A DNA stretch of 64,000 nucleotides from a virus (IMGVR_UViG_3300037466_002980:298811-362810), one strand, 5' to 3'; shown: positions 1 to 64,000, counted from the first letter of the stretch. Numbers and translations are program-made. The notes: generated by a model not told the origin, from the letters alone.

Positions 1-71
1 GGCGATGGGTTTGGATCACCATTCTTCATGTGCGGTCGCAGCATGGAGAATTTTGGAGAAGGCCTGAAGGA

Positions 72-170
72 GAAATTCAAGAAATTCAAGAAATTCGTTG
101 GTTTTCGATTGAAGAAAAGGAATTCGAATTTCTTCGGAATTCGAAACGATTTTCATTTCATTTCAATTCC
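72..170. repeat. cluster of short tandem and palindromic repeats: (GAAATTCAA)x3, AATTCGAATT / GAATTCGAAAC palindromes, (TTTCA)x3
   Basis: read directly from the sequence at 72-170; noncoding. Confidence 0.6.
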
Positions 171-259
171 TTTTGATTTTTACGTATAGCAGAAGGATTT
201 TTCTGTGTTCACCAAATCAAAATAAAGAGGAGATTGACAGATAGTAGGAGAAAATATAA

Positions 260-442
260 TTACCATCGTACCTTGTTTTTTCTTTTAATTCCTAAGAAAG
301 AAGAAGATGTGAACAATTCATTCATTGTTTTTCTATAATGCTTTAGGGCACGAAGTGCTATTGGCCATGGAAATCTTTTACTGAGAATTTTGATTCTACT
401 AAGAGGTGTTTCGGGAAAGACCAATTTTCTCTTTTTCTTCAT
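260..442 (-). CDS. small basic hypothetical protein
   Basis: 60-aa ORF; 4-nt overlap with the downstream minus-strand gene; lysine/arginine-rich. Confidence 0.3.
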   Translation of the reverse strand: MKKKRKLVFPETPLSRIKILSKRFPWPIALRALKHYRKTMNELFTSSSFLGIKRKNKVRW

Positions 443-648
443 ATTTTTATTTTTTCGGTTTCTTTAATTACTCTTAGATCTGGATAAGTTAATTTTAACA
501 TAAGGAGTTCTTCTTCATCCATCCATTTTGTTTGAATATATCCAAACTCAAAATCAATCCACACAAACTGAACAATCCATGACACTGGATCACTATTTTG
601 TAATTTGAAAAATTCCTCTTTAGGCAATGATATTCTATAAGATTTCAC
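439..648 (-). CDS. small protein of the terminal-motif paralog family (array B1)
   Basis: C-terminal 'DEEELLMLKLTYPDL' motif shared with the neighbouring paralogs. Confidence 0.5.
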   Translation of the reverse strand: MKSYRISLPKEEFFKLQNSDPVSWIVQFVWIDFEFGYIQTKWMDEEELLMLKLTYPDLRVIKETEKIKI

Positions 649-674
649 AAATTTATTTATAAAGAATTTTTCTT

Positions 675-785
675 ATTTTAAATTCCTAGGTCGGATTCCT
701 ATTTTAAATTCCGAATCTGACCTTCGGACCTGTGCAAGATTCCTAATCTCAGATTCCAAATTTAAATTCCAAATCTGGTCTTGAT
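675..785. repeat. imperfect direct repeats, TTTAAATTCC-N-AATCTG x3 plus GATTCC x3, in a 385-nt intergenic region
   Basis: TTTAAATTCC at 677, 704 and 761; AATCTG at 715 and 773; candidate iterons or regulatory sites. Confidence 0.5.
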
Positions 786-1033
786 TTTTATGCAGAATTT
801 TCTTATCTAAATCTCCATTTGCCTCGATTAGCTAGAATTCTATCACACGACTTTAATGCTTTTCTTGATTTCTTAAGCCTTCTCTTATATTTCAGTATGG
901 ATATTTTTTTCTTACCTTTTAGAAATATCGAATTTATTAGGAATCTTTTTTTAATTTTTCTTTTCTTCATTATTAGATATACAATCAATGTAACAATAAA
1001 TTCAAAATTAGGATTACAGAAAGTGTTGTAATA

Positions 1034-1339
1034 TTACCTTATGAATATTTCAACCATCCAGAAGAACCATGAAGAAATGAAGTATAGAATTTGATCTTTT
1101 ATTGTATAGACTCGAGCTTCAAATTTGAAACGTAATTTTAAGAAAAGAATATCTTCTTTGGTTGCCTTAATTATTAAATCATTGTTTTCTGTCTCGTAAG
1201 CTAATATTCCTAGATTTTTACATTCGTCGGTGCCTAAATATTTCACAACTGCCCAATAATCCTTTACTTCATCAAAATAAAGGATATATCTGATTGTTTT
1301 ATCAGGATTATGTTCTGAAGAAAAGAGAGGAAATGTCAT
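1034..1339 (-). CDS. small protein of the terminal-motif paralog family (array B1)
   Basis: 'TKEDILFLKLRFKFE' motif; tandem with its paralogs. Confidence 0.5.
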   Translation of the reverse strand: MTFPLFSSEHNPDKTIRYILYFDEVKDYWAVVKYLGTDECKNLGILAYETENNDLIIKATKEDILFLKLRFKFEARVYTIKDQILYFISSWFFWMVEIFIR

Positions 1340-1616
1340 TTCCCACCCGAGAAAGAATAGATGTAAATGGTTTCAGAAGATAAAAGAAATGCTCTCTGGA
1401 ACTTATTTTCTTGACTGAAATAATCTTGTGTTTTAATGAAAGTAATATAACATCTTCCTCTCTCATCTTTTTGGTTCGTATCGGAACATAAGCGACCTGA
1501 TAATTTGCAGAAAGTTCAACTAGATCTGTAGAATGATATTTTCCAATTTCCTCAAGCGATAGAGCAATTTCGCCATGATCTCGAATATCTGTTATAATTT
1601 CGTACCTGGATTTCAT
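1308..1616 (-). CDS. small protein of the terminal-motif paralog family (array B1)
   Basis: 'REEDVILLSLKHKII' motif; the N-terminus is probably shorter than the ORF track shows. Confidence 0.45.
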   Translation of the reverse strand: MKSRYEIITDIRDHGEIALSLEEIGKYHSTDLVELSANYQVAYVPIRTKKMREEDVILLSLKHKIISVKKISSREHFFYLLKPFTSILSRVGNDISSLFFRT

Positions 1617-1798
1617 TCTATAATTCCGATATGAACATCGAATTTTAATTTGATATAGATCATATCATCGTTATCCATACGCTTCGTACTCAGCGTATAA
1701 ACTTTCGGCCATTCGTCCTCTAATAGTTTCCTGACATACAAATGAAAGTAAACTGTATTATAATCTTCTGGACTGGTTACTATATAATATCTTTTCAT
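1613..1798 (-). CDS. small protein of the terminal-motif paralog family (array B1)
   Basis: C-terminal 'DNDDMIYIKLKFDVH'. Confidence 0.5.
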   Translation of the reverse strand: MKRYYIVTSPEDYNTVYFHLYVRKLLEDEWPKVYTLSTKRMDNDDMIYIKLKFDVHIGIIE

Positions 1799-1995
1799 AA
1801 ATCCAATAAAGTCAATCCTGTTTTTAATGCCAGGAAATCAAGTTCCTCCATATTCGGATCAACAACATATCCGATAACAACTCTTCTTCCATTTGGTAAT
1901 GGAAATCTTCCTCCGTATTTTCTTTCCGCAAAAAAGTAGGCAACCTCTTCAGCGAAATCACCAGGAACTTCATAAAAAATTATCTTCTCTGCCAT
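1795..1995 (-). CDS. small protein of the terminal-motif paralog family (array B1)
   Basis: C-terminal 'NMEELDFLALKTGL'; 4-nt overlap with its neighbour. Confidence 0.45.
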   Translation of the reverse strand: MAEKIIFYEVPGDFAEEVAYFFAERKYGGRFPLPNGRRVVIGYVVDPNMEELDFLALKTGLTLLDL

Positions 1996-2218
1996 AATAT
2001 GAATATCTGTTGGAATTTCGATTATATCTAAATGTGGGACAGGCCAATGATAGTTGAAGAAGATCCTCTTCAGTCAATCCGCTAATAGATACATAATATT
2101 TTATATTAGTTTCCGTTGCTTGTATAATGGTATAAGTTGACAACCGGAGTATATGAGATATGAGTAATTCCTTCTCGTGTTTCAACACCCAACAATCGAA
2201 TACTATACGTCCGCTCAT
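1970..2218 (-). CDS. small protein of the terminal-motif paralog family (array B1)
   Basis: 'TEEDLLQLSLACPTF' motif. Confidence 0.45.
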   Translation of the reverse strand: MSGRIVFDCWVLKHEKELLISHILRLSTYTIIQATETNIKYYVSISGLTEEDLLQLSLACPTFRYNRNSNRYSYYGREDNFL

Positions 2219-2457
2219 TTAAATCTATCGCTGATAATTAATTTAATTGTCTTTTGAACTTCTCCAAACTCAGCAGGAGAATGATGATAATAAAGTTTGA
2301 ATTTTAACTTCAATAAAACCAGAAGATCTTCATCTACGGTTGCTTCTATCGCCATCATTCCAGGTATGTTGGTATTTCTTTTAAGGTAATCTGTTTCCTT
2401 TATTTCCTCAATAAAAGAATCAATACTACCATATTCAACATAGAATTTATATTTCAT
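2215..2457 (-). CDS. small protein of the terminal-motif paralog family (array B1)
   Basis: 'VDEDLLVLLKLKFKL' motif; 4-nt overlap. Confidence 0.5.
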   Translation of the reverse strand: MKYKFYVEYGSIDSFIEEIKETDYLKRNTNIPGMMAIEATVDEDLLVLLKLKFKLYYHHSPAEFGEVQKTIKLIISDRFK

Positions 2458-2466
2458 AACTCTTTC

Positions 2467-2661
2467 TTAATTATCTATCTTCACAATTCGAAATCTGTAC
2501 TTAATCGAAAGAAATAATAAACAATCCTCATCTGAAGTTTGAAGATATCCCCAGGGACTATTACCAATATTTTCAATAATAGAAAATGAAAATCCATTAT
2601 TATGATCATTCATCATTTCTTCTATTGCATTCTTATCCGGAAATATAACCTTATATATCAT
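2467..2661 (-). CDS. small protein of the terminal-motif paralog family (array B1)
   Basis: 'SDEDCLLFLSIKYRF' motif. Confidence 0.5.
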   Translation of the reverse strand: MIYKVIFPDKNAIEEMMNDHNNGFSFSIIENIGNSPWGYLQTSDEDCLLFLSIKYRFRIVKIDN

Positions 2662-2879
2662 CTTCTGCCTAAAATCTTTTCCTTCTTATTTAGAATTTTA
2701 ATAGTAGGAAATTTCAACATTAAAACTAGAAGATCATCGTCTTCAATGTTAATTATATGAATTCCGGCTTCTTTGGTTACGGTTATTGAAATTAGAACAT
2801 CATAGCAACGCATTAGAGCAACATGGTGTCTGAAATCATGATAACAATTAATTGGAACCTCTATTGTTGCTTCATTCAT
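2658..2879 (-). CDS. small protein of the terminal-motif paralog family (array B1)
   Basis: 'EDDDLLVLMLKFPTI' motif. Confidence 0.5.
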   Translation of the reverse strand: MNEATIEVPINCYHDFRHHVALMRCYDVLISITVTKEAGIHIINIEDDDLLVLMLKFPTIKILNKKEKILGRR

Positions 2880-3111
2880 TTATAAGATCTTTTTTTACAA
2901 TATTAAATGATAAAGATAATAGTGTTAATTCTTCTTCGGAAATTCGCATATGAAATGTTAAGCATGAAAGCGGAGCAAGTTCTTCAATCATGGCTTGTAG
3001 GAGATCACCCGGTTCGTGTTTAACTTCTCGTTTTAATATTGAATCAATCTTAAATCTTATTTCGACTCTTGAACTCCTAGGTTCTCGAATAACAATACGC
3101 CAAATATTCAT
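2872..3111 (-). CDS. small protein of the terminal-motif paralog family (array B1)
   Basis: 'SEEELTLLSLSFNIV' motif. Confidence 0.45.
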   Translation of the reverse strand: MNIWRIVIREPRSSRVEIRFKIDSILKREVKHEPGDLLQAMIEELAPLSCLTFHMRISEEELTLLSLSFNIVKKDLINE

Positions 3112-3317
3112 CTAAATTTACCACCCAATAATATTAAATAATTCAATTCTTCATTATCCAAATATAAATTAAACCAACAGAATGGATAATAGACATTATA
3201 AAATTTTCTACCTTTTTCCTTTTTATTATCCATAAGGCTACCAATAAATTCACAGGCATGAACAGATGCAAGCTCATTTGGGAACACTATTTGATGATTT
3301 TGTACGACAGGGTTCAT
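3108..3317 (-). CDS. small protein of the terminal-motif paralog family (array B1)
   Basis: C-terminal 'DNEELNYLILLGGKF'. Confidence 0.45.
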   Translation of the reverse strand: MNPVVQNHQIVFPNELASVHACEFIGSLMDNKKEKGRKFYNVYYPFCWFNLYLDNEELNYLILLGGKFR

Positions 3318-3380
3318 AGAATAAAAAATGATTACACAGAAAAATCTGTATAAAATTTATTTAAAACTTTCTCATGTGTT

Positions 3381-3674
3381 CTAATTGCTTGGGCCGCGAT
3401 AGTGCAACATATTGTCCGGTAAACTAACTCTTATCATAGTTTCTGTTTCTACCACTTGTCTAAATGAATATTTCAATGTTAGAAGAGTAACAAATTCTTT
3501 ATCTGCCTTAAGTGAAATTATGGTATTATGATAAACATTTCTATACCATGTATAGCAAAGTCCTGTCAATATTCGTTTATTATGATAATTTTGAATTTCT
3601 TGAACGAGGTTGTTGAAAAAATCAGGATGTTCCTGTTCACTTTCGAATTCTATTAGAAAATAAGACATTTCCAT
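3381..3674 (-). CDS. small protein of the terminal-motif paralog family (array B1)
   Basis: 'KADKEFVTLLTLKYSF' motif. Confidence 0.45.
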   Translation of the reverse strand: MEMSYFLIEFESEQEHPDFFNNLVQEIQNYHNKRILTGLCYTWYRNVYHNTIISLKADKEFVTLLTLKYSFRQVVETETMIRVSLPDNMLHYRGPSN

Positions 3675-3858
3675 TTTATTAATACCTCAAGATCAAATGA
3701 GGTTTGGTCATTTGCTTTTCTTCTTATCTGATTCAGAAACAGGGGGTTTTGGAAATGTTGCTGAAACAAATCTTGCTTGTTCTTGCATCCATTTCGGCCA
3801 AGTTTTAATTGCCTTTCTAGCACGACTGAAATGTCTTAAGAAGGATTTACTCATTTCT

Positions 3859-4236
3859 TCATTCTCCCCATTTATATGGACCACCATCAAGAGGTATATT
3901 ATTCTGTCTCCAAAAACGCAATGATCCCCGAATTCCTTCTCCTGCTGTGATATGTGGCGCTAGTGTTAATTTAGAAACACACCTAGTTCCATATCCATTT
4001 CCTCTAAGTGATTTACGACAGAAGGCCATTACCATATTACGGTTAACCAATGCTGCGGCAACTGCAACACCATTGAGATGTCCTATTGCAACTTGATAGT
4101 CTTTATGGGGATTTATTAGAAACATTTCAAATACCCCCTTCATTGTCCAACCATTAACATATAATCGATGGGTTAGACAAATCATTGCACCTTCATCTAA
4201 GTTATTTCCTTGATATAACTTAACTTCAAATCCCAT
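3859..4236 (-). CDS. GNAT-family N-acetyltransferase
   Basis: acetyl-CoA-binding motif A 'RKSLRGNGYGTRCV' (Q/R-x-x-G-x-G/A) in a 125-aa ORF. Confidence 0.55.
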   Translation of the reverse strand: MGFEVKLYQGNNLDEGAMICLTHRLYVNGWTMKGVFEMFLINPHKDYQVAIGHLNGVAVAAALVNRNMVMAFCRKSLRGNGYGTRCVSKLTLAPHITAGEGIRGSLRFWRQNNIPLDGGPYKWGE

Positions 4237-4425
4237 AATTATCCTTTTAGAAGATCAAAAACAAATTGGCCTACTAACAATGTCTATGCCTACTGCCTTA
4301 ATTTTGTCGTTATAATCCGCTTAAATTCGCTATTAATTCGCAGGTAAGATCTAGGCCAATTACTGCAAGTCTAACAGATTTCAAGAAATAACGTCAATAG
4401 AAAGAGGTTTTGATTAGTTCGGAAA

Positions 4426-4460
4426 TAGAAAAAGGTCGCACAAAGGCGACCTTTTATCTT
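4426..4460 (-). terminator. bidirectional rho-independent terminator
   Basis: stem GGTCGC/GCGACC (4434-4451) with an A-run on one side and a T-run on the other; just downstream of the GC-rich gene at 4503..4892. Confidence 0.6.
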
Positions 4461-4502
4461 TGAATTGAAAAGGTTCGGCTAGAACCTTCTCAAATGGCCT
4501 GG

Positions 4503-4892
4503 TTAGGCCGACACCGTCTCGGCAGCCTTCTCGGTGCCTTCCGCCGGTGCAGCGGCTTGTTCCGGCTGAGCTTCAGCTTCCTTGGCCTTCGCGGGGCGAC
4601 CACGCTTGCCAGTGCTGGCGGGCTTTTCCTTCTTCGGGTCACGGCCCAGGCCGACTTCGGGGTTGGCCGTTTCCGCTTCCTTCTTCGCGGCGTTGTACAT
4701 CGTTGCCGCGGAGGCAACGCTCACGCCCAGGTCCTTCTGGATTTGCGTCAGAACTGCGGCGCGGAAGGCCTTGTTCGACGTGTACGCGCCGGTGGCACGT
4801 TGGTCCAGGTGCGACTTGAAGATGAGGGTCGCGCGCGCCTTTTTCGAAGGCGCCTTCGGTGCTTGCACCGTGGTGTTTTCAGCTTGTTCCAT
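4503..4892 (-). CDS. Ala/Lys-rich hypothetical protein with an AT-hook-like tail ('GKRGRPAKAKE'); the gene is a GC-rich island
   Basis: about 65% GC against about 30% in the flanks; AGGAG Shine-Dalgarno 9 nt upstream; the plus-strand ORFs overlapping it are antisense artefacts. Confidence 0.5.
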   Translation of the reverse strand: MEQAENTTVQAPKAPSKKARATLIFKSHLDQRATGAYTSNKAFRAAVLTQIQKDLGVSVASAATMYNAAKKEAETANPEVGLGRDPKKEKPASTGKRGRPAKAKEAEAQPEQAAAPAEGTEKAAETVSA

Positions 4893-4983
4893 AAATTAAC
4901 TCCTGTGTGTGTTGAACAAATTCGGTATTAGGATCATTTCCCGTTCACCGCAATATCAAGTCTATAGACATTTAACTTATTTG

Positions 4984-5226
4984 TCAATCAACCGGTATAA
5001 CCAACTTAAAGTCAGGGTCATTATTTTGATGCACCCAACGCGATGCCTTGCTATCTTGCGTTTGCCCAATCGGTGCTATAAAAAGCCAAGGTCCTTTCTT
5101 ATCGGGACTAAAGAGAACACGTTCTGTTTCGGCAAACACTGTCCATTCATTGCCGTGCTCACGGACACGATTTTTGCCCTTTTGGGTGATACCGTGTAAT
5201 TTAATTATCTTTCCAAGTAATGACAT
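4984..5226 (-). CDS. hypothetical protein
   Basis: 80-aa ORF with minus-strand colinearity. Confidence 0.4.
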   Translation of the reverse strand: MSLLGKIIKLHGITQKGKNRVREHGNEWTVFAETERVLFSPDKKGPWLFIAPIGQTQDSKASRWVHQNNDPDFKLVIPVD

Positions 5227-5266
5227 TACTTTAACCTTGTTGGAATAATATACATTTTAATGTAAG

Positions 5267-5464
5267 TTATAATTTTTCTGCAAATCCTAATTCATCTTCA
5301 TCAAAGACTCCCCATTCATTGGTAGGCCATTCTACCGCATAAGAAATCTTACCACTGAACATATCACTGCACGGCGGAGGAATAATTTTTGTGATAATAG
5401 CGATCTCACCATCGGCAATCACATGATCGCCTACTGAATATTTTGTTATAGGTTTTGCATTCAT
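5267..5464 (-). CDS. hypothetical protein
   Basis: 65-aa ORF. Confidence 0.4.
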   Translation of the reverse strand: MNAKPITKYSVGDHVIADGEIAIITKIIPPPCSDMFSGKISYAVEWPTNEWGVFDEDELGFAEKL

Positions 5465-5468
5465 TTTC

Positions 5469-5777
5469 TTACACTAATTCTGCATTCGATCTCAATTCAG
5501 TCCAATAGACTTCACCCTCGAGACCATCTTCATTCTTTACTCGACAACAATTGCAAATTCCTTTAATTCTACGAGGTTTTTTCACAATTGTCAAAATTTC
5601 ACCGGGAACCGCACCGAATGCAATATCGACACCAATATACCGTTCGACATCCCATGCCCTAATTGCTGCCAGGTCGGGAAGATTAGGACTGGCGAAAATA
5701 ATTCCAGCAGTTTTTGACTTCAATGAGACAATTCGAACCTTCGTTCCTGGAATCATGTCTTCCTTTTTGAGCACCAT
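5469..5777 (-). CDS. hypothetical protein
   Basis: 102-aa ORF; contains a 'CNCC' cysteine pair. Confidence 0.45.
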   Translation of the reverse strand: MVLKKEDMIPGTKVRIVSLKSKTAGIIFASPNLPDLAAIRAWDVERYIGVDIAFGAVPGEILTIVKKPRRIKGICNCCRVKNEDGLEGEVYWTELRSNAELV

Positions 5778-6031
5778 TACATTTCTCCTTTCAGTCGTGC
5801 TGCAAGGAAATCATCGCCCGAAATACAAGGAGTTTTATATCCTCCTTGAATTGCTTGTCGATTGAGATCTTGTGCGCAGGATAGACACACCCAATTTTTA
5901 TCCGATTTGTTGTACCAGGTTGCCCTTCTAGGAGTCTTCGCAAAGAAACAACGAATGCTTGTGCATTGTCCGTTTTCGGTACCACCGCTCGCAAAGAAGG
6001 AACGTTCGGAAGAATCGAGAAGATTTCGCAT
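5777..6031 (-). CDS. Cys-rich hypothetical protein
   Basis: 84-aa ORF; 1-nt overlap with the downstream gene; multiple Cys residues. Confidence 0.4.
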   Translation of the reverse strand: MRNLLDSSERSFFASGGTENGQCTSIRCFFAKTPRRATWYNKSDKNWVCLSCAQDLNRQAIQGGYKTPCISGDDFLAARLKGEM

Positions 6032-6397
6032 TTAAATCACCAGACTGTCAGGAATATCAACTTCATTGCCGAGTTTTGAGGCAACGAAACAACGCATTGC
6101 AGCGATGAGTGGTGTTAAACCTTCAAATTCTTTATCAATACCGGGCCATTTGGCATAGTAGGTTCGGGAATTTGGATCACACAAATCGCCTTCCCATACC
6201 CAAACAATTCCAGTTCGTTCGATAATCGGTCCGCCTTGGGTCCAGTCAATGGAAGGTTGGTACCATTCCCAGCCACCATGCGGCCCTCGAATTTCGTAGC
6301 GCGGCCCATCTGCCGTTATTGCGCATTTGAATCCTTCGCACTTCGCCACCGCCCAATTTAGAGAATTACCGACAAGATCATTAACCTTAATTTTCAT
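6032..6397 (-). CDS. phage-associated Trp-rich protein that resembles DUF2591
   Basis: 'MKIKVNDLVGNSLNWAVAKCEG...' N-terminus resembles the DUF2591 phage family; the family name is recalled, not searched. Confidence 0.45.
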   Translation of the reverse strand: MKIKVNDLVGNSLNWAVAKCEGFKCAITADGPRYEIRGPHGGWEWYQPSIDWTQGGPIIERTGIVWVWEGDLCDPNSRTYYAKWPGIDKEFEGLTPLIAAMRCFVASKLGNEVDIPDSLVI

Positions 6398-6872
6398 TTT
6401 CCGGTACCTTATAAATCTTAATTCGTTTTCCGTTTATAGTGATAGTCTTCTTTGTACCTTGTGAAGGATCGAAAGATAGTATTGCACAAGGAGAACATGG
6501 ATAACCATGATTTTCTCTTGAATGTTTTATAAGTGTTTCTGCAATATATTTGACTGTATTTCCGGAAAGAACAAAATCATCTACAATAAGAAACTTTTTC
6601 AGCAGTAAATCTGCATTGCATTCAATCCTGGCACCGTGAGAGTTTTCATTATCTTTTCTCACATAGATCATTGGAATATTATTCATGTATCCAAGAATAA
6701 ATCCAACGGCACATCCAGAACTTCCACAGAAAGCAATTGCTTCAAATTTGTATTTTTCCTTCAATTCTTGGAATAAATCGTCGGCTTTATTCATGTACCT
6801 TCGAAAGGCACTAGGACTCATGCTTGACCAACCATATCCAACGAAATTGAGTTTCTTATATTTTTTGCCCAT
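6387..6872 (-). CDS. phosphoribosyltransferase-domain protein
   Basis: PRPP-binding motif 'KKFLIVDDFVLSGNTVKY'. Confidence 0.55.
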   Translation of the reverse strand: MGKKYKKLNFVGYGWSSMSPSAFRRYMNKADDLFQELKEKYKFEAIAFCGSSGCAVGFILGYMNNIPMIYVRKDNENSHGARIECNADLLLKKFLIVDDFVLSGNTVKYIAETLIKHSRENHGYPCSPCAILSFDPSQGTKKTITINGKRIKIYKVPENEN

Positions 6873-6873
6873 G

Positions 6874-7089
6874 TTAGATAATGGTTCGAATTTTTTCGGT
6901 TCTCTTCTGTTGATTTAGAACTCGATTTCTGTTCTGTGTATTGTGGGAATTTTCAATAGTTAAATTTTGAAACTTTCCCATAGCTTCTTTTCCGGAAGGA
7001 ACAAAAGCACCCATAAGAAGATCAGTAAGGGCAGATAATGGAAATGCCTGCTTCTTCTGTTGGAATTTACGAAGGGATCTAATCTTCAT
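6874..7089 (-). CDS. hypothetical protein
   Basis: 71-aa ORF. Confidence 0.3.
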   Translation of the reverse strand: MKIRSLRKFQQKKQAFPLSALTDLLMGAFVPSGKEAMGKFQNLTIENSHNTQNRNRVLNQQKRTEKIRTII

Positions 7090-7325
7090 TAGGACATCTC
7101 TTCTTCATCTTCTAATTCTGCCAATGCGGCTTCCACCTTCTCGTTCATCTCTGCCTTTACCTGCCTTTGCAAGGTAATGGTAGCGACAGATCTGGGGCGA
7201 ACTTCCCACAACGGGCAAGAACGAACCGAACAATTCTCGATTTGTTGAAGGTACGTACCCGGTGCGAACTGATCATAGGTGCATTGTTTGCACTTCGCTT
7301 GAATTGCCTTTTTTAGAGAAGCCAT
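7089..7325 (-). CDS. Cys-rich, zinc-ribbon-like hypothetical protein
   Basis: CxxC...CxxxxC pattern followed by an acidic tail. Confidence 0.4.
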   Translation of the reverse strand: MASLKKAIQAKCKQCTYDQFAPGTYLQQIENCSVRSCPLWEVRPRSVATITLQRQVKAEMNEKVEAALAELEDEEEMS

Positions 7326-7392
7326 TACAATCTCCTGATGTATTAGTCTATTTTAATGACTTCCTAAAAAATAGTCAACAGGTTTAATTAGA

Positions 7393-7767
7393 TCACATCT
7401 TCCTGCGTAATTTTTCAGCAAGCACTAATTGAAGGATTTCGTTTGCCAATTCGTCCTCTTCCATCACCAATGCCTGTTGGGCAAGTTCTCGAAGATCTTC
7501 CAACATTTTCTGTACACCATGACGAACAACTCTAATGCCGCCAAGTGATTTCAACAACACGATACGTTTTTCAACCTCAAAATTCACATCAGGATAGGTC
7601 GAAAGATAATGGGTATCAATCTTCATTCGTTGAACACCTGGACGTTCAGTTGCATCCTTGGCATCTTTTAAACCAAGTGCCGTGAGTTCCCTAAGTGTTT
7701 TGATTGCGGAAACACGGTTTGAGATTTTGTTGATATCTATTACTTCGAATTCGATAAATTCATCCAT
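7393..7767 (-). CDS. protein carrying a domain like the C-terminal domain of ribosomal protein bL12 (L7/L12)
   Basis: 'EFEVIDINKISNRVSAIKTLRELTALGLKDAKDATE' aligns with the bL12 C-terminal domain '[36 protein letters not shown]'; the bL12 N-terminal dimerisation domain is absent. Confidence 0.5.
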   Translation of the reverse strand: MDEFIEFEVIDINKISNRVSAIKTLRELTALGLKDAKDATERPGVQRMKIDTHYLSTYPDVNFEVEKRIVLLKSLGGIRVVRHGVQKMLEDLRELAQQALVMEEDELANEILQLVLAEKLRRKM

Positions 7768-7832
7768 TATTTTCTTCCATAGATTGACAGACTTTTTATT
7801 ATATTAAATATCATTATTTAAGTCTACAGGAT

Positions 7833-7858
7833 AGAGAAAAGCCCGCAGTCGCGGGCTT
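7833..7858 (-). terminator. rho-independent terminator
   Basis: stem AAGCCCGC/GCGGGCTT with loop AGTC, followed on the minus strand by TTTTCTC. Confidence 0.55.
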
Positions 7859-8351
7859 CAATGGCTTACATTGCGGAAGGTTGACAAGCATCCTACCGTC
7901 TCCGTCTCCATGTGTCAATGTGTTAACTTGGAGACTAACTTCAATTAAAACTAACTCACAATAATATGTGCATTACTCCAGACCAATTCTGGATGTAAGT
8001 GGCCGGGTTTCTTAGGCCCTAATTACTCAAATATTAAAAATTAAAAGCCCCTTGGATAATATCTCCGTTTTGCGCTTTTAACGCTCCAGTTGATACAAAT
8101 CAACCACAGACACTAATGAGTTCCTTAACCATCTCAGATTAAAGATATAGTCTGACATTGATACCCATTCACAATACGGTAAAAAGAAGGAGGATGTCTC
8201 GAATGTGCCCCAAACTCGTCCATGCCCACACATTCGGTCCTACAACTTCTTAGGTTTCGGGTTATTCTATATTTTACGCTTCGGCAATACAAAATACAGC
8301 CCGGCAACCTACCGTTTCGACAATTTTAAGGGATGTCTCTTCAGTTGTGCC

Positions 8352-8576
8352 CTACATCGTCTGTCTATACCAAAACTCCGGAATTTCTTGCTCTCCTTCT
8401 GCTGTTTCTTTTATTATATATCCAAATTCGTGCCACCATCCAGAATCAAGGAGAATGTCCCTTTCCCATCGTCTAAAATGAGTTGGATGAACTCCTTTTA
8501 ACGAAAGCAAAAATTCGTATTCCTTTAATTCTTTATAGTGTTCAAAACTCTCTATTTCGAGATATCTTAGTGTCAT
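8352..8576 (-). CDS. hypothetical protein
   Basis: 74-aa ORF. Confidence 0.4.
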   Translation of the reverse strand: MTLRYLEIESFEHYKELKEYEFLLSLKGVHPTHFRRWERDILLDSGWWHEFGYIIKETAEGEQEIPEFWYRQTM

Positions 8577-8665
8577 ATAAAAAAGTCCGCACCAGTTTTC
8601 TCACAACCTCTTCGAACATTTCGCGAGGACAACTGGTATTGGTGGTGCTCCTAGCGGACGAAACC

Positions 8666-8923
8666 TTACAATAAGCTCAAATACAACGAAGTCTGGGGAT
8701 CGTAATTTTCCGTGAAGATGTAAATCTTCGGAGATGCCGGTCTTCCAGATTTCAGAATGCGAAGAACTCTACCTTCCATTGTCCAGTTGTCCCTGCCCTT
8801 GCCGACATTCTTGTTCAGCCAGTTGACAATCTTGTAGAAATGTTCCGTGTTACGGATACTGACACGGAAGGAGAACTTAGCCTGTTCTTCCTTCAAATTC
8901 GGGAGTGTTTGTTTGAGCGTCAT
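8666..8923 (-). CDS. hypothetical protein
   Basis: 85-aa ORF. Confidence 0.4.
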   Translation of the reverse strand: MTLKQTLPNLKEEQAKFSFRVSIRNTEHFYKIVNWLNKNVGKGRDNWTMEGRVLRILKSGRPASPKIYIFTENYDPQTSLYLSLL

Positions 8924-9080
8924 ATTAATAATATAATTTAATTCCTATTTGCCGTCAACCTTCAAACCAAAATTATATCAACCCCCATCCAGGTCTTGAA
9001 CCTGGCAGGTTCCGGCTGTTAGAACATAATTAGGGCCCTAAAAGCACATCAATTCGGAACCAGCATCCCCATTTGGGAGT

Positions 9081-9395
9081 CTAACCTTTATTCAGTCTTT
9101 CATTTGCTTGAAAAACTGCAAATTGATTTTCAGCTAATCTTGATGCAATGTATCTGTCTTTGTTTTCACCAAGATACTTCCAATTGTCAACAACCTCACC
9201 ATGCCTGGGCTTGGTGAAATAGCCATCCAAAAGATCATCAGTCATGCCATTGAAGAATCCTTCCAAACCATTTGTATCTTTCATACCGGCTTGAAAGAAA
9301 TATTTCTGTGTACCATCGGAAATTCTGGTAATGATGCTATGCGCACCAGAATTAGCAATATGAACTAGAAAGATATATTTACTTGAAAGTTTCAT
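9081..9395 (-). CDS. hypothetical protein
   Basis: 104-aa ORF. Confidence 0.4.
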   Translation of the reverse strand: MKLSSKYIFLVHIANSGAHSIITRISDGTQKYFFQAGMKDTNGLEGFFNGMTDDLLDGYFTKPRHGEVVDNWKYLGENKDRYIASRLAENQFAVFQANERLNKG

Positions 9396-9753
9396 TCTTT
9401 AGTTTAAGAAAAATCATTGATTTTTTTAATTCTGATTGAAGAAATAAGGCTGTGGCACGTGAGCACATATTTCTTTCTTTGAATTTATTTGATACTTCTT
9501 CCTCATCACGACAAAATGATATCGCAGATATCCATCTTTCACCGTTGCCAAATGGAGCATTGCAAATCCAGACAGTAATTCCGTTTATCCGGGCGGTGTA
9601 TTTGTCATGTAATTTTTCAATCTTTCCGTCCTTTAAGGAGTTCCAGAGAAAATCATCCCAACTAGAATCAAATGATGAACCGATTCGGATCCAGACACCC
9701 GGAGTCCAAAGCACCTTCAATCTGAAATAAAGCCTCAACCAATCAATTTTCAT
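9379..9753 (-). CDS. hypothetical protein
   Basis: 124-aa ORF; C-terminal 'SMIFLKLKNETFK' resembles the family motif. Confidence 0.4.
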   Translation of the reverse strand: MKIDWLRLYFRLKVLWTPGVWIRIGSSFDSSWDDFLWNSLKDGKIEKLHDKYTARINGITVWICNAPFGNGERWISAISFCRDEEEVSNKFKERNMCSRATALFLQSELKKSMIFLKLKNETFK

Positions 9754-9847
9754 ATTAGAGACTGTTCCAATCAGACTTGAACTGATTTTTCTCTTGGGGC
9801 CATATAATTCAAGACCTTGAATTAGTTCCCGGAACAGAAAATTTAAA

Positions 9848-9894
9848 AGTTCCTTGAAGGACTCGAACCTTCGTCGCAGGTTATATGAGAACCA
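9848..9894 (-). other. tRNA-like 3' half: anticodon arm with a Met-type CAT anticodon loop, variable loop, T arm and 3' acceptor strand
   Basis: minus strand reads TGGTT-CTCATAT-AACCT GCGAC GAAGG-TTCGAGT-CCTTC AAGGAAC T, canonical 5+7+5 / 5 / 5+7+5 / 7 geometry with no D-arm; a 6-of-7 match to the acceptor 5' strand (GTTCCTG) lies about 50 nt upstream. Confidence 0.35.
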
Positions 9895-10025
9895 CGATGC
9901 TACCGAGAAAAGTGCCGGATGCAGCCAACACAGTCATGCAGGAACTTACAGTACAGCACGAAAGAACCGTATTGTAAATTCCTATGCTGTAAGTTTATGT
10001 AATTCCTACAGCTTTGGTCAACTGG

Positions 10026-10355
10026 TTACTTGATTCGAAAAACCAGACTTGTTTTTGTCGAAACAATTTCAATATTATTTTCTTGAACAAATTTATTCAG
10101 ATCATTGAATTCACTGACGTTCTGGAGAAGATCTGCTTTCTGCGGATGACCGACCTTGATTGCTATAAATTCTTTCCTGCAATTCAGTTTCACGATGCTG
10201 CGAAAATATGCAGCGTGAGCTAGGCTTTTCAGCTGTTGGGCTTTCAAATGTTGTTCGTCTGTGAAGTTATTCCAATACAGCTTATTCTGCCTATCAATAT
10301 CGGCAAAAACGACTGCCGCCGGTTGGGAAGATTCGTCGATGTCCAAATGCTTCAT
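10026..10355 (-). CDS. hypothetical protein
   Basis: 109-aa ORF. Confidence 0.4.
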   Translation of the reverse strand: MKHLDIDESSQPAAVVFADIDRQNKLYWNNFTDEQHLKAQQLKSLAHAAYFRSIVKLNCRKEFIAIKVGHPQKADLLQNVSEFNDLNKFVQENNIEIVSTKTSLVFRIK

Positions 10356-10367
10356 TGTTGTCTCCTC

Positions 10368-10628
10368 TTAATTCACCCTATTCGCTGGATCCACATAGAT
10401 CTCACGAATATGTTCTGCAACAATTTCGTTATCTGTATGAATTTCAAAATTAGAAGTTCCACTAGCAGTGGATGTGAAAGATGCTCTATATAATTCATCT
10501 TTCCATTTTGTTAGATCATCAAGCAGTTTTCCTGTTGGAATTATATCTTTTACGGAAAAATAATCAATCTTAAACCCGAAACGTGTCTTTCGCGCTTTGA
10601 TTTCTCTAAATCCAGAGATATAATTCAT
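10368..10628 (-). CDS. hypothetical protein
   Basis: 86-aa ORF. Confidence 0.4.
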   Translation of the reverse strand: MNYISGFREIKARKTRFGFKIDYFSVKDIIPTGKLLDDLTKWKDELYRASFTSTASGTSNFEIHTDNEIVAEHIREIYVDPANRVN

Positions 10629-10837
10629 TAATAACTCCGTGTCAAAATAACACCTTCTTTTTTAGCATGTAGAAGGAATTCTATCCATTCCCATCCGTGT
10701 CTTTTACAAAATTCTAACCTTGCAAATGAAGAGCGAAATTCTCCCGCAAAATTAGTCTTATTGTATAGATCAAGAAGAACATAAAAATCAAGCCTTTTGA
10801 GCTTATTAAATGTATCCTCTTCTGTTTTGGTCTCCAT
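10628..10837 (-). CDS. divergent member of the 'MTEEDTF' family
   Basis: 'METKTEEDTFNKLKRLDF...KRHGWEWIEF'. Confidence 0.5.
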   Translation of the reverse strand: METKTEEDTFNKLKRLDFYVLLDLYNKTNFAGEFRSSFARLEFCKRHGWEWIEFLLHAKKEGVILTRSY

Positions 10838-11010
10838 TACCGATATTCCCTGCGCATTTTCTTCTTTGCGCGAATCATATCTTTTTCTTTGAATTTCTTT
10901 CGATCCTTTGGATGCACATACTCATCCTGATCGTAATCATCTTCATAATCGAAGTTATCTTCTTGATAATCTTCTTGATAATCTTCTTGATTAGGATTAT
11001 TCTGCTTCAT
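10837..11010 (-). CDS. acidic low-complexity mini-protein with QEDY repeats
   Basis: 57-aa ORF below the track cutoff; contains a 12-nt DNA tandem repeat (ATCTTCTTGATA)x3; TAATG junction with the next gene. Confidence 0.35.
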   Translation of the reverse strand: MKQNNPNQEDYQEDYQEDNFDYEDDYDQDEYVHPKDRKKFKEKDMIRAKKKMRREYR

Positions 11011-11076
11011 AGCCCACGATGCTGTTTTGCTGCCCTTATTTTATGTAATATCAAATAAAGTGTCAACAGGAGGTTG

Positions 11077-11484
11077 TTATTTCACTTCTTCAAATTCAAT
11101 ATTGTTCACATCGGAAAGTTTTGCCCAGAAACGCACTGGTCGTTTCGGAATTTTTTGTGTATAGGTAAAATCTTCTCTATCTCGGCCAGAAGCGAATTTG
11201 GTAGCAGTTTTCTGTATAACTCTTGGAGCAGTAGTCATACCCTTCCAAAGGAAGGTAACTGAATCAAACTCATCTTGACCTTTACGAATGTAAATACGGT
11301 CGATTTTTAATTCGGCCTGTGCTGGAATTACAACCTTGATTGCTGTATCACGGTCGTCCCATGGATCGCGTTTATCACCAACAATTTCCATTAATGTAGA
11401 ATTTCTGTCTTCAGCATATAGATTAAATTCCCAATCTTGGGTAAGACGAATAATATCGCCGATAGAAGGAATATAGAGTTTCAT
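11077..11484 (-). CDS. hypothetical protein
   Basis: 135-aa ORF. Confidence 0.45.
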   Translation of the reverse strand: MKLYIPSIGDIIRLTQDWEFNLYAEDRNSTLMEIVGDKRDPWDDRDTAIKVVIPAQAELKIDRIYIRKGQDEFDSVTFLWKGMTTAPRVIQKTATKFASGRDREDFTYTQKIPKRPVRFWAKLSDVNNIEFEEVK

Positions 11485-11852
11485 GATTTCAGACTTTCAG
11501 TTTCCAAATTAAATTCTGCCCATGCTTCGAAAAATTCCTCAGCAGTCCAATTTAATTCTGGAAGAACATCTTTAAGAGGTTTGCGTGGTAAACCAATATC
11601 GAGGATTTCAGAAAATGATTTCCGTTTTAATTTTCTTATTACATCATCTTCGGTTGTATATTTAAATTTTTTCGAAACCTTTTCAAAATTTTGATCGGTT
11701 GTATAATACAGAATAGAACCTATATCACCCTGGATTGAGGATTCATAAATACCGGCCTGCATTGTACCGTTGTTAAGAACGTGAATTACAATTGCCCTAG
11801 CAGATCCTTTAAAAAGGGCAATTCTATCACCGATTTTATATTTTGATTCCAT
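11481..11852 (-). CDS. hypothetical protein with an 'MTEEDTF'-family-like module in its C-terminal half
   Basis: internal 'TTEDDVIRKLKRKSFSEILD...NWTAEEF'; ATGA overlap with its neighbour. Confidence 0.45.
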   Translation of the reverse strand: MESKYKIGDRIALFKGSARAIVIHVLNNGTMQAGIYESSIQGDIGSILYYTTDQNFEKVSKKFKYTTEDDVIRKLKRKSFSEILDIGLPRKPLKDVLPELNWTAEEFFEAWAEFNLETESLKS

Positions 11853-12069
11853 TTTGGTTCTTCATCCTCTGGAAATCTTGTTCCCTTTGTGTATTAATAG
11901 TAATCACCCATTCATTCCAAGTCCAGCCATGTTGTTTGAAAAATTCTTCACGGTCTGTATTATAACTATCCTGAATGAATGACTTGTCAGCTATCCAACC
12001 ACTAAAAAGACGTGTAATATCATCCAATGGAATTTGTTTTAATTTCTTAAATGTATCTTCTTCAGTCAT
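11836..12069 (-). CDS. MTEEDTF-family small protein
   Basis: 'MTEEDTFKKLKQIP...HGWTWNEW'. Confidence 0.55.
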   Translation of the reverse strand: MTEEDTFKKLKQIPLDDITRLFSGWIADKSFIQDSYNTDREEFFKQHGWTWNEWVITINTQREQDFQRMKNQNGIKI

Positions 12070-12326
12070 TTAAAGAATTCTTTCATAAATTCATCAAAGT
12101 CCCATCCGTGTGGATCTAGAAATTCACGACATATTTCTTTTTGTTTTCCACTGTTCCACCATCTATTACATTCTCTTCGAATCCAGAATTCTTGAAAAGG
12201 CTCAACAATATCTTCAAACGGAGTTCTTTTCAAACGTTCAAATGTCTTCTCTGAATTGTCGTTCACGAGCTGTTCGGTAATATTCTGACCAGGTCCATCC
12301 ATGTTTAGCAAGTAATGAATTAACAT
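12066..12326 (-). CDS. MTEEDTF-family small protein; the true start is probably downstream at GTG 12266
   Basis: 'SEKTFERLKRTPFED...HGWDFDEF'. Confidence 0.5.
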   Translation of the reverse strand: MLIHYLLNMDGPGQNITEQLVNDNSEKTFERLKRTPFEDIVEPFQEFWIRRECNRWWNSGKQKEICREFLDPHGWDFDEFMKEFFK

Positions 12327-12492
12327 TATCCGAAGTTAATGGTGTATTTCTAAGTATTTCTTGAAATTCATCAAATGGTGTTTGTCTTAATTTTCTTAAT
12401 AATTCTTCTTCATTAGACACTTTTATTCTCTTCTCTCCATTGTCTAAAATATTCATTCTTTTCTTTTTCATATTCGACAGAATTCCATCCAT
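12238..12492 (-). CDS. MTEEDTF-family small protein; the probable start is GTG at 12420, tiled as GTGTCTAA on the previous gene's stop
   Basis: 'SNEEELLRKLRQTPFDEF...HGWTWSEY'. Confidence 0.5.
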   Translation of the reverse strand: MDGILSNMKKKRMNILDNGEKRIKVSNEEELLRKLRQTPFDEFQEILRNTPLTSDNVNSLLAKHGWTWSEYYRTARERQFREDI

Positions 12493-12631
12493 GCACCCTT
12501 AGAAGATTCAGATTCGAATCGAAACGTTCTTGATTAGATCCATGCCTCTTCATATTATTTTGATTAATAATTGCAATTATGTCCTCAATAGGACTTCTTC
12601 TCAATCGATTGAATGTATCATCTTCAGTCAT
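12413..12631 (-). CDS. MTEEDTF-family small protein
   Basis: internal start 'MTEDDTFNRLRRSPIEDI...HGWNSVEY'; ATGA junction. Confidence 0.55.
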   Translation of the reverse strand: MTEDDTFNRLRRSPIEDIIAIINQNNMKRHGSNQERFDSNLNLLRVHGWNSVEYEKEKNEYFRQWREENKSV

Positions 12632-12825
12632 TTTATAAGATAAGTTCTTTTCCAATGCATAACCCTAGCAGTTTCATATTCGTCGGGATTCCATCCATTT
12701 GCCCTAAGAAGTCTTATATTTCTTTCAAAAGAAACTCCCGCTTCTATGTTTGATTTCTGAATTATCTCTATCATTTCTCCAATAGGAGTTCTTCTCAATC
12801 GATTGAATGTATCATCTTCAGTCAT
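12628..12825 (-). CDS. MTEEDTF-family small protein
   Basis: 'MTEDDTFNRLRRTPIGEM...NGWNPDEY'. Confidence 0.55.
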   Translation of the reverse strand: MTEDDTFNRLRRTPIGEMIEIIQKSNIEAGVSFERNIRLLRANGWNPDEYETARVMHWKRTYLIK

Positions 12826-13012
12826 TTTGTTGCCTATATTCTACGTATTCGTAGTAGGTCCACTTATATTGTTGAAAGAAGGTATCCACCTTTTTGTCCC
12901 AGTCTTTGCTATTAAGAGAAAAACCAACACTTAGTAACCAAGCATGATACTTGGTTTTCATTTCAATGAATGGAATTCTATTCAAAACTTTGAAGGTATC
13001 GTCCTCAGTCAT
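12818..13012 (-). CDS. MTEEDTF-family small protein
   Basis: 'MTEDDTFKVLNRIPFIEM...YKWTYYEY'; 8-nt overlap. Confidence 0.55.
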   Translation of the reverse strand: MTEDDTFKVLNRIPFIEMKTKYHAWLLSVGFSLNSKDWDKKVDTFFQQYKWTYYEYVEYRQQND

Positions 13013-13015
13013 ATC

Positions 13016-13201
13016 TTATAATCGATAAAGATAATCGTGCCAGGTCCATCCATGTTCTTCAAAAAACGAATTTCTTTTTTTGTAAAAGTCGGACGTCGGA
13101 GTAACAAAGTCAATATTCTCTGAAAACCATTTAAGGTAAAGAATTTTCATTTCTTGAAAAGAAACTTTTTTCAATCTTAGAAATGTATCTTCTTCAGTCA
13201 T
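13016..13201 (-). CDS. MTEEDTF-family small protein
   Basis: 'MTEEDTFLRLKKVSFQEM...HGWTWHDY'. Confidence 0.55.
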   Translation of the reverse strand: MTEEDTFLRLKKVSFQEMKILYLKWFSENIDFVTPTSDFYKKRNSFFEEHGWTWHDYLYRL

Positions 13202-13400
13202 AGAGTGTAGATCCAGCCTATCTTCTCTACCATCAATTTTGCCCTCTTGAGGCAGATGGTTTGAATATAGAGATACCAGGCTGTTGGAATAGGCATTGCT
13301 TGAACCAAGATGGCGATGGTAGTATAGGATTTGAATGCTTGAATATATATCTTCGCAAAGATATATTGAAGGATTGGTTTCACACGAATAGTGATTTGCA

Positions 13401-13625
13401 TTATTTCCCCATGAAACGTTGAACCAACATTACGGCCTGCTGGGTAGATATGTTCTGAACAGTCATACCTTTGGCACGATATTCTGAAAGACGTTTGTTG
13501 GTTTCGATTATACCATCCACTAGATGAATATTCTGACCATCGTAGATCATCCAATGAGAATTGGATGCACCGGGTAATTCCGGACGCAACATCGAAAGAA
13601 GAACAGTTTTCATTTCAATACTCAA
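13401..13625 (-). CDS. hypothetical protein
   Basis: 74-aa ORF; preferred over the overlapping 13198..13554 ORF, which has odd composition. Confidence 0.35.
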   Translation of the reverse strand: MSIEMKTVLLSMLRPELPGASNSHWMIYDGQNIHLVDGIIETNKRLSEYRAKGMTVQNISTQQAVMLVQRFMGK

Positions 13626-13821
13626 CGTGACCGTTAATCTCTACATAGACGATGGCTTCGCCATATTCGGCTGACAGATGTTCTTTGATGAATTTAATTA
13701 CATTCTTTTCGTTGTATTCGCTGATATAAGGAACTATAGCAATTCCATCTTTTTCGGAAAGGGTCTTGAAGGTTGTCCTAATCTTCCCGTCATCGACACA
13801 ACGTCTAAACCAATCAGGCAT
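13615..13821 (-). CDS. hypothetical protein
   Basis: 68-aa ORF. Confidence 0.4.
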   Translation of the reverse strand: MPDWFRRCVDDGKIRTTFKTLSEKDGIAIVPYISEYNEKNVIKFIKEHLSAEYGEAIVYVEINGHVEY

Positions 13822-13902
13822 AGAATTTCCTATACATCAGCAGGTAGAAATGTGACTTAAAAACACATTATGGGATGCACTTATATAATGATGCATCATA
13901 CC

Positions 13903-14202
13903 TTACCAATATTCGGCATCCTTCTTATCTTTTTCAATTCTCTTTTCGCATTCTTGTTCGATTTGTTTGCGAATTTCGATCATGTTATGATAATCTGCTA
14001 AACACATTGGATCGAAGTGTGGATCTTTCATACTCTCCTCCATGCGTTTGGTTTCTTGTTTATGATTGTCAAGAAGGAGATGAATCAGAAAACTGTCTGC
14101 ACAGTTTTTCATAATTCTTTCACATTGTTCAGTCTGATCTTCGTAAGTCATAATAAATTGTATTCCAGATCGGTCAATTCTGGTCCACTTGCTGTGCTCC
14201 AA
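13903..14202 (-). CDS. hypothetical protein
   Basis: 99-aa ORF. Confidence 0.4.
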   Translation of the reverse strand: MEHSKWTRIDRSGIQFIMTYEDQTEQCERIMKNCADSFLIHLLLDNHKQETKRMEESMKDPHFDPMCLADYHNMIEIRKQIEQECEKRIEKDKKDAEYW

Positions 14203-14359
14203 GCTTCAAATGGAGATAACGATTATGTTAGTGAGTATGCCAAAAACCTTACACCAAATACAAAATAGATCGGTAGAAATATATATTCATTTTATGAATA
14301 TATACTAAGGATATTAACAGTCACCATTTGGTATATTCCATTAATATCATACCAATTTC

Positions 14360-14451
14360 TGGTGCCCCGAGCCGGACTCGAACCGGCACGCCGCGATCAG
14401 GCAAGCGAGGGATTTTAAGTCCCTTGTGTCTACCAATTTCACCACCGGGGC
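14360..14451 (-). tRNA. tRNA-Leu (anticodon TAA), type II with a long variable arm; CCA is encoded
   Basis: reverse complement reads GCCCCGG TG GTGA AATTGGTAGA CACA AGGGA-CTTAAAA-TCCCT CGCTTGCCTGATCGCGGCGTG CCGG-TTCGAGT-CCGG CTCGGGGC A CCA; cloverleaf folded by hand. Confidence 0.8.
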
Positions 14452-14469
14452 AAATTTTTAACAGTCTTT

Positions 14470-14498
14470 ATTTTAGACTTATTCCTAAAAGCCGTCAA
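14470..14498 (-). promoter_or_regulatory. sigma70-like promoter for tRNA-Leu: TTGACG, 17-nt spacer, TAAAAT
   Basis: -35 element at 14493-14498 and -10 element at 14470-14475 on the minus strand, about 19 nt upstream of the tRNA 5' end. Confidence 0.45.
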
Positions 14499-14502
14499 AT
14501 AC

Positions 14503-14700
14503 TCATTGTCGGTGTTTTTCCAATTCCTTCTTTTCTTTTTTCCATTCTTGTTTAGCCTGTTCCTTAGTTTCACCGATGCCGGTTACAAGGTAATTTGGAT
14601 TTTCGTTTGATTGGCAATACCAATTATTGTTCGCATAGAACATGCAGAATTCTTCTTTCATGATTATTCCTAAATATGCTTTCTTACTATTGAGAAGCAT
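14503..14700 (-). CDS. hypothetical protein
   Basis: 65-aa ORF; 'WYCQSNENPNY'. Confidence 0.35.
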   Translation of the reverse strand: MLLNSKKAYLGIIMKEEFCMFYANNNWYCQSNENPNYLVTGIGETKEQAKQEWKKEKKELEKHRQ

Positions 14701-14715
14701 ATTTACCGGAATAAT

Positions 14716-15333
14716 TTATTTTCCTAATGTTATTTCCATCTCTTGAATAAAAATCTTATCGAGTTGTTTTTGATTTTCATCTTCCCATAGAAATTCATGA
14801 TGCATACCTCGATGAGGTTTTCCACTCAATTTAGCTATTAATTTTCCTTCATCATAGAGCTTATTTTCATCAATGAATGGCCAATCTAGATCGAAAAATC
14901 GATAATCCCAACTATAACAATGGTTTGATACCTTAGAATAATATTTACTGCCGGAAGAATATATTAATCCTAAGATTCTTTCCCAGGGTCCACTATAAGA
15001 ACCATATCCACCTGTGCCTGTGTATGTCATGGTAGGACCAAATGGACTACTTCCAAATTGGTTAGGTTTATCTTCATATCGAATCCAAACTCTTCCTGAC
15101 CAACCGGGTCCATCATGCGATTTATAATAATGATGGAGTTTTTCCATGCGACATATTTGCCATTGAAATCCAACTACCTTATAATTCTTATATTTCTTTC
15201 TAGGACGATCATATCCGGTGTTTTCTTGATTATTGATAACCGCAATTATGCATTGAGCCAATTCGTCTAGGCTCTCTGGTTCTTTTCCAAAGACATCTAA
15301 AATTCTTTGCTTTGCAGGAGAAATAATATCCAT
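14716..15333 (-). CDS. Gly/Tyr/Ser-rich hypothetical protein
   Basis: 205-aa ORF; 'TYTGTGGYGSYSGPW'. Confidence 0.45.
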   Translation of the reverse strand: MDIISPAKQRILDVFGKEPESLDELAQCIIAVINNQENTGYDRPRKKYKNYKVVGFQWQICRMEKLHHYYKSHDGPGWSGRVWIRYEDKPNQFGSSPFGPTMTYTGTGGYGSYSGPWERILGLIYSSGSKYYSKVSNHCYSWDYRFFDLDWPFIDENKLYDEGKLIAKLSGKPHRGMHHEFLWEDENQKQLDKIFIQEMEITLGK

Positions 15334-15334
15334 A

Positions 15335-15556
15335 TCAATACCTTAGATTAAACATAACAATATCTTCTTCGGTCGGAAAGACAACCATCCAACCTCTATC
15401 CTCGACATACTTTTCATAGATATTATATTTCTGAAGTTCTTGTGATAAATCATCGTTGGTTATAATATGAAAATTACCAATCTTACTTTCAACCTTATCC
15501 CACATTCTAGCATAGGCACGAATAATTCTTTCATCGTGGATACTAATTTCAATCAT
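15335..15556 (-). CDS. WW-array small protein of the terminal-motif family
   Basis: 'MIEISIHDERII...RGWMVVFPTEEDIVMFNLRY'. Confidence 0.55.
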   Translation of the reverse strand: MIEISIHDERIIRAYARMWDKVESKIGNFHIITNDDLSQELQKYNIYEKYVEDRGWMVVFPTEEDIVMFNLRY

Positions 15557-15557
15557 A

Positions 15558-15761
15558 TTAATTCTTTAGAATAAACATGATCAGATCTTCTTCATTTTCA
15601 AAGATAAGATACCAACCATATGCTCCTCGTTTGAAATTACAATTATACTTTTTCAATTCGTCGGTAATAAAATCAATTACATCCGATGTTTGAATACCTT
15701 TGTGCCAAATCCTATGATATTGTTTTGCTACCCTCAAATCATCAATGCTAATCTCTACCAT
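15558..15761 (-). CDS. WW-array small protein of the terminal-motif family
   Basis: '...YNCNF..GWYLIFENEEDLIMFILKN'; 2-nt spacing from its neighbour. Confidence 0.55.
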   Translation of the reverse strand: MVEISIDDLRVAKQYHRIWHKGIQTSDVIDFITDELKKYNCNFKRGAYGWYLIFENEEDLIMFILKN

Positions 15762-15762
15762 A

Positions 15763-15972
15763 TCAATTTAATAATATAAAAGCAAGTGCATCTTCTTCAT
15801 TATCGAAGCAGAGCCACCATTCTCCATCTTCATATTCAAACTTGCAATTATATTTTCTTAATTCTTTTTTTAGTTGTTCGATTCTAAATTCAAGACGTAC
15901 ATCAACAACAAGATCGAATATCTTATCATAGAAATTTACTACCTTAGGATCATGAATTCTAAATTTAACCAT
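15763..15972 (-). CDS. WW-array small protein of the terminal-motif family
   Basis: '...YNCKF..WWLCFDNEEDALAFILLN'. Confidence 0.55.
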   Translation of the reverse strand: MVKFRIHDPKVVNFYDKIFDLVVDVRLEFRIEQLKKELRKYNCKFEYEDGEWWLCFDNEEDALAFILLN

Positions 15973-15973
15973 T

Positions 15974-16183
15974 TTAATTCAATAATAGAAAGGCAACTGC
16001 ATCTTGTTCATTCTCGAAGCAAAGCCACCAGCGATCATCATGCCATTGAAAGAAACAATTATATTGATATAATTCCTCCCTCAAAAGTTCAATTCTATAT
16101 CCTGGAGATGCATTACGGATATTATCGTATATCTTATCATAGATATTCGATATTTTCGGATCATTAATGTGATATTCAATCAT
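15974..16183 (-). CDS. WW-array small protein of the terminal-motif family
   Basis: '...YNCFF..WWLCFENEQDAVAFLLLN'. Confidence 0.55.
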   Translation of the reverse strand: MIEYHINDPKISNIYDKIYDNIRNASPGYRIELLREELYQYNCFFQWHDDRWWLCFENEQDAVAFLLLN

Positions 16184-16184
16184 A

Positions 16185-16397
16185 CTAATTCAATAATAGA
16201 AATAAGATCGCATCTTCTTCTCTTTCAAATTGAAGCCACCATGTTCCACCATCAAATGTAAAATCACATTTGTATTTTTTGAATTCTTCTACTAAGGCTG
16301 GAATTTCAACCAATCTGGGGCTACAGCCTTGAACATCACTGTAAATTTTCACATATATATTAGATATTCGTATATCATTAATTTGATATTTTAGCAT
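16185..16397 (-). CDS. WW-array small protein of the terminal-motif family
   Basis: '...YKCDF..WWLQFEREEDAILFLLLN'. Confidence 0.55.
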   Translation of the reverse strand: MLKYQINDIRISNIYVKIYSDVQGCSPRLVEIPALVEEFKKYKCDFTFDGGTWWLQFEREEDAILFLLLN

Positions 16398-16415
16398 TTT
16401 TAAGCAGTATCAGAA

Positions 16416-16658
16416 TCAAGTAACCTGTTCAGTTTCGAAATCATAAATTATCTTAAATCTTAGAACATCGTTTTCGTCTTGAAATTTTATTCCGAGGTTG
16501 TAATCCGGTGGACCTTTGTATAAGAAAAGCGAAGCATTGAAATCTTTTAAGACTTCGTCCATTTCGAAACCCGATGGTCCATGCCCAAGTTTTTTCTTAA
16601 CAATATTCCAGAATCTCCGATATGTCTCACTATCCCTTAGAATTATTGTGGAGTCCAT
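16416..16658 (-). CDS. small protein of the terminal-motif family
   Basis: 'FQDENDVLRFKIIYDF'. Confidence 0.5.
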   Translation of the reverse strand: MDSTIILRDSETYRRFWNIVKKKLGHGPSGFEMDEVLKDFNASLFLYKGPPDYNLGIKFQDENDVLRFKIIYDFETEQVT

Positions 16659-17329
16659 ACCTCTCCCTCATATTTTAATCTGAATACAAGATAATCGTGT
16701 TCAGACTTAAAACGAATGCACCAATTGAATCTGCCATTTTGATTTAGGATAAAATTTAATTTTCCATTTAATTTTTCGACATTTTCAATTGCTTGTACGT
16801 CACTAATATATCTTTGGTTGAGTTCTTTTCTTAAACCATGGAAAAAGGATACATAGAGTGTTGAATAATCCCAAATTCTGATTTCCGACATATAATATAT
16901 ATTCTTATCATCTCGATAATCTTCTATCATACCGGCACGTTTCATTACACCCTGGCTTCTAAGATTTTCTAATCTTACCTGTCCGCGAACATATACACCT
17001 GTCTCATCAATTACCTTTCTTAAAGCTTCTGATGCATACTTATTTCCGCGATGTCGAATATCGATCCAATATCCAACTTCGCAATGTAACGTCTTATTTC
17101 TTAATTCAATTACACCTACAAATTCATTTGTATCAATTTTTCTAATTCCATGCATCTTATTTCCGTTTTCTATTGTAGAACGGATATAATCCTGAACGCT
17201 TTCAAGTGTGGCAGTTTCTGCCCAAATTAGATTTTTAAGATGAGGACGTGAGAAATCGACGCACTGATATACTTCGTGTGCATCCGATATTTCCAATTCA
17301 ACTAATTTTATTCTGTCCATTCTGTCCAT
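16643..17329 (-). CDS. RimJ/RimL-like GNAT N-acetyltransferase fused to a C-terminal family-motif module
   Basis: 'VGVIEL...HCEVGYWIDIRHRGNKYASEAL' of the Acetyltransf_3 type, plus C-terminal 'FKSEHDYLVFRLKYEG'. Confidence 0.5.
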   Translation of the reverse strand: MDRMDRIKLVELEISDAHEVYQCVDFSRPHLKNLIWAETATLESVQDYIRSTIENGNKMHGIRKIDTNEFVGVIELRNKTLHCEVGYWIDIRHRGNKYASEALRKVIDETGVYVRGQVRLENLRSQGVMKRAGMIEDYRDDKNIYYMSEIRIWDYSTLYVSFFHGLRKELNQRYISDVQAIENVEKLNGKLNFILNQNGRFNWCIRFKSEHDYLVFRLKYEGEVWTPQ

Positions 17330-17547
17330 TGTGAATATTTTAACTTAAACGCTAATTCATCTTCCTCTGTCTCGAAAACTATGTTTTGCATTGGAAATAG
17401 CATTAAACCTGGAAAAACAGTCTTAATGTGGTTTTCCTTCATCCATTTATTACGTTGTTTTATCCATTCTTCATCGTCATTAGCAGTGGCCTGATTAACA
17501 GGCTCAAGTTCATTCCACAGAATTCGTTGAAAGACCAGAAAGTTCAT
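17308..17547 (-). CDS. small protein of the terminal-motif family
   Basis: 'FETEEDELAFKLKYSQW'. Confidence 0.5.
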   Translation of the reverse strand: MNFLVFQRILWNELEPVNQATANDDEEWIKQRNKWMKENHIKTVFPGLMLFPMQNIVFETEEDELAFKLKYSQWTEWTE

Positions 17548-17787
17548 CTACTAAATTTCAATTTGAATGCAATTTCATCCTCTGGTGTTTCAAATTCAAA
17601 CATGCCATTAACTGTCCACTACCTTGGGCGTTCCTCACATCTAAATTTTAGTCCCGAAACACCGTGATAACATATGATTTTATTTTCATCAAACCAATTA
17701 AGTATAACCTTATGCTTTTCGTTTTCGGATCCATTAAGCAATCTGAAATTAATGCATTTGTGCATCGCGTCGCTAACAAATCCACCA

Positions 17788-18330
17788 TTAAGCATATTTG
17801 AATAATCTCATAAACCAGTTTGATTTTTTAGGCAATTCCGGCTTTTTTATTCTTGTTTTAATGTCGAGTATGGCCTTGACACGTCTAGATTTATGAAATC
17901 TTGTCCTTTCTTCATTTCTTAGTTGAAGTCTGTCATTCAATGTTTTAATAACTTCTTCCACTTCACGGTCGGAGAAGTAATGAAATAAATTTCGACTTAA
18001 TTCTTCTGCTGTTTCTTGGGTATCTAACTGATACGAGTCGATGCCGATGTCTTGAAGATAATCTCCCCTAGAAAGATCTAATCTATGTCTTAGCCTCGAA
18101 CGTTCGTGTATAATTTTTAGTCTTTCTGAAGAATAGAGATAAATTGTGGAAATTGTTTTTGATTTCCATTCTAGATTAGGTTCTTCGAGTTCTCTGCAAA
18201 AATATTGATAGGAATATACTTTCGTCTTCCAGAATTTCTTCTTTATCTCATAATGAGCATCTTCGACAAGTTTATCAATATATTCATTTACACGAATAAG
18301 CGCATTCTCAGCTTCTTTTTCAATATTCAT
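17788..18330 (-). CDS. hypothetical protein
   Basis: 180-aa ORF, rich in charged residues. Confidence 0.45.
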   Translation of the reverse strand: MNIEKEAENALIRVNEYIDKLVEDAHYEIKKKFWKTKVYSYQYFCRELEEPNLEWKSKTISTIYLYSSERLKIIHERSRLRHRLDLSRGDYLQDIGIDSYQLDTQETAEELSRNLFHYFSDREVEEVIKTLNDRLQLRNEERTRFHKSRRVKAILDIKTRIKKPELPKKSNWFMRLFKYA

Positions 18331-18545
18331 ATTAAGCCTTGATTGTGTGCTGCTTTCCAGGTTGTCTTAGTCAATCTCGGATATCGTAATTTGAATATAA
18401 TATATTCCGGTTCTGACAGATATAATGAAATTAAGATACTACCTCCGAGGATATCATAACAAATTGGAGGATGAGGAGTAGTAGCCTTTCTAAAGGCTGT
18501 ATCTTCCTCAGCTTTTTCAATTGGTATTAGATATTGGCAGAACAT
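18327..18545 (-). CDS. small protein of the terminal-motif family
   Basis: 'SEPEYIIFKLRYPRL'; ATGA overlap. Confidence 0.45.
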   Translation of the reverse strand: MFCQYLIPIEKAEEDTAFRKATTPHPPICYDILGGSILISLYLSEPEYIIFKLRYPRLTKTTWKAAHNQGLI

Positions 18546-18637
18546 ACTTAAAAAGTAGGGTTTATTTGGCCATGCCTACCTTATCCTTGCAGGGTAAATC
18601 TATTTTAAATGATTCCGATTTTTAAATCAAATACTCG

Positions 18638-19093
18638 TTAACGAGCACTACAAAGATATTCTTGACCTTCGACTTTGAATTCTTTTTCGAATTCTCTCGC
18701 AATCAAAGGAATACATATTCTAATAGAAAGACGTTCTTCAACTCTATCCCTGTCGTTGGTATAATATATACGATTAAGAATATAATATGACCTTCTTTCT
18801 GGCCTTTTAAAATCAAACCATTCAGCCACTTCTTGAAATTTAAAAGGAGGTAATTCGAATTCAAAATATCCCGGATTCAATTCATCTACGGGCAATTCTT
18901 CATCATAAGAAAAATCAACTTGATCTTTCCATGCAATTCGAAACATCATTGATAATTCATCTGTATAAATTATAATTCTCTTATCTCGATCCCATTCCTG
19001 AATTTTATAATCTCCATTATAATTTTTCAGCCAAGGTTCGGCTTGCTTGCAAAAATCACTGGAAACTATATAATAATGCCTTGTTTCGAGCAT
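18638..19093 (-). CDS. hypothetical protein; start trimmed to the internal ATG
   Basis: start at 19093 gives a TAA-G-ATG junction with the upstream gene; the longer ORF would overlap by 107 nt. Confidence 0.4.
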   Translation of the reverse strand: MLETRHYYIVSSDFCKQAEPWLKNYNGDYKIQEWDRDKRIIIYTDELSMMFRIAWKDQVDFSYDEELPVDELNPGYFEFELPPFKFQEVAEWFDFKRPERRSYYILNRIYYTNDRDRVEERLSIRICIPLIAREFEKEFKVEGQEYLCSAR

Positions 19094-19094
19094 C

Positions 19095-19424
19095 TTAATC
19101 TTGCCAATCAGGATCTCGAACCAAATCAAATTCAGATTCAAGAAATTGCCATTTTTCGGGTCGATATCTTCCTCTAGAATCAGAATAATACCATTGCACA
19201 CCTCTTCTCAATGCAAACTGTAACCAAATTATGATCGTTTCATCGTTTGATAATCTTGTCGGCCACCAAATGAATTTTCGATGCCATTTAGAAAGGCGAT
19301 TCATCCTTTCTTTTTCTTTCTGTACTTTTGTAAGTTTTTTAAATTTCATATTAAATCTTTCCACGAAGTGCGTTCGCTGTATCTTCTTCACTAATTTCAG
19401 AATATCTAGGAATTTCAGGATCAT
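19095..19424 (-). CDS. hypothetical basic protein
   Basis: 109-aa ORF. Confidence 0.4.
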   Translation of the reverse strand: MILKFLDILKLVKKIQRTHFVERFNMKFKKLTKVQKEKERMNRLSKWHRKFIWWPTRLSNDETIIIWLQFALRRGVQWYYSDSRGRYRPEKWQFLESEFDLVRDPDWQD

Positions 19425-19677
19425 GCCTTCCGTTCAACCAACGACTAATTTTCTTATTATATAATTCCGAAGATTTAACATAATCATTCATCATATCTTC
19501 GGGAACCGAAAGCACACCTGAGATATTTTCAATTTTTCTTCTTCCAGACGAAGATTCTAGAAGATGAATATAGATTACCAAATTTGTCTGTTTGCTTCCG
19601 TGTCTAACTTTCGCAGGTAACTCTAATACCTTAACTTCGACAAATTTTTCTTTCTTAAAGAGATTTAAGATGCCCAT
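19351..19677 (-). CDS. hypothetical protein
   Basis: 108-aa ORF; its N-terminus may be shorter than the track shows. Confidence 0.4.
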   Translation of the reverse strand: MGILNLFKKEKFVEVKVLELPAKVRHGSKQTNLVIYIHLLESSSGRRKIENISGVLSVPEDMMNDYVKSSELYNKKISRWLNGRHDPEIPRYSEISEEDTANALRGKI

Positions 19678-19686
19678 TTTTGTTCC

Positions 19687-19893
19687 TTAGAGTAAAGAAA
19701 GTAAGAAGAAAATGATTGTCACAGCAATCTTAATCAGAAGGGTAACTATTGCAAGGAATGCTCCACCAAAGAACATTGCTCCGAATATATTTTCATAGGT
19801 TCCGATTTTGTTTATAACGATAACACCAATTACCGCACAGATAACACAAAACAGAAAAATCCAAAACCAAAGCCAAATCATAATCAACCCCAT
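19687..19893 (-). CDS. small integral membrane protein with two transmembrane helices
   Basis: two long hydrophobic stretches across 68 aa. Confidence 0.45.
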   Translation of the reverse strand: MGLIMIWLWFWIFLFCVICAVIGVIVINKIGTYENIFGAMFFGGAFLAIVTLLIKIAVTIIFFLLSLL

Positions 19894-20108
19894 TTGAGTT
19901 TAAACATTATCGCATCTTCTTCATTGCGAAATCGAAATTCGTTTCGAACAGTTACAGATTTCCACCAACGACAATCTCCACGCGGATTTTGATTTAAACA
20001 CCAACCAAAATTTTCATCTAACCATTTGTATATATTCACAATATGGTCATAATAGTTGGTTGAATTTATCCTAACTACATGAGGAAAATCTTCAGAATAG
20101 GTGCCCAT
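19884..20108 (-). CDS. small protein of the terminal-motif family
   Basis: 'FRNEEDAIMFKLKWG' at the C-terminus. Confidence 0.5.
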   Translation of the reverse strand: MGTYSEDFPHVVRINSTNYYDHIVNIYKWLDENFGWCLNQNPRGDCRWWKSVTVRNEFRFRNEEDAIMFKLKWG

Positions 20109-20850
20109 ATTTCATTTCATAGGCTAACCTATCCTCTGCGTTTTTAAATGTATATGGAACCAATTTCTTTCTTATGTCTTGTCTTCCATATACCTTTCTA
20201 GGTAGAAGAGGATTCGGTGTACATGTATCATCCTCAATCTCAATTGGTACGAATGAAATTCTAATAAAAGTACGTTTCGTGCCGTCGGGAATTTTTGGCC
20301 TGCGATGCACCACATATGGATCGATAAGATACAGATATTTGTATCTGCATTCAACAATATTCGATTCCTTTGCCCTACTCTGGAAAAAAGTATGAATATT
20401 ATGTTTCATCGGATCAAAATCATCCGGCAATTTAAATTTTTGATTTAGTAATTGGGTTGTATATTTGTTGTTGGTCCAGATATAATTCTGTTCTGGAACA
20501 TGTGGAACTCTCATTGAGAAGCCATCCACGTGCCATTCATCATCTGTAACAGAAGTGACTTCACCGTGCCTTACCGTCACATAGATATATGGTTGTTCAT
20601 TGCGAAGGAAATAGTTACGAAGTATCCTTATAGTTTTCAATTCTTCCCTCATCCATTCCAATTCTGGAGGAATAACTAATTCGCCATCTGTTTCCGGTGA
20701 GTACACCATCATTCTAAGAATATATTGCGGTTCTTTTGGAATATTTTCAAAATCAAATGTAAAACATGTTTCACTGAACGTTGCCTTCTCGAAGATAGAA
20801 GGATCTAAGAGATGTGAAGCGCGTTCGTAGATGTTCATGATTTTTTCCAA
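20092..20850 (-). CDS. 252-aa hypothetical protein ending in the family motif
   Basis: C-terminal 'FKNAEDRLAYEMKYGHLF'. Confidence 0.5.
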   Translation of the reverse strand: MEKIMNIYERASHLLDPSIFEKATFSETCFTFDFENIPKEPQYILRMMVYSPETDGELVIPPELEWMREELKTIRILRNYFLRNEQPYIYVTVRHGEVTSVTDDEWHVDGFSMRVPHVPEQNYIWTNNKYTTQLLNQKFKLPDDFDPMKHNIHTFFQSRAKESNIVECRYKYLYLIDPYVVHRRPKIPDGTKRTFIRISFVPIEIEDDTCTPNPLLPRKVYGRQDIRKKLVPYTFKNAEDRLAYEMKYGHLF

Positions 20851-21071
20851 CGCACTTCCATATTTTCAACAAATATACGAAAATCGTTTAAACGATCTTC
20901 AACTGGCTTCGAAGTAATAACACCAGTTTGATATCGGCCTTTGAAAACATAATTAGCCCACGAGTTTCTCGAAGATATTTTAAAGAACTTATATCTTCCA
21001 TCATTGCATCTGGTTTTATAGATACGCTCAAGAAGAGAAGAGAATTCTTTGTTAAGTTCAAAGGGATCCAT
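20835..21071 (-). CDS. hypothetical protein
   Basis: 78-aa ORF. Confidence 0.4.
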   Translation of the reverse strand: MDPFELNKEFSSLLERIYKTRCNDGRYKFFKISSRNSWANYVFKGRYQTGVITSKPVEDRLNDFRIFVENMEVRWKKS

Positions 21072-21432
21072 TTTTACACTTATCGTGATTATGAAATTGA
21101 TTAGAAAAGAAGAAATTCCTTAATTTAAAAATTATAATTCGAATTCTTAGAAGAAAGAATGTCGAATGGAATTTAATTCTATTCTTAATTTTCCACGAAA
21201 TAGTTTCATCGGGTAGCTTTTCGATCACCCTAAGAACTTTGCTCGCTGCATTATATATCTGAACTTCGATTTTGAATCTCTGTCCTTCCTTGACAGTTGT
21301 TATATCAACGTTAGGTGTATTTTTATTAAAAGAATATTTTCGTCTTTCGTTATCATAAAGATAAACCAACTCAAACATAGGAATACAGGCTTCAACCGTA
21401 GCCTCAATTTCAATTATTTCGTCGGTTATCAT
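21058..21432 (-). CDS. hypothetical protein
   Basis: 124-aa ORF. Confidence 0.4.
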
Positions 21433-21438
21433 AGATAT

Positions 21439-21515
<77 letters not shown>

Positions 21516-21902
21516 AAAATTCTTAATTGAAGAATCCGGTCAGGACAGGGATATAAATTGTGGCGTAAAATTCCCAATTGGGAGTATATGCAAGCCAGCA
21601 ATTGATTACATCCAAAATCATTTCTTTAAAGGATTGGTCCATAAGTTACCCCTTTTGATTATTATACTAATCTTCCTTTGTATCGTCAAACGGCTTTATT
21701 GAATTCTTTCAATTGTTCCAGATGTCTCTTATGTACCTTCATTAAATAGTATAAGGCAATAAGTTTAATTCCGATAAGGATGGCAACTGCAATTTCAGCG
21801 ATTAACATATCTTTCTTTCACCATTGCGGGGTTTTCTTGGGCTTCTTATAATGAGGAAGTTTCTGGTCGCCTGGTGGTCCATTTGGCTTTGGATCATCTG
21901 TG

Positions 21903-22079
21903 TTATTCATCGTGCTCTTCTCCATAAGTTCTTTTATCTTCAAGTATATCGTTTTCAATTTCTAGCTTTCTAGCCTTTTCATGCAGGATTTCGGCAAATC
22001 CCGAGATAAGGTCTCCGAAAATTCCCTGAATTATCATGGATAATAGAATAGTAAAAGCTATTATGAATAGATATATCAT
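21903..22079 (-). CDS. 58-aa mini membrane protein
   Basis: 'MIYLFIIAFTILLSMIIQGIFGDLISGF...'; TAA-ATG junction with the upstream gene; two more tiny ORFs with transmembrane segments (30 and 40 aa) follow. Confidence 0.35.
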   Translation of the reverse strand: MIYLFIIAFTILLSMIIQGIFGDLISGFAEILHEKARKLEIENDILEDKRTYGEEHDE

Positions 22080-22277
22080 TTACATTTCATTGCCGATCGG
22101 TTCCCAATCCATTACTAATTCGTGATGCGTTTCGGGATTAAATCGTTCTAACAATTCCGTTAGTGATGGACGCTTCTGTCTATAAGGAATATCTTCATTG
22201 TATTCGATATCTCCTTGTATTTCATCGAGTTTTGCATCAATTGCTTCACGAGATCTATATTTCGAATAGGTGGTCAT
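22080..22277 (-). CDS. hypothetical protein
   Basis: 65-aa ORF. Confidence 0.4.
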   Translation of the reverse strand: MTTYSKYRSREAIDAKLDEIQGDIEYNEDIPYRQKRPSLTELLERFNPETHHELVMDWEPIGNEM

Positions 22278-22332
22278 ACCTTATACCTCCATAAGTATAA
22301 ACTAACTAAAAGAAAATATCAATGAACTTTGG

Positions 22333-22764
22333 TTATTTCTTATTTTCACATAAGAGCTTATAGGAAAATGAATCTTTCTTTACAGCCCTGGGTCCATCCG
22401 CATCCTCGTATTTATGAGAATAGACTGGTGGATTTTTTCCATCTGGCATTTTCTCTGAGAAAAACATTATAAATGAATTTATATATTCGCCTGTTTCACA
22501 ATCCATGATTACCCTTGTAATTTCGGATTGAACTGGGAGAGTTGTTTCCTTACTAAGTGGAATTGGTTTATCGAATGTTGAAAGAAACCATCCAATTGCT
22601 AATTTCGATCCATTATTGTCAACTGTGGTGATTGATTCGGGATCATAATAGAATGACATTCCTGAATTGTTTGGAATATCAATTGGTTTCCAATTTACGG
22701 TGGCAAAGGATGAAATAGAGGAAAAGATAAGAACTGATGAAATAAGAAGACCTTTTAGGTTCAT
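22333..22764 (-). CDS. secreted hypothetical protein with a signal peptide
   Basis: N-terminal 'MNLKGLLISSVLIFSSISSFATV'. Confidence 0.5.
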   Translation of the reverse strand: MNLKGLLISSVLIFSSISSFATVNWKPIDIPNNSGMSFYYDPESITTVDNNGSKLAIGWFLSTFDKPIPLSKETTLPVQSEITRVIMDCETGEYINSFIMFFSEKMPDGKNPPVYSHKYEDADGPRAVKKDSFSYKLLCENKK

Positions 22765-22780
22765 TGAATACCTCGGTAAG

Positions 22781-23017
22781 TTAAGTGGTAATTAAATTAT
22801 CCACTTTATTACTTACCATTTTAATTTCAATATGTGGGTATTTTACCAAAAGGAAACTTATATCATCTTCCTCCATTGCCATTTGATATTTTCTATATTC
22901 GTAACCACCACTAATAAAATAATCTAAAAATTTAATATCAATTGCACGTGAATTTACAAAATATTCTAATTTCTCGGCATCTTTTCGAACACGACAGATA
23001 AGAATGAAGGTAATCAT
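22781..23017 (-). CDS. small protein of the terminal-motif family
   Basis: 'MEEDDISFLLVKYPHIEI'. Confidence 0.45.
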   Translation of the reverse strand: MITFILICRVRKDAEKLEYFVNSRAIDIKFLDYFISGGYEYRKYQMAMEEDDISFLLVKYPHIEIKMVSNKVDNLITT

Positions 23018-23250
23018 TAAATCTTCACAACATTATTATTGAAATCTCCGGACAATCGGATCAACATTTCTTCTTCGGAGTTGAGAGAAATATAATATCG
23101 ATAAGTCCCAAATCCCGGATTAACTTTGGATTCAATAACAAGCCTTGAATCATTGGAGAATCTTGAGATTCCTAAATCGTGTAATAGATCTAGGAATCTC
23201 AATCTCTTTTCGAATTCGGTATTATCGAATTCGAAACAACAGATGTTCAT
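23017..23250 (-). CDS. small hypothetical protein
   Basis: 77-aa ORF; 'NSEEEMLIRLSGDF'. Confidence 0.4.
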   Translation of the reverse strand: MNICCFEFDNTEFEKRLRFLDLLHDLGISRFSNDSRLVIESKVNPGFGTYRYYISLNSEEEMLIRLSGDFNNNVVKI

Positions 23251-23579
23251 GGGGTTGCGGAAGGAACTCCGGGAGTACCGGGAGGAACAATCACAGTGAT
23301 CTTTGTGGTGTGTCGATCAAGACGTTCCTGTTCTTCCTTTTGTTCTTCTTCGGTACGTTCGCGTCGGATTTTCACTGAGTTGCCCATTCCCATGCGGAAA
23401 GTAAGGCAACATTCCGAATCCATTTCCACAATGGCTTCTTTATTGGAATATCGAGGATTTTCGGAATCAACTGGAGCAGGTTCCTTGATAACCTTGTACT
23501 CGGTTTCATCGAGACGATTTAGGATCGAGCGAAATTTGCCTTCATCGCGCGGATCAAAGGTAAAGGTATAATTCGGCAT
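23247..23579 (-). CDS. hypothetical protein
   Basis: 110-aa ORF; GC-richer; ATGA overlap. Confidence 0.45.
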   Translation of the reverse strand: MPNYTFTFDPRDEGKFRSILNRLDETEYKVIKEPAPVDSENPRYSNKEAIVEMDSECCLTFRMGMGNSVKIRRERTEEEQKEEQERLDRHTTKITVIVPPGTPGVPSATP

Positions 23580-23636
23580 GTGATATCACCTATTAAAAAC
23601 AATCATTATTTTACTAAATTTTCAACAACTTGTCTA

Positions 23637-23831
23637 TTAAATTTTCTGGACGGTGCCTAGAAATAATCGAAGGCATAATTCTTGATATGCATCGAAACAT
23701 ACGACCATAAAAAGATGTTTTCCAGGTCCATACAATTTGTTAAGTCGATAGTTGATATTATTTCTGTTTAAGAAATTTTCAATATCCTCAGATTTTTCAA
23801 TATCAGATTTAAAGATCATCCTATTTTTCAT
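23637..23831 (-). CDS. hypothetical protein
   Basis: 64-aa ORF. Confidence 0.4.
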   Translation of the reverse strand: MKNRMIFKSDIEKSEDIENFLNRNNINYRLNKLYGPGKHLFMVVCFDAYQELCLRLFLGTVQKI

Positions 23832-24025
23832 TTCAGACTTTCGAAAGGAATTTTAAAACCAAGCTGGTTGTATATTTCTTTTTCCAGCCTAACACAAACT
23901 CTAAGAAATCTTTCCGATTGAATCAATTGATAGGAAATCCTATTCTGCACAAAGAAGTGTAGAAGTTTCAACCAATCTAGCGGATCGATAACAATTTCAA
24001 TATTCTTTATTACCTTTGTGTTCAT
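23828..24025 (-). CDS. hypothetical protein
   Basis: 65-aa ORF. Confidence 0.4.
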   Translation of the reverse strand: MNTKVIKNIEIVIDPLDWLKLLHFFVQNRISYQLIQSERFLRVCVRLEKEIYNQLGFKIPFESLK

Positions 24026-24185
24026 ATTGAGGATATTTCAAACGAAGATATAAAATAGTTTCGGGATTCTCAATTTCGTATTCTGTTAGTATGCCCCATA
24101 TTATTCTACGATTGGCAGAAGATAAAGAACTGAATTCTTTTATTAATTCTTTATCTCTTGTTGGAATTACAAATTTAACCAACAT
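23997..24185 (-). CDS. small protein of the terminal-motif family
   Basis: 'ILYLRLKYPQYEHK'. Confidence 0.45.
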   Translation of the reverse strand: MLVKFVIPTRDKELIKEFSSLSSANRRIIWGILTEYEIENPETILYLRLKYPQYEHKGNKEY

Positions 24186-24963
24186 CTTTAATTAGTCTTT
24201 CTGCATCGGGAATTCTTGTATGTGTATTCTTGCTACCAAGTAGGATAACAATTCTTCTTCCAATTTCAGTCTGTACAATCATTAGGAGACATCCACCAGC
24301 AGGATTAGTGAATCCTGTTTTAGAAAGAAGTACCGCAATTCTAGCTGTAAGCGGATTGGTGTTGTTAACGTGAATTTTCTTATTCTCAGCAACAATTTCC
24401 GCATTTGGCATTCTGGAGATTTCGCCAATTATTTCTTTTCCTGCTGCCGCCTGTATAAGTTTAAGAAGATCGCGAGCAGTGCTAACATTTTCTTTGCTCA
24501 ATCCGGTAGGTTCAACATAATGGGTATTTGCCATTCCGAGTTCGTTCGCTTTGCTATTCATTCTATCAATACAATCATTAAGATTGTTACATAGAATTTG
24601 GGCTGCAAAGTTATCGGATTTTACCAGTGCTAGTGTAAGCAATTCCCTTCGTGTAAGGAAATGAACACTTTGTGGAATACTACTATGAACAGTTCTTGTT
24701 TTAGGAATTTCAATTCTTTCACTAAGATCTTGATCTGAAACAAGAAGTGCTAACATTAATTTGGAGATGGAAGCAATAGGTCTTACTGTATCACTATCCT
24801 GTTCTTTGATTATCTGTCCAGTTTCATCTGCGACAAGAAAGCTTCTTGTACTAAAGACAGGTTTGGAAGGTGTATATCGATGATGATGCCTTCCATGTGC
24901 GAAGGCCGGAATTGTAAATATTGAAGCTATCGCAGCAGCGACAACGATCTTCACCATTGACAT
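24175..24963 (-). CDS. D-alanyl-D-alanine carboxypeptidase/endopeptidase of peptidase family S11 (PBP5/PBP7-like), with a signal peptide
   Basis: SxxK 'SISKLM', SxN 'KSDNF' and KTG 'SKTGFT' motifs; signal peptide 'MSMVKIVVAAAIASIFTIPAFA' (the ORF track start at 24993 is probably too far upstream). Confidence 0.6.
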   Translation of the reverse strand: MSMVKIVVAAAIASIFTIPAFAHGRHHHRYTPSKPVFSTRSFLVADETGQIIKEQDSDTVRPIASISKLMLALLVSDQDLSERIEIPKTRTVHSSIPQSVHFLTRRELLTLALVKSDNFAAQILCNNLNDCIDRMNSKANELGMANTHYVEPTGLSKENVSTARDLLKLIQAAAGKEIIGEISRMPNAEIVAENKKIHVNNTNPLTARIAVLLSKTGFTNPAGGCLLMIVQTEIGRRIVILLGSKNTHTRIPDAERLIKDVG

Positions 24964-24976
24964 AGTATAATATATA

Positions 24977-25342
24977 TCATGTGTCAAGGTCAAAGGTTTT
25001 TGGAATATAGTATCTAATGAATAGATTCTTCTTCACTTCAAAATCCTCATCGGGTCCAAGATTTTGAGTTATGCAGGTTTGCCAAGAAGCTAATATGTTA
25101 TTAGAGATAATACAGAATGCGGTTAAATCCACTTCTTCAATTATATATTCTCTTCGTAATTGTCTGGCTACAAATGGATGTTCATTAGTGGTTTTAGAAA
25201 TAATAGTCCAAACTTTTCCCTTCTGCGAATAATTTTCAAGAAACCTAAATTCTTGATCGGTAAGTAATTGCCAACTTCTTAGAATTAGACTTACTTCTTC
25301 CATTAATTGCCTGTAATGAGCCCCACATCGGGCGGTTGCCAA
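24977..25342 (-). CDS. hypothetical protein
   Basis: 121-aa ORF. Confidence 0.4.
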   Translation of the reverse strand: MATARCGAHYRQLMEEVSLILRSWQLLTDQEFRFLENYSQKGKVWTIISKTTNEHPFVARQLRREYIIEEVDLTAFCIISNNILASWQTCITQNLGPDEDFEVKKNLFIRYYIPKTFDLDT

Positions 25343-25698
25343 AGTGGCATACCCGAAACCGGACCGTAGGTTTTTACAGGAAGTTGAAGTGTGGTTCCGT
25401 CATCAATTCGAAAACTAAGATATCCCTGCCTATCACTATTATCGAGATAGTTATCTAATATTTTCACCATGAAGGTACCTTGCGTACTATCAGGATATAA
25501 TATTAGATTTCTTGTTTCGATTAAGACAGATGCGGGATTGCGTGGATACCAATTTACAGAAACAATCCTGTCGAGATTTGCACCATTGACTTTATAAAAA
25601 TTGGACACTCCGGTTGTGATTACCAATCCAACAAAATCGCTCCCATTATAGATACTACCTGGAAGAAGATTTACTGAAGAGATAACAACGGAGGACAT
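25303..25698 (-). CDS. hypothetical protein
   Basis: 131-aa ORF. Confidence 0.4.
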   Translation of the reverse strand: MSSVVISSVNLLPGSIYNGSDFVGLVITTGVSNFYKVNGANLDRIVSVNWYPRNPASVLIETRNLILYPDSTQGTFMVKILDNYLDNSDRQGYLSFRIDDGTTLQLPVKTYGPVSGMPLWQPPDVGLITGN

Positions 25699-25708
25699 AA
25701 CATATTTA

Positions 25709-25957
25709 TCATGTCTTTCTGTATTTGTTTTTCAGATCATCGGAAATATAGGATATTGCCATCCTATCAGAGAGATATTTGTTCTGCATGGAAATCAGAG
25801 TAGCCAATTGTGCTTCCATACGGCATCCGAATACATGCGGATATTCTCCCATTACAGTAAGAGATATTATCTTCTCATTTGTTAGATACTTTTTTAATTC
25901 ATCTAACACTTCTTCACGATCGGTGCATATAAAATGTACGAAAACTTCTTCATTCAT
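25709..25957 (-). CDS. hypothetical protein
   Basis: 82-aa ORF. Confidence 0.4.
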   Translation of the reverse strand: MNEEVFVHFICTDREEVLDELKKYLTNEKIISLTVMGEYPHVFGCRMEAQLATLISMQNKYLSDRMAISYISDDLKNKYRKT

Positions 25958-26268
25958 ACAATTAAAACTTCCGAATATACCACCCTAATTAGTTTATCAT
26001 TTATTTTCTGACACGCAGGTGCATAATTTATTCTGTTTATCTGAATGGTATTAATTTCTAATGTATCTAAAATTTCTTGGCAGGTAACAGGACCTTTGAG
26101 TATGAAATCTATATTAACTTTCTTGCCATTAACATTGGTATGAATATCTTCGATATTCATTAAAATTCTTTCTTCTTTATTAATAACTATATATTCGTAT
26201 ATTGAAAATATCGAAGCAATAACTAAAAAACTCACCAGAATTAATATTGCAATTTCTTTGATTTTCAT
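25954..26268 (-). CDS. membrane-anchored hypothetical protein
   Basis: N-terminal transmembrane segment 'ILILVSFLVIASIFSIYEYIV'. Confidence 0.45.
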   Translation of the reverse strand: MKIKEIAILILVSFLVIASIFSIYEYIVINKEERILMNIEDIHTNVNGKKVNIDFILKGPVTCQEILDTLEINTIQINRINYAPACQKINDKLIRVVYSEVLIV

Positions 26269-26357
26269 GGTAACTGACCTTCATTGATTGTTTATTATAC
26301 AATCTGTTATAATCTATCGTCAAGGTACGGTAAATAATTAAACAAGGGTTTTAATAA

Positions 26358-27389
26358 ATGCAAGATATCTTTCTACTAATTGATAAGAATAGGAATATTT
26401 CTTTAAACAAATATATCATTATAAAGAAAACATTCGAATCATTTCATTTAACCGAAAATATATTGTTGCAAATGGTTGATAGTTGTTCAACTGAATATTT
26501 CTATGTTATAAGTCCCAAAAATGATGTTTCTTTTCTATTTTTTGATTTTAAGTTTAAACCAATAGATTGGGATAAGGAATACATGCACATCTGGAATAAC
26601 GATTCCACGATAAGATTATTTCATAAGGAAACAGTAAGAAAGAATCCACATTTGTTTACTGATAGCTTTCTAAGAAGAGGTAAGACTGAAATAAAATCCT
26701 TAACGTACAAAGTTCCTCCTTTAGATATTATTTTTCTTAGCTATGATGAATTATATGCTGATGAAAATTACCAAAAACTAAAATCTAGATTTCCGCGAAC
26801 CAAACGTATTCATGGAGTGAAGGGAATTATGAATGCACATATTGAAGCAGCTAGAATTTCTAATACAGAGTATTTCTATGTTGTAGATGCTGATGCTGAG
26901 ATATCACATTCATTTAATTTTGATTATCTCCCGAGTGCATGGGACTTAGATTCTGTTCATGTATGGTATTCACAAAATCCAATAAATGATTTGGTATATG
27001 GTTATGGTGGCGTGAAATTATTTCCTAGGAAGAAACTTCTTGACCTAATAAATGGTAATATAGATTTCACAACTGGTTTGGGAAGTTTTAAAGTAATACC
27101 GGAAATTAGTAATATAACGCAATTCAATATGGATCCATTTTCAACATGGAGAAGTGCATTTAGAGAATGTGCTAAATTGGCTTCTAAAATTATACCTAAT
27201 CAAGATAATACAGAAACCGAGGAAAGATTAAAAATTTGGTGTACTATTGGTACTGACAGAGATTTTGGAGACTTGGCTATCGCAGGCGCCAATGAAGGAG
27301 CCGAGTTTGGAAGGAAATTTGCCGACCAACCAGAACAATTAAAATTGATTAATGATTTTGATTGGTTAGCTGAAAGATACTCTAATTAG
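26358..27389 (+). CDS. glycosyltransferase resembling family 2 (GT-A fold)
   Basis: 'LDIIFLSYDELYADE' resembles the first nucleotide-binding motif; 'GVKGIMNAHIEAARISNTEYFYVVDADAEI' resembles the 'NxGxAxARNxG...YIxFLDxDD' pattern; only plus-strand gene in this stretch. Confidence 0.45.
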   Translation: MQDIFLLIDKNRNISLNKYIIIKKTFESFHLTENILLQMVDSCSTEYFYVISPKNDVSFLFFDFKFKPIDWDKEYMHIWNNDSTIRLFHKETVRKNPHLFTDSFLRRGKTEIKSLTYKVPPLDIIFLSYDELYADENYQKLKSRFPRTKRIHGVKGIMNAHIEAARISNTEYFYVVDADAEISHSFNFDYLPSAWDLDSVHVWYSQNPINDLVYGYGGVKLFPRKKLLDLINGNIDFTTGLGSFKVIPEISNITQFNMDPFSTWRSAFRECAKLASKIIPNQDNTETEERLKIWCTIGTDRDFGDLAIAGANEGAEFGRKFADQPEQLKLINDFDWLAERYSN

Positions 27390-27715
27390 CAATACTTGCC
27401 GAGACTATCTTCAACCATTTTATTAATATCTTCTTCTAACCTATCCGTATTTACGAATATTCTTACATCTTTCATTCTTTTGAAGACTTCATCTAAATCT
27501 TCCCAAGAAATGTCACCTTGTAAAGGAATAGGATGTGTAATATCATCACCATTCAATTCGACCACTGTGCCATCTAGATATTGAACTAATACTTGATCCA
27601 CATACTTGGCTGGAATTTCTTTCGCATCAATTTCTTTTACAATTCGGTCAAAGATATTAGGCTTTGACACTCGGTTAATGGCCCTGTCAAGGTTGAAGTT
27701 TGTTTTCTTACTCAT
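27386..27715 (-). CDS. hypothetical protein
   Basis: 109-aa ORF. Confidence 0.4.
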   Translation of the reverse strand: MSKKTNFNLDRAINRVSKPNIFDRIVKEIDAKEIPAKYVDQVLVQYLDGTVVELNGDDITHPIPLQGDISWEDLDEVFKRMKDVRIFVNTDRLEEDINKMVEDSLGKYC

Positions 27716-27743
27716 TACAATCTCCCAAGTATCTATTATTTAC

Positions 27744-27780
27744 CAAAAAAATAACCGGCCATAAAATAACCGGTTATTGA
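27744..27780 (-). terminator. rho-independent terminator
   Basis: 8-bp stem ATAACCGG/CCGGTTAT followed on the minus strand by a T7 run. Confidence 0.5.
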
Positions 27781-27797
27781 TTTAGTTGGAGATTTCT

Positions 27798-28553
27798 TTA
27801 AATTCTTTCAGCATCTCTTCTGAGTTTAGCTTCAACCTTATTGTTCAATACTGTTTCAGCCTTTTCGACTTTGGCAGAGGCTGCCTTAGCCCTATCACGT
27901 TCGCGTCTTTTATTCTTACGATCTTCCAACTTTTGAGCCTTCAACTCATCTGGTGTAGCTGGTCTGCCCCTTGTTGGTTTGAGATCTGGAGCCATGGCAT
28001 AAGCTAATTCTCTTTTTGCAGCGGCATCCGCTTCGAGAGCTTCAGCTTGTTGAATTAATGCTTTGGCATTTGCAGTTGGATCCTGCATCTTCGCAGCTAA
28101 TTCCTCAGCTGCTTTTTGCCTTTCTTCTGGAGTTCTTGTATCAACTTTTTCTTCCGGCTTCTCGCTTTGCTTTTTATTATATTCATCCAATTTCTTATCA
28201 ATGGTTGCATTAATAAGTCCAAGAGGAACTGGTTGATTTGGAAGAGGATACATTGTTATATTCGAAACTGGTTCCTTTCTGAGGAAACCCTTCTGGTGAA
28301 GTGTAGATAGGCAGTTAGTTCCATCCGGAAATGTTCTGCGATTTAAAACTTCAAAAAAATCGTTTGTTTCTAATGCTTCCCTGCTATTCAAAATTTGAAT
28401 AACTGCATCGTGATAACTGTCCGGTAATCTTTCTGTTTCTACAATAAGACAAGAGCTATCATCATTTGGTAATTTTCTAAAAACTACCGCTACTCTAACT
28501 CCAGTATTGGTTAATTGCCCCATGTGTTTCTTTAAATTTTCAATATTAGCCAT
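27798..28553 (-). CDS. hypothetical protein with an Ala/Lys/Glu-rich coiled-coil C-terminal half
   Basis: 251-aa ORF; GC-richer than the flanks. Confidence 0.5.
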   Translation of the reverse strand: MANIENLKKHMGQLTNTGVRVAVVFRKLPNDDSSCLIVETERLPDSYHDAVIQILNSREALETNDFFEVLNRRTFPDGTNCLSTLHQKGFLRKEPVSNITMYPLPNQPVPLGLINATIDKKLDEYNKKQSEKPEEKVDTRTPEERQKAAEELAAKMQDPTANAKALIQQAEALEADAAAKRELAYAMAPDLKPTRGRPATPDELKAQKLEDRKNKRRERDRAKAASAKVEKAETVLNNKVEAKLRRDAERI

Positions 28554-28791
28554 TGTTGCTTTCCTTATTTGATTGATCGGTTGCTGATAGGAATTTAGCT
28601 AATCTATCATAGACTGTTCCTACCATTAATAAATCTGCTGCTCCAAAGGCACCGCGTCTGGTAGCTAGATCAATTATTTTCGCTAAATTCTGAAGGTCTG
28701 CCACAGATAATTGAACCTGTGTTTCCTGTTTTACAGCTTCAGGTTGTTTTTGTGCTTCCTTTTGCTGAATTTCCTTTTGTGGATTTGCCAT
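28546..28791 (-). CDS. hypothetical protein
   Basis: 81-aa ORF; Gln/Glu-rich N-terminus. Confidence 0.4.
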   Translation of the reverse strand: MANPQKEIQQKEAQKQPEAVKQETQVQLSVADLQNLAKIIDLATRRGAFGAADLLMVGTVYDRLAKFLSATDQSNKESNNG

Positions 28792-28864
28792 ATTTCTCCC
28801 TAATTATATACCAACATATTTATCATTTCGTCCAATTAATTCTGAATTTCATGGTAAAAATAGC

Positions 28865-28896
28865 CAAAAAAAGAGCCCCTTAAGGGCTCGATTTTC
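28865..28896 (-). terminator. bidirectional rho-independent terminator
   Basis: stem GAGCCC/GGGCTC with loop CTTAA, flanked by an A7 run and a T-run. Confidence 0.55.
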
Positions 28897-28909
28897 GATT
28901 TCGGAAGAC

Positions 28910-29509
28910 TTAATCTTCCTGTGATTCGGTGCTGCTATGATGTGCAGAACCTGACACCCTAATTAGGTGTTCTGGCCAATCTATGAAGTTTTTCCAATAC
29001 TCATCTCTAATATGTAAGGGTAGAGACTTTCGTTTATTCAAAATTTCATAGTAGCTTGGCTTGTATGGCTTCTTGATCGGAAGAATGGTATGATCGTTTC
29101 CTTTCTTACTATTACAATCCTTACATGAAGTGCATACGTTTACCCAGTTGGTCTTACCACCATCTGATTTTGGCAATACATGGTCAAGGGTTAATTCTGA
29201 TACCTTCACCTTACCGTGTAATTCCTTACACCTATTTGTAATTTGAAGCTGGCATGAGAAATCATCCCTAAGATAGACGTTGGAACGACTATATTTCAAA
29301 TGCTTACTCCATTTTACAAATTCAGTCATAATCACAATAGAAGGAACTTTCATTTCCAAATGTTGTGATCTAACTACCCAATCGTCGTATTCTTTGATAA
29401 CTTTTACCTTACCAAGAAAAAGAAGACGTAAGGCTACCTGCCAAGTAATGACAGATAACGGAACTTGTGAAAGTGGTGTCCCGTCAGCATTGAGCAAGAG
29501 TACATCCAT
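28910..29509 (-). CDS. HNH endonuclease
   Basis: 'LDHVLPKSDGGKTNWVNVCTSCKDCNSKKG', an HNH motif with a zinc-binding Cys pair. Confidence 0.55.
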   Translation of the reverse strand: MDVLLLNADGTPLSQVPLSVITWQVALRLLFLGKVKVIKEYDDWVVRSQHLEMKVPSIVIMTEFVKWSKHLKYSRSNVYLRDDFSCQLQITNRCKELHGKVKVSELTLDHVLPKSDGGKTNWVNVCTSCKDCNSKKGNDHTILPIKKPYKPSYYEILNKRKSLPLHIRDEYWKNFIDWPEHLIRVSGSAHHSSTESQED

Positions 29510-29577
29510 AATAACCTATTTTATTTGATATTTCTATTTTACAAATTTTCTTCGAAAGAAGTCAACTGAAAATAATG

Positions 29578-29853
29578 TTAGATTGTGAGATTTTTAATAT
29601 AGCTTTGAAGATCTTCTGGTATGCCTTTTAATTTCATAGCAGTTGCATCTTCTTCATTATTGAAATCGACACGTATAATTTCGTCCCACCACGAATATGA
29701 AATATTTCTTAGATTGGGACTTGCCAAGACAGTTGTATATTTGATTTCTTGGTTACAGATTCCTTCTGCCCAATCTTCAAAAAACATTCTAAGGATTGAT
29801 TCTTTATCTTTTGTCGTACTTATCTTGTAGTATAAAGAAGTTCTATACATCAA
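29578..29853 (-). CDS. small protein of the terminal-motif family
   Basis: 'FNNEEDATAMKLKGIPEDL'. Confidence 0.45.
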   Translation of the reverse strand: MMYRTSLYYKISTTKDKESILRMFFEDWAEGICNQEIKYTTVLASPNLRNISYSWWDEIIRVDFNNEEDATAMKLKGIPEDLQSYIKNLTI

Positions 29854-29883
29854 AGATCCTTTATCTTTGATGTATTTATCTTC

Positions 29884-30168
29884 TTATGAAGGCATTTTAA
29901 GAATCTCTAGATTAATTGCACGGATGGCAGCCTCTGCGTCTTTTCTATAATCGCGCTTAGAATGCTCATCCTGAGGACTATTTCCATACCAGAGTCGATC
30001 GAAAGTCTGATCAACGGATTTTTCAAGAAGAGCTTCGGGATAATTTGAAGATCCTCCGTGTGTTCTGTTCAATGTTTCTACCACTTCGCGGTGAAAACGA
30101 TCATGAGCAATTGCTTTTGCAATCAATTCAATAAATTCTTGATTGTTAGGGATAAGATATTGACTCAT
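29884..30168 (-). CDS. hypothetical protein
   Basis: 94-aa ORF. Confidence 0.4.
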   Translation of the reverse strand: MSQYLIPNNQEFIELIAKAIAHDRFHREVVETLNRTHGGSSNYPEALLEKSVDQTFDRLWYGNSPQDEHSKRDYRKDAEAAIRAINLEILKMPS

Positions 30169-30347
30169 GTGTTTCCTTTGCTAGTATTTATCTTCGATCT
30201 ACCTTTATAATATTTCACTATTCTATCACCAACGACATACAGTGAAAGCCAAAATGGTATCCATGCCCAGATTGTTACCGGTCCTACAAAAATCCTTACA
30301 AACAGGACTGCAAGTATCCAGGAAATTGGTATTAATAAATTATTCAT
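30165..30347 (-). CDS. small membrane protein
   Basis: hydrophobic 'ISWILAVLFVRIFVGPVTIWAWIPFWLSLYVV'. Confidence 0.4.
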   Translation of the reverse strand: MNNLLIPISWILAVLFVRIFVGPVTIWAWIPFWLSLYVVGDRIVKYYKGRSKINTSKGNT

Positions 30348-30552
30348 ATATGTTTAATTGTGAGTTACGGAACTTTCTATATTCTTTGTATGTCCAGTTA
30401 TGTTTTTCAAAAAATTTATTACGTTCTTTCATATATTCTTCTTCTGACTGATTAAAGATATTTCTGTTATCAGTTACCCAATTAAGAAAATAGGATCTCA
30501 TTTCAGTAAATGAAATTCTTTTCAATCGACTGAATGTATCATCTTCAGTCAT
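30340..30552 (-). CDS. MTEEDTF-family small protein
   Basis: internal start 'MTEDDTFSRLKRISFTEM...HNWTYKEY'; 8-nt ATGACTGA overlap. Confidence 0.55.
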   Translation of the reverse strand: MTEDDTFSRLKRISFTEMRSYFLNWVTDNRNIFNQSEEEYMKERNKFFEKHNWTYKEYRKFRNSQLNIYE

Positions 30553-30823
30553 ATATCTTTTCTCTTTCCTTCTTATATTCTTGAAGTGTCCATCCATGAC
30601 TTTCGAAAAATTTATCACGTTGTATAATCATATCTTCCCACGATGGAAATATATGATTATCGGATGCCCATTGGATGAAATATTCCCTCATCTTATTAAA
30701 GGGAGGTTTTTTTAATTTTCTAAATACTTCATCCTCAGTTGAAATATCTTGCATCACTAAATTCCTTTGATGTCCAATAATGTTTTTTAAAGAATTTTTC
30801 TCTTGCCACTTCAAATTTATCAC
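30545..30823 (-). CDS. MTEEDTF-family small protein; the probable start is M24 at 30754
   Basis: 'STEDEVFRKLKKPPFNKM...HGWTLQEY'. Confidence 0.5.
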   Translation of the reverse strand: MINLKWQEKNSLKNIIGHQRNLVMQDISTEDEVFRKLKKPPFNKMREYFIQWASDNHIFPSWEDMIIQRDKFFESHGWTLQEYKKEREKIYD

Positions 30824-30923
30824 GTTCTAAAAGAGCTGTTTCAGCACAAAATTCTCCATAGAGATCCCACATTTTTTCCTTTGAAGGTCTCTTTAATATT
30901 CTAAATATTTTATCCTCAGACAT
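30735..30923 (-). CDS. MTEEDTF-family small protein
   Basis: 'MSEDKIFRILKRPSKEKM...HYWTSKEF'. Confidence 0.5.
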   Translation of the reverse strand: MSEDKIFRILKRPSKEKMWDLYGEFCAETALLERDKFEVAREKFFKKHYWTSKEFSDARYFN

Positions 30924-31110
30924 AATTCATAAAATATTGTTGCATCCATTCTTCCCAGGTCCATCCAAGTTGGTTGAAGAATTTTTCGCGATTTTTTAAG
31001 AAATCCTTATCCACGACATTTCCCGGTATATCTAACCAAAGTTTATATTTTTCCCATGCTTCGAGAAACGTGGACTTCTTAAGAGTATTAAACGTATCTT
31101 CTTCAGTCAT
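30916..31110 (-). CDS. MTEEDTF-family small protein
   Basis: 'MTEEDTFNTLKK...LGWTWEEW'. Confidence 0.55.
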   Translation of the reverse strand: MTEEDTFNTLKKSTFLEAWEKYKLWLDIPGNVVDKDFLKNREKFFNQLGWTWEEWMQQYFMNYV

Positions 31111-31297
31111 TTGTTTTAATGTTGTCTCTTTCTAGAATGAATTCCTTATATGTCCATCCATGTTTTTCTAATAGTGTAGAAAACATTGTTTTATCTGTAA
31201 GATCAATTAACCATGCCTTATAAGTTTCCATTATTACATTAAAGGGTGGTTTCTTTAAAATTCTAATTAATTTGTCTTCAGATGATTCTTCTGTCAT
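31103..31297 (-). CDS. MTEEDTF-family small protein
   Basis: 'MTEESSEDKLIRILKKPPF...HGWTYKEF'. Confidence 0.55.
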   Translation of the reverse strand: MTEESSEDKLIRILKKPPFNVIMETYKAWLIDLTDKTMFSTLLEKHGWTYKEFILERDNIKTND

Positions 31298-31470
31298 TCT
31301 CTTTTCTCTATGAATTCTTCATATGTCCAACCATGTTTATCTAGTAAATCATGTACTGGTGTTCTGTCCGTAAAATTGAATAACCATTTGTTATAGATAC
31401 TTGTCATTTCCTGCAGACTTACTCTTCTTAGAATTCTAGCTAACTTATCCTCCGAAACTTCCCTGTCCAT
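31294..31470 (-). CDS. MTEEDTF-family small protein, 58 aa (below the ORF-track cutoff)
   Basis: translated by hand: 'MDREVSEDKLARILRRVSLQEM...HGWTYEEF'; ATGA junctions on both sides. Confidence 0.45.
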   Translation of the reverse strand: MDREVSEDKLARILRRVSLQEMTSIYNKWLFNFTDRTPVHDLLDKHGWTYEEFIEKRE

Positions 31471-31661
31471 CACTCGTCTCTAATAAGGTTAAACGGCATG
31501 TCGTTTAATGCCAGCTTATATGCCTTGTTTAATCCTGCAATAATGCCAGAATAATACCGCCTTACGCCCGGGTCAGCGGTCCTGTGCTCGAGTTGTGTAA
31601 AATGATCGGACATTTTATCAATCTGTTCAAGAAATTTGTCTTTTTCTTTCATACCAGGCAT
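31470..31661 (-). CDS. hypothetical protein
   Basis: 63-aa ORF; GC-richer. Confidence 0.35.
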   Translation of the reverse strand: MPGMKEKDKFLEQIDKMSDHFTQLEHRTADPGVRRYYSGIIAGLNKAYKLALNDMPFNLIRDE

Positions 31662-31836
31662 CCCTTTGAGTTACAAATTCATCTAATGTCCAACCATTCG
31701 TCTCTAGAAATTCAGATATACCAATGTGCGTTACTTTCTTATTGTCATCCCAATACCAGTTATAATATAAATTATAAATTTCTACAAAGGTAGGTCTCTT
31801 TAGTTTTAGAAAAAGCCAATCCTCAGAATTTTCCAC
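31627..31836 (-). CDS. MTEEDTF-family small protein
   Basis: 'MENSEDWLFLKLKRPTF...NGWTLDEF'. Confidence 0.5.
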   Translation of the reverse strand: MENSEDWLFLKLKRPTFVEIYNLYYNWYWDDNKKVTHIGISEFLETNGWTLDEFVTQRDAWYERKRQIS

Positions 31837-31853
31837 CAGACGTTATTTCCTTT

Positions 31854-32234
31854 TTATGGTTTGCATTCCAAACCGGTTAAATCAGCATGAGATGTAAAGG
31901 TTCTGTTTTCTGGTATCTCATCCATCCAGTAGGTTCCGTTTGAGACCTTATGGAAATGCATATCATTCCAGGTAATCAAAAACATACCATGCCAGACCCC
32001 ATCATCTTTTTCTCCGGATGTTTGTTCTGGACCATAATCAAGAAAGAAACCCCATGCTTCATCATAACAGATTTTTTGTGCATGTGGATAATTTCTTGCC
32101 ACAGCATCAAACGCATGTGATAAATCCGGCCAGTCGGCTTGAGTTTGAGTAGATGAGGTAGTTTGTGGTGGTTCACTCTTTTTACCACATGCTATTAAGG
32201 AACATGCCAAGAGAAGAATAATTAAATTTTTCAT
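31854..32234 (-). CDS. lipoprotein
   Basis: signal peptide with a lipobox, 'MKNLIILLLACSLIACGKK'. Confidence 0.5.
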   Translation of the reverse strand: MKNLIILLLACSLIACGKKSEPPQTTSSTQTQADWPDLSHAFDAVARNYPHAQKICYDEAWGFFLDYGPEQTSGEKDDGVWHGMFLITWNDMHFHKVSNGTYWMDEIPENRTFTSHADLTGLECKP

Positions 32235-32437
32235 TTTAGATACTTACTGTAATATTCGTTAAAATGTTTATTCATCATTTTATTATATTCATCTGATGTC
32301 CATCCATAATTTTTCATAAATTTATGCCATTCTTCCGTTGGCATATAACCCGTTTCCCTATTCCGTTTTATGACCAACGACATCATTTCAAATATCGTTG
32401 GTTTTCTTAATGCATTGAATGTATCTTCTTCGGTCAT
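32231..32437 (-). CDS. MTEEDTF-family small protein
   Basis: 'MTEEDTFNALRKPTIFEM...YGWTSDEY'. Confidence 0.55.
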   Translation of the reverse strand: MTEEDTFNALRKPTIFEMMSLVIKRNRETGYMPTEEWHKFMKNYGWTSDEYNKMMNKHFNEYYSKYLK

Positions 32438-32613
32438 TATAAACAATCGAGGTAAAATTTCTTTCGTATAAATTCTTCAGTAGTCCAGCCATATTTGTTC
32501 AGAAATTCTTCTAGATCCCGGCGTGCGGTTCCGGTATATTTTCTATACCATATATCATCTATTTCCGAAAATGATAATTTCTTTAATCTTAAGAATGTGT
32601 CGTCTTCAGTCAT
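32437..32613 (-). CDS. MTEEDTF-family small protein, 58 aa (below the cutoff)
   Basis: translated by hand: 'MTEDDTFLRLKKLSFSEI...YGWTTEEF'; ATGACTGA and TAATG junctions. Confidence 0.45.
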   Translation of the reverse strand: MTEDDTFLRLKKLSFSEIDDIWYRKYTGTARRDLEEFLNKYGWTTEEFIRKKFYLDCL

Positions 32614-32812
32614 ATGATCTTATTCTATTATAATAATCATCTTCTACTGCTTGATGGTATTCGGCATAATTCCAGCCGTTTGTTTCTAACAATCGAAAAA
32701 ATTCTTCCTGTCTTGCAGGCCAATCATCTACAAAGTGTTCCTTCGTAACTAATTTCATCATTTCTTGGTATGGTATTCTTCTGAGACGATTAAAGGTGTC
32801 TTTTTCAGTCAT
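32606..32812 (-). CDS. MTEEDTF-family small protein
   Basis: internal start 'MTEKDTFNRLRRIPYQEM...NGWNYAEY'. Confidence 0.55.
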   Translation of the reverse strand: MTEKDTFNRLRRIPYQEMMKLVTKEHFVDDWPARQEEFFRLLETNGWNYAEYHQAVEDDYYNRIRSYD

Positions 32813-32996
32813 AGAATTTTGACCTTCTTCTTTCTCTTTCATCGTCAAATTCATCAACTGTCCAATTACCTTCATTCAGCAATGATCTATAACTTCTATC
32901 ATCGCTCCAATTTCTTGCCCAATCTGTAACCTTCCGATCCATTTCATCAAAAGAAATTCTTTTTAGTTTTCGAATAAGTTCAATTTCTGAGCTCAT
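32805..32996 (-). CDS. MTEEDTF-family small protein
   Basis: 'MSSEIELIRKLKRISFDEM...GNWTVDEF'. Confidence 0.5.
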   Translation of the reverse strand: MSSEIELIRKLKRISFDEMDRKVTDWARNWSDDRSYRSLLNEGNWTVDEFDDERERRRSKFYD

Positions 32997-33044
32997 AGCT
33001 ATATTATATGATTTTGATCATTGGAGGGCAAAGACACCTCAAAA

Positions 33045-33075
33045 GAAAACCCACCTTTTGAGTGGGTTTTCTGGT
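33045..33075 (-). terminator. rho-independent terminator
   Basis: stem AAAACCCAC/GTGGGTTTT followed by a T-run; immediately downstream of the vWA gene. Confidence 0.5.
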
Positions 33076-33091
33076 CTCCTCCTGTTAAGGA

Positions 33092-34288
33092 TTATCGACG
33101 ATTTTGCGGGCTATGCGCATCGGGTTCGTACCAGCATGTCATGCCATGCGGTGCGGTAATGTTATGTCTAGCATCGCCGTGAATGACAAACACACTTTCG
33201 CACCAATCCGGATCGCCCCAGCCGTCGCCGGTATAACCGTCAGTAAACATGATGAATCGCTCGGGTTGCAATTCATTGTCTTTCATGTATTGCCAATTCA
33301 CATCAAACGATGTGCCGCCGCCACCATGAATCTCATATGTATCGATGTCGTCGAGATTTTCTGCCGTAAAGCGTTGGTGGTTGTAAACACGAGTATCGAA
33401 ACACCAGACATCCAGGTCGAAGTCGGTAAACTGCTCCATAATGCCTTTCACTTCAGTAAGAAGGTCTCGAAGCATATCGTCCGACATAGAACCCGAACAG
33501 TCAATTGAAACTGCTGCCTTAACTTTTTCTTGATCCTTCTGTCCCGGAAGGTAGAAACCAGCGGATTGCGCCTTACGCGAACAACGCATCCAGGTAAAGT
33601 CATTCTTCAGCATCGATTTCAGGCGCATCTGAAGAATTTCTCGCCAATCCATTTGCGGATCAGTGAGGTCCTTCAACATACGACGCACACCAGCCGGCGT
33701 ATTTCCAGCACCAGCTGCCTTGGCGGCCTGCATCACCGCAGCACGGATCTCATCCGACAGCATACGGCGTTCTTCTTCGGTCATCGGTTCACCCTTGCCA
33801 TCTCCAGGTTCCAGGTGAATATCGAAATCACCAAAGTTGCCAGCATTGGGGTCATCAAGAAGTTTTTCGTAAACTTCTTCTGCGAACATACCCTTGTATT
33901 TCGGATCGAAGCAAGGAGTTACGCCGGATGTCTTGGGATCGGGAAGTTTGCCGATATTGTGTTCGTGCAGTTCCCAATTGATAACAAAGTCTGCCGCTGC
34001 GTTCCACAGTTTCGGCTTACGGCTACCACGACGACTCATGTGGTCATACACGCAGTGTTCCACTTCGTGTGCCACAAGGAATACGGTTTCTGGTTTGGTC
34101 AACTTCAGAATGAAGTTACGGTTGTAGTAGAAGTAACGTCCGTCTGTTGCAGCAGTCGGACACCAATCCTCTTCAGTCGCATCTTTCAGAATAAGACGTG
34201 TTGCCAACGTCCCCCAGAAAGGCTGTTGAAGCAGCAACGAAATACGTGCCCGCGTCAGTTGCTCTTTGGCTTTTTCCTTGTCATCCAT
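33092..34288 (-). CDS. putative HExxH metallopeptidase domain fused to a vWA domain (DUF2201-type partner of MoxR-like ATPases)
   Basis: 'VAHEVEHCVYDH' HExxH motif in the N-terminal half; C-terminal 'VSIDCSGSM' (DxSxS MIDAS motif) typical of vWA; GC-rich island; the plus-strand ORFs on it are antisense. Confidence 0.55.
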   Translation of the reverse strand: MDDKEKAKEQLTRARISLLLQQPFWGTLATRLILKDATEEDWCPTAATDGRYFYYNRNFILKLTKPETVFLVAHEVEHCVYDHMSRRGSRKPKLWNAAADFVINWELHEHNIGKLPDPKTSGVTPCFDPKYKGMFAEEVYEKLLDDPNAGNFGDFDIHLEPGDGKGEPMTEEERRMLSDEIRAAVMQAAKAAGAGNTPAGVRRMLKDLTDPQMDWREILQMRLKSMLKNDFTWMRCSRKAQSAGFYLPGQKDQEKVKAAVSIDCSGSMSDDMLRDLLTEVKGIMEQFTDFDLDVWCFDTRVYNHQRFTAENLDDIDTYEIHGGGGTSFDVNWQYMKDNELQPERFIMFTDGYTGDGWGDPDWCESVFVIHGDARHNITAPHGMTCWYEPDAHSPQNRR

Positions 34289-34303
34289 GTTAATGTTTCC
34301 TGG

Positions 34304-34486
34304 TTAAATGTCATCTGCACAATTTCTCTCACAATCCTCACAGCAATTGCACAACGTATAATCGTTGTGTATTTCTGTGGAAAAAGGACAGGTATGTGGT
34401 GATTGTGCAATTCCGCCACACCTTCTTAAACAATAACCATGCATCAATACCTGCATGGTTTTATCCATCTCATTATCACCTGTCAT
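34304..34486 (-). CDS. Cys-rich small protein
   Basis: 60 aa with 8 Cys ('CNCCEDCERNC'). Confidence 0.4.
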   Translation of the reverse strand: MTGDNEMDKTMQVLMHGYCLRRCGGIAQSPHTCPFSTEIHNDYTLCNCCEDCERNCADDI

Positions 34487-34538
34487 TGTTATTTGTTATG
34501 CCTATAGTGTATTGTAATTTCTTTTTGCAGTCAACAGG

Positions 34539-34715
34539 TTACTTTTGATTTTCCACTTCTCTAATTAATGCTTGTGCCAGATAACAAGAACGTTCAGTCC
34601 CAGCTACCACCAAAGAACCTTCTAACACCCAACCCTGATTTAATAGGTCTGCAACTTTTTTTGAAAAATACGCATCTTGAGTGGTACTTTCGACTATTAC
34701 CTTATATTCTATCAT
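34539..34715 (-). CDS. 58-aa hypothetical protein
   Basis: translated by hand: 'MIEYKVIVESTTQDAYFSKKVADLLNQGWVLEGSLVVAG...'; ATGA overlap with the upstream gene. Confidence 0.4.
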   Translation of the reverse strand: MIEYKVIVESTTQDAYFSKKVADLLNQGWVLEGSLVVAGTERSCYLAQALIREVENQK

Positions 34716-35035
34716 TCCTCACCTTCATATTCTTCTAATGCGGTCCGTAACATTTCCATTCCAATACTCGTACATTCATCTGAATTGCTACCCATAATTA
34801 CGGAGAGCCTAATTGTTAATGGAATAATTATACTTTCGAATAAGATCTCATTAGATTGTAATTTCTCAATGGATTCAATTTCATGATCATATCCAGTTTC
34901 AATTCCATATTTCTTAATTTCTTCTTGACGTATTCTTTCAAGAAGAATAGTACCCCAGCGTCGAAGAACCCAAATAGGACATTCCTCTGCAGTAATATGT
35001 CCATCACCATGTTTAATTACATCAAACAAGCTCAT
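34712..35035 (-). CDS. hypothetical protein of the 'M-S-L-x-x-V-I-K' paralog trio
   Basis: 'MSLFDVIKHGDGHITAEE'. Confidence 0.45.
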   Translation of the reverse strand: MSLFDVIKHGDGHITAEECPIWVLRRWGTILLERIRQEEIKKYGIETGYDHEIESIEKLQSNEILFESIIIPLTIRLSVIMGSNSDECTSIGMEMLRTALEEYEGEE

Positions 35036-35109
35036 TTTAATCCCTCGACGAAAATCCTTCTATTCTTAGTAATCATCTAATAATAGCATACTTTCATAGA
35101 AATATGCGA

Positions 35110-35424
35110 TTATGCTCCGTATTTTACAAGAAAATCCTTCAAAACTTCTTCTAATTTATTTTCAGCATTATTGTTATAAACAGAATAATATAAACTCACC
35201 ATGTGAGAATGCCACATATTTATAGAATGAGCTCTATCAAGAATATAATCCCATAACATTCTTTCTTCAACTTGCTGTGAATAGGAAAGTTTTCCTTTAT
35301 CTTTTCTTTCTAAAATACACCTACTTCCATATTTCAAAAATGATTTATAAAGTGTAAGTGGAAGAATTCTACCGGCGTTACGAAAAGTAACATCAGAATA
35401 TTTAATCACATGAAGTATCGTCAT
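35110..35424 (-). CDS. hypothetical protein of the 'M-S-L-x-x-V-I-K' paralog trio
   Basis: 'MTILHVIKYSDVTF'. Confidence 0.45.
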   Translation of the reverse strand: MTILHVIKYSDVTFRNAGRILPLTLYKSFLKYGSRCILERKDKGKLSYSQQVEERMLWDYILDRAHSINMWHSHMVSLYYSVYNNNAENKLEEVLKDFLVKYGA

Positions 35425-35719
35425 ATTCGTATAGAAATTCTTTAATTAATTCATTAATATAATTCTCAGATAAATTAGTACCATTGGATTGACTGGCTTG
35501 TATAACGTACTTTTCAAAAGCATTATCCAATCTATCTGCTGTGATAGTCAAACCAACTTGGTTATTTTGTGTTTTATAATCAAATTCAAATGATGGATTT
35601 TTTATACGAATCTTTTCGATAAATCTATCCATTATGTAGAATGTTAAATCAAGTGGAAGAATTAATTCGTATTCTGTTACTGATATATTTCCGTATTTGA
35701 TAACATGTAATAAACTCAA
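35402..35719 (-). CDS. hypothetical protein of the 'M-S-L-x-x-V-I-K' paralog trio
   Basis: 'MSLLHVIKYGNISVTEYELILPL'. Confidence 0.45.
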   Translation of the reverse strand: MSLLHVIKYGNISVTEYELILPLDLTFYIMDRFIEKIRIKNPSFEFDYKTQNNQVGLTITADRLDNAFEKYVIQASQSNGTNLSENYINELIKEFLYEYDDTSCD

Positions 35720-35750
35720 TTCTTAATCCCTTATATGTCCATATATTCGA

Positions 35751-35936
35751 TTATAATTTTCTCGTTGCCATTCTCTTACTGTCCAACCATTTATGTGCAA
35801 TTCTATTTCTTTCGCTTGTCCAGATATTATAGGATTTAGGATCACCCTTATATTGATATTTTAATCTCTGAAACTCCGATTCTAAATGTTCAAAGGAACT
35901 CTTCTTTAATCGGTTAAATGTATCATCTTCGTTCAT
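35751..35936 (-). CDS. MTEEDTF-family small protein
   Basis: 'MNEDDTFNRLKKSSFEHL'. Confidence 0.5.
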   Translation of the reverse strand: MNEDDTFNRLKKSSFEHLESEFQRLKYQYKGDPKSYNIWTSERNRIAHKWLDSKRMATRKL

Positions 35937-36135
35937 TTAATGTCTTTTCATAATATTCGTTGAAATGAATAAACAACTGTTCATTATATTCACGACGAGT
36001 CCATCCATTACAACGAAATAGTGAATCCCAATCATAATCTCTCCCGGCATACTTACTATTGATTTCTGAAACTTTAGAAATCATTTCTAAAATCGGAGTT
36101 TTCCTTAAGGCGTTAAATGTATCGTCTTCTGTCAT
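35923..36135 (-). CDS. MTEEDTF-family small protein
   Basis: 'MTEDDTFNALRKTPILEM...NGWTRREY'. Confidence 0.55.
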   Translation of the reverse strand: MTEDDTFNALRKTPILEMISKVSEINSKYAGRDYDWDSLFRCNGWTRREYNEQLFIHFNEYYEKTLNERR

Positions 36136-36143
36136 TTTTCAAC

Positions 36144-36326
36144 TCATAATGAAGATCCACCTTGGTGTATCCAAAGTATGTATTCGCTGCGTTTCCACCC
36201 ATTTGCATTAAGTAGCTCATCAAAATTTCTTTTATCTTTAGAGTTAAGTCTCCAGAGCTTAATTTCGCCAATTAAATGCGGTATAGGAACTTTTTTCAAA
36301 AGACGAATTGTATCCTCTTCCTTCAA
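36144..36326 (-). CDS. MTEEDTF-family small protein
   Basis: 'MKEEDTIRLLKKVPIPHL...NGWKRSEY'. Confidence 0.5.
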   Translation of the reverse strand: MKEEDTIRLLKKVPIPHLIGEIKLWRLNSKDKRNFDELLNANGWKRSEYILWIHQGGSSL

Positions 36327-36559
36327 GATATATCGCCCCTAATCATAAGTGTTTCTTTAGTTCCTTCGACTCTGATTTCTCTAAATGTATATCCATTTTC
36401 TTTCCAGAACTCTTTCCATGTTTTTAACACAATTTCATTTTTGGTCTGAATTGCAATAATACTTACATCTTCTACTTCCTCGGTAAGAGAAAAATAGGAA
36501 TAACTTCCGTGTGATTTCTTAAAATATTTCAATACCAAATAGGTTTCATCAATGCTCAT
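36323..36559 (-). CDS. small protein of the N-terminal-motif type
   Basis: 'MSIDETYLVLKYF...LMIRGDIS'. Confidence 0.45.
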   Translation of the reverse strand: MSIDETYLVLKYFKKSHGSYSYFSLTEEVEDVSIIAIQTKNEIVLKTWKEFWKENGYTFREIRVEGTKETLMIRGDIS

Positions 36560-36753
36560 TTGAAAATTTCCTTATGATCGTCTATCCACACTGCTTGCCA
36601 AAAATCAATTCGATTCCATCCATATCCATTTAAAAATTCTGATTCTGTCAATAAATTTTCGTTGTCACCTTTAATGGTCCATTCTCTATATAATTCTCTC
36701 ATCTTTTCAAGAGAGGGCCTTTTTAATTTTCTAAAGGTATCTTCTTCAGTCAT
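36556..36753 (-). CDS. MTEEDTF-family small protein
   Basis: 'MTEEDTFRKLKRPSLEKM...YGWNRIDF'. Confidence 0.55.
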   Translation of the reverse strand: MTEEDTFRKLKRPSLEKMRELYREWTIKGDNENLLTESEFLNGYGWNRIDFWQAVWIDDHKEIFK

Positions 36754-36919
36754 TCCAACCTAACCTTTTTAATGCTTCTTCGACTATTTCATCATATGTC
36801 CAGCCTGTTCCATTTAGTGCTGAAATTCTATCTAGAATGTTTGTTGGCCTATTGAATACAGTTCTCGTTTCCTCATATGGCATCTTCTTCAATTTATTAA
36901 ATGTTTCTTCTTCACTCAT
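36746..36919 (-). CDS. MTEEDTF-family small protein, 57 aa (below the cutoff)
   Basis: translated by hand: 'MSEEETFNKLKKMPYEET...TGWTYDEI'; ATGA and ATGACTGA junctions. Confidence 0.45.
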   Translation of the reverse strand: MSEEETFNKLKKMPYEETRTVFNRPTNILDRISALNGTGWTYDEIVEEALKRLGWND

Positions 36920-37155
36920 ATCAACGAATCGTCCCTATAAACAAGTATTTGATTACCTAATGCTGACATCGAATAAGGAATATCACGTCGATGCCATGAT
37001 AATTTCCACGATAGTAATGGAGATATTTCTTTGAAGTTATTCGGATCATAAAGAAAAGCCATTACCTCATCATCAGTCGCAAAAATTGTGACCGAAAAAT
37101 GAGTTTCAATACGATATTTCAAACTTAAAAGCGTAATTCTTTCATCATCTATCAT
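36916..37155 (-). CDS. family C small protein with the motif at the N-terminus
   Basis: 'MIDDERITLLSLKYR...ILVYRDDSLI'. Confidence 0.5.
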   Translation of the reverse strand: MIDDERITLLSLKYRIETHFSVTIFATDDEVMAFLYDPNNFKEISPLLSWKLSWHRRDIPYSMSALGNQILVYRDDSLI

Positions 37156-37382
37156 AATGCATCATTTCTAACCACATACACATAATTGCCAATCTTATGA
37201 AGGGAATATTTACGTTCGCTTAGTTTAAATCGATATTGCCATGATCTGACTATACTAACGTGATTAGATCTTACGGCCATTGTTTCAAAACCCTTTTCGG
37301 TTTCCTTATAATAAGAATCGAAATATCTTCCAATTCTTTTATTAAATTTTAATTCTAATAATATTTCTATTTCATCATTCAT
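37152..37382 (-). CDS. family C small protein
   Basis: 'MNDEIEILLELKFN...YVYVVRNDAL'. Confidence 0.55.
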   Translation of the reverse strand: MNDEIEILLELKFNKRIGRYFDSYYKETEKGFETMAVRSNHVSIVRSWQYRFKLSERKYSLHKIGNYVYVVRNDAL

Positions 37383-37603
37383 AGAGCGTCTTCTCGAACC
37401 AATAGTATAACATCGTTTTCATCGATTCGTCTATAATCAATGTGATGTGCGTCCCAGTATGTTTCCCAACCACCGGCTAGATATTTATAATCCTCGTTTT
37501 TAATTAAAACCGACATCGTTAAGTTATTATCGACAAATATTTCATACGTATAATAATTTCTGTGTTGATATTTTAATGACAAAATTATTAACAATTCATT
37601 CAT
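37379..37603 (-). CDS. family C small protein
   Basis: 'MNELLIILSLKYQ...VILLVREDAL'. Confidence 0.55.
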   Translation of the reverse strand: MNELLIILSLKYQHRNYYTYEIFVDNNLTMSVLIKNEDYKYLAGGWETYWDAHHIDYRRIDENDVILLVREDAL

Positions 37604-37824
37604 AATGCATCCATTCTAACTACGAGTATCCTATCATTATCGATAAAAGTTTTTGCTGGAATACCTGCATCTTTCCAAATTGTTAATATTGTTTTAGTTG
37701 ATCTATCATTAATATTAGTCCAGATTGCAACTGTAAAGTTATTCTGATTATAGAATGCTATACAATCAGGATAATACTTATTCATCCTATATTTCAATTT
37801 TAGAATTGTTAGTATTTCGTTCAT
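37600..37824 (-). CDS. family C small protein
   Basis: 'MNEILTILKLKYR...RILVVRMDAL'. Confidence 0.55.
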   Translation of the reverse strand: MNEILTILKLKYRMNKYYPDCIAFYNQNNFTVAIWTNINDRSTKTILTIWKDAGIPAKTFIDNDRILVVRMDAL

Positions 37825-38038
37825 AACGAATTAGAAAAGTATAACTGCCAATCACTTCTTCTGAATAAGGATATAATCGATTATAGTCAAAGGAATTCTT
37901 CCAGCGCTCTAACATCGTGGGATTGTTGCTATGAATCCTGACTGCCCAAACTCTTGTATCTTCATCAAAATATACACTGCCGTAAGGCCTTTCTACCTCT
38001 TTATATTTTAATCCGAGAAAGGTTTCAATTTCAGACAT
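37787..38038 (-). CDS. family C small protein
   Basis: 'MSEIETFLGLKYK...YTFLIRYERN'. Confidence 0.5.
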   Translation of the reverse strand: MSEIETFLGLKYKEVERPYGSVYFDEDTRVWAVRIHSNNPTMLERWKNSFDYNRLYPYSEEVIGSYTFLIRYERNTNNSKIEI

Positions 38039-38267
38039 AATCTGTTCTTACTAACCAATGATATTTTTTATTTCCGAAAAACTTCCATGTCCTGTGATAA
38101 TAACAACTTTTCACTTTATTTAATTCACCTATGGAATCTGTCTTATAAAATATTAATTCACCCTTCTCATTCCGAATATAAGAATAAAAGACTCCCTTCT
38201 CTATTCCTTCTTCATGATCCGGATATTTCAATCTCAGATAAGTTTCGAGTTCATGTATGTTGGACAT
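38031..38267 (-). CDS. family C small protein
   Basis: 'MSNIHELETYLRLKYP...YHWLVRTDYV'. Confidence 0.5.
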   Translation of the reverse strand: MSNIHELETYLRLKYPDHEEGIEKGVFYSYIRNEKGELIFYKTDSIGELNKVKSCYYHRTWKFFGNKKYHWLVRTDYV

Positions 38268-38505
38268 ATTCTTTTCTTATTAGAAATATAAATCCATCCC
38301 GATTAATTTCCGAAAACATATTCATGTTGACAGGATTATTCCTCTTAACACGTTCAATCAATTCTCTTGATGCTGTTTTATAGAATACCAGTCTAAATTT
38401 TTCATCCAGAATATAAAAATATTCTGCATATGGAAAAGAAACAGTATAACAACCCGAATAACAATTGTTATATTTTAATCGAAGAAAAGCTTCAATTTCA
38501 TTCAT
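38251..38505 (-). CDS. family C small protein
   Basis: 'MNEIEAFLRLKYN...FIFLIRKEYV'. Confidence 0.5.
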   Translation of the reverse strand: MNEIEAFLRLKYNNCYSGCYTVSFPYAEYFYILDEKFRLVFYKTASRELIERVKRNNPVNMNMFSEINRDGFIFLIRKEYVQHT

Positions 38506-38735
38506 AATGCATATTCTTTTATGATAAGTATTCTGTTTTTCTTCTTATATCTCTTATATGGAACAGAAATTTTATTCCAATGTACTTCCCATCTGCGAAT
38601 CAAGTCTAAATTATCCTCGCATTTATTTTTGGTTAATATACCAATTAATTGTTCATCAGAATTATCAATTCTTATAAAGTCTTTATATTCTCTAAAATTA
38701 TATTTTAGTTTCAATAGAATTAGGATTTCATTCAT
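38502..38735 (-). CDS. family C small protein
   Basis: 'MNEILILLKLKYN...RILIIKEYAL'. Confidence 0.55.
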   Translation of the reverse strand: MNEILILLKLKYNFREYKDFIRIDNSDEQLIGILTKNKCEDNLDLIRRWEVHWNKISVPYKRYKKKNRILIIKEYAL

Positions 38736-38971
38736 AACACATCATTTCTAACTAAAATAATATATTCATGTGTCCTATATTCAGTGAATGAAATATTTTC
38801 TAAATGCCATAAATTTGTCCAGTCTGACAATTTTTTCAAATCATATATCTTAGCATATAATACCTGGCCGGTTTCAGCATTACGAAAATATTCATATGAA
38901 CGCTTAGGTGTAGAAGGTATTTCCATCATACCTTTATATTTCAACGCAATCAAAGTTTCAATCTCATGCAT
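38732..38971 (-). CDS. family C small protein
   Basis: 'MHEIETLIALKYK...YIILVRNDVL'. Confidence 0.55.
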   Translation of the reverse strand: MHEIETLIALKYKGMMEIPSTPKRSYEYFRNAETGQVLYAKIYDLKKLSDWTNLWHLENISFTEYRTHEYIILVRNDVL

Positions 38972-39206
38972 GATCTGTTCTTACCAGGTAATAGAATTCA
39001 TCCTGTGTATATTCTTCAAACTGAAATTTTTCATCTGACCATATTTCTTTAACAGTATCGGATAATATCTTGCTAGTGGTTTTATGAAAAATCAAATCAA
39101 CCTCATCATCCCATATAATCCAAGTTTTTGATCCATTGGTATGGTTATACCCTTGATCGGAATATTTCATCCTTAAAAAAGATTCTATTTCATTAATATC
39201 AGACAT
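38964..39206 (-). CDS. family C small protein
   Basis: 'MSDINEIESFLRMKYS...YYLVRTDHA'. Confidence 0.55.
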   Translation of the reverse strand: MSDINEIESFLRMKYSDQGYNHTNGSKTWIIWDDEVDLIFHKTTSKILSDTVKEIWSDEKFQFEEYTQDEFYYLVRTDHA

Positions 39207-39447
39207 GATCTATTCTTACTAGATAGTAGAATTCATCCTTTTTATATTCTTTAAATTGAATGTCTACATTTGCTAACCAGGTTCCTCTAACAGAATCGAT
39301 TAATTTTTCATTTGTGCTCTTGAAGAAAATTGGAACAGATTTACAATCCCATATAATCCAAGTTTTCGATCCAAAAAGTTCAGAACATGAGTGATAAGGA
39401 TGTTTCATCCTTAAAAAGAATTCGAGTTCTTCAATATTTTCTGTCAT
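39199..39447 (-). CDS. family C small protein
   Basis: 'MTENIEELEFFLRMKHP...YYLVRIDHV'. Confidence 0.55.
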   Translation of the reverse strand: MTENIEELEFFLRMKHPYHSCSELFGSKTWIIWDCKSVPIFFKSTNEKLIDSVRGTWLANVDIQFKEYKKDEFYYLVRIDHV

Positions 39448-39462
39448 TTTTCTTCAAACTAC

Positions 39463-39735
39463 CTAACACATTAATTTAACAAGAATCATTAATTCATCTG
39501 CCAATTTATGTAATTCATCACTGCTTAATTTTTCAGATGGATTATAAATAAATCTTGGTTCATCATATCCTCGATTGAATCTAATTAGATATTTTTTGCT
39601 AACTGTTACATATGATAGGTCATTCGTAACCGATACTATATCATAGTTAGTAACCAATCCAGTTGAATAATATCTATTCCTATAAAGAACATCTACATCA
39701 TCTGATTTTCTTTCATTCCAATCTTTTATTATCAT
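39463..39735 (-). CDS. MIIKDW-family small protein (family D)
   Basis: 'MIIKDWNERK...KLADELMILVKLMC'. Confidence 0.55.
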   Translation of the reverse strand: MIIKDWNERKSDDVDVLYRNRYYSTGLVTNYDIVSVTNDLSYVTVSKKYLIRFNRGYDEPRFIYNPSEKLSSDELHKLADELMILVKLMC

Positions 39736-40022
39736 ATTTCGTCCATTAATTTAACAATAATATATATTTCCTCTGCAAATTTTTTTATTTCTCTCTCTTC
39801 TTTTATGGAAGCAGGAATAATATAGATATATTTAATAGCATCATATGAATTAATAAATCTGATTATTTTTCTTGGTCCGAAAAAATCTAATTCGGTTATT
39901 GGTTCATTGACACTTTTAATTTCATATCCGACTATTGGAAAAATACTTTTAGAACGAACTCTAAATAAGATTCCATCATCCTCTTTTAAATATGTTCTAT
40001 CCTCCCAATCTTTTATTATCAT
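39732..40022 (-). CDS. MIIKDW-family small protein (family D)
   Basis: 'MIIKDWEDRT...KFAEEIYIIVKLMDEI'. Confidence 0.55.
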   Translation of the reverse strand: MIIKDWEDRTYLKEDDGILFRVRSKSIFPIVGYEIKSVNEPITELDFFGPRKIIRFINSYDAIKYIYIIPASIKEEREIKKFAEEIYIIVKLMDEI

Positions 40023-40025
40023 ATT

Positions 40026-40316
40026 TCAGCCCATTAGTTTAATAATAACAAATAGTTCTTTTAGGTACTTGTTTAATTTTTCATTATCATCTAAATAGAA
40101 TGGAAGAATATAGATATATTTAACACCGTTTACTGAACTAAAAAATCTAACTATTTTTCGTTGTCCATTCATATCCAGCGTAGAAATTGTTCTATTGACA
40201 GTTCTAATTTCATAATTGTCTATTCTTACTGGATAATTTTCCTTAGAAACTTTGAATAGAGTTTCATCTTTTTCTTCCACAGAGTTTGTTCTATCCTCCC
40301 AATCTTTTATTATCAT
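40026..40316 (-). CDS. MIIKDW-family small protein (family D)
   Basis: 'MIIKDWEDRT...YLKELFVIIKLMG'. Confidence 0.55.
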   Translation of the reverse strand: MIIKDWEDRTNSVEEKDETLFKVSKENYPVRIDNYEIRTVNRTISTLDMNGQRKIVRFFSSVNGVKYIYILPFYLDDNEKLNKYLKELFVIIKLMG

Positions 40317-40319
40317 ATT

Positions 40320-40619
40320 TCAACCCATTAATTTAATGAAAATCATTAATTCATCTGCTAATTTGTTGCTTTCTTCGGAGGATATGGATTTAGGAAGTAC
40401 ATAGATATATTTTATATGATATTTAGACATGAATCTAATTACAAATCTAGTTGATGTTTCTGATAAACGACCAATGTTGTTTTCATCGACCGAAATTATA
40501 TCGTAACCTGTGACAGGATGTTTTTCCCATAACGAATTTAATTCATGAACCCTATATAGGGCATGATCCTCAAAATAATCGTTTTTCCTGGTGTACCAAT
40601 CCTGTACATTCATTTTCAA
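40320..40619 (-). CDS. MIIKDW-family small protein (family D)
   Basis: '...KLADELMIFIKLMG'. Confidence 0.55.
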   Translation of the reverse strand: MKMNVQDWYTRKNDYFEDHALYRVHELNSLWEKHPVTGYDIISVDENNIGRLSETSTRFVIRFMSKYHIKYIYVLPKSISSEESNKLADELMIFIKLMG

Positions 40620-40897
40620 CTCATTAATTTAATAATAATAAAAAGTTCTTCTGCCAATCTATTCATTTCTTCACATGACATAAATTTGGGAAGAGTATAG
40701 ATATATCTCACAGCCGCAAATTCATCTAAGAATCTAATTATGAATCTATCAGACACTGTTGATAGATAAGAAAGTGATGGTTCGTCTACTCTTATCACAT
40801 CATATTTTACAGGTGCATGGATACCAAGAAAGACTTGATAAAGAACATGCTCCTCGCAATGAGTTCTATCTCTTTTATTCCAATCCTTCACAACCAT
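40616..40897 (-). CDS. MIIKDW-family small protein (family D)
   Basis: 'MVVKDWNKRD...RLAEELFIIIKLMS'. Confidence 0.55.
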   Translation of the reverse strand: MVVKDWNKRDRTHCEEHVLYQVFLGIHAPVKYDVIRVDEPSLSYLSTVSDRFIIRFLDEFAAVRYIYTLPKFMSCEEMNRLAEELFIIIKLMS

Positions 40898-40982
40898 CAG
40901 ATCACCTCATATATCTTATTGTATTATAAATCCAATGAGTTAGTCAATTGACAGAGTTATCAAAATTCTATATATTGTTTCA

Positions 40983-41948
40983 ATGAAAAATATGAAATTA
41001 CATCAATGTCAAAATTCCGAATGTCAGAATATAGCATTAAAGGACAGATATGGAAATTATAAAAGGTACTGTTCTGAGGAATGTCGGAATGCTACGACTA
41101 AACTAAAATACAAAGACACTTATTCTAGGAAAGACATGGTTGCTATACTTAAAAAACGCGAAAAAACCAATATGTCTAAATACGACAAGGCCAACGTAGC
41201 ACAGACAGATCAAGTACGCGAGACTCTTCGTAAAACTACTACAGCCACAATTGATATCCGTTTACAGAAAACTAAAGAAACGAATATGCGTAATTATGGA
41301 GTTGAAAGTACGAATTCTCTACCAGAGATTAAAGAGAAGAAAAAGAAAACTTTTCAAGAAAGGTACGGTGTTGACCATCAACTTCAAATACCAGAGATAG
41401 CTTCCAAGGTTTCTGAAAAGAATTCAGAAAATGCACAAGAGAGATTGGCTGTTGCCGCCATTACTAAGGAAGAGAGGTATGGTGATAAGAATTATAATAA
41501 TAGGGAGAAGTACGTTGAAACCTGTTTAGAGAAATTTGGAGTGGAAAATCCATCACAAGATCCTGGCGTACATCAGAAGAAGCTCGAAAGCGATTATCGA
41601 TCTAAGGAATATATCTTCCCTTCTGGTAGAAGAGTAATAGTTCAAGGACACGAACCACAGGGAATTAACTTATTATTGAAATCTTATAAGGAAGAAGATC
41701 TCATGATTGGAATTACAGAAGTTCCCAGAATTAAATACGGAAATGGAAAAGGAAGAGGTGCATATTATTTTCCCGATATCTATATTCCAAAGGAAAATCT
41801 AATAATAGAAGTCAAGTCCCAACATACCTATAATGATAATACACCAAAACATCATCAGAAGGCAAGGGCGTGTATCGAATTAGGATATAAATTTAAATTT
41901 TTGGTTATCGAAAAGAATGGTTCATATTATTATTTAGATATTACATAA
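40983..41948 (+). CDS. zinc-finger protein with tandem ~30-aa 'xRYGVxxxxQxPEIxxK' repeats and a C-terminal PD-(D/E)xK-like nuclease motif; possibly a free-standing endonuclease
   Basis: N-terminal 'CQNSECQ...CSEECRN'; three or more 'RNYGVESTNSLPEIKEK' / 'ERYGVDHQLQIPEIASK' repeats; C-terminal 'YFPDIYIPKENLIIEVKSQ'; sole plus-strand gene between minus-strand arrays. Confidence 0.5.
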   Translation: MKNMKLHQCQNSECQNIALKDRYGNYKRYCSEECRNATTKLKYKDTYSRKDMVAILKKREKTNMSKYDKANVAQTDQVRETLRKTTTATIDIRLQKTKETNMRNYGVESTNSLPEIKEKKKKTFQERYGVDHQLQIPEIASKVSEKNSENAQERLAVAAITKEERYGDKNYNNREKYVETCLEKFGVENPSQDPGVHQKKLESDYRSKEYIFPSGRRVIVQGHEPQGINLLLKSYKEEDLMIGITEVPRIKYGNGKGRGAYYFPDIYIPKENLIIEVKSQHTYNDNTPKHHQKARACIELGYKFKFLVIEKNGSYYYLDIT

Positions 41949-41950
41949 CA

Positions 41951-41976
41951 AAAACCGCCCGAAGGCGGTTTTTTGG
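41951..41976 (+). terminator. bidirectional rho-independent terminator between convergent genes
   Basis: AAAACCGCC-CGAA-GGCGGTTTTTT. Confidence 0.65.
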
Positions 41977-42004
41977 TTGACAATTGTAGCAATTTCGTGC
42001 TACA
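41975..42004 (+). promoter_or_regulatory. perfect 9-bp inverted repeat ATTGTAGCA-N6-TGCTACAAT overlapping a sigma70-like TTGACA-N18-TACAAT
   Basis: read directly from the sequence; it points antisense into the AAA+ gene, so function is unknown (operator, antisense promoter or second hairpin). Confidence 0.3.
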
Positions 42005-42018
42005 ATAATAGGTTCCCG

Positions 42019-43230
42019 TCAATCTTCGAGAATATACTTCCCGAACTTGTCATGGAAGGCCTTGAACGTCTTCATCTCACGGTGGTTGATCGGAAGTGCG
42101 TAATCACGGAGGGCCGTCTTCGCACCGAGCACGATCATTTCCGTCTGGAAGTTGTCCATCATGTACTGGAAGAAGAAGTCCACGCACTTGTGCCAATCGG
42201 ACATCGTGAACTTGTCATCCTTGTCGTTCGCCTTCGTACGACCCAGCCATTCCTGCAGCGTGTAGCACATGGAGATGGTGAGCGAGTACATGGCGCTCAG
42301 GTCCTTGACGTTCAGCTTCGTTTCCTTGCCCGTCAGCACATCTTCCGGCTTCGGCATCTTTGCCGCCACCTTCCGGTGTTGCGCGAACTCGGTTGCGAGA
42401 CCTTCACCAACCGTGCCGGCCACAAGTGCCGTGTTCATCGATTCGGGAAGTTCGTCCGTGATCAGCTGCGAAACGAACACCCAGGACCGCGGAGTTGCGA
42501 ACGCCTTGTCCGGGCTCTTCGGATCGAAGTTGAACAGCTTCTGCTTGTGATGGGAAAGGAAGCCCACCACGTCAGCGTGAACGCGAGCCATGATGGCCCA
42601 CTTCTGCCAGTCGTCGAAGTTAGACGTCATCTCGATGTGAACGAGACGGTTTGCCAACGGACTGGGCATACGGTAGGTAACACCCTTGTCACTGTCTCGG
42701 TTGCCGGCGCACACCATCGACACGCCATCCGGCAACTTGTATTCGCCGACGCGACGGTTCAGGATCAGCTGGTAAGCCGCGGCCTGCACGCTCGGAGGAG
42801 CAGCGTTGATTTCATCCAGGAACAGAATTGCTTTGCTGAATTCTTGTGCAATCTTCAGCGTTTCCAGCTTCTGGGTTTTTTCGTGGATCTCGTCTTCGTC
42901 CTTGCCTTCGATGGCCAGCGAGAGTGCCTTCTTGGCACGATTGATATCACGTTCAGTGATGGTTTGCGGCAGGTCCGCCGGTTGAGCCCAACGCATCGTC
43001 TGCGTGGCGGGATCATAGAACGGAATGCCCTTGATGTCGGTCGGTTCCAACAGAAGCAGACGCATGTCGATAACGGGGCGCTTTTGTTCCGCACCGATTT
43101 CAGCAATCAGTTCGGACTTGCCAATGCCGGGGGGTCCCCAAATCATTGCGGGGCGTCCAACCCGCATACAACGTTGCAGAAGTGTTTTTACGTCACGGGG
43201 ACGTTCTGCGCGATGAGTGTCAATAGCCAT
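42019..43230 (-). CDS. MoxR-like AAA+ ATPase of the AAA_5 / CbbQ / CobS-like clade
   Basis: Walker A 'GPPGIGKS', Walker B 'ILFLDEIN' and sensor 'VCAGNRD'; AGGAG Shine-Dalgarno; GC-rich island; the 442-aa plus-strand ORF across it is antisense. Confidence 0.65.
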   Translation of the reverse strand: MAIDTHRAERPRDVKTLLQRCMRVGRPAMIWGPPGIGKSELIAEIGAEQKRPVIDMRLLLLEPTDIKGIPFYDPATQTMRWAQPADLPQTITERDINRAKKALSLAIEGKDEDEIHEKTQKLETLKIAQEFSKAILFLDEINAAPPSVQAAAYQLILNRRVGEYKLPDGVSMVCAGNRDSDKGVTYRMPSPLANRLVHIEMTSNFDDWQKWAIMARVHADVVGFLSHHKQKLFNFDPKSPDKAFATPRSWVFVSQLITDELPESMNTALVAGTVGEGLATEFAQHRKVAAKMPKPEDVLTGKETKLNVKDLSAMYSLTISMCYTLQEWLGRTKANDKDDKFTMSDWHKCVDFFFQYMMDNFQTEMIVLGAKTALRDYALPINHREMKTFKAFHDKFGKYILED

Positions 43231-43347
43231 CTAAGTGTTCTCCTTGGTGGGGTTAAAAAGTTTGTGTATATGTATTGTGTCTTATACCAGCGTGTCTGTC
43301 AATAGGTTAAGAGTAAATTGTCTAATATCTTCCCTCTTTGTTTTCAA

Positions 43348-43653
43348 TTATTGTTCATCCTCATCAGAATAATATTGAAATTTTAGTTTCCACATTAAAA
43401 ATCCTTCATCAGAATTGAATTTTACGAAATTCCTACCAAAATCGTTATCTAAACAGTTTTGAATAACAAAATCACAATCAAAATTTGATAATTCGATAAT
43501 TGCACATTCATCAAATTGAAGATTATATTCTTGACCGCGTTTACCGCTGAGTTGAGCTATATTGGTTTGACGAATGTATCTTGCAAAATTCGTCCAACAT
43601 TTATAATCAGAATGATCTATTGATTGATGTTTGTATATATCAAAACTTTTCAT
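43348..43653 (-). CDS. family E (NWW array) small protein with a C-terminal motif
   Basis: 'DEGFLMWKLKFQYYSDEDEQ'. Confidence 0.5.
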   Translation of the reverse strand: MKSFDIYKHQSIDHSDYKCWTNFARYIRQTNIAQLSGKRGQEYNLQFDECAIIELSNFDCDFVIQNCLDNDFGRNFVKFNSDEGFLMWKLKFQYYSDEDEQ

Positions 43654-43655
43654 AA

Positions 43656-43946
43656 TTATTTTAGGTGTTCTGATACAGGATTGAAATTGTGATTAAATCT
43701 GATAAGGAATGCAGTTCGATCTTCTTCAGTCTCAAATATTACACTTGCAGGCGAATCGTCGGAAATGTCTCCTATGAATTTTGCATGAAATATTGCCAAT
43801 ACATCGAAAATACAATTGTCTCTGTATGTACCATTTTCTCTATTAGTTTCTGTTATAAAATTTATTTCAACGTAGTCGATAAAATTTTTCCACCAATTTG
43901 GACATTGATCGAATTCACCATTTAATTCTAAACTATATTCATTCAT
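43656..43946 (-). CDS. family E small protein
   Basis: 'CPNWWKNFIDY...FETEEDRTAFLIRFNHNF'. Confidence 0.55.
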   Translation of the reverse strand: MNEYSLELNGEFDQCPNWWKNFIDYVEINFITETNRENGTYRDNCIFDVLAIFHAKFIGDISDDSPASVIFETEEDRTAFLIRFNHNFNPVSEHLK

Positions 43947-44212
43947 TTTATTATTCTTTCACTATAAAATTTATCTGGAAATTTTAATTTAAATATCATA
44001 TAATCTTCGTTGGATTTAAACCAAATTCTATATCCTAATCCAGGATATACTCCAAAATAGAAATTATCTTCTATATTCTTATGTAAATATTCAAGAAAAA
44101 AATCGCTGAAGAAACCAATACCGAAAAGTGCAGAGGAGTATCGAGATGATAGGAAGATATGTTCTGAATCGGTCCTATAATATTTCTGTTTTAGAAAAAA
44201 CTTATCTTCCAT
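43943..44212 (-). CDS. family E small protein
   Basis: 'FKSNEDYMIFKLKFPDKF'. Confidence 0.5.
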   Translation of the reverse strand: MEDKFFLKQKYYRTDSEHIFLSSRYSSALFGIGFFSDFFLEYLHKNIEDNFYFGVYPGLGYRIWFKSNEDYMIFKLKFPDKFYSERIIK

Positions 44213-44471
44213 TATATTTTAATTTGAAGGCTAGATAATCTTCCTCGGTTTCGAAAATTATGTAATATTTGTTTCCACCCTCAATGATATGTTCACAATG
44301 ATATTTCTTTAATTCTATATCTCGATAATACTCATACTCTTTCATATAATCTCTATTTGATCTCAGAAATAGATTATGTTCTTTCTGAATATAACGATTG
44401 AAATTGTCCCAGAGATCAATTAATGTATCACCTACCGGGAATAAATTTATCTTTACTTTGTTACCAGCCAT
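44202..44471 (-). CDS. family E small protein
   Basis: 'FETEEDYLAFKLKYNGR'. Confidence 0.55.
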   Translation of the reverse strand: MAGNKVKINLFPVGDTLIDLWDNFNRYIQKEHNLFLRSNRDYMKEYEYYRDIELKKYHCEHIIEGGNKYYIIFETEEDYLAFKLKYNGR

Positions 44472-44721
44472 AACTTAACCTGAATAATACTAGATCTTCT
44501 TCGTGTTCAAAAATTAGATAAAATCTTGGAAACTCAATAATTTTACAGTGAAATGTGGTCAATATTTCGTCTCTTATTTTTCTAAATTTTCCTACGTAAT
44601 TGATATCAGAAGGATCTAACATAAATTCTTTCTGAAGACGAACAATAAAATTTTCCCAGAAATTCTCTAACATTCCGTTTTTGAATAAATCCAATTCGAT
44701 TGATGTTTTATTTTCTAGCAT
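44461..44721 (-). CDS. family E small protein
   Basis: 'FEHEEDLVLFRLSYGW'. Confidence 0.55.
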   Translation of the reverse strand: MLENKTSIELDLFKNGMLENFWENFIVRLQKEFMLDPSDINYVGKFRKIRDEILTTFHCKIIEFPRFYLIFEHEEDLVLFRLSYGW

Positions 44722-44986
44722 ATTCTACATTTACGTACGGAGAATCATATCTTAACATAAAAACAAGTTGCAGTTCACTATTCTTGAAATTTACCGTAGC
44801 ATGTTGAGTATAACCAAAGTCATAATATGAAGCTTCATATTTCTCAAATTCTTTAACAATATATTCGGTCCTAGCATGACCATTGATTTTCTTAAAATTG
44901 TTGTGTTCTTTGAAAATATCATTAATAAAATTTTTCCACCAATTAGGACAATCGTTAAAGGTAGAAGGAATGGTGAAGCATGTCAT
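44708..44986 (-). CDS. family E small protein
   Basis: 'CPNWWKNFINDI...FKNSELQLVFMLRYDSPY'. Confidence 0.55.
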   Translation of the reverse strand: MTCFTIPSTFNDCPNWWKNFINDIFKEHNNFKKINGHARTEYIVKEFEKYEASYYDFGYTQHATVNFKNSELQLVFMLRYDSPYVNVEYARK

Positions 44987-45234
44987 GAAAATTTTAATTT
45001 GAATACCAATAGGTCTTCTTCAGTTTCAAATTCAACAGAATATCCAGAATTCGAATCATGGATAAATTTAGCATTATATTTTTCTAATTCAAGATCAATT
45101 CCATTCCTGAATATTTTGTTTTCTTCATTTCCGTATGTGTTTACCAAATTATATAATTCTAGAATATATTTTTCAAAATTTTGCCACTCGACAGGACAGT
45201 TCCTTAAATATGTAGCAAGTTTAAAAATAACCAT
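44983..45234 (-). CDS. family E small protein
   Basis: 'CPVEWQNFEKYI...FETEEDLLVFKLKFS'. Confidence 0.55.
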   Translation of the reverse strand: MVIFKLATYLRNCPVEWQNFEKYILELYNLVNTYGNEENKIFRNGIDLELEKYNAKFIHDSNSGYSVEFETEEDLLVFKLKFS

Positions 45235-45484
45235 TATGAAAATTTTAATTTGAATGCTAATAAGTCTTCTTTAGTTTCAAATTCAACAGAATATCCAAAA
45301 TTCGAATCATGGATAAATTTCGCTCTATATTTTTTTAGTTCACCATTAAACATTCTTCCCCAGGTTGTTATCTGTTCTTTATCTGCATTGTGTATATCTA
45401 TAGACAATTTTTCTGAAATATAGCTTTCAAAATTTTGCCATTCTATTGGGCATCTATGGTTGGGGCAAGATTAAATATAACCAT
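45235..45484 (-). pseudogene. frameshifted paralog of the gene at 44983..45234
   Basis: starts 'MVIFNLAPTIDAQ*' and continues in another frame as 'HRCPIEWQNFESY...FETKEDLLAFKLKFS'; there is a 4-nt deletion relative to its neighbour, and this is why no ORF of 60 aa or more is listed here. Confidence 0.5.
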
Positions 45485-45711
45485 TATGAAAATCTCAATT
45501 TAAAAATCATAGCTTCTTCTTCTGAATCGAACATTAGACATGGACTCTTATCTTGAACATAATGCATAGATGCACTAAATTTTCGAAGCTCCTTGTCCCT
45601 ATAATTATAAAATTCTGGTGTTGCAAGAGATTTGTTGTTCAGAAGAAAATTTACAAATCTACTCCAATATGGATATGCGTGTCCCTTGTTATAGATTTCT
45701 AGAATATACAT
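45484..45711 (-). CDS. family E small protein
   Basis: 'FDSEEEAMIFKLRFS'. Confidence 0.55.
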   Translation of the reverse strand: MYILEIYNKGHAYPYWSRFVNFLLNNKSLATPEFYNYRDKELRKFSASMHYVQDKSPCLMFDSEEEAMIFKLRFS

Positions 45712-45941
45712 TATGAATATTTTATTTTGAATAAGATTGCATCGTTTTCTGTATCGAATTCTATTACAGGATTTTCATTATAACAAAAAAGCATGCGACC
45801 ATTAAATTCGGAAACAAGCGTATCTCGTATGATAAAAAGACTTACATTCTTCTTTTCTGCTTCCCAAAGAACATAATCTGAAAATCGAATCCAGTATGCT
45901 AAAAAATTACTCTCTGTATCACAAATTTCTAGAATATACAT
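45711..45941 (-). CDS. family E small protein
   Basis: 'FDTENDAILFKIKYS'. Confidence 0.55.
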   Translation of the reverse strand: MYILEICDTESNFLAYWIRFSDYVLWEAEKKNVSLFIIRDTLVSEFNGRMLFCYNENPVIEFDTENDAILFKIKYS

Positions 45942-45944
45942 TTT

Positions 45945-46241
45945 CTAAGTGCCAGACACACAATCATCAATTGTTTTATATTTCAATTTAAAAATTAGAA
46001 AATCATGTTCGTTAATAAACCAAATTTTGGTATTATCTAATTGAAAGGGTGTCTGCCATATCCAATCATTTCCAAATTGGGCATCAAATTCAATTCTATC
46101 TTTCTCATTTATTCTGTGATCAAGATATAGATGTGGAAAATTATAATCTAGATATGCTACTGCATCTCTAGGCCTATCTCGGAGATCACGGTCAATTCTG
46201 AAATTCTCAAGTTTTGTCATGATACACAGATTATCAATCAT
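45945..46241 (-). CDS. small protein of the terminal-motif family
   Basis: 'INEHDFLIFKLKYKTIDD'. Confidence 0.5.
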   Translation of the reverse strand: MIDNLCIMTKLENFRIDRDLRDRPRDAVAYLDYNFPHLYLDHRINEKDRIEFDAQFGNDWIWQTPFQLDNTKIWFINEHDFLIFKLKYKTIDDCVSGT

Positions 46242-46594
46242 TTTACCCTACCAGACAGCACTTCCAAAGATAATTTCATTTCAGCCTCATCCTTAAATGA
46301 AGGCCAAATTTCCATCAATCGTTGTTCTGTAATTTCGATATAACCCTTTTTGTCCATTTTCGAATTCTTCAATTTCTCAGTATCATAGACAGAATATACA
46401 TCTGGCTTGAATTGCATTGCTTTTCCGCGACGACCCCAGAAAATCACAATATTGCGACCTTCGTTAGCCCAATTTGTTCCGCCCTTCCAGGACCAATTGT
46501 TTGTTCCAGATGAACGGAAAAAATAACCCCAGATTTTGTCGTGGTTTTCTGTTGCGTCGAAACAATGTCCGATAAAACCATATTCAAAGTTCAT
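46238..46594 (-). CDS. hypothetical protein
   Basis: 118-aa ORF. Confidence 0.45.
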   Translation of the reverse strand: MNFEYGFIGHCFDATENHDKIWGYFFRSSGTNNWSWKGGTNWANEGRNIVIFWGRRGKAMQFKPDVYSVYDTEKLKNSKMDKKGYIEITEQRLMEIWPSFKDEAEMKLSLEVLSGRVK

Positions 46595-46686
46595 TTCTTT
46601 CCTTCAGAATCTTAAATGTTTCATCCATTGCCAAACTAGGCCATTCTTCGGCCCAGAATTCATTATTCCTAAATCCCGTTTTCATC

Positions 46687-47076
46687 TTAGAATCTCTTAA
46701 TTCTGTTCCTAAGGCTTTCCAACTTCTTTTCAAGTTGTTCCGCTTCTTCCTCTAATTTGAGTTTTTCTTCTACGGTGTTCTTGTCGATTTTCTTGGCATG
46801 AATTGCTTCAATACGACCACCGCCGCCCCATTGCCAAAAACGTGGTAATTCAACTGCATAGGAAATAACATCTCCTAATTTTCCTTCTACTGTTTCTAGC
46901 AGAGGAGTTACATGCGAACCACCCAAATCGCAATTTGGATCCTCACCAAAAATCTGCCAAAGACCATGTTGAGAAAGAGAATATTCCTCAAGGAGACCCT
47001 TTGCAGAATATCCTTCGAGGAATTTTAATACCCGTTCAGCGTGTTTTTGTTCCGACATTTGAACCTTCTTTAGCAA
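46687..47076 (-). CDS. hypothetical protein with a C-terminal coiled coil
   Basis: 129-aa ORF; 'EEKLKLEEEAEQLEKKLESLRNRIKRF'. Confidence 0.45.
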   Translation of the reverse strand: MLKKVQMSEQKHAERVLKFLEGYSAKGLLEEYSLSQHGLWQIFGEDPNCDLGGSHVTPLLETVEGKLGDVISYAVELPRFWQWGGGGRIEAIHAKKIDKNTVEEKLKLEEEAEQLEKKLESLRNRIKRF

Positions 47077-47108
47077 TTATAAATTAAACTAATTGAAGGC
47101 TCAAATAA

Positions 47109-47726
47109 TCAAATTGCGAAACATGCGCTGGCAATCAAGATGGTAAGAATAGTAAGACCCAGCGTAACCCAAACCATCAACCATTCACCATCGTGGTCTA
47201 GATCATGGAAAGACTTAGGTACCCGGACCTGTTTCGTTCCTTTATACAGACCCCAGAAGAGTGTGTAATCCATTGAAACGAATTTTTCAGTGAAAAGTCG
47301 GAGATAGAAAGTCCTAGCAAGGGTTAGGCCGATCACCAAAACCAACAGTCCAAATAGAATGTGAACTATACCAGTCCCTGCTACCTTCCAGATAATTAGT
47401 GCTGCGGTAAGCCGGCCTGCATCGGTGTGCAGGAAATCATTTACAGTAACGCCAAGCTCCTTTGCAGCGATATTCAGCGCCTTAGCGAATCCTTCGGCTG
47501 CAACGGCTGCCTGATTTCCCCAGGTAGCGGCCAAGGTTGCCACAGAACTTACATCCTTCAATGTGGAAGGAGAGTCCTGTTTAGCCTTTTCTGCCGCTTT
47601 CTGAGCAGCAATAGCCTTCAATTCAGCAACATCGGAATCTGAAAGATTTCCTGTATCGATTACAGTTGTGCTGGCGAATGCAGCAATCGAAGCTGCCATC
47701 AAGGTTGCGGCAATAAGTAGTTTCAT
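47109..47726 (-). CDS. secreted or membrane protein with a signal peptide and C-terminal transmembrane helices
   Basis: start trimmed to 'MKLLIAATLMAASIAAFA', which has an AGGAG Shine-Dalgarno 7 nt upstream; hydrophobic C-terminal helices. Confidence 0.5.
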   Translation of the reverse strand: MKLLIAATLMAASIAAFASTTVIDTGNLSDSDVAELKAIAAQKAAEKAKQDSPSTLKDVSSVATLAATWGNQAAVAAEGFAKALNIAAKELGVTVNDFLHTDAGRLTAALIIWKVAGTGIVHILFGLLVLVIGLTLARTFYLRLFTEKFVSMDYTLFWGLYKGTKQVRVPKSFHDLDHDGEWLMVWVTLGLTILTILIASACFAI

Positions 47727-47737
47727 TTGATCTCCTA

Positions 47738-48838
47738 TTAGAATGCAATATCTTGCCAATTTCGTTGCGCATATTCCTTACGTTTGATATTGACTACGAT
47801 ATTGGATCCACCTTCTGTAAAAACATAAGTGAAGACACCGTTATCGTAATCCACATTTCGCAGGTTATGTGCATTGATTGGAACTTCCTCCCAGGAACTA
47901 TCATTATCGAGTTCGTCCTGGTTTTCAGACGTTCCTTCCTTAACATCAAGGTAGGAAATAGTCAGCTCTTCTTGAGCAATCGGAATACCGCGGATTTGGT
48001 TTGGCGAAATATGTTCCACCTTCTTTCCGTTACGCATGATTTCAATCTCATGAAGAACGGATCCTGCATCGACGGGTTTTGCGTTGAGCATTTCCATTGC
48101 TTGCTTCGGACTTTCGTCGTATCGATTCATTTCTTCCACAAGAGCCTTCAACATATCAAAGTTGAAGGAATCGAACAAAATGGGAAGCCTGGCCATCTGA
48201 TCGATATGCTTCTGAAGTTCAGGCTTAAGGTTATCAGTTGCATATTCACGAATGAAGGTCGCATCCAGTCCCTTATAATCCAGCATGTAATAAATACGCC
48301 CTGGACGATTGCGCATATGATGACTGACTCGATATTTGTCATTTACAGTCAGAATGAACATCTTCTTGGAAGGATACATACCATCTAGAAGAGTAAGGAT
48401 AAGTTCCTGTTGTTCAGTATCGTACACCTTTTCAAATTCGTCAAAGATGACAATACATGCTTCATCGATCTTCTGAATGAAGGTATTAAATTCTTCGCCG
48501 CAGAAGGGTGTATTAATTACGATTGTCGAAATGCCATCCTTCAGTGCCTTCTCGGAGATTGATTTTGCAAGGAGTGTTTTTCCACTACCTTTTTCGCCAT
48601 TAAGGAGAACACCGGTGCAATGCGGACGATCTTTGAATGTGTTAAGAATTCTATCAGCTTGTTGGGTTGCGTTTCCGTAGATCTTTCCGGTAATCTTGAA
48701 ATCTTCGATAATCTCAAGGTACAATCCTTTCATGGATTGTTTCACTGTATAGGTTCCTACAGGAAGACTGTCCCTAAGATCTTGTGCTTCTTTCAGGGTC
48801 GGCCAAAGAATATTCTGTTCTTTTAGGTAATAACTCAT
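47738..48838 (-). CDS. AAA+ ATPase
   Basis: Walker A 'GEKGSGKT' and Walker B 'IVIFDEFEK'; AAGGAAA Shine-Dalgarno. Confidence 0.6.
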   Translation of the reverse strand: MSYYLKEQNILWPTLKEAQDLRDSLPVGTYTVKQSMKGLYLEIIEDFKITGKIYGNATQQADRILNTFKDRPHCTGVLLNGEKGSGKTLLAKSISEKALKDGISTIVINTPFCGEEFNTFIQKIDEACIVIFDEFEKVYDTEQQELILTLLDGMYPSKKMFILTVNDKYRVSHHMRNRPGRIYYMLDYKGLDATFIREYATDNLKPELQKHIDQMARLPILFDSFNFDMLKALVEEMNRYDESPKQAMEMLNAKPVDAGSVLHEIEIMRNGKKVEHISPNQIRGIPIAQEELTISYLDVKEGTSENQDELDNDSSWEEVPINAHNLRNVDYDNGVFTYVFTEGGSNIVVNIKRKEYAQRNWQDIAF

Positions 48839-48858
48839 TTATAATTTCCTTTTTTAAA

Positions 48859-49158
48859 TTAATCCACAATCCAAATATAGGCAGGTACCATTGAGGTATA
48901 ACATACCTGTTCGTCGTATTCGGGTTTGTCATCAGCATAATCCATATGCTGATCGTATTCGTCTTCTTGGATGGCCCTGAGATCTTTCAATTCGGGATCA
49001 TTTAGTTCTGTTGTGACATCCCAATTACCCCGTAACAATCCATCATCGAAAAGTTGCAGGGCAATGGTGTCTCGATGCGAAGAATAATCCAGACCACGCC
49101 CCTTCAAGGCAGTTATTACCTCTTCCGCGGCCCAGATTGCTTCATTGCACAATCTCAT
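48859..49158 (-). CDS. acidic hypothetical protein
   Basis: 99-aa ORF between the ATPase gene and the vWA gene. Confidence 0.4.
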   Translation of the reverse strand: MRLCNEAIWAAEEVITALKGRGLDYSSHRDTIALQLFDDGLLRGNWDVTTELNDPELKDLRAIQEDEYDQHMDYADDKPEYDEQVCYTSMVPAYIWIVD

Positions 49159-49169
49159 ATGTTCACCGA

Positions 49170-50210
49170 TTAGGCCGGCATTGCCGTCCAGATCATCAGG
49201 TTGGTACCTTTCGTGAGCTTACGATTAACGGAAGTGGATTGCACGAAGATTTCGTAATCTCCGTGATCTCCGGGGACAAGCTTCACTTCGCCGTATTGCG
49301 GAAGTCCCAGAAGGTCGCGTGCTGCAAATCCGCTGTAGACGGCACCGGTATTGGTGTCACGAATAGCGATTTGTTTATAATCCTGGACCTTCTCGGTCTT
49401 GTTCAGTTGGTAGAAAGCGCAACCCTTAGTGAAATGCACGCCCTGGGCTTCCACGAAATCACGGATTTCCACGCCATCGTTACGATGATCCACTTCGTAG
49501 ACATCCACTTGATTGGAAATGTCCACCAGGTTCTTTTTCAGTTCCTTTACCGTCACATCGCTGATATCTGCGTAGAACTTGTCCGTGCTGCGAACACCGG
49601 ATGCTCTCGCAGCATAGAAACCACGCATTGCAGATTTCGTTGCCGCAGTCGATTTTTCCATGCCCGCGGTGCTGGTATCCCATTCCAGGATATTGCCGGG
49701 TGCAATGCCATAACGTACAAGTTCTCTCGCGCCGCCTCTCGGAACACGGAAAGTGAATGTCCAACGATCCGTCTTCTGGAGTTCCTTGATTTTCTTGGAA
49801 AGTGAATTTCCGTTCCATTTTACCGAGCTGTTTTCTTCACCATCGGTAATGACCATAACTACGAAAGACACATCGGGATCATTTGCATCCGGAACGCTTT
49901 GAAGCTGTTCAATCAGATCACCGATACTGTCGAACAGCGGAGTCGAATAACCATCGGTTACGTAGTCTGAAGATTTCATTTCCTTCAGACGATTAATACT
50001 GGAATTGGTACTTTCACGTACCACCAATGCACCCCTACCATCATGGCCACCGACACCGCATTTTACCACACTCACTACGGTGTCGATATCATGTTCGTCG
50101 GCGCCTTCGCGAATGGAAAGGATCAGCTCGTTGTAATCCTTTGCGGCTGCGGAAGCGATGGGCAGCATCGAACGGCTATGATCACGGCTGATTCCGAAGT
50201 AGTTTTTCAT
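49170..50210 (-). CDS. vWA (von Willebrand factor A) domain protein
   Basis: MIDAS motifs 'DHSRSM' (DxSxS) and 'VITDGEEN'; GC-rich; the plus-strand and alternative-frame ORFs overlapping it are artefacts. Confidence 0.55.
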   Translation of the reverse strand: MKNYFGISRDHSRSMLPIASAAAKDYNELILSIREGADEHDIDTVVSVVKCGVGGHDGRGALVVRESTNSSINRLKEMKSSDYVTDGYSTPLFDSIGDLIEQLQSVPDANDPDVSFVVMVITDGEENSSVKWNGNSLSKKIKELQKTDRWTFTFRVPRGGARELVRYGIAPGNILEWDTSTAGMEKSTAATKSAMRGFYAARASGVRSTDKFYADISDVTVKELKKNLVDISNQVDVYEVDHRNDGVEIRDFVEAQGVHFTKGCAFYQLNKTEKVQDYKQIAIRDTNTGAVYSGFAARDLLGLPQYGEVKLVPGDHGDYEIFVQSTSVNRKLTKGTNLMIWTAMPA

Positions 50211-50283
50211 CTCAAAATCCTTTCAGGTAAGTGTGTAATGGCAAAATATATAATAGCTGTATTCCAAGAAGTCGTCAAATGGC

Positions 50284-50736
50284 TTATTGAATCCAGAGTA
50301 TTACAGGAACTGTAACAGTTTGTTCAATTATCTCTCTTACAATTTCCCAATTTCCACCGCCTAGTCCACATCCAATAAGTGGAATATGGATTTCTTTCTT
50401 AAAACTAGCATACCAATCACAATCAAGCGATTGTTGAATTAGTTTGAAGCAATTTTCAATTGCATCATAACTTACATGTCTTCGGTCAGTTCCAAAGTAT
50501 TCCTGGGTAATGGCATTCCAGACTAGGATTCCCTCTTCTGCGCGCACTGGATAAACATCTCCTACCGTTAGGCCTTTCTTTTCAAAGATGTCACGATAAT
50601 CTTGATAAACGTGTGGCCATTTATCTTTAATGGCTTTCGCCACACCAGATCCCATTACTCCTTGCGCATTACAACCATGCACAATATGCCCGGAAGGAAT
50701 ATCAAGAAGGCTACCGGTCTTCTTTTCAATTTTCAT
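50284..50736 (-). CDS. macro-domain (ADP-ribose-binding / ADP-ribosylhydrolase) protein
   Basis: 'GCNAQGVMGSGVAKAI' and 'IGCGLGGGNW' macro-domain glycine motifs; the start is taken as the internal M ('MKIEKK'), which has a GGAAA ribosome-binding site; the upstream ATG at 50826 would add a hydrophobic N-terminus. Confidence 0.55.
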   Translation of the reverse strand: MKIEKKTGSLLDIPSGHIVHGCNAQGVMGSGVAKAIKDKWPHVYQDYRDIFEKKGLTVGDVYPVRAEEGILVWNAITQEYFGTDRRHVSYDAIENCFKLIQQSLDCDWYASFKKEIHIPLIGCGLGGGNWEIVREIIEQTVTVPVILWIQ

Positions 50737-50913
50737 ATTATTTCCAGAAACGAATATATCTGTAATAGAGATAACGGAAAGTATTCCAATTAAGGAAAAG
50801 CAGACAACCGCCGATGATTCCAGCAATTATATCTGCACGAAAAATAAAGAAGAAAAGATTTAGAAGGGTAACAATTACCACAAACCAAGTCCAAAAATCA
50901 TTCTTAGGAGGCA

Positions 50914-51339
50914 TCATTTTATTTCCTTCACTTTCATAATAGCGTTTCGTTGATCGAATTTTGTTTTTGCTTTAGTCCACATTTCCCAATCAATCTCAAC
51001 CGGGCAATCATCGGATAGCGGATCAAAAATAATTGCTCCGGAATCTCTACAATTGTGTTTTGCATCATCGATTCCATTGATATGATGTTCTCCGAGCATC
51101 GAATATGCCTTTCCCGACCACCATACACGGACTCGATTCTCCATCCAATCCATAGAAAATGAATTTTCACATAATCCATTCCATGTTTCGATTATCGTAT
51201 TGTCGGGTCTTGAAATTTGCACCTTTTTCAAAACCACTCGCAGAGGAAGTAATCTTGAAAGATTGTATTTCAGGACTGTCGCAGTAGATTCTTCAGTATT
51301 CATTTGAATTCGACCTTCTTGCAATATTTTCCCTTCCAT
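50914..51339 (-). CDS. hypothetical protein
   Basis: 141-aa ORF. Confidence 0.4.
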   Translation of the reverse strand: MEGKILQEGRIQMNTEESTATVLKYNLSRLLPLRVVLKKVQISRPDNTIIETWNGLCENSFSMDWMENRVRVWWSGKAYSMLGEHHINGIDDAKHNCRDSGAIIFDPLSDDCPVEIDWEMWTKAKTKFDQRNAIMKVKEIK

Positions 51340-51731
51340 GATTGATATGCTTCCTTAACGAAGCTATCAACGGGAGTGTCAGAAACAGTATTAACAATAA
51401 TTTTCTTGGTTTTTCTAAACAACCAAGGAATTCCATAGAATATAAAGAGTAGAATAAGAGAAAAGCATAGAATTCCAAGAACCGCTACGCCAACATCACT
51501 AAACATGAATGTCTTATACAAGATGCTGAAATATACACCAAGAGCAAATTCTACAAGAAGATATTCAATTGTAGTTATAGCTACTAGAAGGACAAAACAA
51601 ACAAGAACACCAAAAATCACATGCCAGGTGTAGGCACAGATATTCTGCTTTTCATCATCTCGTTCATTGAAGCCGGTCATCTGAGCTAATTTATAATGAA
51701 TGCTCTTGCGATTCAACTTAACAGTTTTCAT
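51300..51731 (-). CDS. multi-pass membrane protein
   Basis: three or more hydrophobic helices. Confidence 0.45.
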   Translation of the reverse strand: MKTVKLNRKSIHYKLAQMTGFNERDDEKQNICAYTWHVIFGVLVCFVLLVAITTIEYLLVEFALGVYFSILYKTFMFSDVGVAVLGILCFSLILLFIFYGIPWLFRKTKKIIVNTVSDTPVDSFVKEAYQSWKGKYCKKVEFK

Positions 51732-51783
51732 GATTACTCCTGATTACCTATATTATACAATATTCCTATGTGTTCTGCAAACA

Positions 51784-51999
51784 TCAAAACGGAGATTTAA
51801 ATCCATTTATTCTTTTTACATTACCAGACAATTTTTCAACAGCTCTATCCATTTCCATTATTGCACGACATTCTCTTGGCATCCCAATACTACCAATAAC
51901 CGCCATGCAAGCTTCACACCGGTAGGAGAATCCACTTTCGTAATCAAAGAAAGCTCTATTTCCACAAGGTGCTGTTATAGGATCCATATCAGGAGACAA
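51784..51999 (-). CDS. Cys-rich, zinc-ribbon-like small protein
   Basis: 'CGNRAFFDYESGFSYRCEAC...MPRECRA'. Confidence 0.4.
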   Translation of the reverse strand: MSPDMDPITAPCGNRAFFDYESGFSYRCEACMAVIGSIGMPRECRAIMEMDRAVEKLSGNVKRINGFKSPF

Positions 52000-52231
52000 C
52001 TTCTTCTCCGGTGTTTATATGTTTTCTTGCATCAGAAATTGCTTCATCTGCTGTTTCCCAGGTAAGGTCACTAGTTTCAAAAACATCCTCGTCTTCAAAT
52101 GACCACCAAAAAATCAGTACATCATCTTCTTTTCTATAGGCAATATTATAACCATTATTGGATAGATCTACCGGAGTGTATTCATTCGTCATCATCTTCG
52201 TATTCTTCCTTTTCTTTCTTAATAATTTCAT
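51989..52231 (-). CDS. hypothetical protein
   Basis: 80-aa ORF. Confidence 0.4.
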   Translation of the reverse strand: MKLLRKKRKNTKMMTNEYTPVDLSNNGYNIAYRKEDDVLIFWWSFEDEDVFETSDLTWETADEAISDARKHINTGEEVVS

Positions 52232-53222
52232 TCATTGCATTAATAAGCAATTCATATCCGTGTGTTTCGGATTGTTGTGATCCTAATCCAATAGTGGGTG
52301 CCCATGATTTTCTTACATCAGTCATATATCGATTAATCCATATACCTACTAGAGCTTCATGAATTAGGGACTTAATTTCCTTCCACTTTTCTTTTTCTGC
52401 CAATTCAATAACAGTATCACCGAGTTGAACAATTACTGTATCCGTTCTGTGGCCATCGAAGGCTTGAAGCCATTTTAATGTTCTATTATCGATATCCGTG
52501 TCGAAGGGACGGCGGAACCTTGTATGTCCGAATAATCTATTATCTAAGAGATACTGTTGCATGATGAATTCCACGGTATCATCGACTTCAGCAACAATGT
52601 CTTTGAAATAGGTTCTTGAGTAGGAGTTTTGCCAACCATGTGTTCCTTTATTTTCTCCAACATAGTCTTCTATATAGAATTCGTTTATAATCTTATCAAA
52701 GATATCACCATGAATAACCACATGCTTAACTTTTCGCATCATTGGTTCGGGTTTCTTCATTATATTCAATAATTCATCTAGCCTTGCCTGTTGTTCCGAC
52801 GTAGGTCTTTTCTTTCCGATTTTTTCCATTAGGACATCATATTTTTCCCTAGCTGTCCACTTAGGACTTTCCAAATCAACAATACCAAGTCTTCCCTCAT
52901 GATCAGCCTGGAAAAGAAGATCGATATTGAAATCTTTTTTCTTAACTTCGATATCACGTGATTTATTCTTTCCGACATCCATTTCGAAAAGTTGGTCCCT
53001 TAATTTATCAAGGATTAAATCTAATGCAGGGCCTTCACATTCCTCCACTCCACCATAATCATCATATTTTCCATAGAACGGAATAAGGCAAGGAGTATAT
53101 TGTCCAGTAGTTCCGTAAAAGTCTGAAAATCTCAAATTTTCAGCAATTAGAAATACCACAACACGTTGTGGATGAATAATATGTAGATTAGATATCATGC
53201 AAGTGTGATTCCAGCAACCCAT
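52182..53222 (-). CDS. hypothetical protein
   Basis: 346-aa ORF with no recognisable motif; its start may be internal. Confidence 0.45.
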   Translation of the reverse strand: MGCWNHTCMISNLHIIHPQRVVVFLIAENLRFSDFYGTTGQYTPCLIPFYGKYDDYGGVEECEGPALDLILDKLRDQLFEMDVGKNKSRDIEVKKKDFNIDLLFQADHEGRLGIVDLESPKWTAREKYDVLMEKIGKKRPTSEQQARLDELLNIMKKPEPMMRKVKHVVIHGDIFDKIINEFYIEDYVGENKGTHGWQNSYSRTYFKDIVAEVDDTVEFIMQQYLLDNRLFGHTRFRRPFDTDIDNRTLKWLQAFDGHRTDTVIVQLGDTVIELAEKEKWKEIKSLIHEALVGIWINRYMTDVRKSWAPTIGLGSQQSETHGYELLINAMNEIIKKEKEEYEDDDE

Positions 53223-53223
53223 T

Positions 53224-53484
53224 TTATTTTCCCTTCAATTTATCAACAATATTTTGTTCTTCAATTCTTTTTTTGGCCAATTGTAAGATTTCAATCAGAT
53301 TATCGAGATTCACATCATGAAGTTGAAGATTTATTGTAATATAACCGTAGAAAGAAGCCTCAAACTCAATGCCACCATATTTGGTTACGCGAACTGTATA
53401 TCCACCATTATCAACATGTTGGTAAGCATCTATTACAAAACCCTCCCTGGGTTTTGAGTGTTCTTTAAATTTAAATTCAGGCAT
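53224..53484 (-). CDS. hypothetical protein, paralog of the gene at 53485..53772
   Basis: shared C-terminal 'LHDVNLDNLIEILQLAKKRIEE' / 'FHGLDLEELEEFIQNAKQFISE'. Confidence 0.45.
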   Translation of the reverse strand: MPEFKFKEHSKPREGFVIDAYQHVDNGGYTVRVTKYGGIEFEASFYGYITINLQLHDVNLDNLIEILQLAKKRIEEQNIVDKLKGK

Positions 53485-53772
53485 TTAATTACCTTTAATT
53501 GTTCTTACCATTTCTGCTTCAGAAATGAATTGTTTCGCATTTTGTATGAACTCTTCTAGTTCTTCCAAATCAAGACCGTGGAAGGCAATTCTTTGTGTTC
53601 TAACTGGCTTATTACGACTCCACTGCGGAAAATTATAAAGAGATACAATTAATCCGCCTGTTTCCGTAATTTCAATTCGAAGCTTTTCATTGCCAGTAAT
53701 CGAGACCGCCTCTGCGGCCAATGTGTCGGATTTATAATCATTTTCAGCAACGGATAATTCTTTAAGCTGCAT
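53485..53772 (-). CDS. hypothetical protein, paralog of the gene at 53224..53484
   Basis: see its paralog. Confidence 0.45.
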   Translation of the reverse strand: MQLKELSVAENDYKSDTLAAEAVSITGNEKLRIEITETGGLIVSLYNFPQWSRNKPVRTQRIAFHGLDLEELEEFIQNAKQFISEAEMVRTIKGN

Positions 53773-53995
53773 AAGGACCTATTCTATACAATTCTTCAGC
53801 AAAATCTTCCCACGTCCAACCATATTCATTAAATAATGCATCTACAGTATCGGAATAATTTTCGGAATGTGCATCGTGTGGTGAAATGCTCTTTATGTAA
53901 ATTTTTGACATTTCCTTAAAAGAAACCTTCCTGCGAAGTATTCTAAATGGTCTGTCCAGATCTTTTTCTTCGATTATATTCTTCATAGAATTCAT
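53762..53995 (-). CDS. MTEEDTF-family small protein
   Basis: 'EEKDLDRPFRILRRKVSFKEM...YGWTWEDF'. Confidence 0.5.
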   Translation of the reverse strand: MNSMKNIIEEKDLDRPFRILRRKVSFKEMSKIYIKSISPHDAHSENYSDTVDALFNEYGWTWEDFAEELYRIGPYAA

Positions 53996-54158
53996 TCCAG
54001 GTCCATCCCCTGGGATTTAAAAAGTTTTCCATTCCGGGACGATCATAATAAACATCCATTACCAATTTTTGTTGGTCATTACTTGGAAGCATTTTAAATT
54101 CTCTATCTACAATCTCCCACGGATCACGTCGAAGTTTTTTGAAGATCAAATCATCCAT
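53943..54158 (-). CDS. MTEEDTF-family small protein
   Basis: 'MDDLIFKKLRRDPWE...RGWTWNEF'; 8-nt overlap. Confidence 0.5.
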   Translation of the reverse strand: MDDLIFKKLRRDPWEIVDREFKMLPSNDQQKLVMDVYYDRPGMENFLNPRGWTWNEFYEEYNRRKRSGQTI

Positions 54159-54360
54159 ATTTGCCACGCCTGGTGGATTCGATTGTTATTTCTTCTAATG
54201 TCCATCCGTACTTAGGATAAAATTTTCTTAACCAATTCGTGTATTCGACTCCTTCGAGAGTCGAATTAGGAAATAATCTTATATTTCTTCTCCAGATATC
54301 TATCATTTCGTCGTAGGTAGGCTTTCTTAGCCGTTCAAATGTTTTATTAATATCATCCAT
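54151..54360 (-). CDS. MTEEDTF-family small protein
   Basis: 'MDDINKTFERLRKPTYDEM...YGWTLEEI'. Confidence 0.55.
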   Translation of the reverse strand: MDDINKTFERLRKPTYDEMIDIWRRNIRLFPNSTLEGVEYTNWLRKFYPKYGWTLEEITIESTRRGKYG

Positions 54361-54425
54361 GCTGGTCTATGTTAACCATTAGATTAACATAGAACAACAG
54401 GATGGGCAAAAGCCCATCCTTGTGT

Positions 54426-55628
54426 TTACTTCTTCACCGGAGTATTGGCTCGAATGCTCAGATCCAATCCGAGATCACGTGCAGCCTTGGCTGAAAGGAT
54501 GTCGATCATCGAAGTTGCACGATCCACACCGCCTGCACCAGCCTGTCCCATTTGCATCTGCGGAGACCATGCACCGGGTTGTGCCTTGGCAATCGAGTCG
54601 CCGAGTACCGTCATGACCTTTTCGTAGGTAGCGAGCTTCTTGTCGAGTTGACCGTCGGCTGCCATCACCGCACTTTTACGTGCAGCTTCACCTTCACCAC
54701 GCAGAGTTTCTGCCTTCTTGTAGAGTTCAGCTTCCTTGACGTTGGCTTCCGCGATGGTCACCTTGGCCTGGGCATCAGCAATGCTCTTCGCCGCAATAGT
54801 CTTTTGTTCCCATTCTGCCTTCTTGGCGGCCGCTTCACCTTGTGCAGCCGCAGTGATTGCATCCTGTTCCGCTCTTTTGGCGTTGGAGGCAGCAATGGTC
54901 ACTTGGTTGATGGCATCCTGTTGTGTCTTGATCTGTTTCGTAACAGCCTCATCGTAATCCATTTTCGACACGGTAAGAGGACGCATGTGAATGTTAAATT
55001 CAGACACGTACGAATCCTGTGCGCGTTGAGGTTTACCATCTGATCCCATAACGATTTCGACGGCTGTCACCTGGCGATGGATTTTCGTAATCGGATCTTC
55101 CACATCCATGGTTTTGGATTGCGTTTTGTAAACGCCGTGGAGCATTTGTTCATTGATGAGCTGGAGCAGTTCATTTCGTTTACCGGCTGCCGAATCCAAC
55201 GAACTCATGGTAGGGCCCGAGAAATATGCAGCTGATTCCATAGCACGACGAATTGCTCGCGTTTCCACACCTTCGGGACTACCGAATGCTTTGTGAATTG
55301 CAATAATGCTCTTCTTGTCCAATGGCATTTCCCAGGAAACTGCACCCTTAACGAATGCATGGCCACCGTCATAGAATTGAATCACCAGCGGATCTTGCTG
55401 AAAATTGAATTCTTTCATGATCGGATATTTTGTTACCGTACCCCACCAGGTCCACTTCCAGCCCGGTTCGGTATAAACAGTGAGATCACCAGTCATCGGT
55501 GCCTGCACCACCATTACGTGATGGGCATCGTTTTCTGCCCACATGCCGTACACCAACGGAATACCAACCAGCACGGCCGCAGCCAGCAGGAAGGTCGTGA
55601 TGACGCGCTTAAAAGACCAAGTGTTCAT
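54426..55628 (-). CDS. SPFH / Band-7 (HflK/HflC/flotillin-like) membrane protein
   Basis: N-terminal transmembrane helix; SPFH-like core followed by a long Ala/Gln/Lys-rich coiled coil ('ASNAKRAEQDAITAAAQGEAAAKKAEWEQ'); GC-rich; four overlapping plus-strand ORFs are antisense. Confidence 0.55.
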   Translation of the reverse strand: MNTWSFKRVITTFLLAAAVLVGIPLVYGMWAENDAHHVMVVQAPMTGDLTVYTEPGWKWTWWGTVTKYPIMKEFNFQQDPLVIQFYDGGHAFVKGAVSWEMPLDKKSIIAIHKAFGSPEGVETRAIRRAMESAAYFSGPTMSSLDSAAGKRNELLQLINEQMLHGVYKTQSKTMDVEDPITKIHRQVTAVEIVMGSDGKPQRAQDSYVSEFNIHMRPLTVSKMDYDEAVTKQIKTQQDAINQVTIAASNAKRAEQDAITAAAQGEAAAKKAEWEQKTIAAKSIADAQAKVTIAEANVKEAELYKKAETLRGEGEAARKSAVMAADGQLDKKLATYEKVMTVLGDSIAKAQPGAWSPQMQMGQAGAGGVDRATSMIDILSAKAARDLGLDLSIRANTPVKK

Positions 55629-55661
55629 GTGTGTTAACCTTTCAATGTGTTGAACGACTTC

Positions 55662-55910
55662 TTACTTCGGATCCAGTTTGTTTTCCAGATCCGCCTTCTT
55701 GTCGCGCAGAGAAACAAGTTCCTCTTGCACGGCAACCTTATCATGAAGGGTAGCAATTTCGTCTGCCGCCTTCGTGACTTCCTTCTTTAGGACATCCTTC
55801 CTAAAGATTGGAAAAAACTTTCCGCCCGTAACTGCTGGAATAATCACCTGTGTTATTAACACAGCGATAAGCAGCAATACCAAAGCAAGTCTAAACAATC
55901 CTAAAATCAT
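55662..55910 (-). CDS. small membrane protein (transmembrane helix plus coiled coil) upstream of the SPFH gene
   Basis: start trimmed to 'MILGLFRLALVLLLIAVLIT', which has an AGGAG Shine-Dalgarno 8 nt upstream; C-terminal coiled coil. Confidence 0.45.
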   Translation of the reverse strand: MILGLFRLALVLLLIAVLITQVIIPAVTGGKFFPIFRKDVLKKEVTKAADEIATLHDKVAVQEELVSLRDKKADLENKLDPK

Positions 55911-55988
55911 GTTTGTTCTCCTTGCGGCCATGAATAAAGGCCACTGCACATATTATAATATGCATGGCCCTTATAAGTCTGCTGGTTT

Positions 55989-56423
55989 TTAAGAAATAGA
56001 TTCTCTTGAATAGGTACCGTCACCGTTTGGTGTTAATTTAAGCCTCTTTGAAGGATATTTATAATCTCCTACTTGGGTAAAACTTTCGTTAAGATATCCC
56101 TCTCTAGTAATATCATAGACTTTCCAGTTTTCCATAGGGGAAACACCTTGTACGTAATCAATCCTTTTTCCATATGTTTGGAAGCACCAATCTTCAATCC
56201 ATGAACGAGAATTAATCCAGTAAAAAGCCTCATTATAAAATTCAACATGAACTGAACCGTAATATCCTCTACCTTCGGTTAGATCGGGACTGAAAACAAT
56301 ATTCCAATAGGTTGTAAATTTCTTTCTCTTTTCTATCTGTTCTTCGTAAGCAATACAATCTTTTTCGGTAGTAAATTCCGTGTTGTCGTCTGCTATATAT
56401 ATTGTGCTTGTTTTAGTTTTCAT
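55989..56423 (-). CDS. hypothetical protein
   Basis: 144-aa ORF. Confidence 0.45.
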   Translation of the reverse strand: MKTKTSTIYIADDNTEFTTEKDCIAYEEQIEKRKKFTTYWNIVFSPDLTEGRGYYGSVHVEFYNEAFYWINSRSWIEDWCFQTYGKRIDYVQGVSPMENWKVYDITREGYLNESFTQVGDYKYPSKRLKLTPNGDGTYSRESIS

Positions 56424-56617
56424 AATTCTTTCTTGCTTTCATTAATCCATTCCATATAAGTCCATCCATACGATTCGAATAACTTATCATTTTCCGGCCA
56501 ATAATTTTCTTTTAGGAAGGAATCTCTCCCTGCTGAAATCCACCAATCTTTATAATATTCTGACATTTGATTAAATGATACTCTCTTTAACCTTTTAAAT
56601 GTATCTTCTTCAGTCAT
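56420..56617 (-). CDS. MTEEDTF-family small protein
   Basis: 'MTEEDTFKRLKRVSFNQM...YGWTYMEW'. Confidence 0.55.
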   Translation of the reverse strand: MTEEDTFKRLKRVSFNQMSEYYKDWWISAGRDSFLKENYWPENDKLFESYGWTYMEWINESKKEL

Positions 56618-56815
56618 TTAATATTCTCGTCGGTAATATTCAATGCTATATTCTTCAACAGTCCATCCATGCCTTTTGAAGAATTTAAATGTATCAAAAT
56701 TAGGATGATAACGAGATTCTGAATTCGACTTAGGACGATAGGTACCTCCCCATAGTCGTTTCATCTCTTCATAATCGACTCGCCGAAGTCGGGCAATCAG
56801 ATCATCTTCGTCCAT
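56618..56815 (-). CDS. MTEEDTF-family small protein
   Basis: internal start 'MDEDDLIARLRRVDYEEM...HGWTVEEY'. Confidence 0.5.
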   Translation of the reverse strand: MDEDDLIARLRRVDYEEMKRLWGGTYRPKSNSESRYHPNFDTFKFFKRHGWTVEEYSIEYYRREY

Positions 56816-56997
56816 AAAGATTTTTGATATTCTATGTATTCGTTTATAAAATCCTGAACTTCCCAATTATATTCATCAAAGAATTCTTTTGGAACATCGC
56901 CTAAATCCTGAAAGAAGAATTTACTCTCCAATCTATCTTTTACAATATTGAATGGTGCTCTTTTTAATTTCCTAAAGGTATCATCCTCATTTGTCAT
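56797..56997 (-). CDS. MTEEDTF-family small protein
   Basis: 'MTNEDDTFRKLKRAPF...YNWEVQDF'. Confidence 0.55.
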   Translation of the reverse strand: MTNEDDTFRKLKRAPFNIVKDRLESKFFFQDLGDVPKEFFDEYNWEVQDFINEYIEYQKSLWTKMI

Positions 56998-57221
56998 GAC
57001 TGCAATTTGAATTTTGTAAAATATTCAGCCATTGGATGTGTTAATAGGGATCTAGCTCCAAAGGCAATATATCCGAATCTGGTATCTTGATCGATATAAT
57101 CCACACCCTTAATTACAAACGTTCCATCTATACATTCTAATTGTGTACCATCCGGCAATTGATTATATTCTTCCGGTGTGATAAGATATAGTGGATTTTC
57201 TTCATTGCTCCATTTTATCAA
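56994..57221 (-). CDS. hypothetical protein
   Basis: 75-aa ORF. Confidence 0.4.
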   Translation of the reverse strand: MIKWSNEENPLYLITPEEYNQLPDGTQLECIDGTFVIKGVDYIDQDTRFGYIAFGARSLLTHPMAEYFTKFKLQS

Positions 57222-57400
57222 TTACATCTCCATAATCCAATCTGGTGTTCTTTGTATTCTTTTATTGTCCATCCACGATGTTCGAAAAATTCTTCGACAC
57301 GTTCTGGATGATTTGGCGTTTCAAGATAATCTATTAGTGCCAATACCATTTCATCATATGGTATTTGTCTTAATTTTCTAACTGTATCTTCTTCAGTCAC
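57218..57400 (-). CDS. MTEEDTF-family small protein
   Basis: 'MTEEDTVRKLRQIPYDEM...RGWTIKEY'. Confidence 0.55.
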   Translation of the reverse strand: MTEEDTVRKLRQIPYDEMVLALIDYLETPNHPERVEEFFEHRGWTIKEYKEHQIGLWRCN

Positions 57401-57618
57401 TATTCACCTGTTGATAAATCGATGTTATTCTTTCTACATTCCTTGGCAAGGATATTCCAATTCCAACTTGTATTTTCCCAGAGTTGTTTCCAGATTTCAT
57501 TTACTTCATTAGAAGATAGATATGGATTACGATATACACCGGCGGTATCAAAATACCTATCTACTATTTCAGATAATGGTATTCTCTTCAATGCAAGAAA
57601 TGTATCATCTTCGGTCAT
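57400..57618 (-). CDS. MTEEDTF-family small protein
   Basis: 'MTEDDTFLALKRIPLSEI...TSWNWNIL'. Confidence 0.5.
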   Translation of the reverse strand: MTEDDTFLALKRIPLSEIVDRYFDTAGVYRNPYLSSNEVNEIWKQLWENTSWNWNILAKECRKNNIDLSTGE

Positions 57619-57803
57619 TGTTGTGAATTTTCATCCATTCTTCTATTATGTTCGTCAGCTAATTCCATTAATGTCCATCCACGTCGATATAAGAATTCAG
57701 ATTCTATCTCCGTGTTAACAAATGGAAGCCTCATCCATAATTTGAGCATTTCCTCATATGGAATTCTTTTTAATTTTTGAATTAATCTTTCTTCAGAATC
57801 CAT
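57615..57803 (-). CDS. MTEEDTF-family small protein
   Basis: internal start 'MDSEERLIQKLKRIPYEEM...RGWTLMEL'. Confidence 0.5.
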   Translation of the reverse strand: MDSEERLIQKLKRIPYEEMLKLWMRLPFVNTEIESEFLYRRGWTLMELADEHNRRMDENSQQ

Positions 57804-58107
57804 GTGTATTATAATCACTCATATCTAAACAATGATCTTTTGGAATATCTCCTCTAATGAATTCCATTCGAACATTAAATTCTTTCATTTCTTTTAGATA
57901 GTGTTCAATAGTCTTACCATGCCAAATTTTCGGAATAGCATATTTTACTTTACACCATTCGACATTGTTTTCGGGTCTTCCCGAATACTGGCATCTAAAT
58001 GAATAACTATCACTCAATCCACCAGACATTGTTTGAAGATAAAGTGGACGACACCAATCTTCTCCGTTTATAATGTCGGAAGGTTCAAGGAGTTGTATTG
58101 CTATCAT
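57793..58107 (-). CDS. hypothetical protein
   Basis: 104-aa ORF. Confidence 0.4.
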   Translation of the reverse strand: MIAIQLLEPSDIINGEDWCRPLYLQTMSGGLSDSYSFRCQYSGRPENNVEWCKVKYAIPKIWHGKTIEHYLKEMKEFNVRMEFIRGDIPKDHCLDMSDYNTHGF

Positions 58108-58330
58108 TAGGTGTATTCACTTGAACTGTAGATGTTGGCGTAATCAAAATACCCAAGATTAACCTGTTTTTTTTTGACCAGAGTTGTTTTTGAAATTCTT
58201 CAGGTTCCCAGAAATATTGTTTCATCAATTCATTTAATGAAAAATGTGATCTTTTGTTTTCCCAAATTTCATACATTTCCTCAAAGGATGGCTTCTTTAA
58301 TTTCTTAAACGTGTCGTCTTCAGCATTCAT
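58085..58330 (-). CDS. MTEEDTF-family small protein
   Basis: 'MNAEDDTFKKLKKPSFEEM...YFWEPEEF'. Confidence 0.55.
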   Translation of the reverse strand: MNAEDDTFKKLKKPSFEEMYEIWENKRSHFSLNELMKQYFWEPEEFQKQLWSKKNRLILGILITPTSTVQVNTPNDSNTTP

Positions 58331-58569
58331 TGATTACTCCTAATCAGTCCCTCAATGTGAACCGGCGTAATAGCTCGAGAACAATTTTCCTTTTCCGATC
58401 GATTAGGATATAAATCCACCAATCTTTCTCCACAACATTCACAACGATGTGATTGCATTATTCCGTGTTCCTCTTTAGGAAAAACACCCATACCTTTGAT
58501 TTTGATATGGGTTTTTCCTACCGTATATTCATATTCATTACCATCAACGATAATTTTCCTATACGACAT
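58327..58569 (-). CDS. hypothetical protein with a Cys cluster
   Basis: 80-aa ORF; 'HRCECCGERL'. Confidence 0.4.
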   Translation of the reverse strand: MSYRKIIVDGNEYEYTVGKTHIKIKGMGVFPKEEHGIMQSHRCECCGERLVDLYPNRSEKENCSRAITPVHIEGLIRSNQ

Positions 58570-58570
58570 A

Positions 58571-59785
58571 TTAGCCTTTCACACATAAAACTTGTTTTAG
58601 GGTATGCACAACTTCTACAAGATCTTCTTGTGCTTTCATAACCTCATCGATATCCTTGTATGCAGCTGGAATTTCATCAATCACAGCTTCATCCTTTCTG
58701 CATTCGATTCCAGCAGTCTGTTCTTCAAGTGCAGCAATATCGAAAAGTTTCTTAGCTTGATTACGGCTCATTCTTCTTCCTGCTCCGTGAGAACAAGAAC
58801 AATATGAATCGGCACAACCTTTACCTTTTACAATAAAGGATTTAGCGCCCATTGAACCTGGAATAATTCCCAGTTGTCCAAAATTGGCAGAAACTGCACC
58901 TTTTCTTGTAACCCACATTCCTTCTCCATTGTGTTCTTCCCACGATGTGAAATTGTGGTGACAGTTAACTACCTCGCCAAGAATTTTTAACGTAGGAAAT
59001 TTTCTCTTCAATCCAGCCACAACAAGATTCATCATTGTATCACGATTGAAACGAGCATAATTCTGTGCCCAAGTCATTGCTTCGATATAATCATCGAATT
59101 CTTTGGTTCCTTCGTCGAGCCATGCTAAATCCTGATCAGGGAGACCCCAATCTCTTTTCGCAGCTTGTTCCTTAGCTAATTGGATAGCGACCTCGCCTAT
59201 TTGATTACCAATGCCGCGAGATCCGGAATGGAGCATAATCCAAACTCTATTTTCTGAGTCTAGGCATAACTCAATGAAATGGTTACCGCCACCAAGTGTA
59301 CCAATTTGTCTTCCGATTCTCTTTTCATCGGCACGACCTAGCTTTTCTTTCATTCCAAGTGTTTCCCATTGATCCATTGTCTTTCTTAGATTCTTCCTAA
59401 GAATATCAGCATATGGACCCGACACAGAAGGAATTCCTGCCTTATGTTCATTAAAACCAACGGGAACATCTCTTTCGATTTGATGTCTTATTGATAATAA
59501 AGATTCTGGTAAATCATCTGCAGTAAGGTTGGTCATGGCAGCACACATTCCGCAACCAATGTCAACACCAACGGCAGCGGGAATGATAGCAGAACGTGTC
59601 GGAATAACGGAACCCACAGTGGCACCCTTACCAGCATGAACATCTGGCATGATAGCGATATGTCCTGCAAGGATAGGAACCTGCGAAATATTCATGATTT
59701 GCTGAAGAGCTGCCTCTTCAACATCCATGCTTCCTACCCACATTTTTACATTTTCAATTTCCATTTTTAACCTTTTAGTTTCCAA
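58571..59785 (-). CDS. rtcB: RNA-splicing ligase RtcB (joins 3'-phosphate or 2',3'-cyclic phosphate ends to 5'-OH ends)
   Basis: hallmark metal- and GTP-binding motifs 'MPDVHAGKG', 'GGGNHFIE', 'CHHNF' and 'SCSHGAGR'; 404 aa. Confidence 0.85.
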   Translation of the reverse strand: METKRLKMEIENVKMWVGSMDVEEAALQQIMNISQVPILAGHIAIMPDVHAGKGATVGSVIPTRSAIIPAAVGVDIGCGMCAAMTNLTADDLPESLLSIRHQIERDVPVGFNEHKAGIPSVSGPYADILRKNLRKTMDQWETLGMKEKLGRADEKRIGRQIGTLGGGNHFIELCLDSENRVWIMLHSGSRGIGNQIGEVAIQLAKEQAAKRDWGLPDQDLAWLDEGTKEFDDYIEAMTWAQNYARFNRDTMMNLVVAGLKRKFPTLKILGEVVNCHHNFTSWEEHNGEGMWVTRKGAVSANFGQLGIIPGSMGAKSFIVKGKGCADSYCSCSHGAGRRMSRNQAKKLFDIAALEEQTAGIECRKDEAVIDEIPAAYKDIDEVMKAQEDLVEVVHTLKQVLCVKG

Positions 59786-60012
59786 ATCAATACATCATTT
59801 TTATCAATTAAACACAAATCCTTTGCATTATGTCTCGATGTTGTTGTCGATAGAGATTTTCTTACCAAGATTAACTTACAAAGAAACTTCTTGGCATATT
59901 GCTTAATTTCTAGTATCTCATAGATGTTATTATAATACACGACAAAATCACCCACAACTAATGGACGAGCCAACATATCAAGCGGAGCTTTCTTTCCGTC
60001 AGTTAGATCCAT
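59767..60012 (-). CDS. small protein of the terminal-motif family
   Basis: C-terminal 'DKNDVLIWKLKG'; overlaps the rtcB start by 19 nt. Confidence 0.45.
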   Translation of the reverse strand: MDLTDGKKAPLDMLARPLVVGDFVVYYNNIYEILEIKQYAKKFLCKLILVRKSLSTTTSRHNAKDLCLIDKNDVLIWKLKG

Positions 60013-60337
60013 TTTTTAATTTCTTAACAACTTCTTTCTGTGAAATGCTATTTTTCAAAGTTTCAAGTTTGATATTATTGGTAACTTTCTTATAATCAAA
60101 AGATTCAAGTTTCGTATTTTCACTAATTGATAATTTATAAGTTACATCATTTTGAATAATAGTATTCATTTGTTTGATGTTGAATAATTTTCCTTCCTTA
60201 GTCCATCGTGGAACCGGAGCTCCATAATATGTATTCGGTTCATATATACCAATGCGAGTTACTCTATATGGTTTATATTCGAAGGTAGAAAGGTACAATC
60301 CATTATTCTTATGTTTTAATTTATATTTTCTTTCCAT
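59999..60337 (-). CDS. hypothetical protein, paralog of the gene at 60321..60650
   Basis: shared C-terminal 'ISQKE[VL]V[KR]KLK[ND]G'. Confidence 0.45.
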   Translation of the reverse strand: MERKYKLKHKNNGLYLSTFEYKPYRVTRIGIYEPNTYYGAPVPRWTKEGKLFNIKQMNTIIQNDVTYKLSISENTKLESFDYKKVTNNIKLETLKNSISQKEVVKKLKNGSN

Positions 60338-60650
60338 CTTTTAATTTCCTTACAAGTTCCTTTTGCGAAATTCTTTCTGTCATCTTTTCTAATTTTACAG
60401 TTGTAGGAACCTCACAATAGGCAAAAGCTACAATTTCAGAATTCTTTAACTTCTTTTTTGTTGGAGTTCGTTGAACATCAATTTTTACAATCTCCTCTAT
60501 CTTATCTAGTGCGTAATGCCTTATATTTTCTTTCCATACTGGCATTGATACAGTCGGGAGACCTGTCCACCAAAATGGATAGTTAAAATCAACATGAAGA
60601 TATTTTCCTGTTGATTTATTTCTTATTGCATACTTTCTATCAATAGCCAT
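60321..60650 (-). CDS. hypothetical protein, paralog of the gene at 59999..60337
   Basis: see its paralog. Confidence 0.45.
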   Translation of the reverse strand: MAIDRKYAIRNKSTGKYLHVDFNYPFWWTGLPTVSMPVWKENIRHYALDKIEEIVKIDVQRTPTKKKLKNSEIVAFAYCEVPTTVKLEKMTERISQKELVRKLKDGKKI

Positions 60651-61537
60651 TATAGTTCCTCTTCTTCTGTTTCGGATGGTATTTCTTCATCCTCTTCAAA
60701 TACCGACTTCATTGCTTTGTGAAACACTTTTGAAGATTTTGACTTTGAAGTTAACATTTCAGTTGTTAACTCTAATCTAATAATTTCTTCAAGCTCGGTA
60801 GGAATTTCCCATCCGTTAAAAATTTTCTCATTCTTCTTAAGACTTATTGTTCTAGAAATTAATAAAACCCATTCTTTATATGTTAATTTCGAATTCTTCA
60901 TTCTTTCATCGGTAAGAGATTTAATCAAATGAGGATATGCTGTAATAACATTTCGCAATTCTGTCTTATTCAAAAGTCTGTTCATATTATCAAGAAATAT
61001 TGTTTCATATTTCTTATTGAACTTAATCATACGTCTCCAGAAATTAGCATTCGTAGTAAATTCCTGCCAGTTTGGCGAAATTTTATCTAAGAATTTTGGA
61101 TTGGTATGTGCTAACGAATCTAAGGTATAGGAATCTAATTTAGGAAGATATCCGATAAGTTTATATATCTTCTCTGGATATTTTAAGAATAAAACATTCT
61201 TATAATAGGCACTGAGTTTTTCTACACGTTCTTTCTTTAAATATGTGCTATCGACATAAATTAATGTCTGATATGAATAATCGTTTAATTTCTCTAATTC
61301 CTTATCAGATAATGTCGCATAAGGACGATAATCAGCATAGACAGAATTTGTGAGAATATCATATTTCTCGATAGCAGATAATTTAAGTGTTATCTTATTT
61401 TTGTAGAAAGATTCATCAGTCCTAAGAAGATGTAATTTTTCAAATGTTGATAATTTACTAAGATCAAATAATGATGGATCTTTCTTTATTAATTTTCCTA
61501 AATCTAATGTTTTCGCCAAAATGGAATTCAAATGCAT
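60650..61537 (-). CDS. hypothetical protein
   Basis: 295-aa ORF with an acidic C-terminal tail. Confidence 0.45.
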   Translation of the reverse strand: MHLNSILAKTLDLGKLIKKDPSLFDLSKLSTFEKLHLLRTDESFYKNKITLKLSAIEKYDILTNSVYADYRPYATLSDKELEKLNDYSYQTLIYVDSTYLKKERVEKLSAYYKNVLFLKYPEKIYKLIGYLPKLDSYTLDSLAHTNPKFLDKISPNWQEFTTNANFWRRMIKFNKKYETIFLDNMNRLLNKTELRNVITAYPHLIKSLTDERMKNSKLTYKEWVLLISRTISLKKNEKIFNGWEIPTELEEIIRLELTTEMLTSKSKSSKVFHKAMKSVFEEDEEIPSETEEEEL

Positions 61538-61605
61538 AGTTTCCTCTGTGTATTATTATTTTTGTACTATAACACATGATTTTAGAAAACTACAAGATTT
61601 GATTA

Positions 61606-61839
61606 CTAATCGTATTCAACGTGTTTTGAAAGTTTTCCTGTTTCTTTATCAAACCATGTGGTTGCTAATGGTTTCTTGTTTTCATCAAAACTATCTATTC
61701 TTATTAAACGGTTATCTTTAGATCGATAATATTTTTTATATAAGGTATAACCATCTGGAATGGAAGAATAATGAAAAACTTCAGTTCGATATTGTATGCT
61801 ATCCTTTAAAGATAATTCCTCGTCAAATTTCATATTCAA
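61606..61839 (-). CDS. hypothetical protein
   Basis: 77-aa ORF. Confidence 0.4.
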   Translation of the reverse strand: MNMKFDEELSLKDSIQYRTEVFHYSSIPDGYTLYKKYYRSKDNRLIRIDSFDENKKPLATTWFDKETGKLSKHVEYD

Positions 61840-62053
61840 TTATCATAAAAGGAAATCCTGGACTTTCATACCATATTGTTTGGATAACAATATCTTCAAA
61901 AAGATAATCATTTCGTATTACATGTTCATTGTGATCATAATAAGTTTTCACTCTAGTAATCTTCTTACCATTTACTTCACCAAAGATATTGATAGTAGTG
62001 AAATGCTTAGAAAGATATTTTAATTCAAAGAATAGATCTTCATAATATTTCAT
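61823..62053 (-). CDS. hypothetical protein
   Basis: 76-aa ORF. Confidence 0.4.
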   Translation of the reverse strand: MKYYEDLFFELKYLSKHFTTINIFGEVNGKKITRVKTYYDHNEHVIRNDYLFEDIVIQTIWYESPGFPFMIIEYEI

Positions 62054-62529
62054 ACTTGACCTTTTCTTTTCCTTCGCTCAATTTCAATTTTGTATTGCTT
62101 AGGAGAAAGCTTCTGTCCTTCAATCCAATATTGTTTCGGTCCGCCACGATGAACAACTGCTGGACCATCCAGTCTGTGAAGTTCTCCATCCTTATAATAC
62201 ATGAAAATATCTTTATGACGAATTGCAGGTCCAACGTCGCGATGAATTAAACCTTCCTTACACCAAATTTCAAAATCATAATTCAAACTAATATAGGAAG
62301 GACCATAGAGCCTATGAAACTTTCCTTCCTTATTTCTATAGGCAATATCCTTATGAAGAAATTTTCCATTTTTATTCCAGGCGGACCAGAAATAATAACC
62401 AGCCATTTTTAATTCACCCGTCATTATATCGGCAATAAATCCGCCATAGGCAGGCATTAAAGGTTCTTCAAAAGTCTTTTCAACTTGAAGTGCTTCTAAC
62501 AATGCTTCGTAGTTATCCTCTTCGTTCAT
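62050..62529 (-). CDS. protein with tandem ~22-aa 'G-x-L-H-R-x-D-G-P-A' repeats (MORN-variant-like)
   Basis: 'FHRLYGPSYI', 'LIHRDVGPAIRH', 'ELHRLDGPAVVH' and 'QYWIEGQKLS' repeat units. Confidence 0.45.
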   Translation of the reverse strand: MNEEDNYEALLEALQVEKTFEEPLMPAYGGFIADIMTGELKMAGYYFWSAWNKNGKFLHKDIAYRNKEGKFHRLYGPSYISLNYDFEIWCKEGLIHRDVGPAIRHKDIFMYYKDGELHRLDGPAVVHRGGPKQYWIEGQKLSPKQYKIEIERRKRKGQV

Positions 62530-62890
62530 AGCAATTCTCTAAGAATCTTTCAACGCTTCCACATAATTTAATTGTTAAGGCATCACCCTCTGAAAATACA
62601 ACCAATTTCTTTCTAGAAAAATAATAAGGATATTCTAATGTTGATAATCCCAATATATGTTTGGTCTTTATGGTTAACGGAACATCAAAAACATAGATAT
62701 CAAACAATCTTTTAAAGACCTTATATCCTTCTCTTGATAATCTTAATCCAACTCTACTATTGAAAATAATTTTTTCTAAATCATCATCATTCTTATGCGA
62801 TAATTCAGATATTGAATCTCTAATTTCTTGAAAAATAGCATCTTTTAATTGACTCATTGAATATTTATAGAAGCCAACGAAAAATACCAA
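62513..62890 (-). CDS. hypothetical protein
   Basis: 125-aa ORF. Confidence 0.4.
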   Translation of the reverse strand: MVFFVGFYKYSMSQLKDAIFQEIRDSISELSHKNDDDLEKIIFNSRVGLRLSREGYKVFKRLFDIYVFDVPLTIKTKHILGLSTLEYPYYFSRKKLVVFSEGDALTIKLCGSVERFLENCYERRG

Positions 62891-63110
62891 TCACATTGAT
62901 TGCCATGAAGAAAAAATTCTGGTGTGTAAGTACCTTTGATGCATTTGATCTTTTCAAAAGATACATTGATCCAAAATTGGATGCTAGAAATAAAATATAT
63001 GCCCAACCGGAAAACGGTAGATGAAATGCAAGTAGTGCTGACGCAAGAACCGCACCCCAAAAAGAAATAATTTCGCAAAATTTTAACATATTATAATATA
63101 GCATAGTCAC
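62865..63110 (-). CDS. small membrane protein
   Basis: two hydrophobic helices; preferred over the ORF at 62854..63078 in the alternative frame. Confidence 0.4.
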   Translation of the reverse strand: MTMLYYNMLKFCEIISFWGAVLASALLAFHLPFSGWAYILFLASNFGSMYLLKRSNASKVLTHQNFFFMAINVIGIFRWLL

Positions 63111-63111
63111 A

Positions 63112-63534
63112 GTGGCAAAAACAATCGGAAAGGGGAATTCGAATATAAATAGTAGTATGAAGATCTTCGAAACAGTACAAAATCACATGATTTCCGAAAT
63201 GTTGAAATTATGCCAACATGAATTAGAAATAGATGATTTTCCTCCGATTGAATTTATTGACGAACCTTTCCTAAAAGGTGGTAATAAATATTCCTTTGGA
63301 GAATTCGATGGATCGAGTATAAAGGTTATAACCAAAAATAGACATCCAATGGATGTCATGCGAACACTCGCTCATGAATTAGTTCATTGGAAACAAATGT
63401 GTGAAAAGCAACCAATGGATGGCAATGATGGTAGTGAAACAGAGAATGCGGCCAATGCAGTAGCCGGAATTATCATGAGACGTTTTGGGGAAAGATATCC
63501 AGAGTATTTCATGGATATCCTACCAAACAATTAA
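63112..63534 (+). CDS. HExxH-motif protein, possibly an ImmA/IrrE-like or SprT-like metallopeptidase
   Basis: 'TLAHELVHWKQ'. Confidence 0.4.
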   Translation: MAKTIGKGNSNINSSMKIFETVQNHMISEMLKLCQHELEIDDFPPIEFIDEPFLKGGNKYSFGEFDGSSIKVITKNRHPMDVMRTLAHELVHWKQMCEKQPMDGNDGSETENAANAVAGIIMRRFGERYPEYFMDILPNN

Positions 63535-63535
63535 T

Positions 63536-63865
63536 TCAATCCTCTATAATGGGAACACCGGTGGTAAGTTTATATACTTGAAAATCGGTAGTCTTGAACA
63601 TCTTATTCAATTTATCAGCCACATTGAATGCTGATCCACTTGATGTAAAAGAAATTTTCTTATATTTCGGTCCGGGATAGGAAACCAATTTACTCAATGT
63701 TCTTAAATTGATAGGTTTACCTTGATAGAACACTGCATAGATGGCCTCTGCCTCTAATACCTGTTCAGCTTTGTATGTTTTCGGATGTACGCTTTCTAAT
63801 AAAACTTGGGGCTTTGGACGGGCCATTCTTTTTATTCTCCAATATTCCAATATTATATTTATCAA
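63536..63865 (-). CDS. hypothetical protein
   Basis: 109-aa ORF. Confidence 0.4.
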   Translation of the reverse strand: MINIILEYWRIKRMARPKPQVLLESVHPKTYKAEQVLEAEAIYAVFYQGKPINLRTLSKLVSYPGPKYKKISFTSSGSAFNVADKLNKMFKTTDFQVYKLTTGVPIIED

Positions 63866-64000
63866 AAATAGGGTTATATTGGACTCTTACTAAAATCAGA
63901 TAAATATCTATATGAAAATATTTGAAATTGAAGATACATCTAAAATGCAAGGAGATTTGTTTACAAATTTCGACAAACCAACATCCTTTAATGTTTTAAT

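Follow-up and report, generated by a model that had tools for sequence, protein, structure and literature searches.

A MoxR-class AAA+ ATPase and a zincin-vWA protein encoded on either side of a 7.7-kb spacer in an uncultured jumbo phage

The window analysed here, a stretch of 64,000 nucleotides (IMGVR_UViG_3300037466_002980:298811-362810), comes from the genome of an uncultured jumbo phage that is distantly related to PA5oct. Two genes on one of its strands are the subject here: the first encodes a MoxR-class AAA+ ATPase, and the second, further downstream, a protein that combines a zincin domain with a vWA domain. Both open reading frames are intact and have the coordinates given in the original prediction. 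These genes, their putative expression signals and the contents of the spacer between them are listed in Table 1.

Table 1. Features of the ATPase-vWA locus, with positions counted in the window
Feature	Position	Strand	Basis or remark
Zincin (DUF2201_N) + vWA (DUF2201) protein, 398 aa	33092..34288	-	Pfam, invariant motifs, fold
Terminator-like hairpin AAAACCCAC-TCAAAAG-GTGGGTTTT then CTTTTGAG, 9-bp, T-tract	33070..33038	-	22 nt past vWA stop codon
Cys/His-rich ORF, 60 aa (…HTCPF…EI…LCNCCxxCxxxC…DI)	34304..34486	-	Ends 15 nt before vWA start
Promoter-like TTGACT-17-TACACT	34534..34506	-	Upstream of Cys-rich ORF; consensus match
DUF1737 small protein, 58 aa	34539..34715	-	Pfam DUF1737 6e-7; PHROG 21831 8e-9
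Nine further small ORFs	34712..36919	-	ORF calling, paralogue comparison
Two singletons	34712..35035 and 36323..36559	-	Paralogue comparison
One paralogue pair	35110..35719	-	Paralogue comparison
Five ORFs of a 30-member family dispersed over the window	35751..36326 and 36556..36919	-	Paralogue comparison
Eleven small ORFs in tandem (74-84 aa) from two linked families of paralogues, identities 22-49%	36916..39447	-	Paralogue comparison
Five paralogues in tandem, each a small ORF of 90-99 aa, mutual identity 27-48%	39463..40897	-	Paralogue comparison
Promoter-like TTGACT-18-TACAAT	40947..40918	-	Precedes 5-ORF array; consensus match
DUF7487 homing-endonuclease-like gene, free-standing, 321 aa	40983..41948	+	Convergent with ATPase; Pfam, PHROG
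Bidirectional intrinsic-terminator-like hairpin AAAACCGCC-TTCG-GGCGGTTTT, T-tracts on both strands	41943..41972	.	Read in sequence and detected computationally
MoxR/NorQ/CbbQ-class AAA+ ATPase, 403 aa	42019..43230	-	Pfam, PHROG, fold matches
Putative Shine-Dalgarno AAGGAG	43245..43240	-	9 nt before ATPase ATG; consensus match
Promoter-like TTGACA-17-CACAAT	43302..43274	-	Ahead of ATPase; consensus match

The product of the upstream gene matches PHROG 1297 ('ATPase', 1.9e-96) and, weakly but over threshold, the Pfam families AAA (29.7 bits), AAA_3 (28.5 bits, cut-off 27) and AAA_5 (25.5 bits, cut-off 22). It has the complete AAA+ core, namely Walker A (GPPGIGKS, residues 32-39), Walker B (LFLDE, residues 136-140, with D139-E140), sensor-1 N177 and the sensor-2 arginine in an (S/T)PR motif (T246-P247-R248), and residues G32, P34, G35, K38, S39, D139, E140, N177, P247 and R248 are invariant among 17 diverse homologues. 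The ATPase was placed in the MoxR class by its nearest kin in sequence and structure, which fall within the group of MoxR, NorQ, CbbQ, midasin and dynein-type AAA proteins, and by its genomic link to a vWA-domain partner. Its profile matches midasin AAA domains (4e-14), and the first 16 PDB ranks in a Foldseek search with its AF2 model (pLDDT 78) are all NorQ or CbbQ, with moderate TM-scores of 0.52-0.59 on target. In the predicted structure, strands 69-73 and 78-82 lie between Walker A and Walker B, and a loop of residues 158-170, where pLDDT is only 54-66, precedes the sensor-1 strand; this arrangement is consistent with the beta-hairpin helix-2 insert and the pre-sensor-1 insert of the MoxR clade. 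The ATPase also has a subclade-specific two-helix insertion at residues ~90-131.

The downstream gene had been predicted to encode a DUF2201-type protein with HExxH and vWA domains, and this was borne out by HMM searches. DUF2201_N (PF13203), the family that goes with the HExxH motif, matches residues 8-249 (2.2e-37, 129.6 bits, cut-off 23.2), and the VWA-like DUF2201 family (PF09967), which goes with the MIDAS, matches at 1.7e-11 (44.8 bits, cut-off 26.4). The HEVEH motif (residues 74-78) is part of an HExxH(x4)H arrangement (H74, E75, H78, H83), and DCSGS (residues 263-267) is part of a complete MIDAS (D263, S265, S267, T326, D350); neither set varies among 17 homologues, the most distant of which are 32% identical. 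In its fold, the C-terminal part resembles integrin I / vWA domains. As the AF2 model of this protein is mediocre (pLDDT 65), the N-terminal zincin call rests on Pfam, on the invariant HExxH(x4)H and on marginal PDB profile matches (~1e-3), in which the minimal zincin MJ1213 and peptidases of the M48/HtpX type are weakly similar to its profile. PHROG 1314 and many GenBank records name such proteins 'HNH endonuclease'. We rejected this name, since the 398-residue protein has no HNH match in Pfam; the label on vWA orthologues is an annotation artefact carried by PHROG 1314. A true HNH gene, which does match HNH families, lies in the same window at 28910..29509.

The original prediction called the ATPase CbbQ/MoxR/CobS-like and likened the pair to phage cobS/cobT. 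The MoxR part of this call agrees with the AAA_5 match and the NorQ/CbbQ folds, and the CobS part does not hold. Were the pair a CobS/CobT-type cobaltochelatase, it would be an auxiliary metabolic module as in T4-like cyanophages. An AAA+ ATPase and a vWA protein do occur together in both systems, and the ATPase has a weak match to the CobS family PHROG 249 (1.6e-6). However, this match is limited to residues 12-56, the Walker A region, and searches gave no CobS_N, CbbQ_C or CobT match in Pfam and no match in NCBIfam; the best families are instead PHROG 1297, PHROG 1314 and N4 gp24/gp25. Moreover, the vWA partner begins with a zincin domain of the HExxH type, and CobT is not known to have one. 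As full-length similarity to CobS and CobT was absent in the Pfam, PHROG and NCBIfam searches, we rejected this identity and regard it as improbable in the extreme.

The two genes had been placed about 8 kb apart, and the spacer between them (34289..42018) measures 7,730 bp. It holds 27 non-overlapping small ORFs on the minus strand, which form at least four paralogue families plus singletons, and one plus-strand gene for a protein of 321 residues, rather than the two paralogue arrays of roughly 70 small ORFs described in the original prediction; the figure of ~70 is roughly the six-frame ORF count and not a gene count. The plus-strand gene matches Pfam DUF7487 (2.2e-49) and PHROG homing endonuclease families (6e-15 and 2e-8). 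Homologues of it, 30-54% identical, lie directly past the ATPase in either orientation in other loci (L010, L014, L016/L019, L017, L024, L027 and L071). The 5-ORF array has no homologue in 86 related loci and the 11-ORF array none in related loci, and neither has a Pfam or PHROG family; altogether, homologues in related loci are lacking for 25 of the 27 small ORFs. The DUF1737 protein and the Cys-rich 60-residue ORF, which the original prediction did not mention, are conserved residents of the spacer. Homologues of the former are found inside the ATPase-vWA spacer of L085/L086, L012, L006, L007-9, L034, L037 and L071. In 16 related loci, homologues of the latter that are 41-55% identical lie immediately 5' of the vWA gene, and Pfam and PHROG searches assign this ORF to no known family. 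The terminator-like hairpin 3' of the ATPase stop codon (CCGCC-TTCG-GGCGG) lies between the convergent ATPase and homing-endonuclease genes, and 14 of 27 relatives, PA5oct among them, have a similar hairpin 12-55 nt past the stop codon of the ATPase.

Comparison with relatives, the synteny check suggested in the original prediction, pointed to an ancestral arrangement with a short spacer. Of 81 related loci, 69 have the vWA gene 3' of the ATPase gene and on its strand; in the remaining 12, no more than 1.1 kb of sequence is available downstream, and all 69 loci with enough DNA show this order. The gap measures between 24 and 8,972 bp, and its median over 58 distinct loci is 724 bp. Only one locus has a gap larger than that of the window, gaps of 3-9 kb are found in other genomes that keep both genes, and in the nearest relatives (82% ATPase identity) the gap is 0.71-0.74 kb. 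The separation of 7.7 kb is, in other words, an ordinary variant at the extreme end of the gap range. The flanking genes are collinear with those of relatives (RtcB…AAA…ATPase…vWA…HNH…peptidase S11). Since the order is conserved, the gaps are short in the closest relatives and the flanks are kept, the two genes must have descended together and been parted by insertion and array expansion. As to the predicted split by array expansion, the conserved order, the short gaps of the closest relatives and the 25 small ORFs without homologues support a split by insertion, and array expansion by itself does not account for it, as the homing endonuclease, which the original prediction had missed, also contributes.

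The original prediction alternatively offered that the two genes were acquired independently, each as a GC-rich island with its own expression signals, so that their co-presence would be a coincidence. The compositional observation itself is correct: GC is 0.555 in the ATPase gene and 0.494 in the vWA gene against ~0.33 in the window, and GC3 reaches 0.71 and 0.51, the median of the window being 0.28. Putative expression signals are also there, with a promoter-like site, a Shine-Dalgarno site (AAGGAG before the ATPase) and a terminator-like hairpin separately for each gene. Against independent acquisition, order, strand and flanking synteny are as in all relatives, and the ATPase and the vWA protein are equally diverged from each relative (e.g. 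82%/75-78% and 53%/50%). In 54 of 58 loci the ATPase has a higher GC3 than the genes around it, and PA5oct is one of these (~50% identity; 0.68 against 0.22); further conserved genes of the window are GC-rich too (49170..50210 and 54426..55628). As the GC3 excess is common to the lineage, it points to a long-standing codon-usage trait and not to recent transfer; judged by composition, the 'GC-rich islands' fit a lineage-wide codon trait and give no evidence for recent import. With collinear flanks, matching divergence and a lineage-wide GC3 excess, we rejected independent acquisition, which has hardly any probability left. The two proteins also match similar numbers of phage records (836 for the ATPase and 794 for the vWA protein), with nearly identical genus counts.

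We therefore consider it very probable that the pair are vertically inherited orthologues of a conserved phage module of MoxR-class AAA+ ATPase and zincin-vWA protein, already known from N4 and many jumbo phages, which has been spread apart here by insertion. In the ancestral state, the ATPase gene was followed by a terminator, a short spacer and then the vWA gene on the same strand, and in the clade of the window phage the spacer also carries the DUF1737 protein and the Cys-rich mini-protein. The operon boundary after the ATPase terminator tolerates insertions, as indicated by the terminator 3' of the ATPase in many relatives and by the homing endonuclease that recurs there in both orientations. 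Here, insertion of the DUF7487 homing endonuclease and of tandem paralogue arrays, with ~25 small ORFs specific to the lineage, extended the spacer to 7.7 kb and left both flanking genes undamaged. As the array paralogues are just 22-49% identical, it is conceivable that the arrays did not expand recently but were imported ready-made, either out of another part of this genome or out of a different phage.

It may be asked whether the separation has uncoupled the two genes functionally, or whether one partner is decaying, so that the ATPase acts alone or with another partner. The 7.7-kb spacer, the strong terminator past the ATPase and the separate promoter-like sites would be in line with this, and a second AAA protein is encoded nearby (47738..48838). 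The two genes are probably in different transcription units here, so co-regulation of the pair is not assured. However, neither ORF is truncated and neither protein has lost a catalytic residue, and the ATPase (82%) and the vWA gene (75-80%) are among the most conserved genes of the region. Both are also retained across the 3-9 kb gaps of other genomes. Moreover, as the terminator between the genes is also found in short-gap relatives, the two were already transcribed separately in the ancestor, an arrangement that allows them to function together. We consider uncoupling very unlikely.

How an intact pair may work is suggested by NorQ/NorD and CbbQ/CbbO. By analogy with these systems, we infer that the two proteins form a complex, in which a hexameric ATPase ring would engage the vWA domain of its partner and ATP hydrolysis would remodel either that partner or a client docked on its MIDAS. 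The attached zincin, whose metallopeptidase activity is predicted from sequence, would then process a specific phage or host protein, in the middle infection phase or during assembly. For jumbo phages, the MoxR AAA+/metallopeptidase-vWA pair has been proposed to be a chaperone-cochaperone system with peptidolytic processing (Iyer et al. 2021, PMC7824862). Rather than the virion assembly or processing envisaged by these authors, the intact module could serve host takeover, nucleic-acid metabolism or counter-defence early or midway in infection. N4 gp24/gp25 are middle genes, located beside the dCTP deaminase gene and ahead of the replication genes. In the window, the pair shares its strand and region with arrays of small early-type ORFs, RtcB, a macro-domain homologue, the second AAA gene and HNH genes, and structural genes are not among its neighbours; the high GC3 would suggest host-type codon expression, the phage tRNAs in the window decoding the AT-ending codons UUA and AGA. 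On the other hand, the ATPase of PA5oct bears the tag 'ESI-MS/MS' in RefSeq, which means that it was detected in the virion preparation. In addition, the only viral MoxR-vWA pair with experimental data, p618 (MoxR) and p892 (vWA) of Acidianus two-tailed virus (ATV), acts in tail development, where the experiments support a chaperone role (cited in PMC7824862). An early or middle role is therefore a tentative proposal that we think somewhat improbable, albeit a serious one.

Among known systems, the module of N4 provides the reference. The window ATPase is homologous to N4 gp24 (28% identity, 2e-45 by BLASTP) and the vWA protein to gp25 (27%, 9e-27), including HExxH and DxSxS, and gp24 (ATPase) and gp25 (vWFA domain protein) follow each other on one strand in the same order as in the window. 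In N4 they are adjacent middle genes, core in N4-like phages (Schitoviridae) and conserved wherever the family occurs. Homology, order and strand are thus shared with the window, and adjacency is not: 28 genes lie between the window genes, and the gap is 168 bp in N4 against 7,730 bp. Adjacency is not universal in the N4-type family either, given the range of 24 to 8,972 bp. The window ATPase differs from gp24 by an extra insertion of ~40 residues forming two helices, and N4 is a 70-kb podovirus whereas the window genome is that of a jumbo phage.

Atu_ph07, one of the 'group 2.2' jumbo phages, has a directly homologous pair of identical architecture (ASV44729.1 and ASV44728.2; ATPase 35%, 5e-67; vWA protein 37%, 8e-71), but its genes are adjacent, ~175 bp apart. 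The closest cultured relative is PA5oct, with 53% identity for the ATPase (PQE65_gp149) and 50% for the vWA protein (PQE65_gp144, 'HNH endonuclease'). It resembles the window in order, strand, a GC-rich gene in an AT-rich genome, the terminator past the ATPase and a homing endonuclease in the spacer. Its spacer, however, spans 2.9 kb and holds 4 genes, where the window has 28 genes in 7.7 kb; its annotation shows neither paralogue arrays nor a Cys-rich ORF, and tblastn found no homologue of the latter.

NorQ/NorD and CbbQ/CbbO, like the window pair, consist of a MoxR AAA+ ATPase and a vWA/MIDAS partner. Sequence identity of the window ATPase to NorQ/CbbQ is only 12-16%, and its long extra C-terminal helical domain (~260-403) extends beyond the coverage by the 250-residue NorQ/CbbQ. 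CbbO functions in Rubisco activation, and to our knowledge neither NorD nor CbbO has a zincin domain. According to PMC13036017, the VWA domain of NorD puts a finger into the NorQ pore, and the role of NorD is metal insertion. Likened by description, ATV p618/p892 is a viral MoxR-vWA pair as in the window, but it lacks the peptidase domain and belongs to an archaeal virus. CobS/CobT of cyanophages is likewise a phage-borne pair of AAA+ and vWA proteins, yet of a different family.

The two genes lie where the original prediction had placed them, both on the minus strand, and encode proteins of 403 aa (the ATPase) and 398 aa (the vWA protein). That the first is a MoxR-type AAA_5 ATPase, as proposed, is supported by Pfam matches to AAA, AAA_3 and AAA_5, which are above threshold though weak, and by PHROG 1297 ("ATPase") at 1.9e-96. 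A profile from 17 diverse homologues matched the AAA domains of midasin at 4e-14, and the 16 best PDB matches to the AF2 model (pLDDT 78) by Foldseek are all NorQ or CbbQ, both ATPases of the MoxR family that cooperate with a vWA protein. The Walker A, Walker B, N177 and TPR motif are unchanged across 17 homologues. The comparison with phage CobS/CobT made in the original prediction did not hold, since the CobS PHROG matches the Walker A region only. At residues ~90-131, between the helix-2 hairpin and Walker B, the model has a ~40-aa two-helix insertion (pLDDT ~90), which is present in a subclade of ~400-aa ATPases and missing in ~364-aa relatives and PA5oct, the closest cultured relative; phage Phosso has a shorter insert at this site. 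The public JGI gene call for the identical ATPase (P0001) starts at Met29, directly before Walker A, and gives 375 aa. This start removes a conserved helix at the N-terminus (RPRDVKTLL…); the 403-aa reading, which has AAGGAG ahead of its start, agrees better with the alignment.

The expected DUF2201 homology of the partner was found by Pfam, with DUF2201_N at residues 8-249 (2.2e-37) and VWA-like DUF2201 at residues 259-382 (1.7e-11). Both the zincin residues (H74, E75, H78, H83) and the complete MIDAS (D263, S265, S267, T326, D350) are unchanged in 17 homologues, down to 32% identity. The C-terminal domain of the model has a fold like integrin I and vWA domains by Foldseek, and for the N-terminal part the profile has weak similarity to the minimal zincin MJ1213 and to peptidases of the M48/HtpX type. 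Whole-model Foldseek is dominated by the vWA domain, with a spurious full-length TROVE/Ro60 alignment (TM 0.2) and nothing on the zincin domain. Single-sequence phmmer against PDB gave only marginal matches for the ATPase (midasin and VCP) and no match for the vWA protein, so profiles are needed for both; an NCBIfam search returned nothing significant for either. The vWA protein also matches PHROG 1314 (2.6e-104), a family labelled "HNH endonuclease", and its homologues are widely named 'HNH endonuclease' or 'homing endonuclease' (e.g. NC_071039 PQE65_gp144, NC_008720 gp25). Since no HNH domain is detectable in it by Pfam, the name in PHROG 1314 and many GenBank records is a propagated mis-annotation, which our analysis corrects.

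How the two genes came to lie apart was addressed by synteny in related phages. Among 81 loci (2 from isolates and 79 from IMG/VR), 69 carry the vWA gene downstream of the ATPase and on its strand; in the remaining 12, the downstream sequence is 1.1 kb or shorter. Across 58 distinct loci the gap measures 24 to 8,972 bp (median 724 bp), and a single locus exceeds the 7,730 bp of the window. The nearest relatives, on 344-kb and 304-kb contigs with 82% ATPase identity, have just 0.71-0.74 kb between the two genes, with one or two small ORFs in it. They are collinear with the window through RtcB, the 366-aa AAA protein, a 216-aa protein, the ATPase, the vWA gene, an HNH gene, a 251-aa protein and a peptidase S11, and small-ORF arrays inflate each interval of this block in the window. 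The shared order and strand, the short gaps in the nearest relatives, the collinear flanks and the absence of 25 of the 27 minus-strand spacer ORFs from all 86 related loci indicate that the pair was inherited as a unit and then separated by insertion. The alternative that the two genes were acquired independently is rejected. The first of the two alternatives in the original prediction, a pair split by array expansion, thus stands as to the split by insertion, but arrays are not its sole cause, as a homing endonuclease gene was also inserted. In locus L028 of one relative (10001..19491), a 7.2-kb spacer holds the RtcB ligase and a 400-aa PHROG-11908 gene; as both are upstream of the ATPase in the window, this long gap reflects local rearrangement and not array growth.

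The spacer had been described as two paralogue arrays of roughly 70 small ORFs, which is an overcount. It holds 27 non-overlapping minus-strand ORFs, among which are at least four families, whose paralogues are just 22-49% identical, together with singletons, and one plus-strand gene for a 321-aa DUF7487 homing-endonuclease-like protein. A tblastn search of 86 related loci with the 27 ORFs recovered just the two closest to the vWA gene, namely a DUF1737 gene and a Cys/His-rich 60-aa ORF. When ten ORFs of the spacer and its flanks were scanned with Pfam and PHROG, DUF1737 was the one credible match; a match to VMAP-M14 ('vWA-MoxR associated protein') was dismissed as chance (E=0.0096, 16 bits against a cut-off of 27).

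Features of the window discussed in the text
Feature	Coordinates	Strand
Basic Lys/Ala-rich ORF, 129 aa	4503..4892	minus
30-member small-protein family, six clusters	10628..13201, 30340..32875, 35751..36919, 53762..54360, 56420..58330	minus
tRNA-Leu(TAA)	14360..14451	minus
16-member small-protein family	15335..17547, 43348..45941	
tRNA-Arg(TCT)	21439..21515	minus
vWA gene (DUF2201_N zincin and vWA)	33092..34288	minus
Cys/His-rich 60-aa ORF, spacer	34304..34486	minus
Promoter-like site	34534..34506	
DUF1737 gene, spacer	34539..34715	minus
One paralogue pair, spacer	35110..35719	minus
Five members of the 30-member family, which is dispersed across the window	spacer	minus
ORF with chance VMAP-M14 match, spacer	36323..36559	minus
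Paralogue array, 11 genes, spacer	36916..39447	minus
Paralogue family, 5 genes, spacer	39463..40897	minus
Promoter-like site ahead of the spacer arrays	40947..40918	
MoxR-type ATPase gene	42019..43230	minus
AAA/STAND-like ATPase gene, 366 aa	47738..48838	minus

Expression signals were confirmed at both genes. Ahead of the ATPase lie a promoter-like site and AAGGAG, and behind it a perfect CCGCC/GGCGG hairpin with T-tracts; after the vWA gene comes a hairpin of 9 bp with a T-tract. The window shares a GC-rich hairpin with a T-tract, 12-55 nt past the ATPase stop, with 14 of the 27 relatives examined under a strict criterion, PA5oct and a Rak2-like phage among them. This suggests that the ATPase closes a transcription unit and that insertions do no harm in the slot behind it, at the boundary between operons. 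Seven other distinct loci have DUF7487 homologues in exactly this slot, in either orientation, and the 2.9-kb spacer of PA5oct has a different homing endonuclease, which fits repeated invasion by free-standing homing endonucleases beside a highly conserved gene. Just three weak terminator-like matches occur on the array strand before the vWA hairpin. Judging from these sequence signals, the vWA gene may close a unit of ~7.9 kb, or may be served by the promoter-like site close upstream of it.

The GC contrast of the two genes (0.555 for the ATPase and 0.494 for the vWA gene, against ~0.33 for the window) was confirmed, and GC3 is 0.71 and 0.51 against a window median of 0.28. However, the idea that such GC-rich islands are footprints of recent transfer was rejected. 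In 54 of 58 loci the GC3 of the ATPase is above the median for its neighbouring ORFs (mean +0.15; 0.68 against 0.22 in PA5oct), the excess being missing in the distant Rak2-like group only, and further conserved genes of the window are also GC-rich. High GC3 is a long-standing feature of codon usage in conserved, probably well-expressed genes of AT-rich genomes; expression level, host codon matching or something else may be its cause. The two window tRNAs decode UUA and AGA; such codons ending in A are typical of AT-rich phages whose hosts have a higher GC content. The ORF for the basic Lys/Ala-rich protein, whose tail is of low complexity, exceeds all others of the window in GC (GC 0.64, GC3 0.74). 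PHROG gave no match for it, tblastn no homologue in the phage collection and Rfam nothing on either strand; its product may be a histone-like or DNA-binding protein.

Other genes of the window are noted here. Both small-protein families are tightly packed and nearly all on the minus strand; proteins of the larger are ~60-90 aa, and tested representatives from them had no credible match to a known family. The 366-aa ATPase (Pfam AAA 6.7e-9; NACHT and nSTAND3 near threshold) is kept in relatives and lies 4.5 kb upstream of the MoxR-type gene.

Between the end of the Cys/His-rich ORF (HTCPF…LCNCCxxCxxxC…DI) and the start of the vWA gene are 15 nt. The ORF matched no Pfam or PHROG family, and in 16 related loci its homologues, at 41-55% identity, directly precede the vWA gene; this mini-protein is always, and DUF1737 often, immediately upstream of the zincin-vWA gene in this clade. 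It could be a candidate zinc-binding third component, and with or without DUF1737 the module may be a three- or four-part system here, in which these proteins could be a metal-binding client, cofactor or regulator loaded or processed by the ATPase and vWA-peptidase. The terminator-bounded slot may likewise be a lineage-wide cradle for new small-gene arrays, seeded by homing endonucleases. We consider it unlikely that the multi-part module, the array cradle and selection on host codons all hold together; if they did, the very high GC3 of the ATPase would reflect selection for host-codon expression before the phage tRNAs act.

Both genes are intact, strongly conserved and co-inherited, with complete catalytic residues. 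By analogy with NorQ/NorD (PMC13036017), CbbQ/CbbO and the general MoxR-vWA literature, a hexameric ATPase ring would engage the vWA domain of the partner, ATP hydrolysis would remodel the partner or a MIDAS-bound client, and remodelling could enable cleavage by the fused zincin. Iyer et al. 2021 (PMC7824862) proposed a role in virion assembly and processing, by analogy with the MoxR-vWA pair of Acidianus two-tailed virus. Alternatively, the pair may have an early or middle, non-structural role, as suggested by the middle-gene class of N4 gp24/gp25 and the non-structural gene neighbourhood in the window; however, the ATPase is marked as MS-detected in the PA5oct RefSeq record, and the published proposal is virion-protein maturation. 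The PA5oct omics paper uses a gp numbering unlike that of RefSeq, and its 'gp149' is the portal. A paper on the END nuclease that mentions PA5oct has no bearing on the pair.

That a conserved module (N4 gp24/gp25; the jumbo-phage pair) tolerates physical and transcriptional separation is by itself of little weight, but synteny annotation demanding adjacency would miss such a pair. As it is the core pair of two large phage groups, the clade-specific Cys-rich neighbour and the anomaly in codon usage are modest leads.

A 10-kb region used as megablast query matched none of 50,697 phage records, so there is no close cultured relative at the nucleotide level. At the protein level, PA5oct-like Pseudomonas jumbo phages are the nearest isolates (53% identity for the ATPase and 50% for the vWA protein), followed by Phosso, Atu_ph07, SCTP-2 and Rak2/121Q-like phages, and 836 and 794 phage records were matched, with near-identical genus counts. 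Escherichia phage N4 gp24 and gp25, neighbouring middle genes that belong to the core set of all N4-like phages, are homologous to the two proteins (BLASTP 2e-45 and 9e-27), and a MoxR AAA+ ATPase with a vWA protein carrying an N-terminal metallopeptidase was already described in group 2.2 jumbo phages by Iyer et al. 2021. The window thus adds a new, uncultured jumbo phage to the carriers of a known module, and its spacer is unusually long but not unique.

Follow-up and report, generated by a model that had tools for sequence, protein, structure and literature searches.

The DNA examined here is a 64,000-nt stretch (the window) from an uncultured phage of ~360 kb. Translation of the window confirmed six minus-strand open reading frames between positions 46687 and 50736, as an earlier note on this sequence had described, and the phage setting given there is also upheld. 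That the genes are real is supported by near-identical copies of the six-gene block (95–100% protein identity) on three other metagenome contigs and by large families of homologues, which number more than 1400 for the vWA protein and more than 4900 for the ATPase. All of the motifs quoted earlier are present in the translations: GEKGSGKT and IVIFDEFEK in the ATPase, DHSRSM and TDGEEN in the vWA protein, and GVMGSGVA and IGCGLGGG in the macro-domain protein.

In the direction of transcription, the genes encode a macro-domain protein (macro150), a vWA protein (vWA346), a small acidic protein (acid99), an AAA+ ATPase (AAA366), a membrane protein (mem205) and a further small protein (cc129). The intergenic gaps from vWA346 through acid99 and AAA366 to mem205 are merely 11–20 nt, and a gap of 73 nt separates macro150 from vWA346. 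This larger gap carries a sigma-70-like promoter match (50250..50278, minus strand; TTGACG and TATTAT, 17 nt apart), which is a match to consensus only; promoter-like sites in the region total 20, not above the 14.8 ± 3.8 obtained in shuffles. The short gaps and the promoter-like site together allow co-expression of vWA346, acid99, AAA366 and mem205. GC3 values are 0.28 for macro150, 0.53 for vWA346 and 0.41 for AAA366.

The acid99 frame (48859..49158, minus strand) encodes a protein with a pI of 4.1, in keeping with the earlier description, and searches of Pfam, PHROG, NCBIfam and PADLOC gave no match to assign it to a family. It occurs only in the window's own phage and at one other locus (L043), where it lies 7 kb from the vWA gene, and it is absent from locus L015 despite the vWA–ATPase order there. 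mem205 (47109..47726, minus strand; phrog_19575, 1.2e-22) has a signal-peptide-like N-terminus, with hydrophobic segments at residues 1–23, 106–145 and 180–205 by hydropathy, and the AGGAG Shine–Dalgarno sequence previously attributed to it is found 7 nt upstream of its ATG. Its homologues lie 3′ of the ATPase gene in most of the close relatives read (L015, L097–L100, L103, L106, L177 and L178). The frame of cc129 (46687..47076, minus strand; phrog_33851, 1e-23) is real, but its description as a coiled-coil protein applies only to the C-terminal ~40 residues, which are coil-like (a weak DUF5320 match), and the likelier start is the ATG at 47058, which gives 123 aa and matches the gene call on contig L011. 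The gene is absent from the vicinity of the ATPase gene in relatives, and its position is thus not conserved.

The macro-domain protein

macro150 (50284..50736, minus strand) is a stand-alone macro-domain protein of 150 aa. Its assignment is secure, as residues 1–118 match the whole Pfam Macro domain PF01661 (E 2e-10; 41.1 bits against a gathering cut-off of 22). The protein belongs to PHROG family phrog_335, annotated 'phosphatase' (1e-39), and profile matches in the PDB place it with BT1257 (2.6e-15), SCO6735 (3.9e-10) and Poa1p (6lfq; 1e-4). The first two are much closer than Poa1p, whose match is restricted to residues 18–101. PADLOC returns a DarG match (1e-19) that is confined to the macro part, and gp104 of PhiKZ aligns with 27% identity (E 1e-14). 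The Asn of the N-terminal macro motif is retained. The position of the catalytic Lys (K80 in Thermus aquaticus DarG, K78 in PhiKZ) is Gln/Glu in macro150, where ITQEYF aligns opposite PTKKHW or PTKDNW in alignments to 5m31 and PhiKZ gp104.

DarG2-like anti-DarT macrodomains take ADP-ribose off thymine in single-stranded DNA. The phage macrodomain AdfM is an anti-DarT2 protein of this general type, a DNA ADP-ribosyl glycohydrolase (PMC13309987), and a second phage macro-domain protein, Adpp, is an ADPR-1″-phosphate phosphatase of the NARP1-AP pathway (bioRxiv 10.64898/2026.01.28.702374). With these precedents, the counter-defence role suggested for the macro protein in the earlier note is plausible for the protein itself, though not as part of an AAA+/vWA/macro system. 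The jumbo-phage survey PMC7824862 is a further precedent for the macro protein. Like AdfM, macro150 is a stand-alone phage macrodomain, and it matches DarG models across the macro part, but it lacks the catalytic Lys, and among solved structures BT1257 and SCO6735 are closer to it than DarG is. Like Adpp, it is small, stand-alone and phage-borne, and the partial match to yeast Poa1p (E 1e-4) and the 'phosphatase' family phrog_335 hint at a further likeness. macro150 is flanked, however, by the vWA gene and by small uncharacterised ORFs, and not by the Adps and Namat genes of NARP1; a search of the 64-kb window with the NadV HMM found no Nampt/Namat-like ORF. Given that adjacent NARP1 genes and the DarG catalytic lysine are both missing, neither published role can be assigned to macro150.

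Nevertheless, macro150 probably processes ADP-ribose derivatives. It would bind and hydrolyse such a compound. Candidate reactions are the conversion of ADPR-1″-phosphate to ADPR, as carried out by phage Adpp, or the release of ADP-ribose units attached to a macromolecule, and host defences that are NAD+-based or ADP-ribosylating would be blunted in both cases.

The ATPase

The AAA+ identity of AAA366 (47738..48838, minus strand) stands, with matches to Pfam AAA PF00004 (6.7e-9) and to phrog_2376 (2.6e-87). An N-terminal beta domain (residues 1–45) and a C-terminal beta domain (260–355) flank the AAA core (57–250), which carries the Walker A motif GEKGSGKT and the Walker B motif FDEFEK, a pore loop of the aromatic-x-Gly type (F112-C-G114) and the SRH motif NRPGR (N177–R181). 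Alignments of 29–32 sequences show little or no variation in GEKGSGKT, FDEFEK, [FYWH]-x-G114 and N177-R-P-G-R181, and the SRH arginines R178 and R181 are invariant. The AF2 model (pLDDT 83.8) shows the N-terminus as a small four-stranded beta domain, and Foldseek matches the model best to the AAA domain of Bcs1 and to YjoB, and also to FtsH, Rpt and p97.

The earlier comparison of this ATPase with those of MoxR-VWA and RavA-ViaA machines does not hold. Judged by profile matches and predicted fold, AAA366 is a classic-clade AAA protein (p97/FtsH/Bcs1-like). Membership of the MoxR (AAA_3/AAA_5) clade was ruled out by the PF00004 match, the lack of any AAA_3 match in the Pfam search, the SRH motif NRPGR and PDB profile matches to p97 D2, NVL and Afg2; the AAA_5 match is merely 0.0018, covers 32 P-loop residues and falls under the cut-off.

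AAA366 resembles classic-clade unfoldases and translocases (p97/Cdc48 D2, FtsH, proteasomal Rpt, Bcs1 and Bacillus subtilis YjoB) in its Walker motifs, its pore loop, an SRH with a pair of invariant arginines, and its predicted fold. It differs in having small N- and C-terminal beta domains of its own, in lacking a protease, a transmembrane segment and a second AAA ring, and in being essentially phage-restricted: 185,579 prokaryote species genomes yielded seven matches, all on MAG contigs. The motifs of AAA366 are of the p97/FtsH/Bcs1 clade, and the protein probably assembles into a ring that uses ATP to unfold or remodel other proteins; it may do so at the membrane, with mem205 as a partner.

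A more specific proposal makes AAA366 a Bcs1-like chaperone or translocase that would serve, with mem205, in assembling virions close to the membrane and would be unrelated to the macro protein. 'BCS1 orthologs' have been described across jumbo phages with this role proposed (PMC7824862), and the proposal draws further on the top Foldseek matches, on the membrane protein 3′ of AAA366 in close relatives and on locus L177, where GroES-like and PspA genes come after AAA366. However, neither a Bcs1_N match in Pfam nor an N-terminal transmembrane anchor was detected, the Bcs1 match is confined to the AAA domain, and the Foldseek E-values of Bcs1, FtsH, Rpt and p97 are near equal. Moreover, the published 'BCS1' family is given without an accession and may not be that of AAA366. 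We consider this proposal improbable.

NAD+ and ADP-ribose genes near the ATPase

In close relatives of the phage the usual order is macro and AAA366, generally with mem205 within ~1.5 kb, followed further 3′ by a 118-aa gene and then by a MoxR-like ATPase and its peptidase-vWA partner. The macro gene lies 5′ of AAA366, immediately or one to two small ORFs away and with no vWA gene between them, at L098–L104, L106, L177 and L178 and on a 374-kb JGI contig, and eight of these loci have a mem205 homologue 3′ of AAA366. A wider survey took IMG/VR loci flanked by 4 kb or more of sequence on each side, 45 of them for AAA366 and, as controls, 60 for the vWA gene. Macro, NadV and NadM-Nudix genes occur within 4 kb of AAA366 at 17, 14 and 10 of the 45 loci, respectively, and at least one of them at 22 of 45, versus 3 of 60 controls. 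NadV is no more than 1 kb from AAA366 in 21 of 80 loci.

This association recurs in several arrangements and lineages. T4-like contigs carry NadM-Nudix, macro, NadV, AAA366, RIIA and RIIB; Ochrobactrum phage OC has NadV, PnuC, NadR and AAA366; Microbacterium phage Pumpernickel has AAA366, macro and RtcB; and phi92-like coliphages have AAA, HAD, PRTase and macro. AAA366 homologues thus lie directly 3′ of the NARP2/NARP3 operons for NAD+ reconstitution (NadV and NadM-Nudix; PnuC and NadR) on many T4-like contigs and in phage OC. In contrast, the window itself contains neither NadV nor NadM-Nudix genes, and the ATPase is outside the published pathways; a word search of the NARP, aRES and AdfM papers found no mention of an ATPase. 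The association of the AAA366 family with NAD+/ADP-ribose genes appears to be a new, if modest, lead.

These contexts raise the possibility that macro150, AAA366 and the membrane protein form a functional unit for NAD+/ADP-ribose counter-defence, with the vWA gene as a passenger and with the unfoldase directed at a target linked to ADP-ribose chemistry, such as a protein that carries ADP-ribose or a NADase effector of the host. The flank counts and the recurrence of the link across different arrangements and lineages are consistent with such a unit. Most of the signal, however, comes from two related clades in which shared synteny could explain it, no fusion protein is among its supports, and the macro and ATPase genes are ~160 kb apart in GAP32 and Kaldavass. 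In the T4-like clade, AAA366 stays beside rIIA/rIIB with or without the NadV/macro cassette, a pattern suggestive of a hot spot for insertions 5′ of a semi-core gene. On balance we regard the unit as unlikely. Equally doubtful is the broader idea that the AAA366 family has a hitherto overlooked accessory part in the NAD+/ADP-ribose counter-defence of phages, acting with a macro enzyme here and with NARP2/NARP3 genes elsewhere, the vWA protein being a bystander. If it were true, the ADP-ribosylated protein or NADase effector might be unfolded or extracted by AAA366, a step that could take place at the membrane and involve mem205.

The vWA gene and its neighbourhood

vWA346 (49170..50210, minus strand) has an N-terminal vWA domain (residues ~1–200) with a complete MIDAS and a conserved, beta-rich C-terminal domain (~220–346) of no assigned fold family, with an invariant QSTSxNRK. 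The vWA assignment is sustained by structure and MIDAS, though the Pfam VWA score of 13.9 bits is below the gathering threshold of 23.8.

The earlier note had joined this protein to the ATPase as a MoxR-VWA/RavA-ViaA-like chaperone machine and, with the macro and membrane proteins, into one anti-defence or ADP-ribose-linked system. The co-oriented, tightly spaced genes, the promoter-like site and the complete MIDAS fit that proposal, and known MoxR-vWA pairs (RavA-ViaA, NorQ-NorD and CbbQ-CbbO) are likewise AAA+ and MIDAS vWA genes that are close together on the same strand. The resemblance fails at the ATPase, which is classic-clade with an SRH rather than AAA_3/AAA_5, and in conservation. 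The vWA gene was compared with 89 other homologue loci, consisting of L015, 80 IMG/VR contigs, four cultured phages and four other metagenome contigs. It adjoins AAA366 only in the window's own phage (L011–L013) and in L015; the other 88 loci, including the five closest IMG/VR relatives (61–67% identity), lack this adjacency, and no vWA gene is near AAA366 at any of the 80 IMG/VR ATPase loci. A relative's 359-kb contig, JAWVGW010000006.1, has them ~190 kb apart (vWA within 318917–339945, AAA366 within 127460–140545), and the relatives with macro directly 5′ of the ATPase gene have no vWA gene between. When all ORFs lying up to 4 kb from the vWA gene were clustered, every real neighbour family was confined to at most 8 of the 88 loci. 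L015 does keep the order vWA, AAA366 and mem205, with macro upstream, and because the three proteins have diverged to 74%, 54% and 47% identity, respectively, the arrangement is not a very recent accident. Overall, the co-location test set in the earlier note comes close to refuting the chaperone machine, which we judge very unlikely.

A genuine MoxR-like pair is present elsewhere in the window, namely the ATPase AAA403 (42019–43230; AAA_3, 28.5 bits) and a DUF2201 peptidase-vWA partner (33092–34288). A MoxR and peptidase-vWA pair also occurs in group 2.2 jumbo phages (PMC7824862).

We conclude that the cluster is probably not one system but a piece of a plastic accessory-gene region in a ~360-kb phage. 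Its distribution marks vWA346 as a stand-alone, mobile phage gene, which would have inserted independently between macro and AAA366, here together with the orphan acid99 and likewise in one relative. The GC3 values given above are in line with this reading. Because the vWA protein has no conserved partner anywhere, it would work alone, as a MIDAS metal-dependent binding protein. vWA346, acid99, AAA366 and mem205 are probably co-transcribed in this phage, likely through an accident of insertion rather than joint function.

A vWA gene directly 5′ of an AAA+ gene is seen in two arrangements, with AAA366 here and with AAA403, the other ATPase, at locus L009, which is slightly more often than we would expect by chance. 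However, the phages concerned are related, and all cases fall in one and the same plastic region.

The six genes and their setting

The block consists of six consecutive minus-strand ORFs, confirmed at the positions assigned to them in an earlier note, and the motifs quoted there were seen in the translations. They encode a macro-domain protein (macro150, 50284-50736), a vWA protein (vWA346, 49170-50210), a small acidic protein of 99 aa with a pI of 4.1 (acid99, 48859-49158), an ATPase (AAA366, 47738-48838), a membrane protein (mem205, 47109-47726) and a coil-like protein (cc129, 46687-47076). mem205 has a hydrophobic segment at its N-terminus and two more hydrophobic stretches, and its gene carries AGGAG 7 nt 5′ of the ATG. 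From the vWA346 gene through the mem205 gene the intergenic gaps are 11-20 nt; the macro150-vWA346 gap is 73 nt and holds a promoter-like match, TTGACG-17 nt-TATTAT. In promoter and terminator scans of the region, neither count rose above that of shuffled sequences. PADLOC and NCBIfam searches gave no match for vWA346, acid99, mem205 or cc129.

Three more metagenome contigs carry the block in almost the same form (95-100% protein identity), one of the contigs bearing the vWA protein measures 362,810 bp, and no cultured phage matched at the DNA level when 4.3 kb and 25 kb queries were compared with INPHARED by megablast. On the basis of these results, and of the RtcB RNA ligase (58571-59785, minus strand; Pfam 2.6e-127), tRNA and homing-endonuclease-like genes, the window comes from an uncultured phage whose genome is about 360 kb long. 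The tRNA genes are tRNA-Leu(taa) (14360-14451) and tRNA-Arg(tct) (21439-21515), both on the minus strand, as is a phage-encoded D-alanyl-D-alanine carboxypeptidase gene (24175-24993; Peptidase_S11, 2.3e-36). Nine tandem small paralogous genes of 57-98 aa lie on the minus strand at 43943-46241 (GC 0.285), and their alignment reveals a common C-terminal motif, F-x-[ST]-E-E-D-x-L-x-F-K-L-K-[FY]. Two minus-strand genes for small hydrophobic proteins lie upstream of macro150: one of 59 aa just upstream (50738-50917), and one of 143 aa (51300-51731; phrog_944 'membrane protein') that is kept upstream of macro in several relatives.

Gene order around the vWA gene

The earlier note had proposed the AAA+, vWA and macro genes as a candidate anti-defence or ADP-ribose-linked system, likening the AAA+/vWA pair to MoxR-VWA and RavA-ViaA; had this held, phages would have been credited with a system of a new type. 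The vWA346 family has 1474 homologues, with 420 confirmed candidate stretches in an IMG/VR scan. Co-location was examined in 80 IMG/VR loci (up to 10 kb per side), four cultured phages (Cr30, Myrna, BUCT-ZZ01 and Quantum) and several metagenome contigs. Among the vWA346 loci compared, the window's own phage and L015, whose vWA protein is 74% identical to vWA346, are the only ones with AAA366 beside the vWA gene, and none of 80 IMG/VR AAA366 loci has vWA346 nearby; the pairing is not retained. In L009 the vWA gene (69% identical) directly precedes AAA403, the window's other, MoxR-like ATPase gene. The 359 kb contig JAWVGW010000006.1 (L177) carries its vWA gene in 318917-339945 and its AAA366 homologue in 127460-140545, so that about 190 kb separates the two. 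When every ORF within 4 kb of a vWA gene was clustered, no genuine neighbour family occurred in more than 8 of 88 vWA loci. From this survey, therefore, the vWA346 gene is stand-alone and mobile. Its GC3 is 0.53, as against 0.28 for macro150 and 0.41 for AAA366. Residues ~220-346 form a conserved beta-rich domain with an invariant QSTSxNRK; with a complete MIDAS, this conserved C-terminal domain and more than 1400 members, a stand-alone phage vWA family is well supported.

The macro gene lies directly, or with one or two small ORFs between, upstream of AAA366 in L098-L104, L106, L177, L178 and a 374-kb JGI contig, and a mem205 homologue lies downstream of AAA366 in eight of these loci. In close relatives the mem205 homologue is followed by a 118-aa gene and then by AAA403 and its DUF2201 partner. 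The simplest history is that vWA346, together with the orphan acid99 in the window's phage, was inserted between macro and AAA366. We consider it probable that the block is a patchwork of accessory genes that are independent of one another, a mobile vWA gene having landed between two that usually sit side by side. The single AAA+/vWA/macro system is very improbable in the light of these comparisons, and there is thus nothing here to catalogue as a new system. Novelty is low because every part belongs to a family already catalogued in large phages (PMC7824862). The locus instead illustrates clearly how an insertion into a plastic stretch of a large phage genome can give the appearance of an operon-like 'system'.

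Two of the relatives, the NCBI MAG contigs L014 and L016 (359 and 379 kb), have few gene calls and long gaps between them, and L014 contains release-factor (PCRF/RF-1) genes; stop codons may have been reassigned in these relatives.

AAA366 and its NAD+ and macro neighbours

AAA366 passed the Pfam AAA threshold (6.7e-9). Its SRH motif is NRPGR with both arginines invariant, its pore loop is aromatic-x-Gly, and the family profile matches p97/Cdc48 D2, NVL and Afg2 in the PDB. These features and the model fold place it outside the MoxR clade, and the MoxR-VWA/RavA-ViaA analogy fails accordingly. The structural model (pLDDT 83.8) resembles Bcs1, YjoB, FtsH, proteasomal Rpt and p97 to a similar degree. 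A Bcs1-like role of AAA366 in assembly is improbable. The family has more than 4900 homologues, is present in many large myoviruses and is nearly absent from prokaryotes: all 7 matches in 185,579 species genomes fall on MAG contigs (2.4-63 kb) that resemble binned phage DNA, and we did not accept them as bacterial homologues.

Neighbour clusters were identified by Pfam and converted to HMMs, and the counts were confined to loci flanked by 4 kb or more on each side. Within 4 kb of AAA366 (45 loci), macro genes occurred in 17, NadV in 14, NadM-Nudix in 10 and any of the three in 22; the corresponding counts for the vWA346 control (60 loci) were 3, 3, 0 and 3. In T4-like contigs the order is NadM-Nudix, (macro), NadV, AAA366, RIIA, RIIB. 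Ochrobactrum phage OC has NadV, PnuC and NadR followed by an AAA366 homologue; Microbacterium phage Pumpernickel has the homologue before a macro gene and RtcB; and phi92-like coliphages encode an ATPase 33% identical to AAA366, 2 kb upstream of a macro gene. NadV with NadM-Nudix constitutes NARP2, and PnuC with NadR constitutes NARP3 (10.1101/2024.02.11.579819; PMC13464706). The phi92-like neighbourhood was rejected as NARP1, as its 'orotate phosphoribosyltransferase' and 'hydrolase' are PRTase_3 (ComF-like) and HAD rather than the Adps/Namat pair. A word search of the NARP2, aRES and AdfM papers found no mention of an ATPase.

This neighbourhood is suggestive, though not proof, of a functional link, and much of the pattern could reflect synteny kept by descent. 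AAA366 of the T4-like clade lies beside rIIA/rIIB with or without the NAD cassette, and GAP32 and Kaldavass have their macro and ATPase genes far from each other. A functional macro-ATPase-membrane module tied to NAD+/ADP-ribose conflict, to which the recurrent gene order and these counts would point, is unlikely, if less so than a Bcs1-like role. The AAA366-NAD+ neighbourhood is nonetheless the sole lead here worth following. Macro and NAD+-salvage genes are a current focus of research on phage-bacteria conflict, and a functional link would add energy-dependent protein remodelling to a field of metabolic enzymes and sponges.

Several T4-like loci (L122, L129, L142, L155, L162, L168 and others) carry macro between the NadM-Nudix and NadV genes of the NARP2 operon, with the AAA366 homologue and rIIA/rIIB next in line. 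Since in the aRES preprint macro is reported with NARP1 alone (bioRxiv 10.64898/2026.01.28.702374), this arrangement may be undescribed so far. In L177 a GroES-like Cpn10, a 413-aa gene and PspA_IM30 come, in this order, between the AAA366 homologue and the mem205 homologue, a hint of a theme of chaperones or membrane stress. Only a few kb separate RtcB from the AAA366 homologue in L015, L098/L099, L101, L104, L178 and Pumpernickel.

The macro-domain protein and the MoxR-like pair

The proposal of the earlier note stands in part for macro150, which passed Pfam (2e-10). Among solved structures BT1257 and SCO6735 are nearest to it, with Poa1p and T. aquaticus DarG further away. It matches DarG models (PADLOC, NCBIfam) over their macro part only, with Gln/Glu at the position of the DarG catalytic lysine. 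A DarG-like reading was set aside on account of this missing lysine and of the nearer match to BT1257 and SCO6735. Two functions have been demonstrated for stand-alone phage macrodomains: an ADPR-1''-phosphate phosphatase (Adpp) backing NARP1 against aRES (bioRxiv 10.64898/2026.01.28.702374), and removal of DarT2 ADP-ribose from DNA by AdfM (PMC13309987). Unlike Adpp, macro150 has no NARP1 genes beside it, and unlike AdfM it lacks the DarG lysine; we therefore infer no more than a putative processing of an ADP-ribose derivative for counter-defence.

The window also encodes a MoxR-like pair of the kind described for group 2.2 jumbo phages (Iyer et al. 2021; PMC7824862), both genes on the minus strand: AAA403 (42019-43230; AAA_3 and AAA_5 above cut-offs) and its metallopeptidase-vWA partner (33092-34288; DUF2201_N and DUF2201). 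The two are adjacent or at most ~2.5 kb apart in L009, L097-L106 and L178, and ~8 kb apart in the window, where the stretch parting them includes a DUF7487/homing-endonuclease-like gene (40983-41948), one of very few plus-strand genes, which adjoins AAA403. The GC3 of AAA403, 0.705, is strikingly high in a window whose GC is 0.358.
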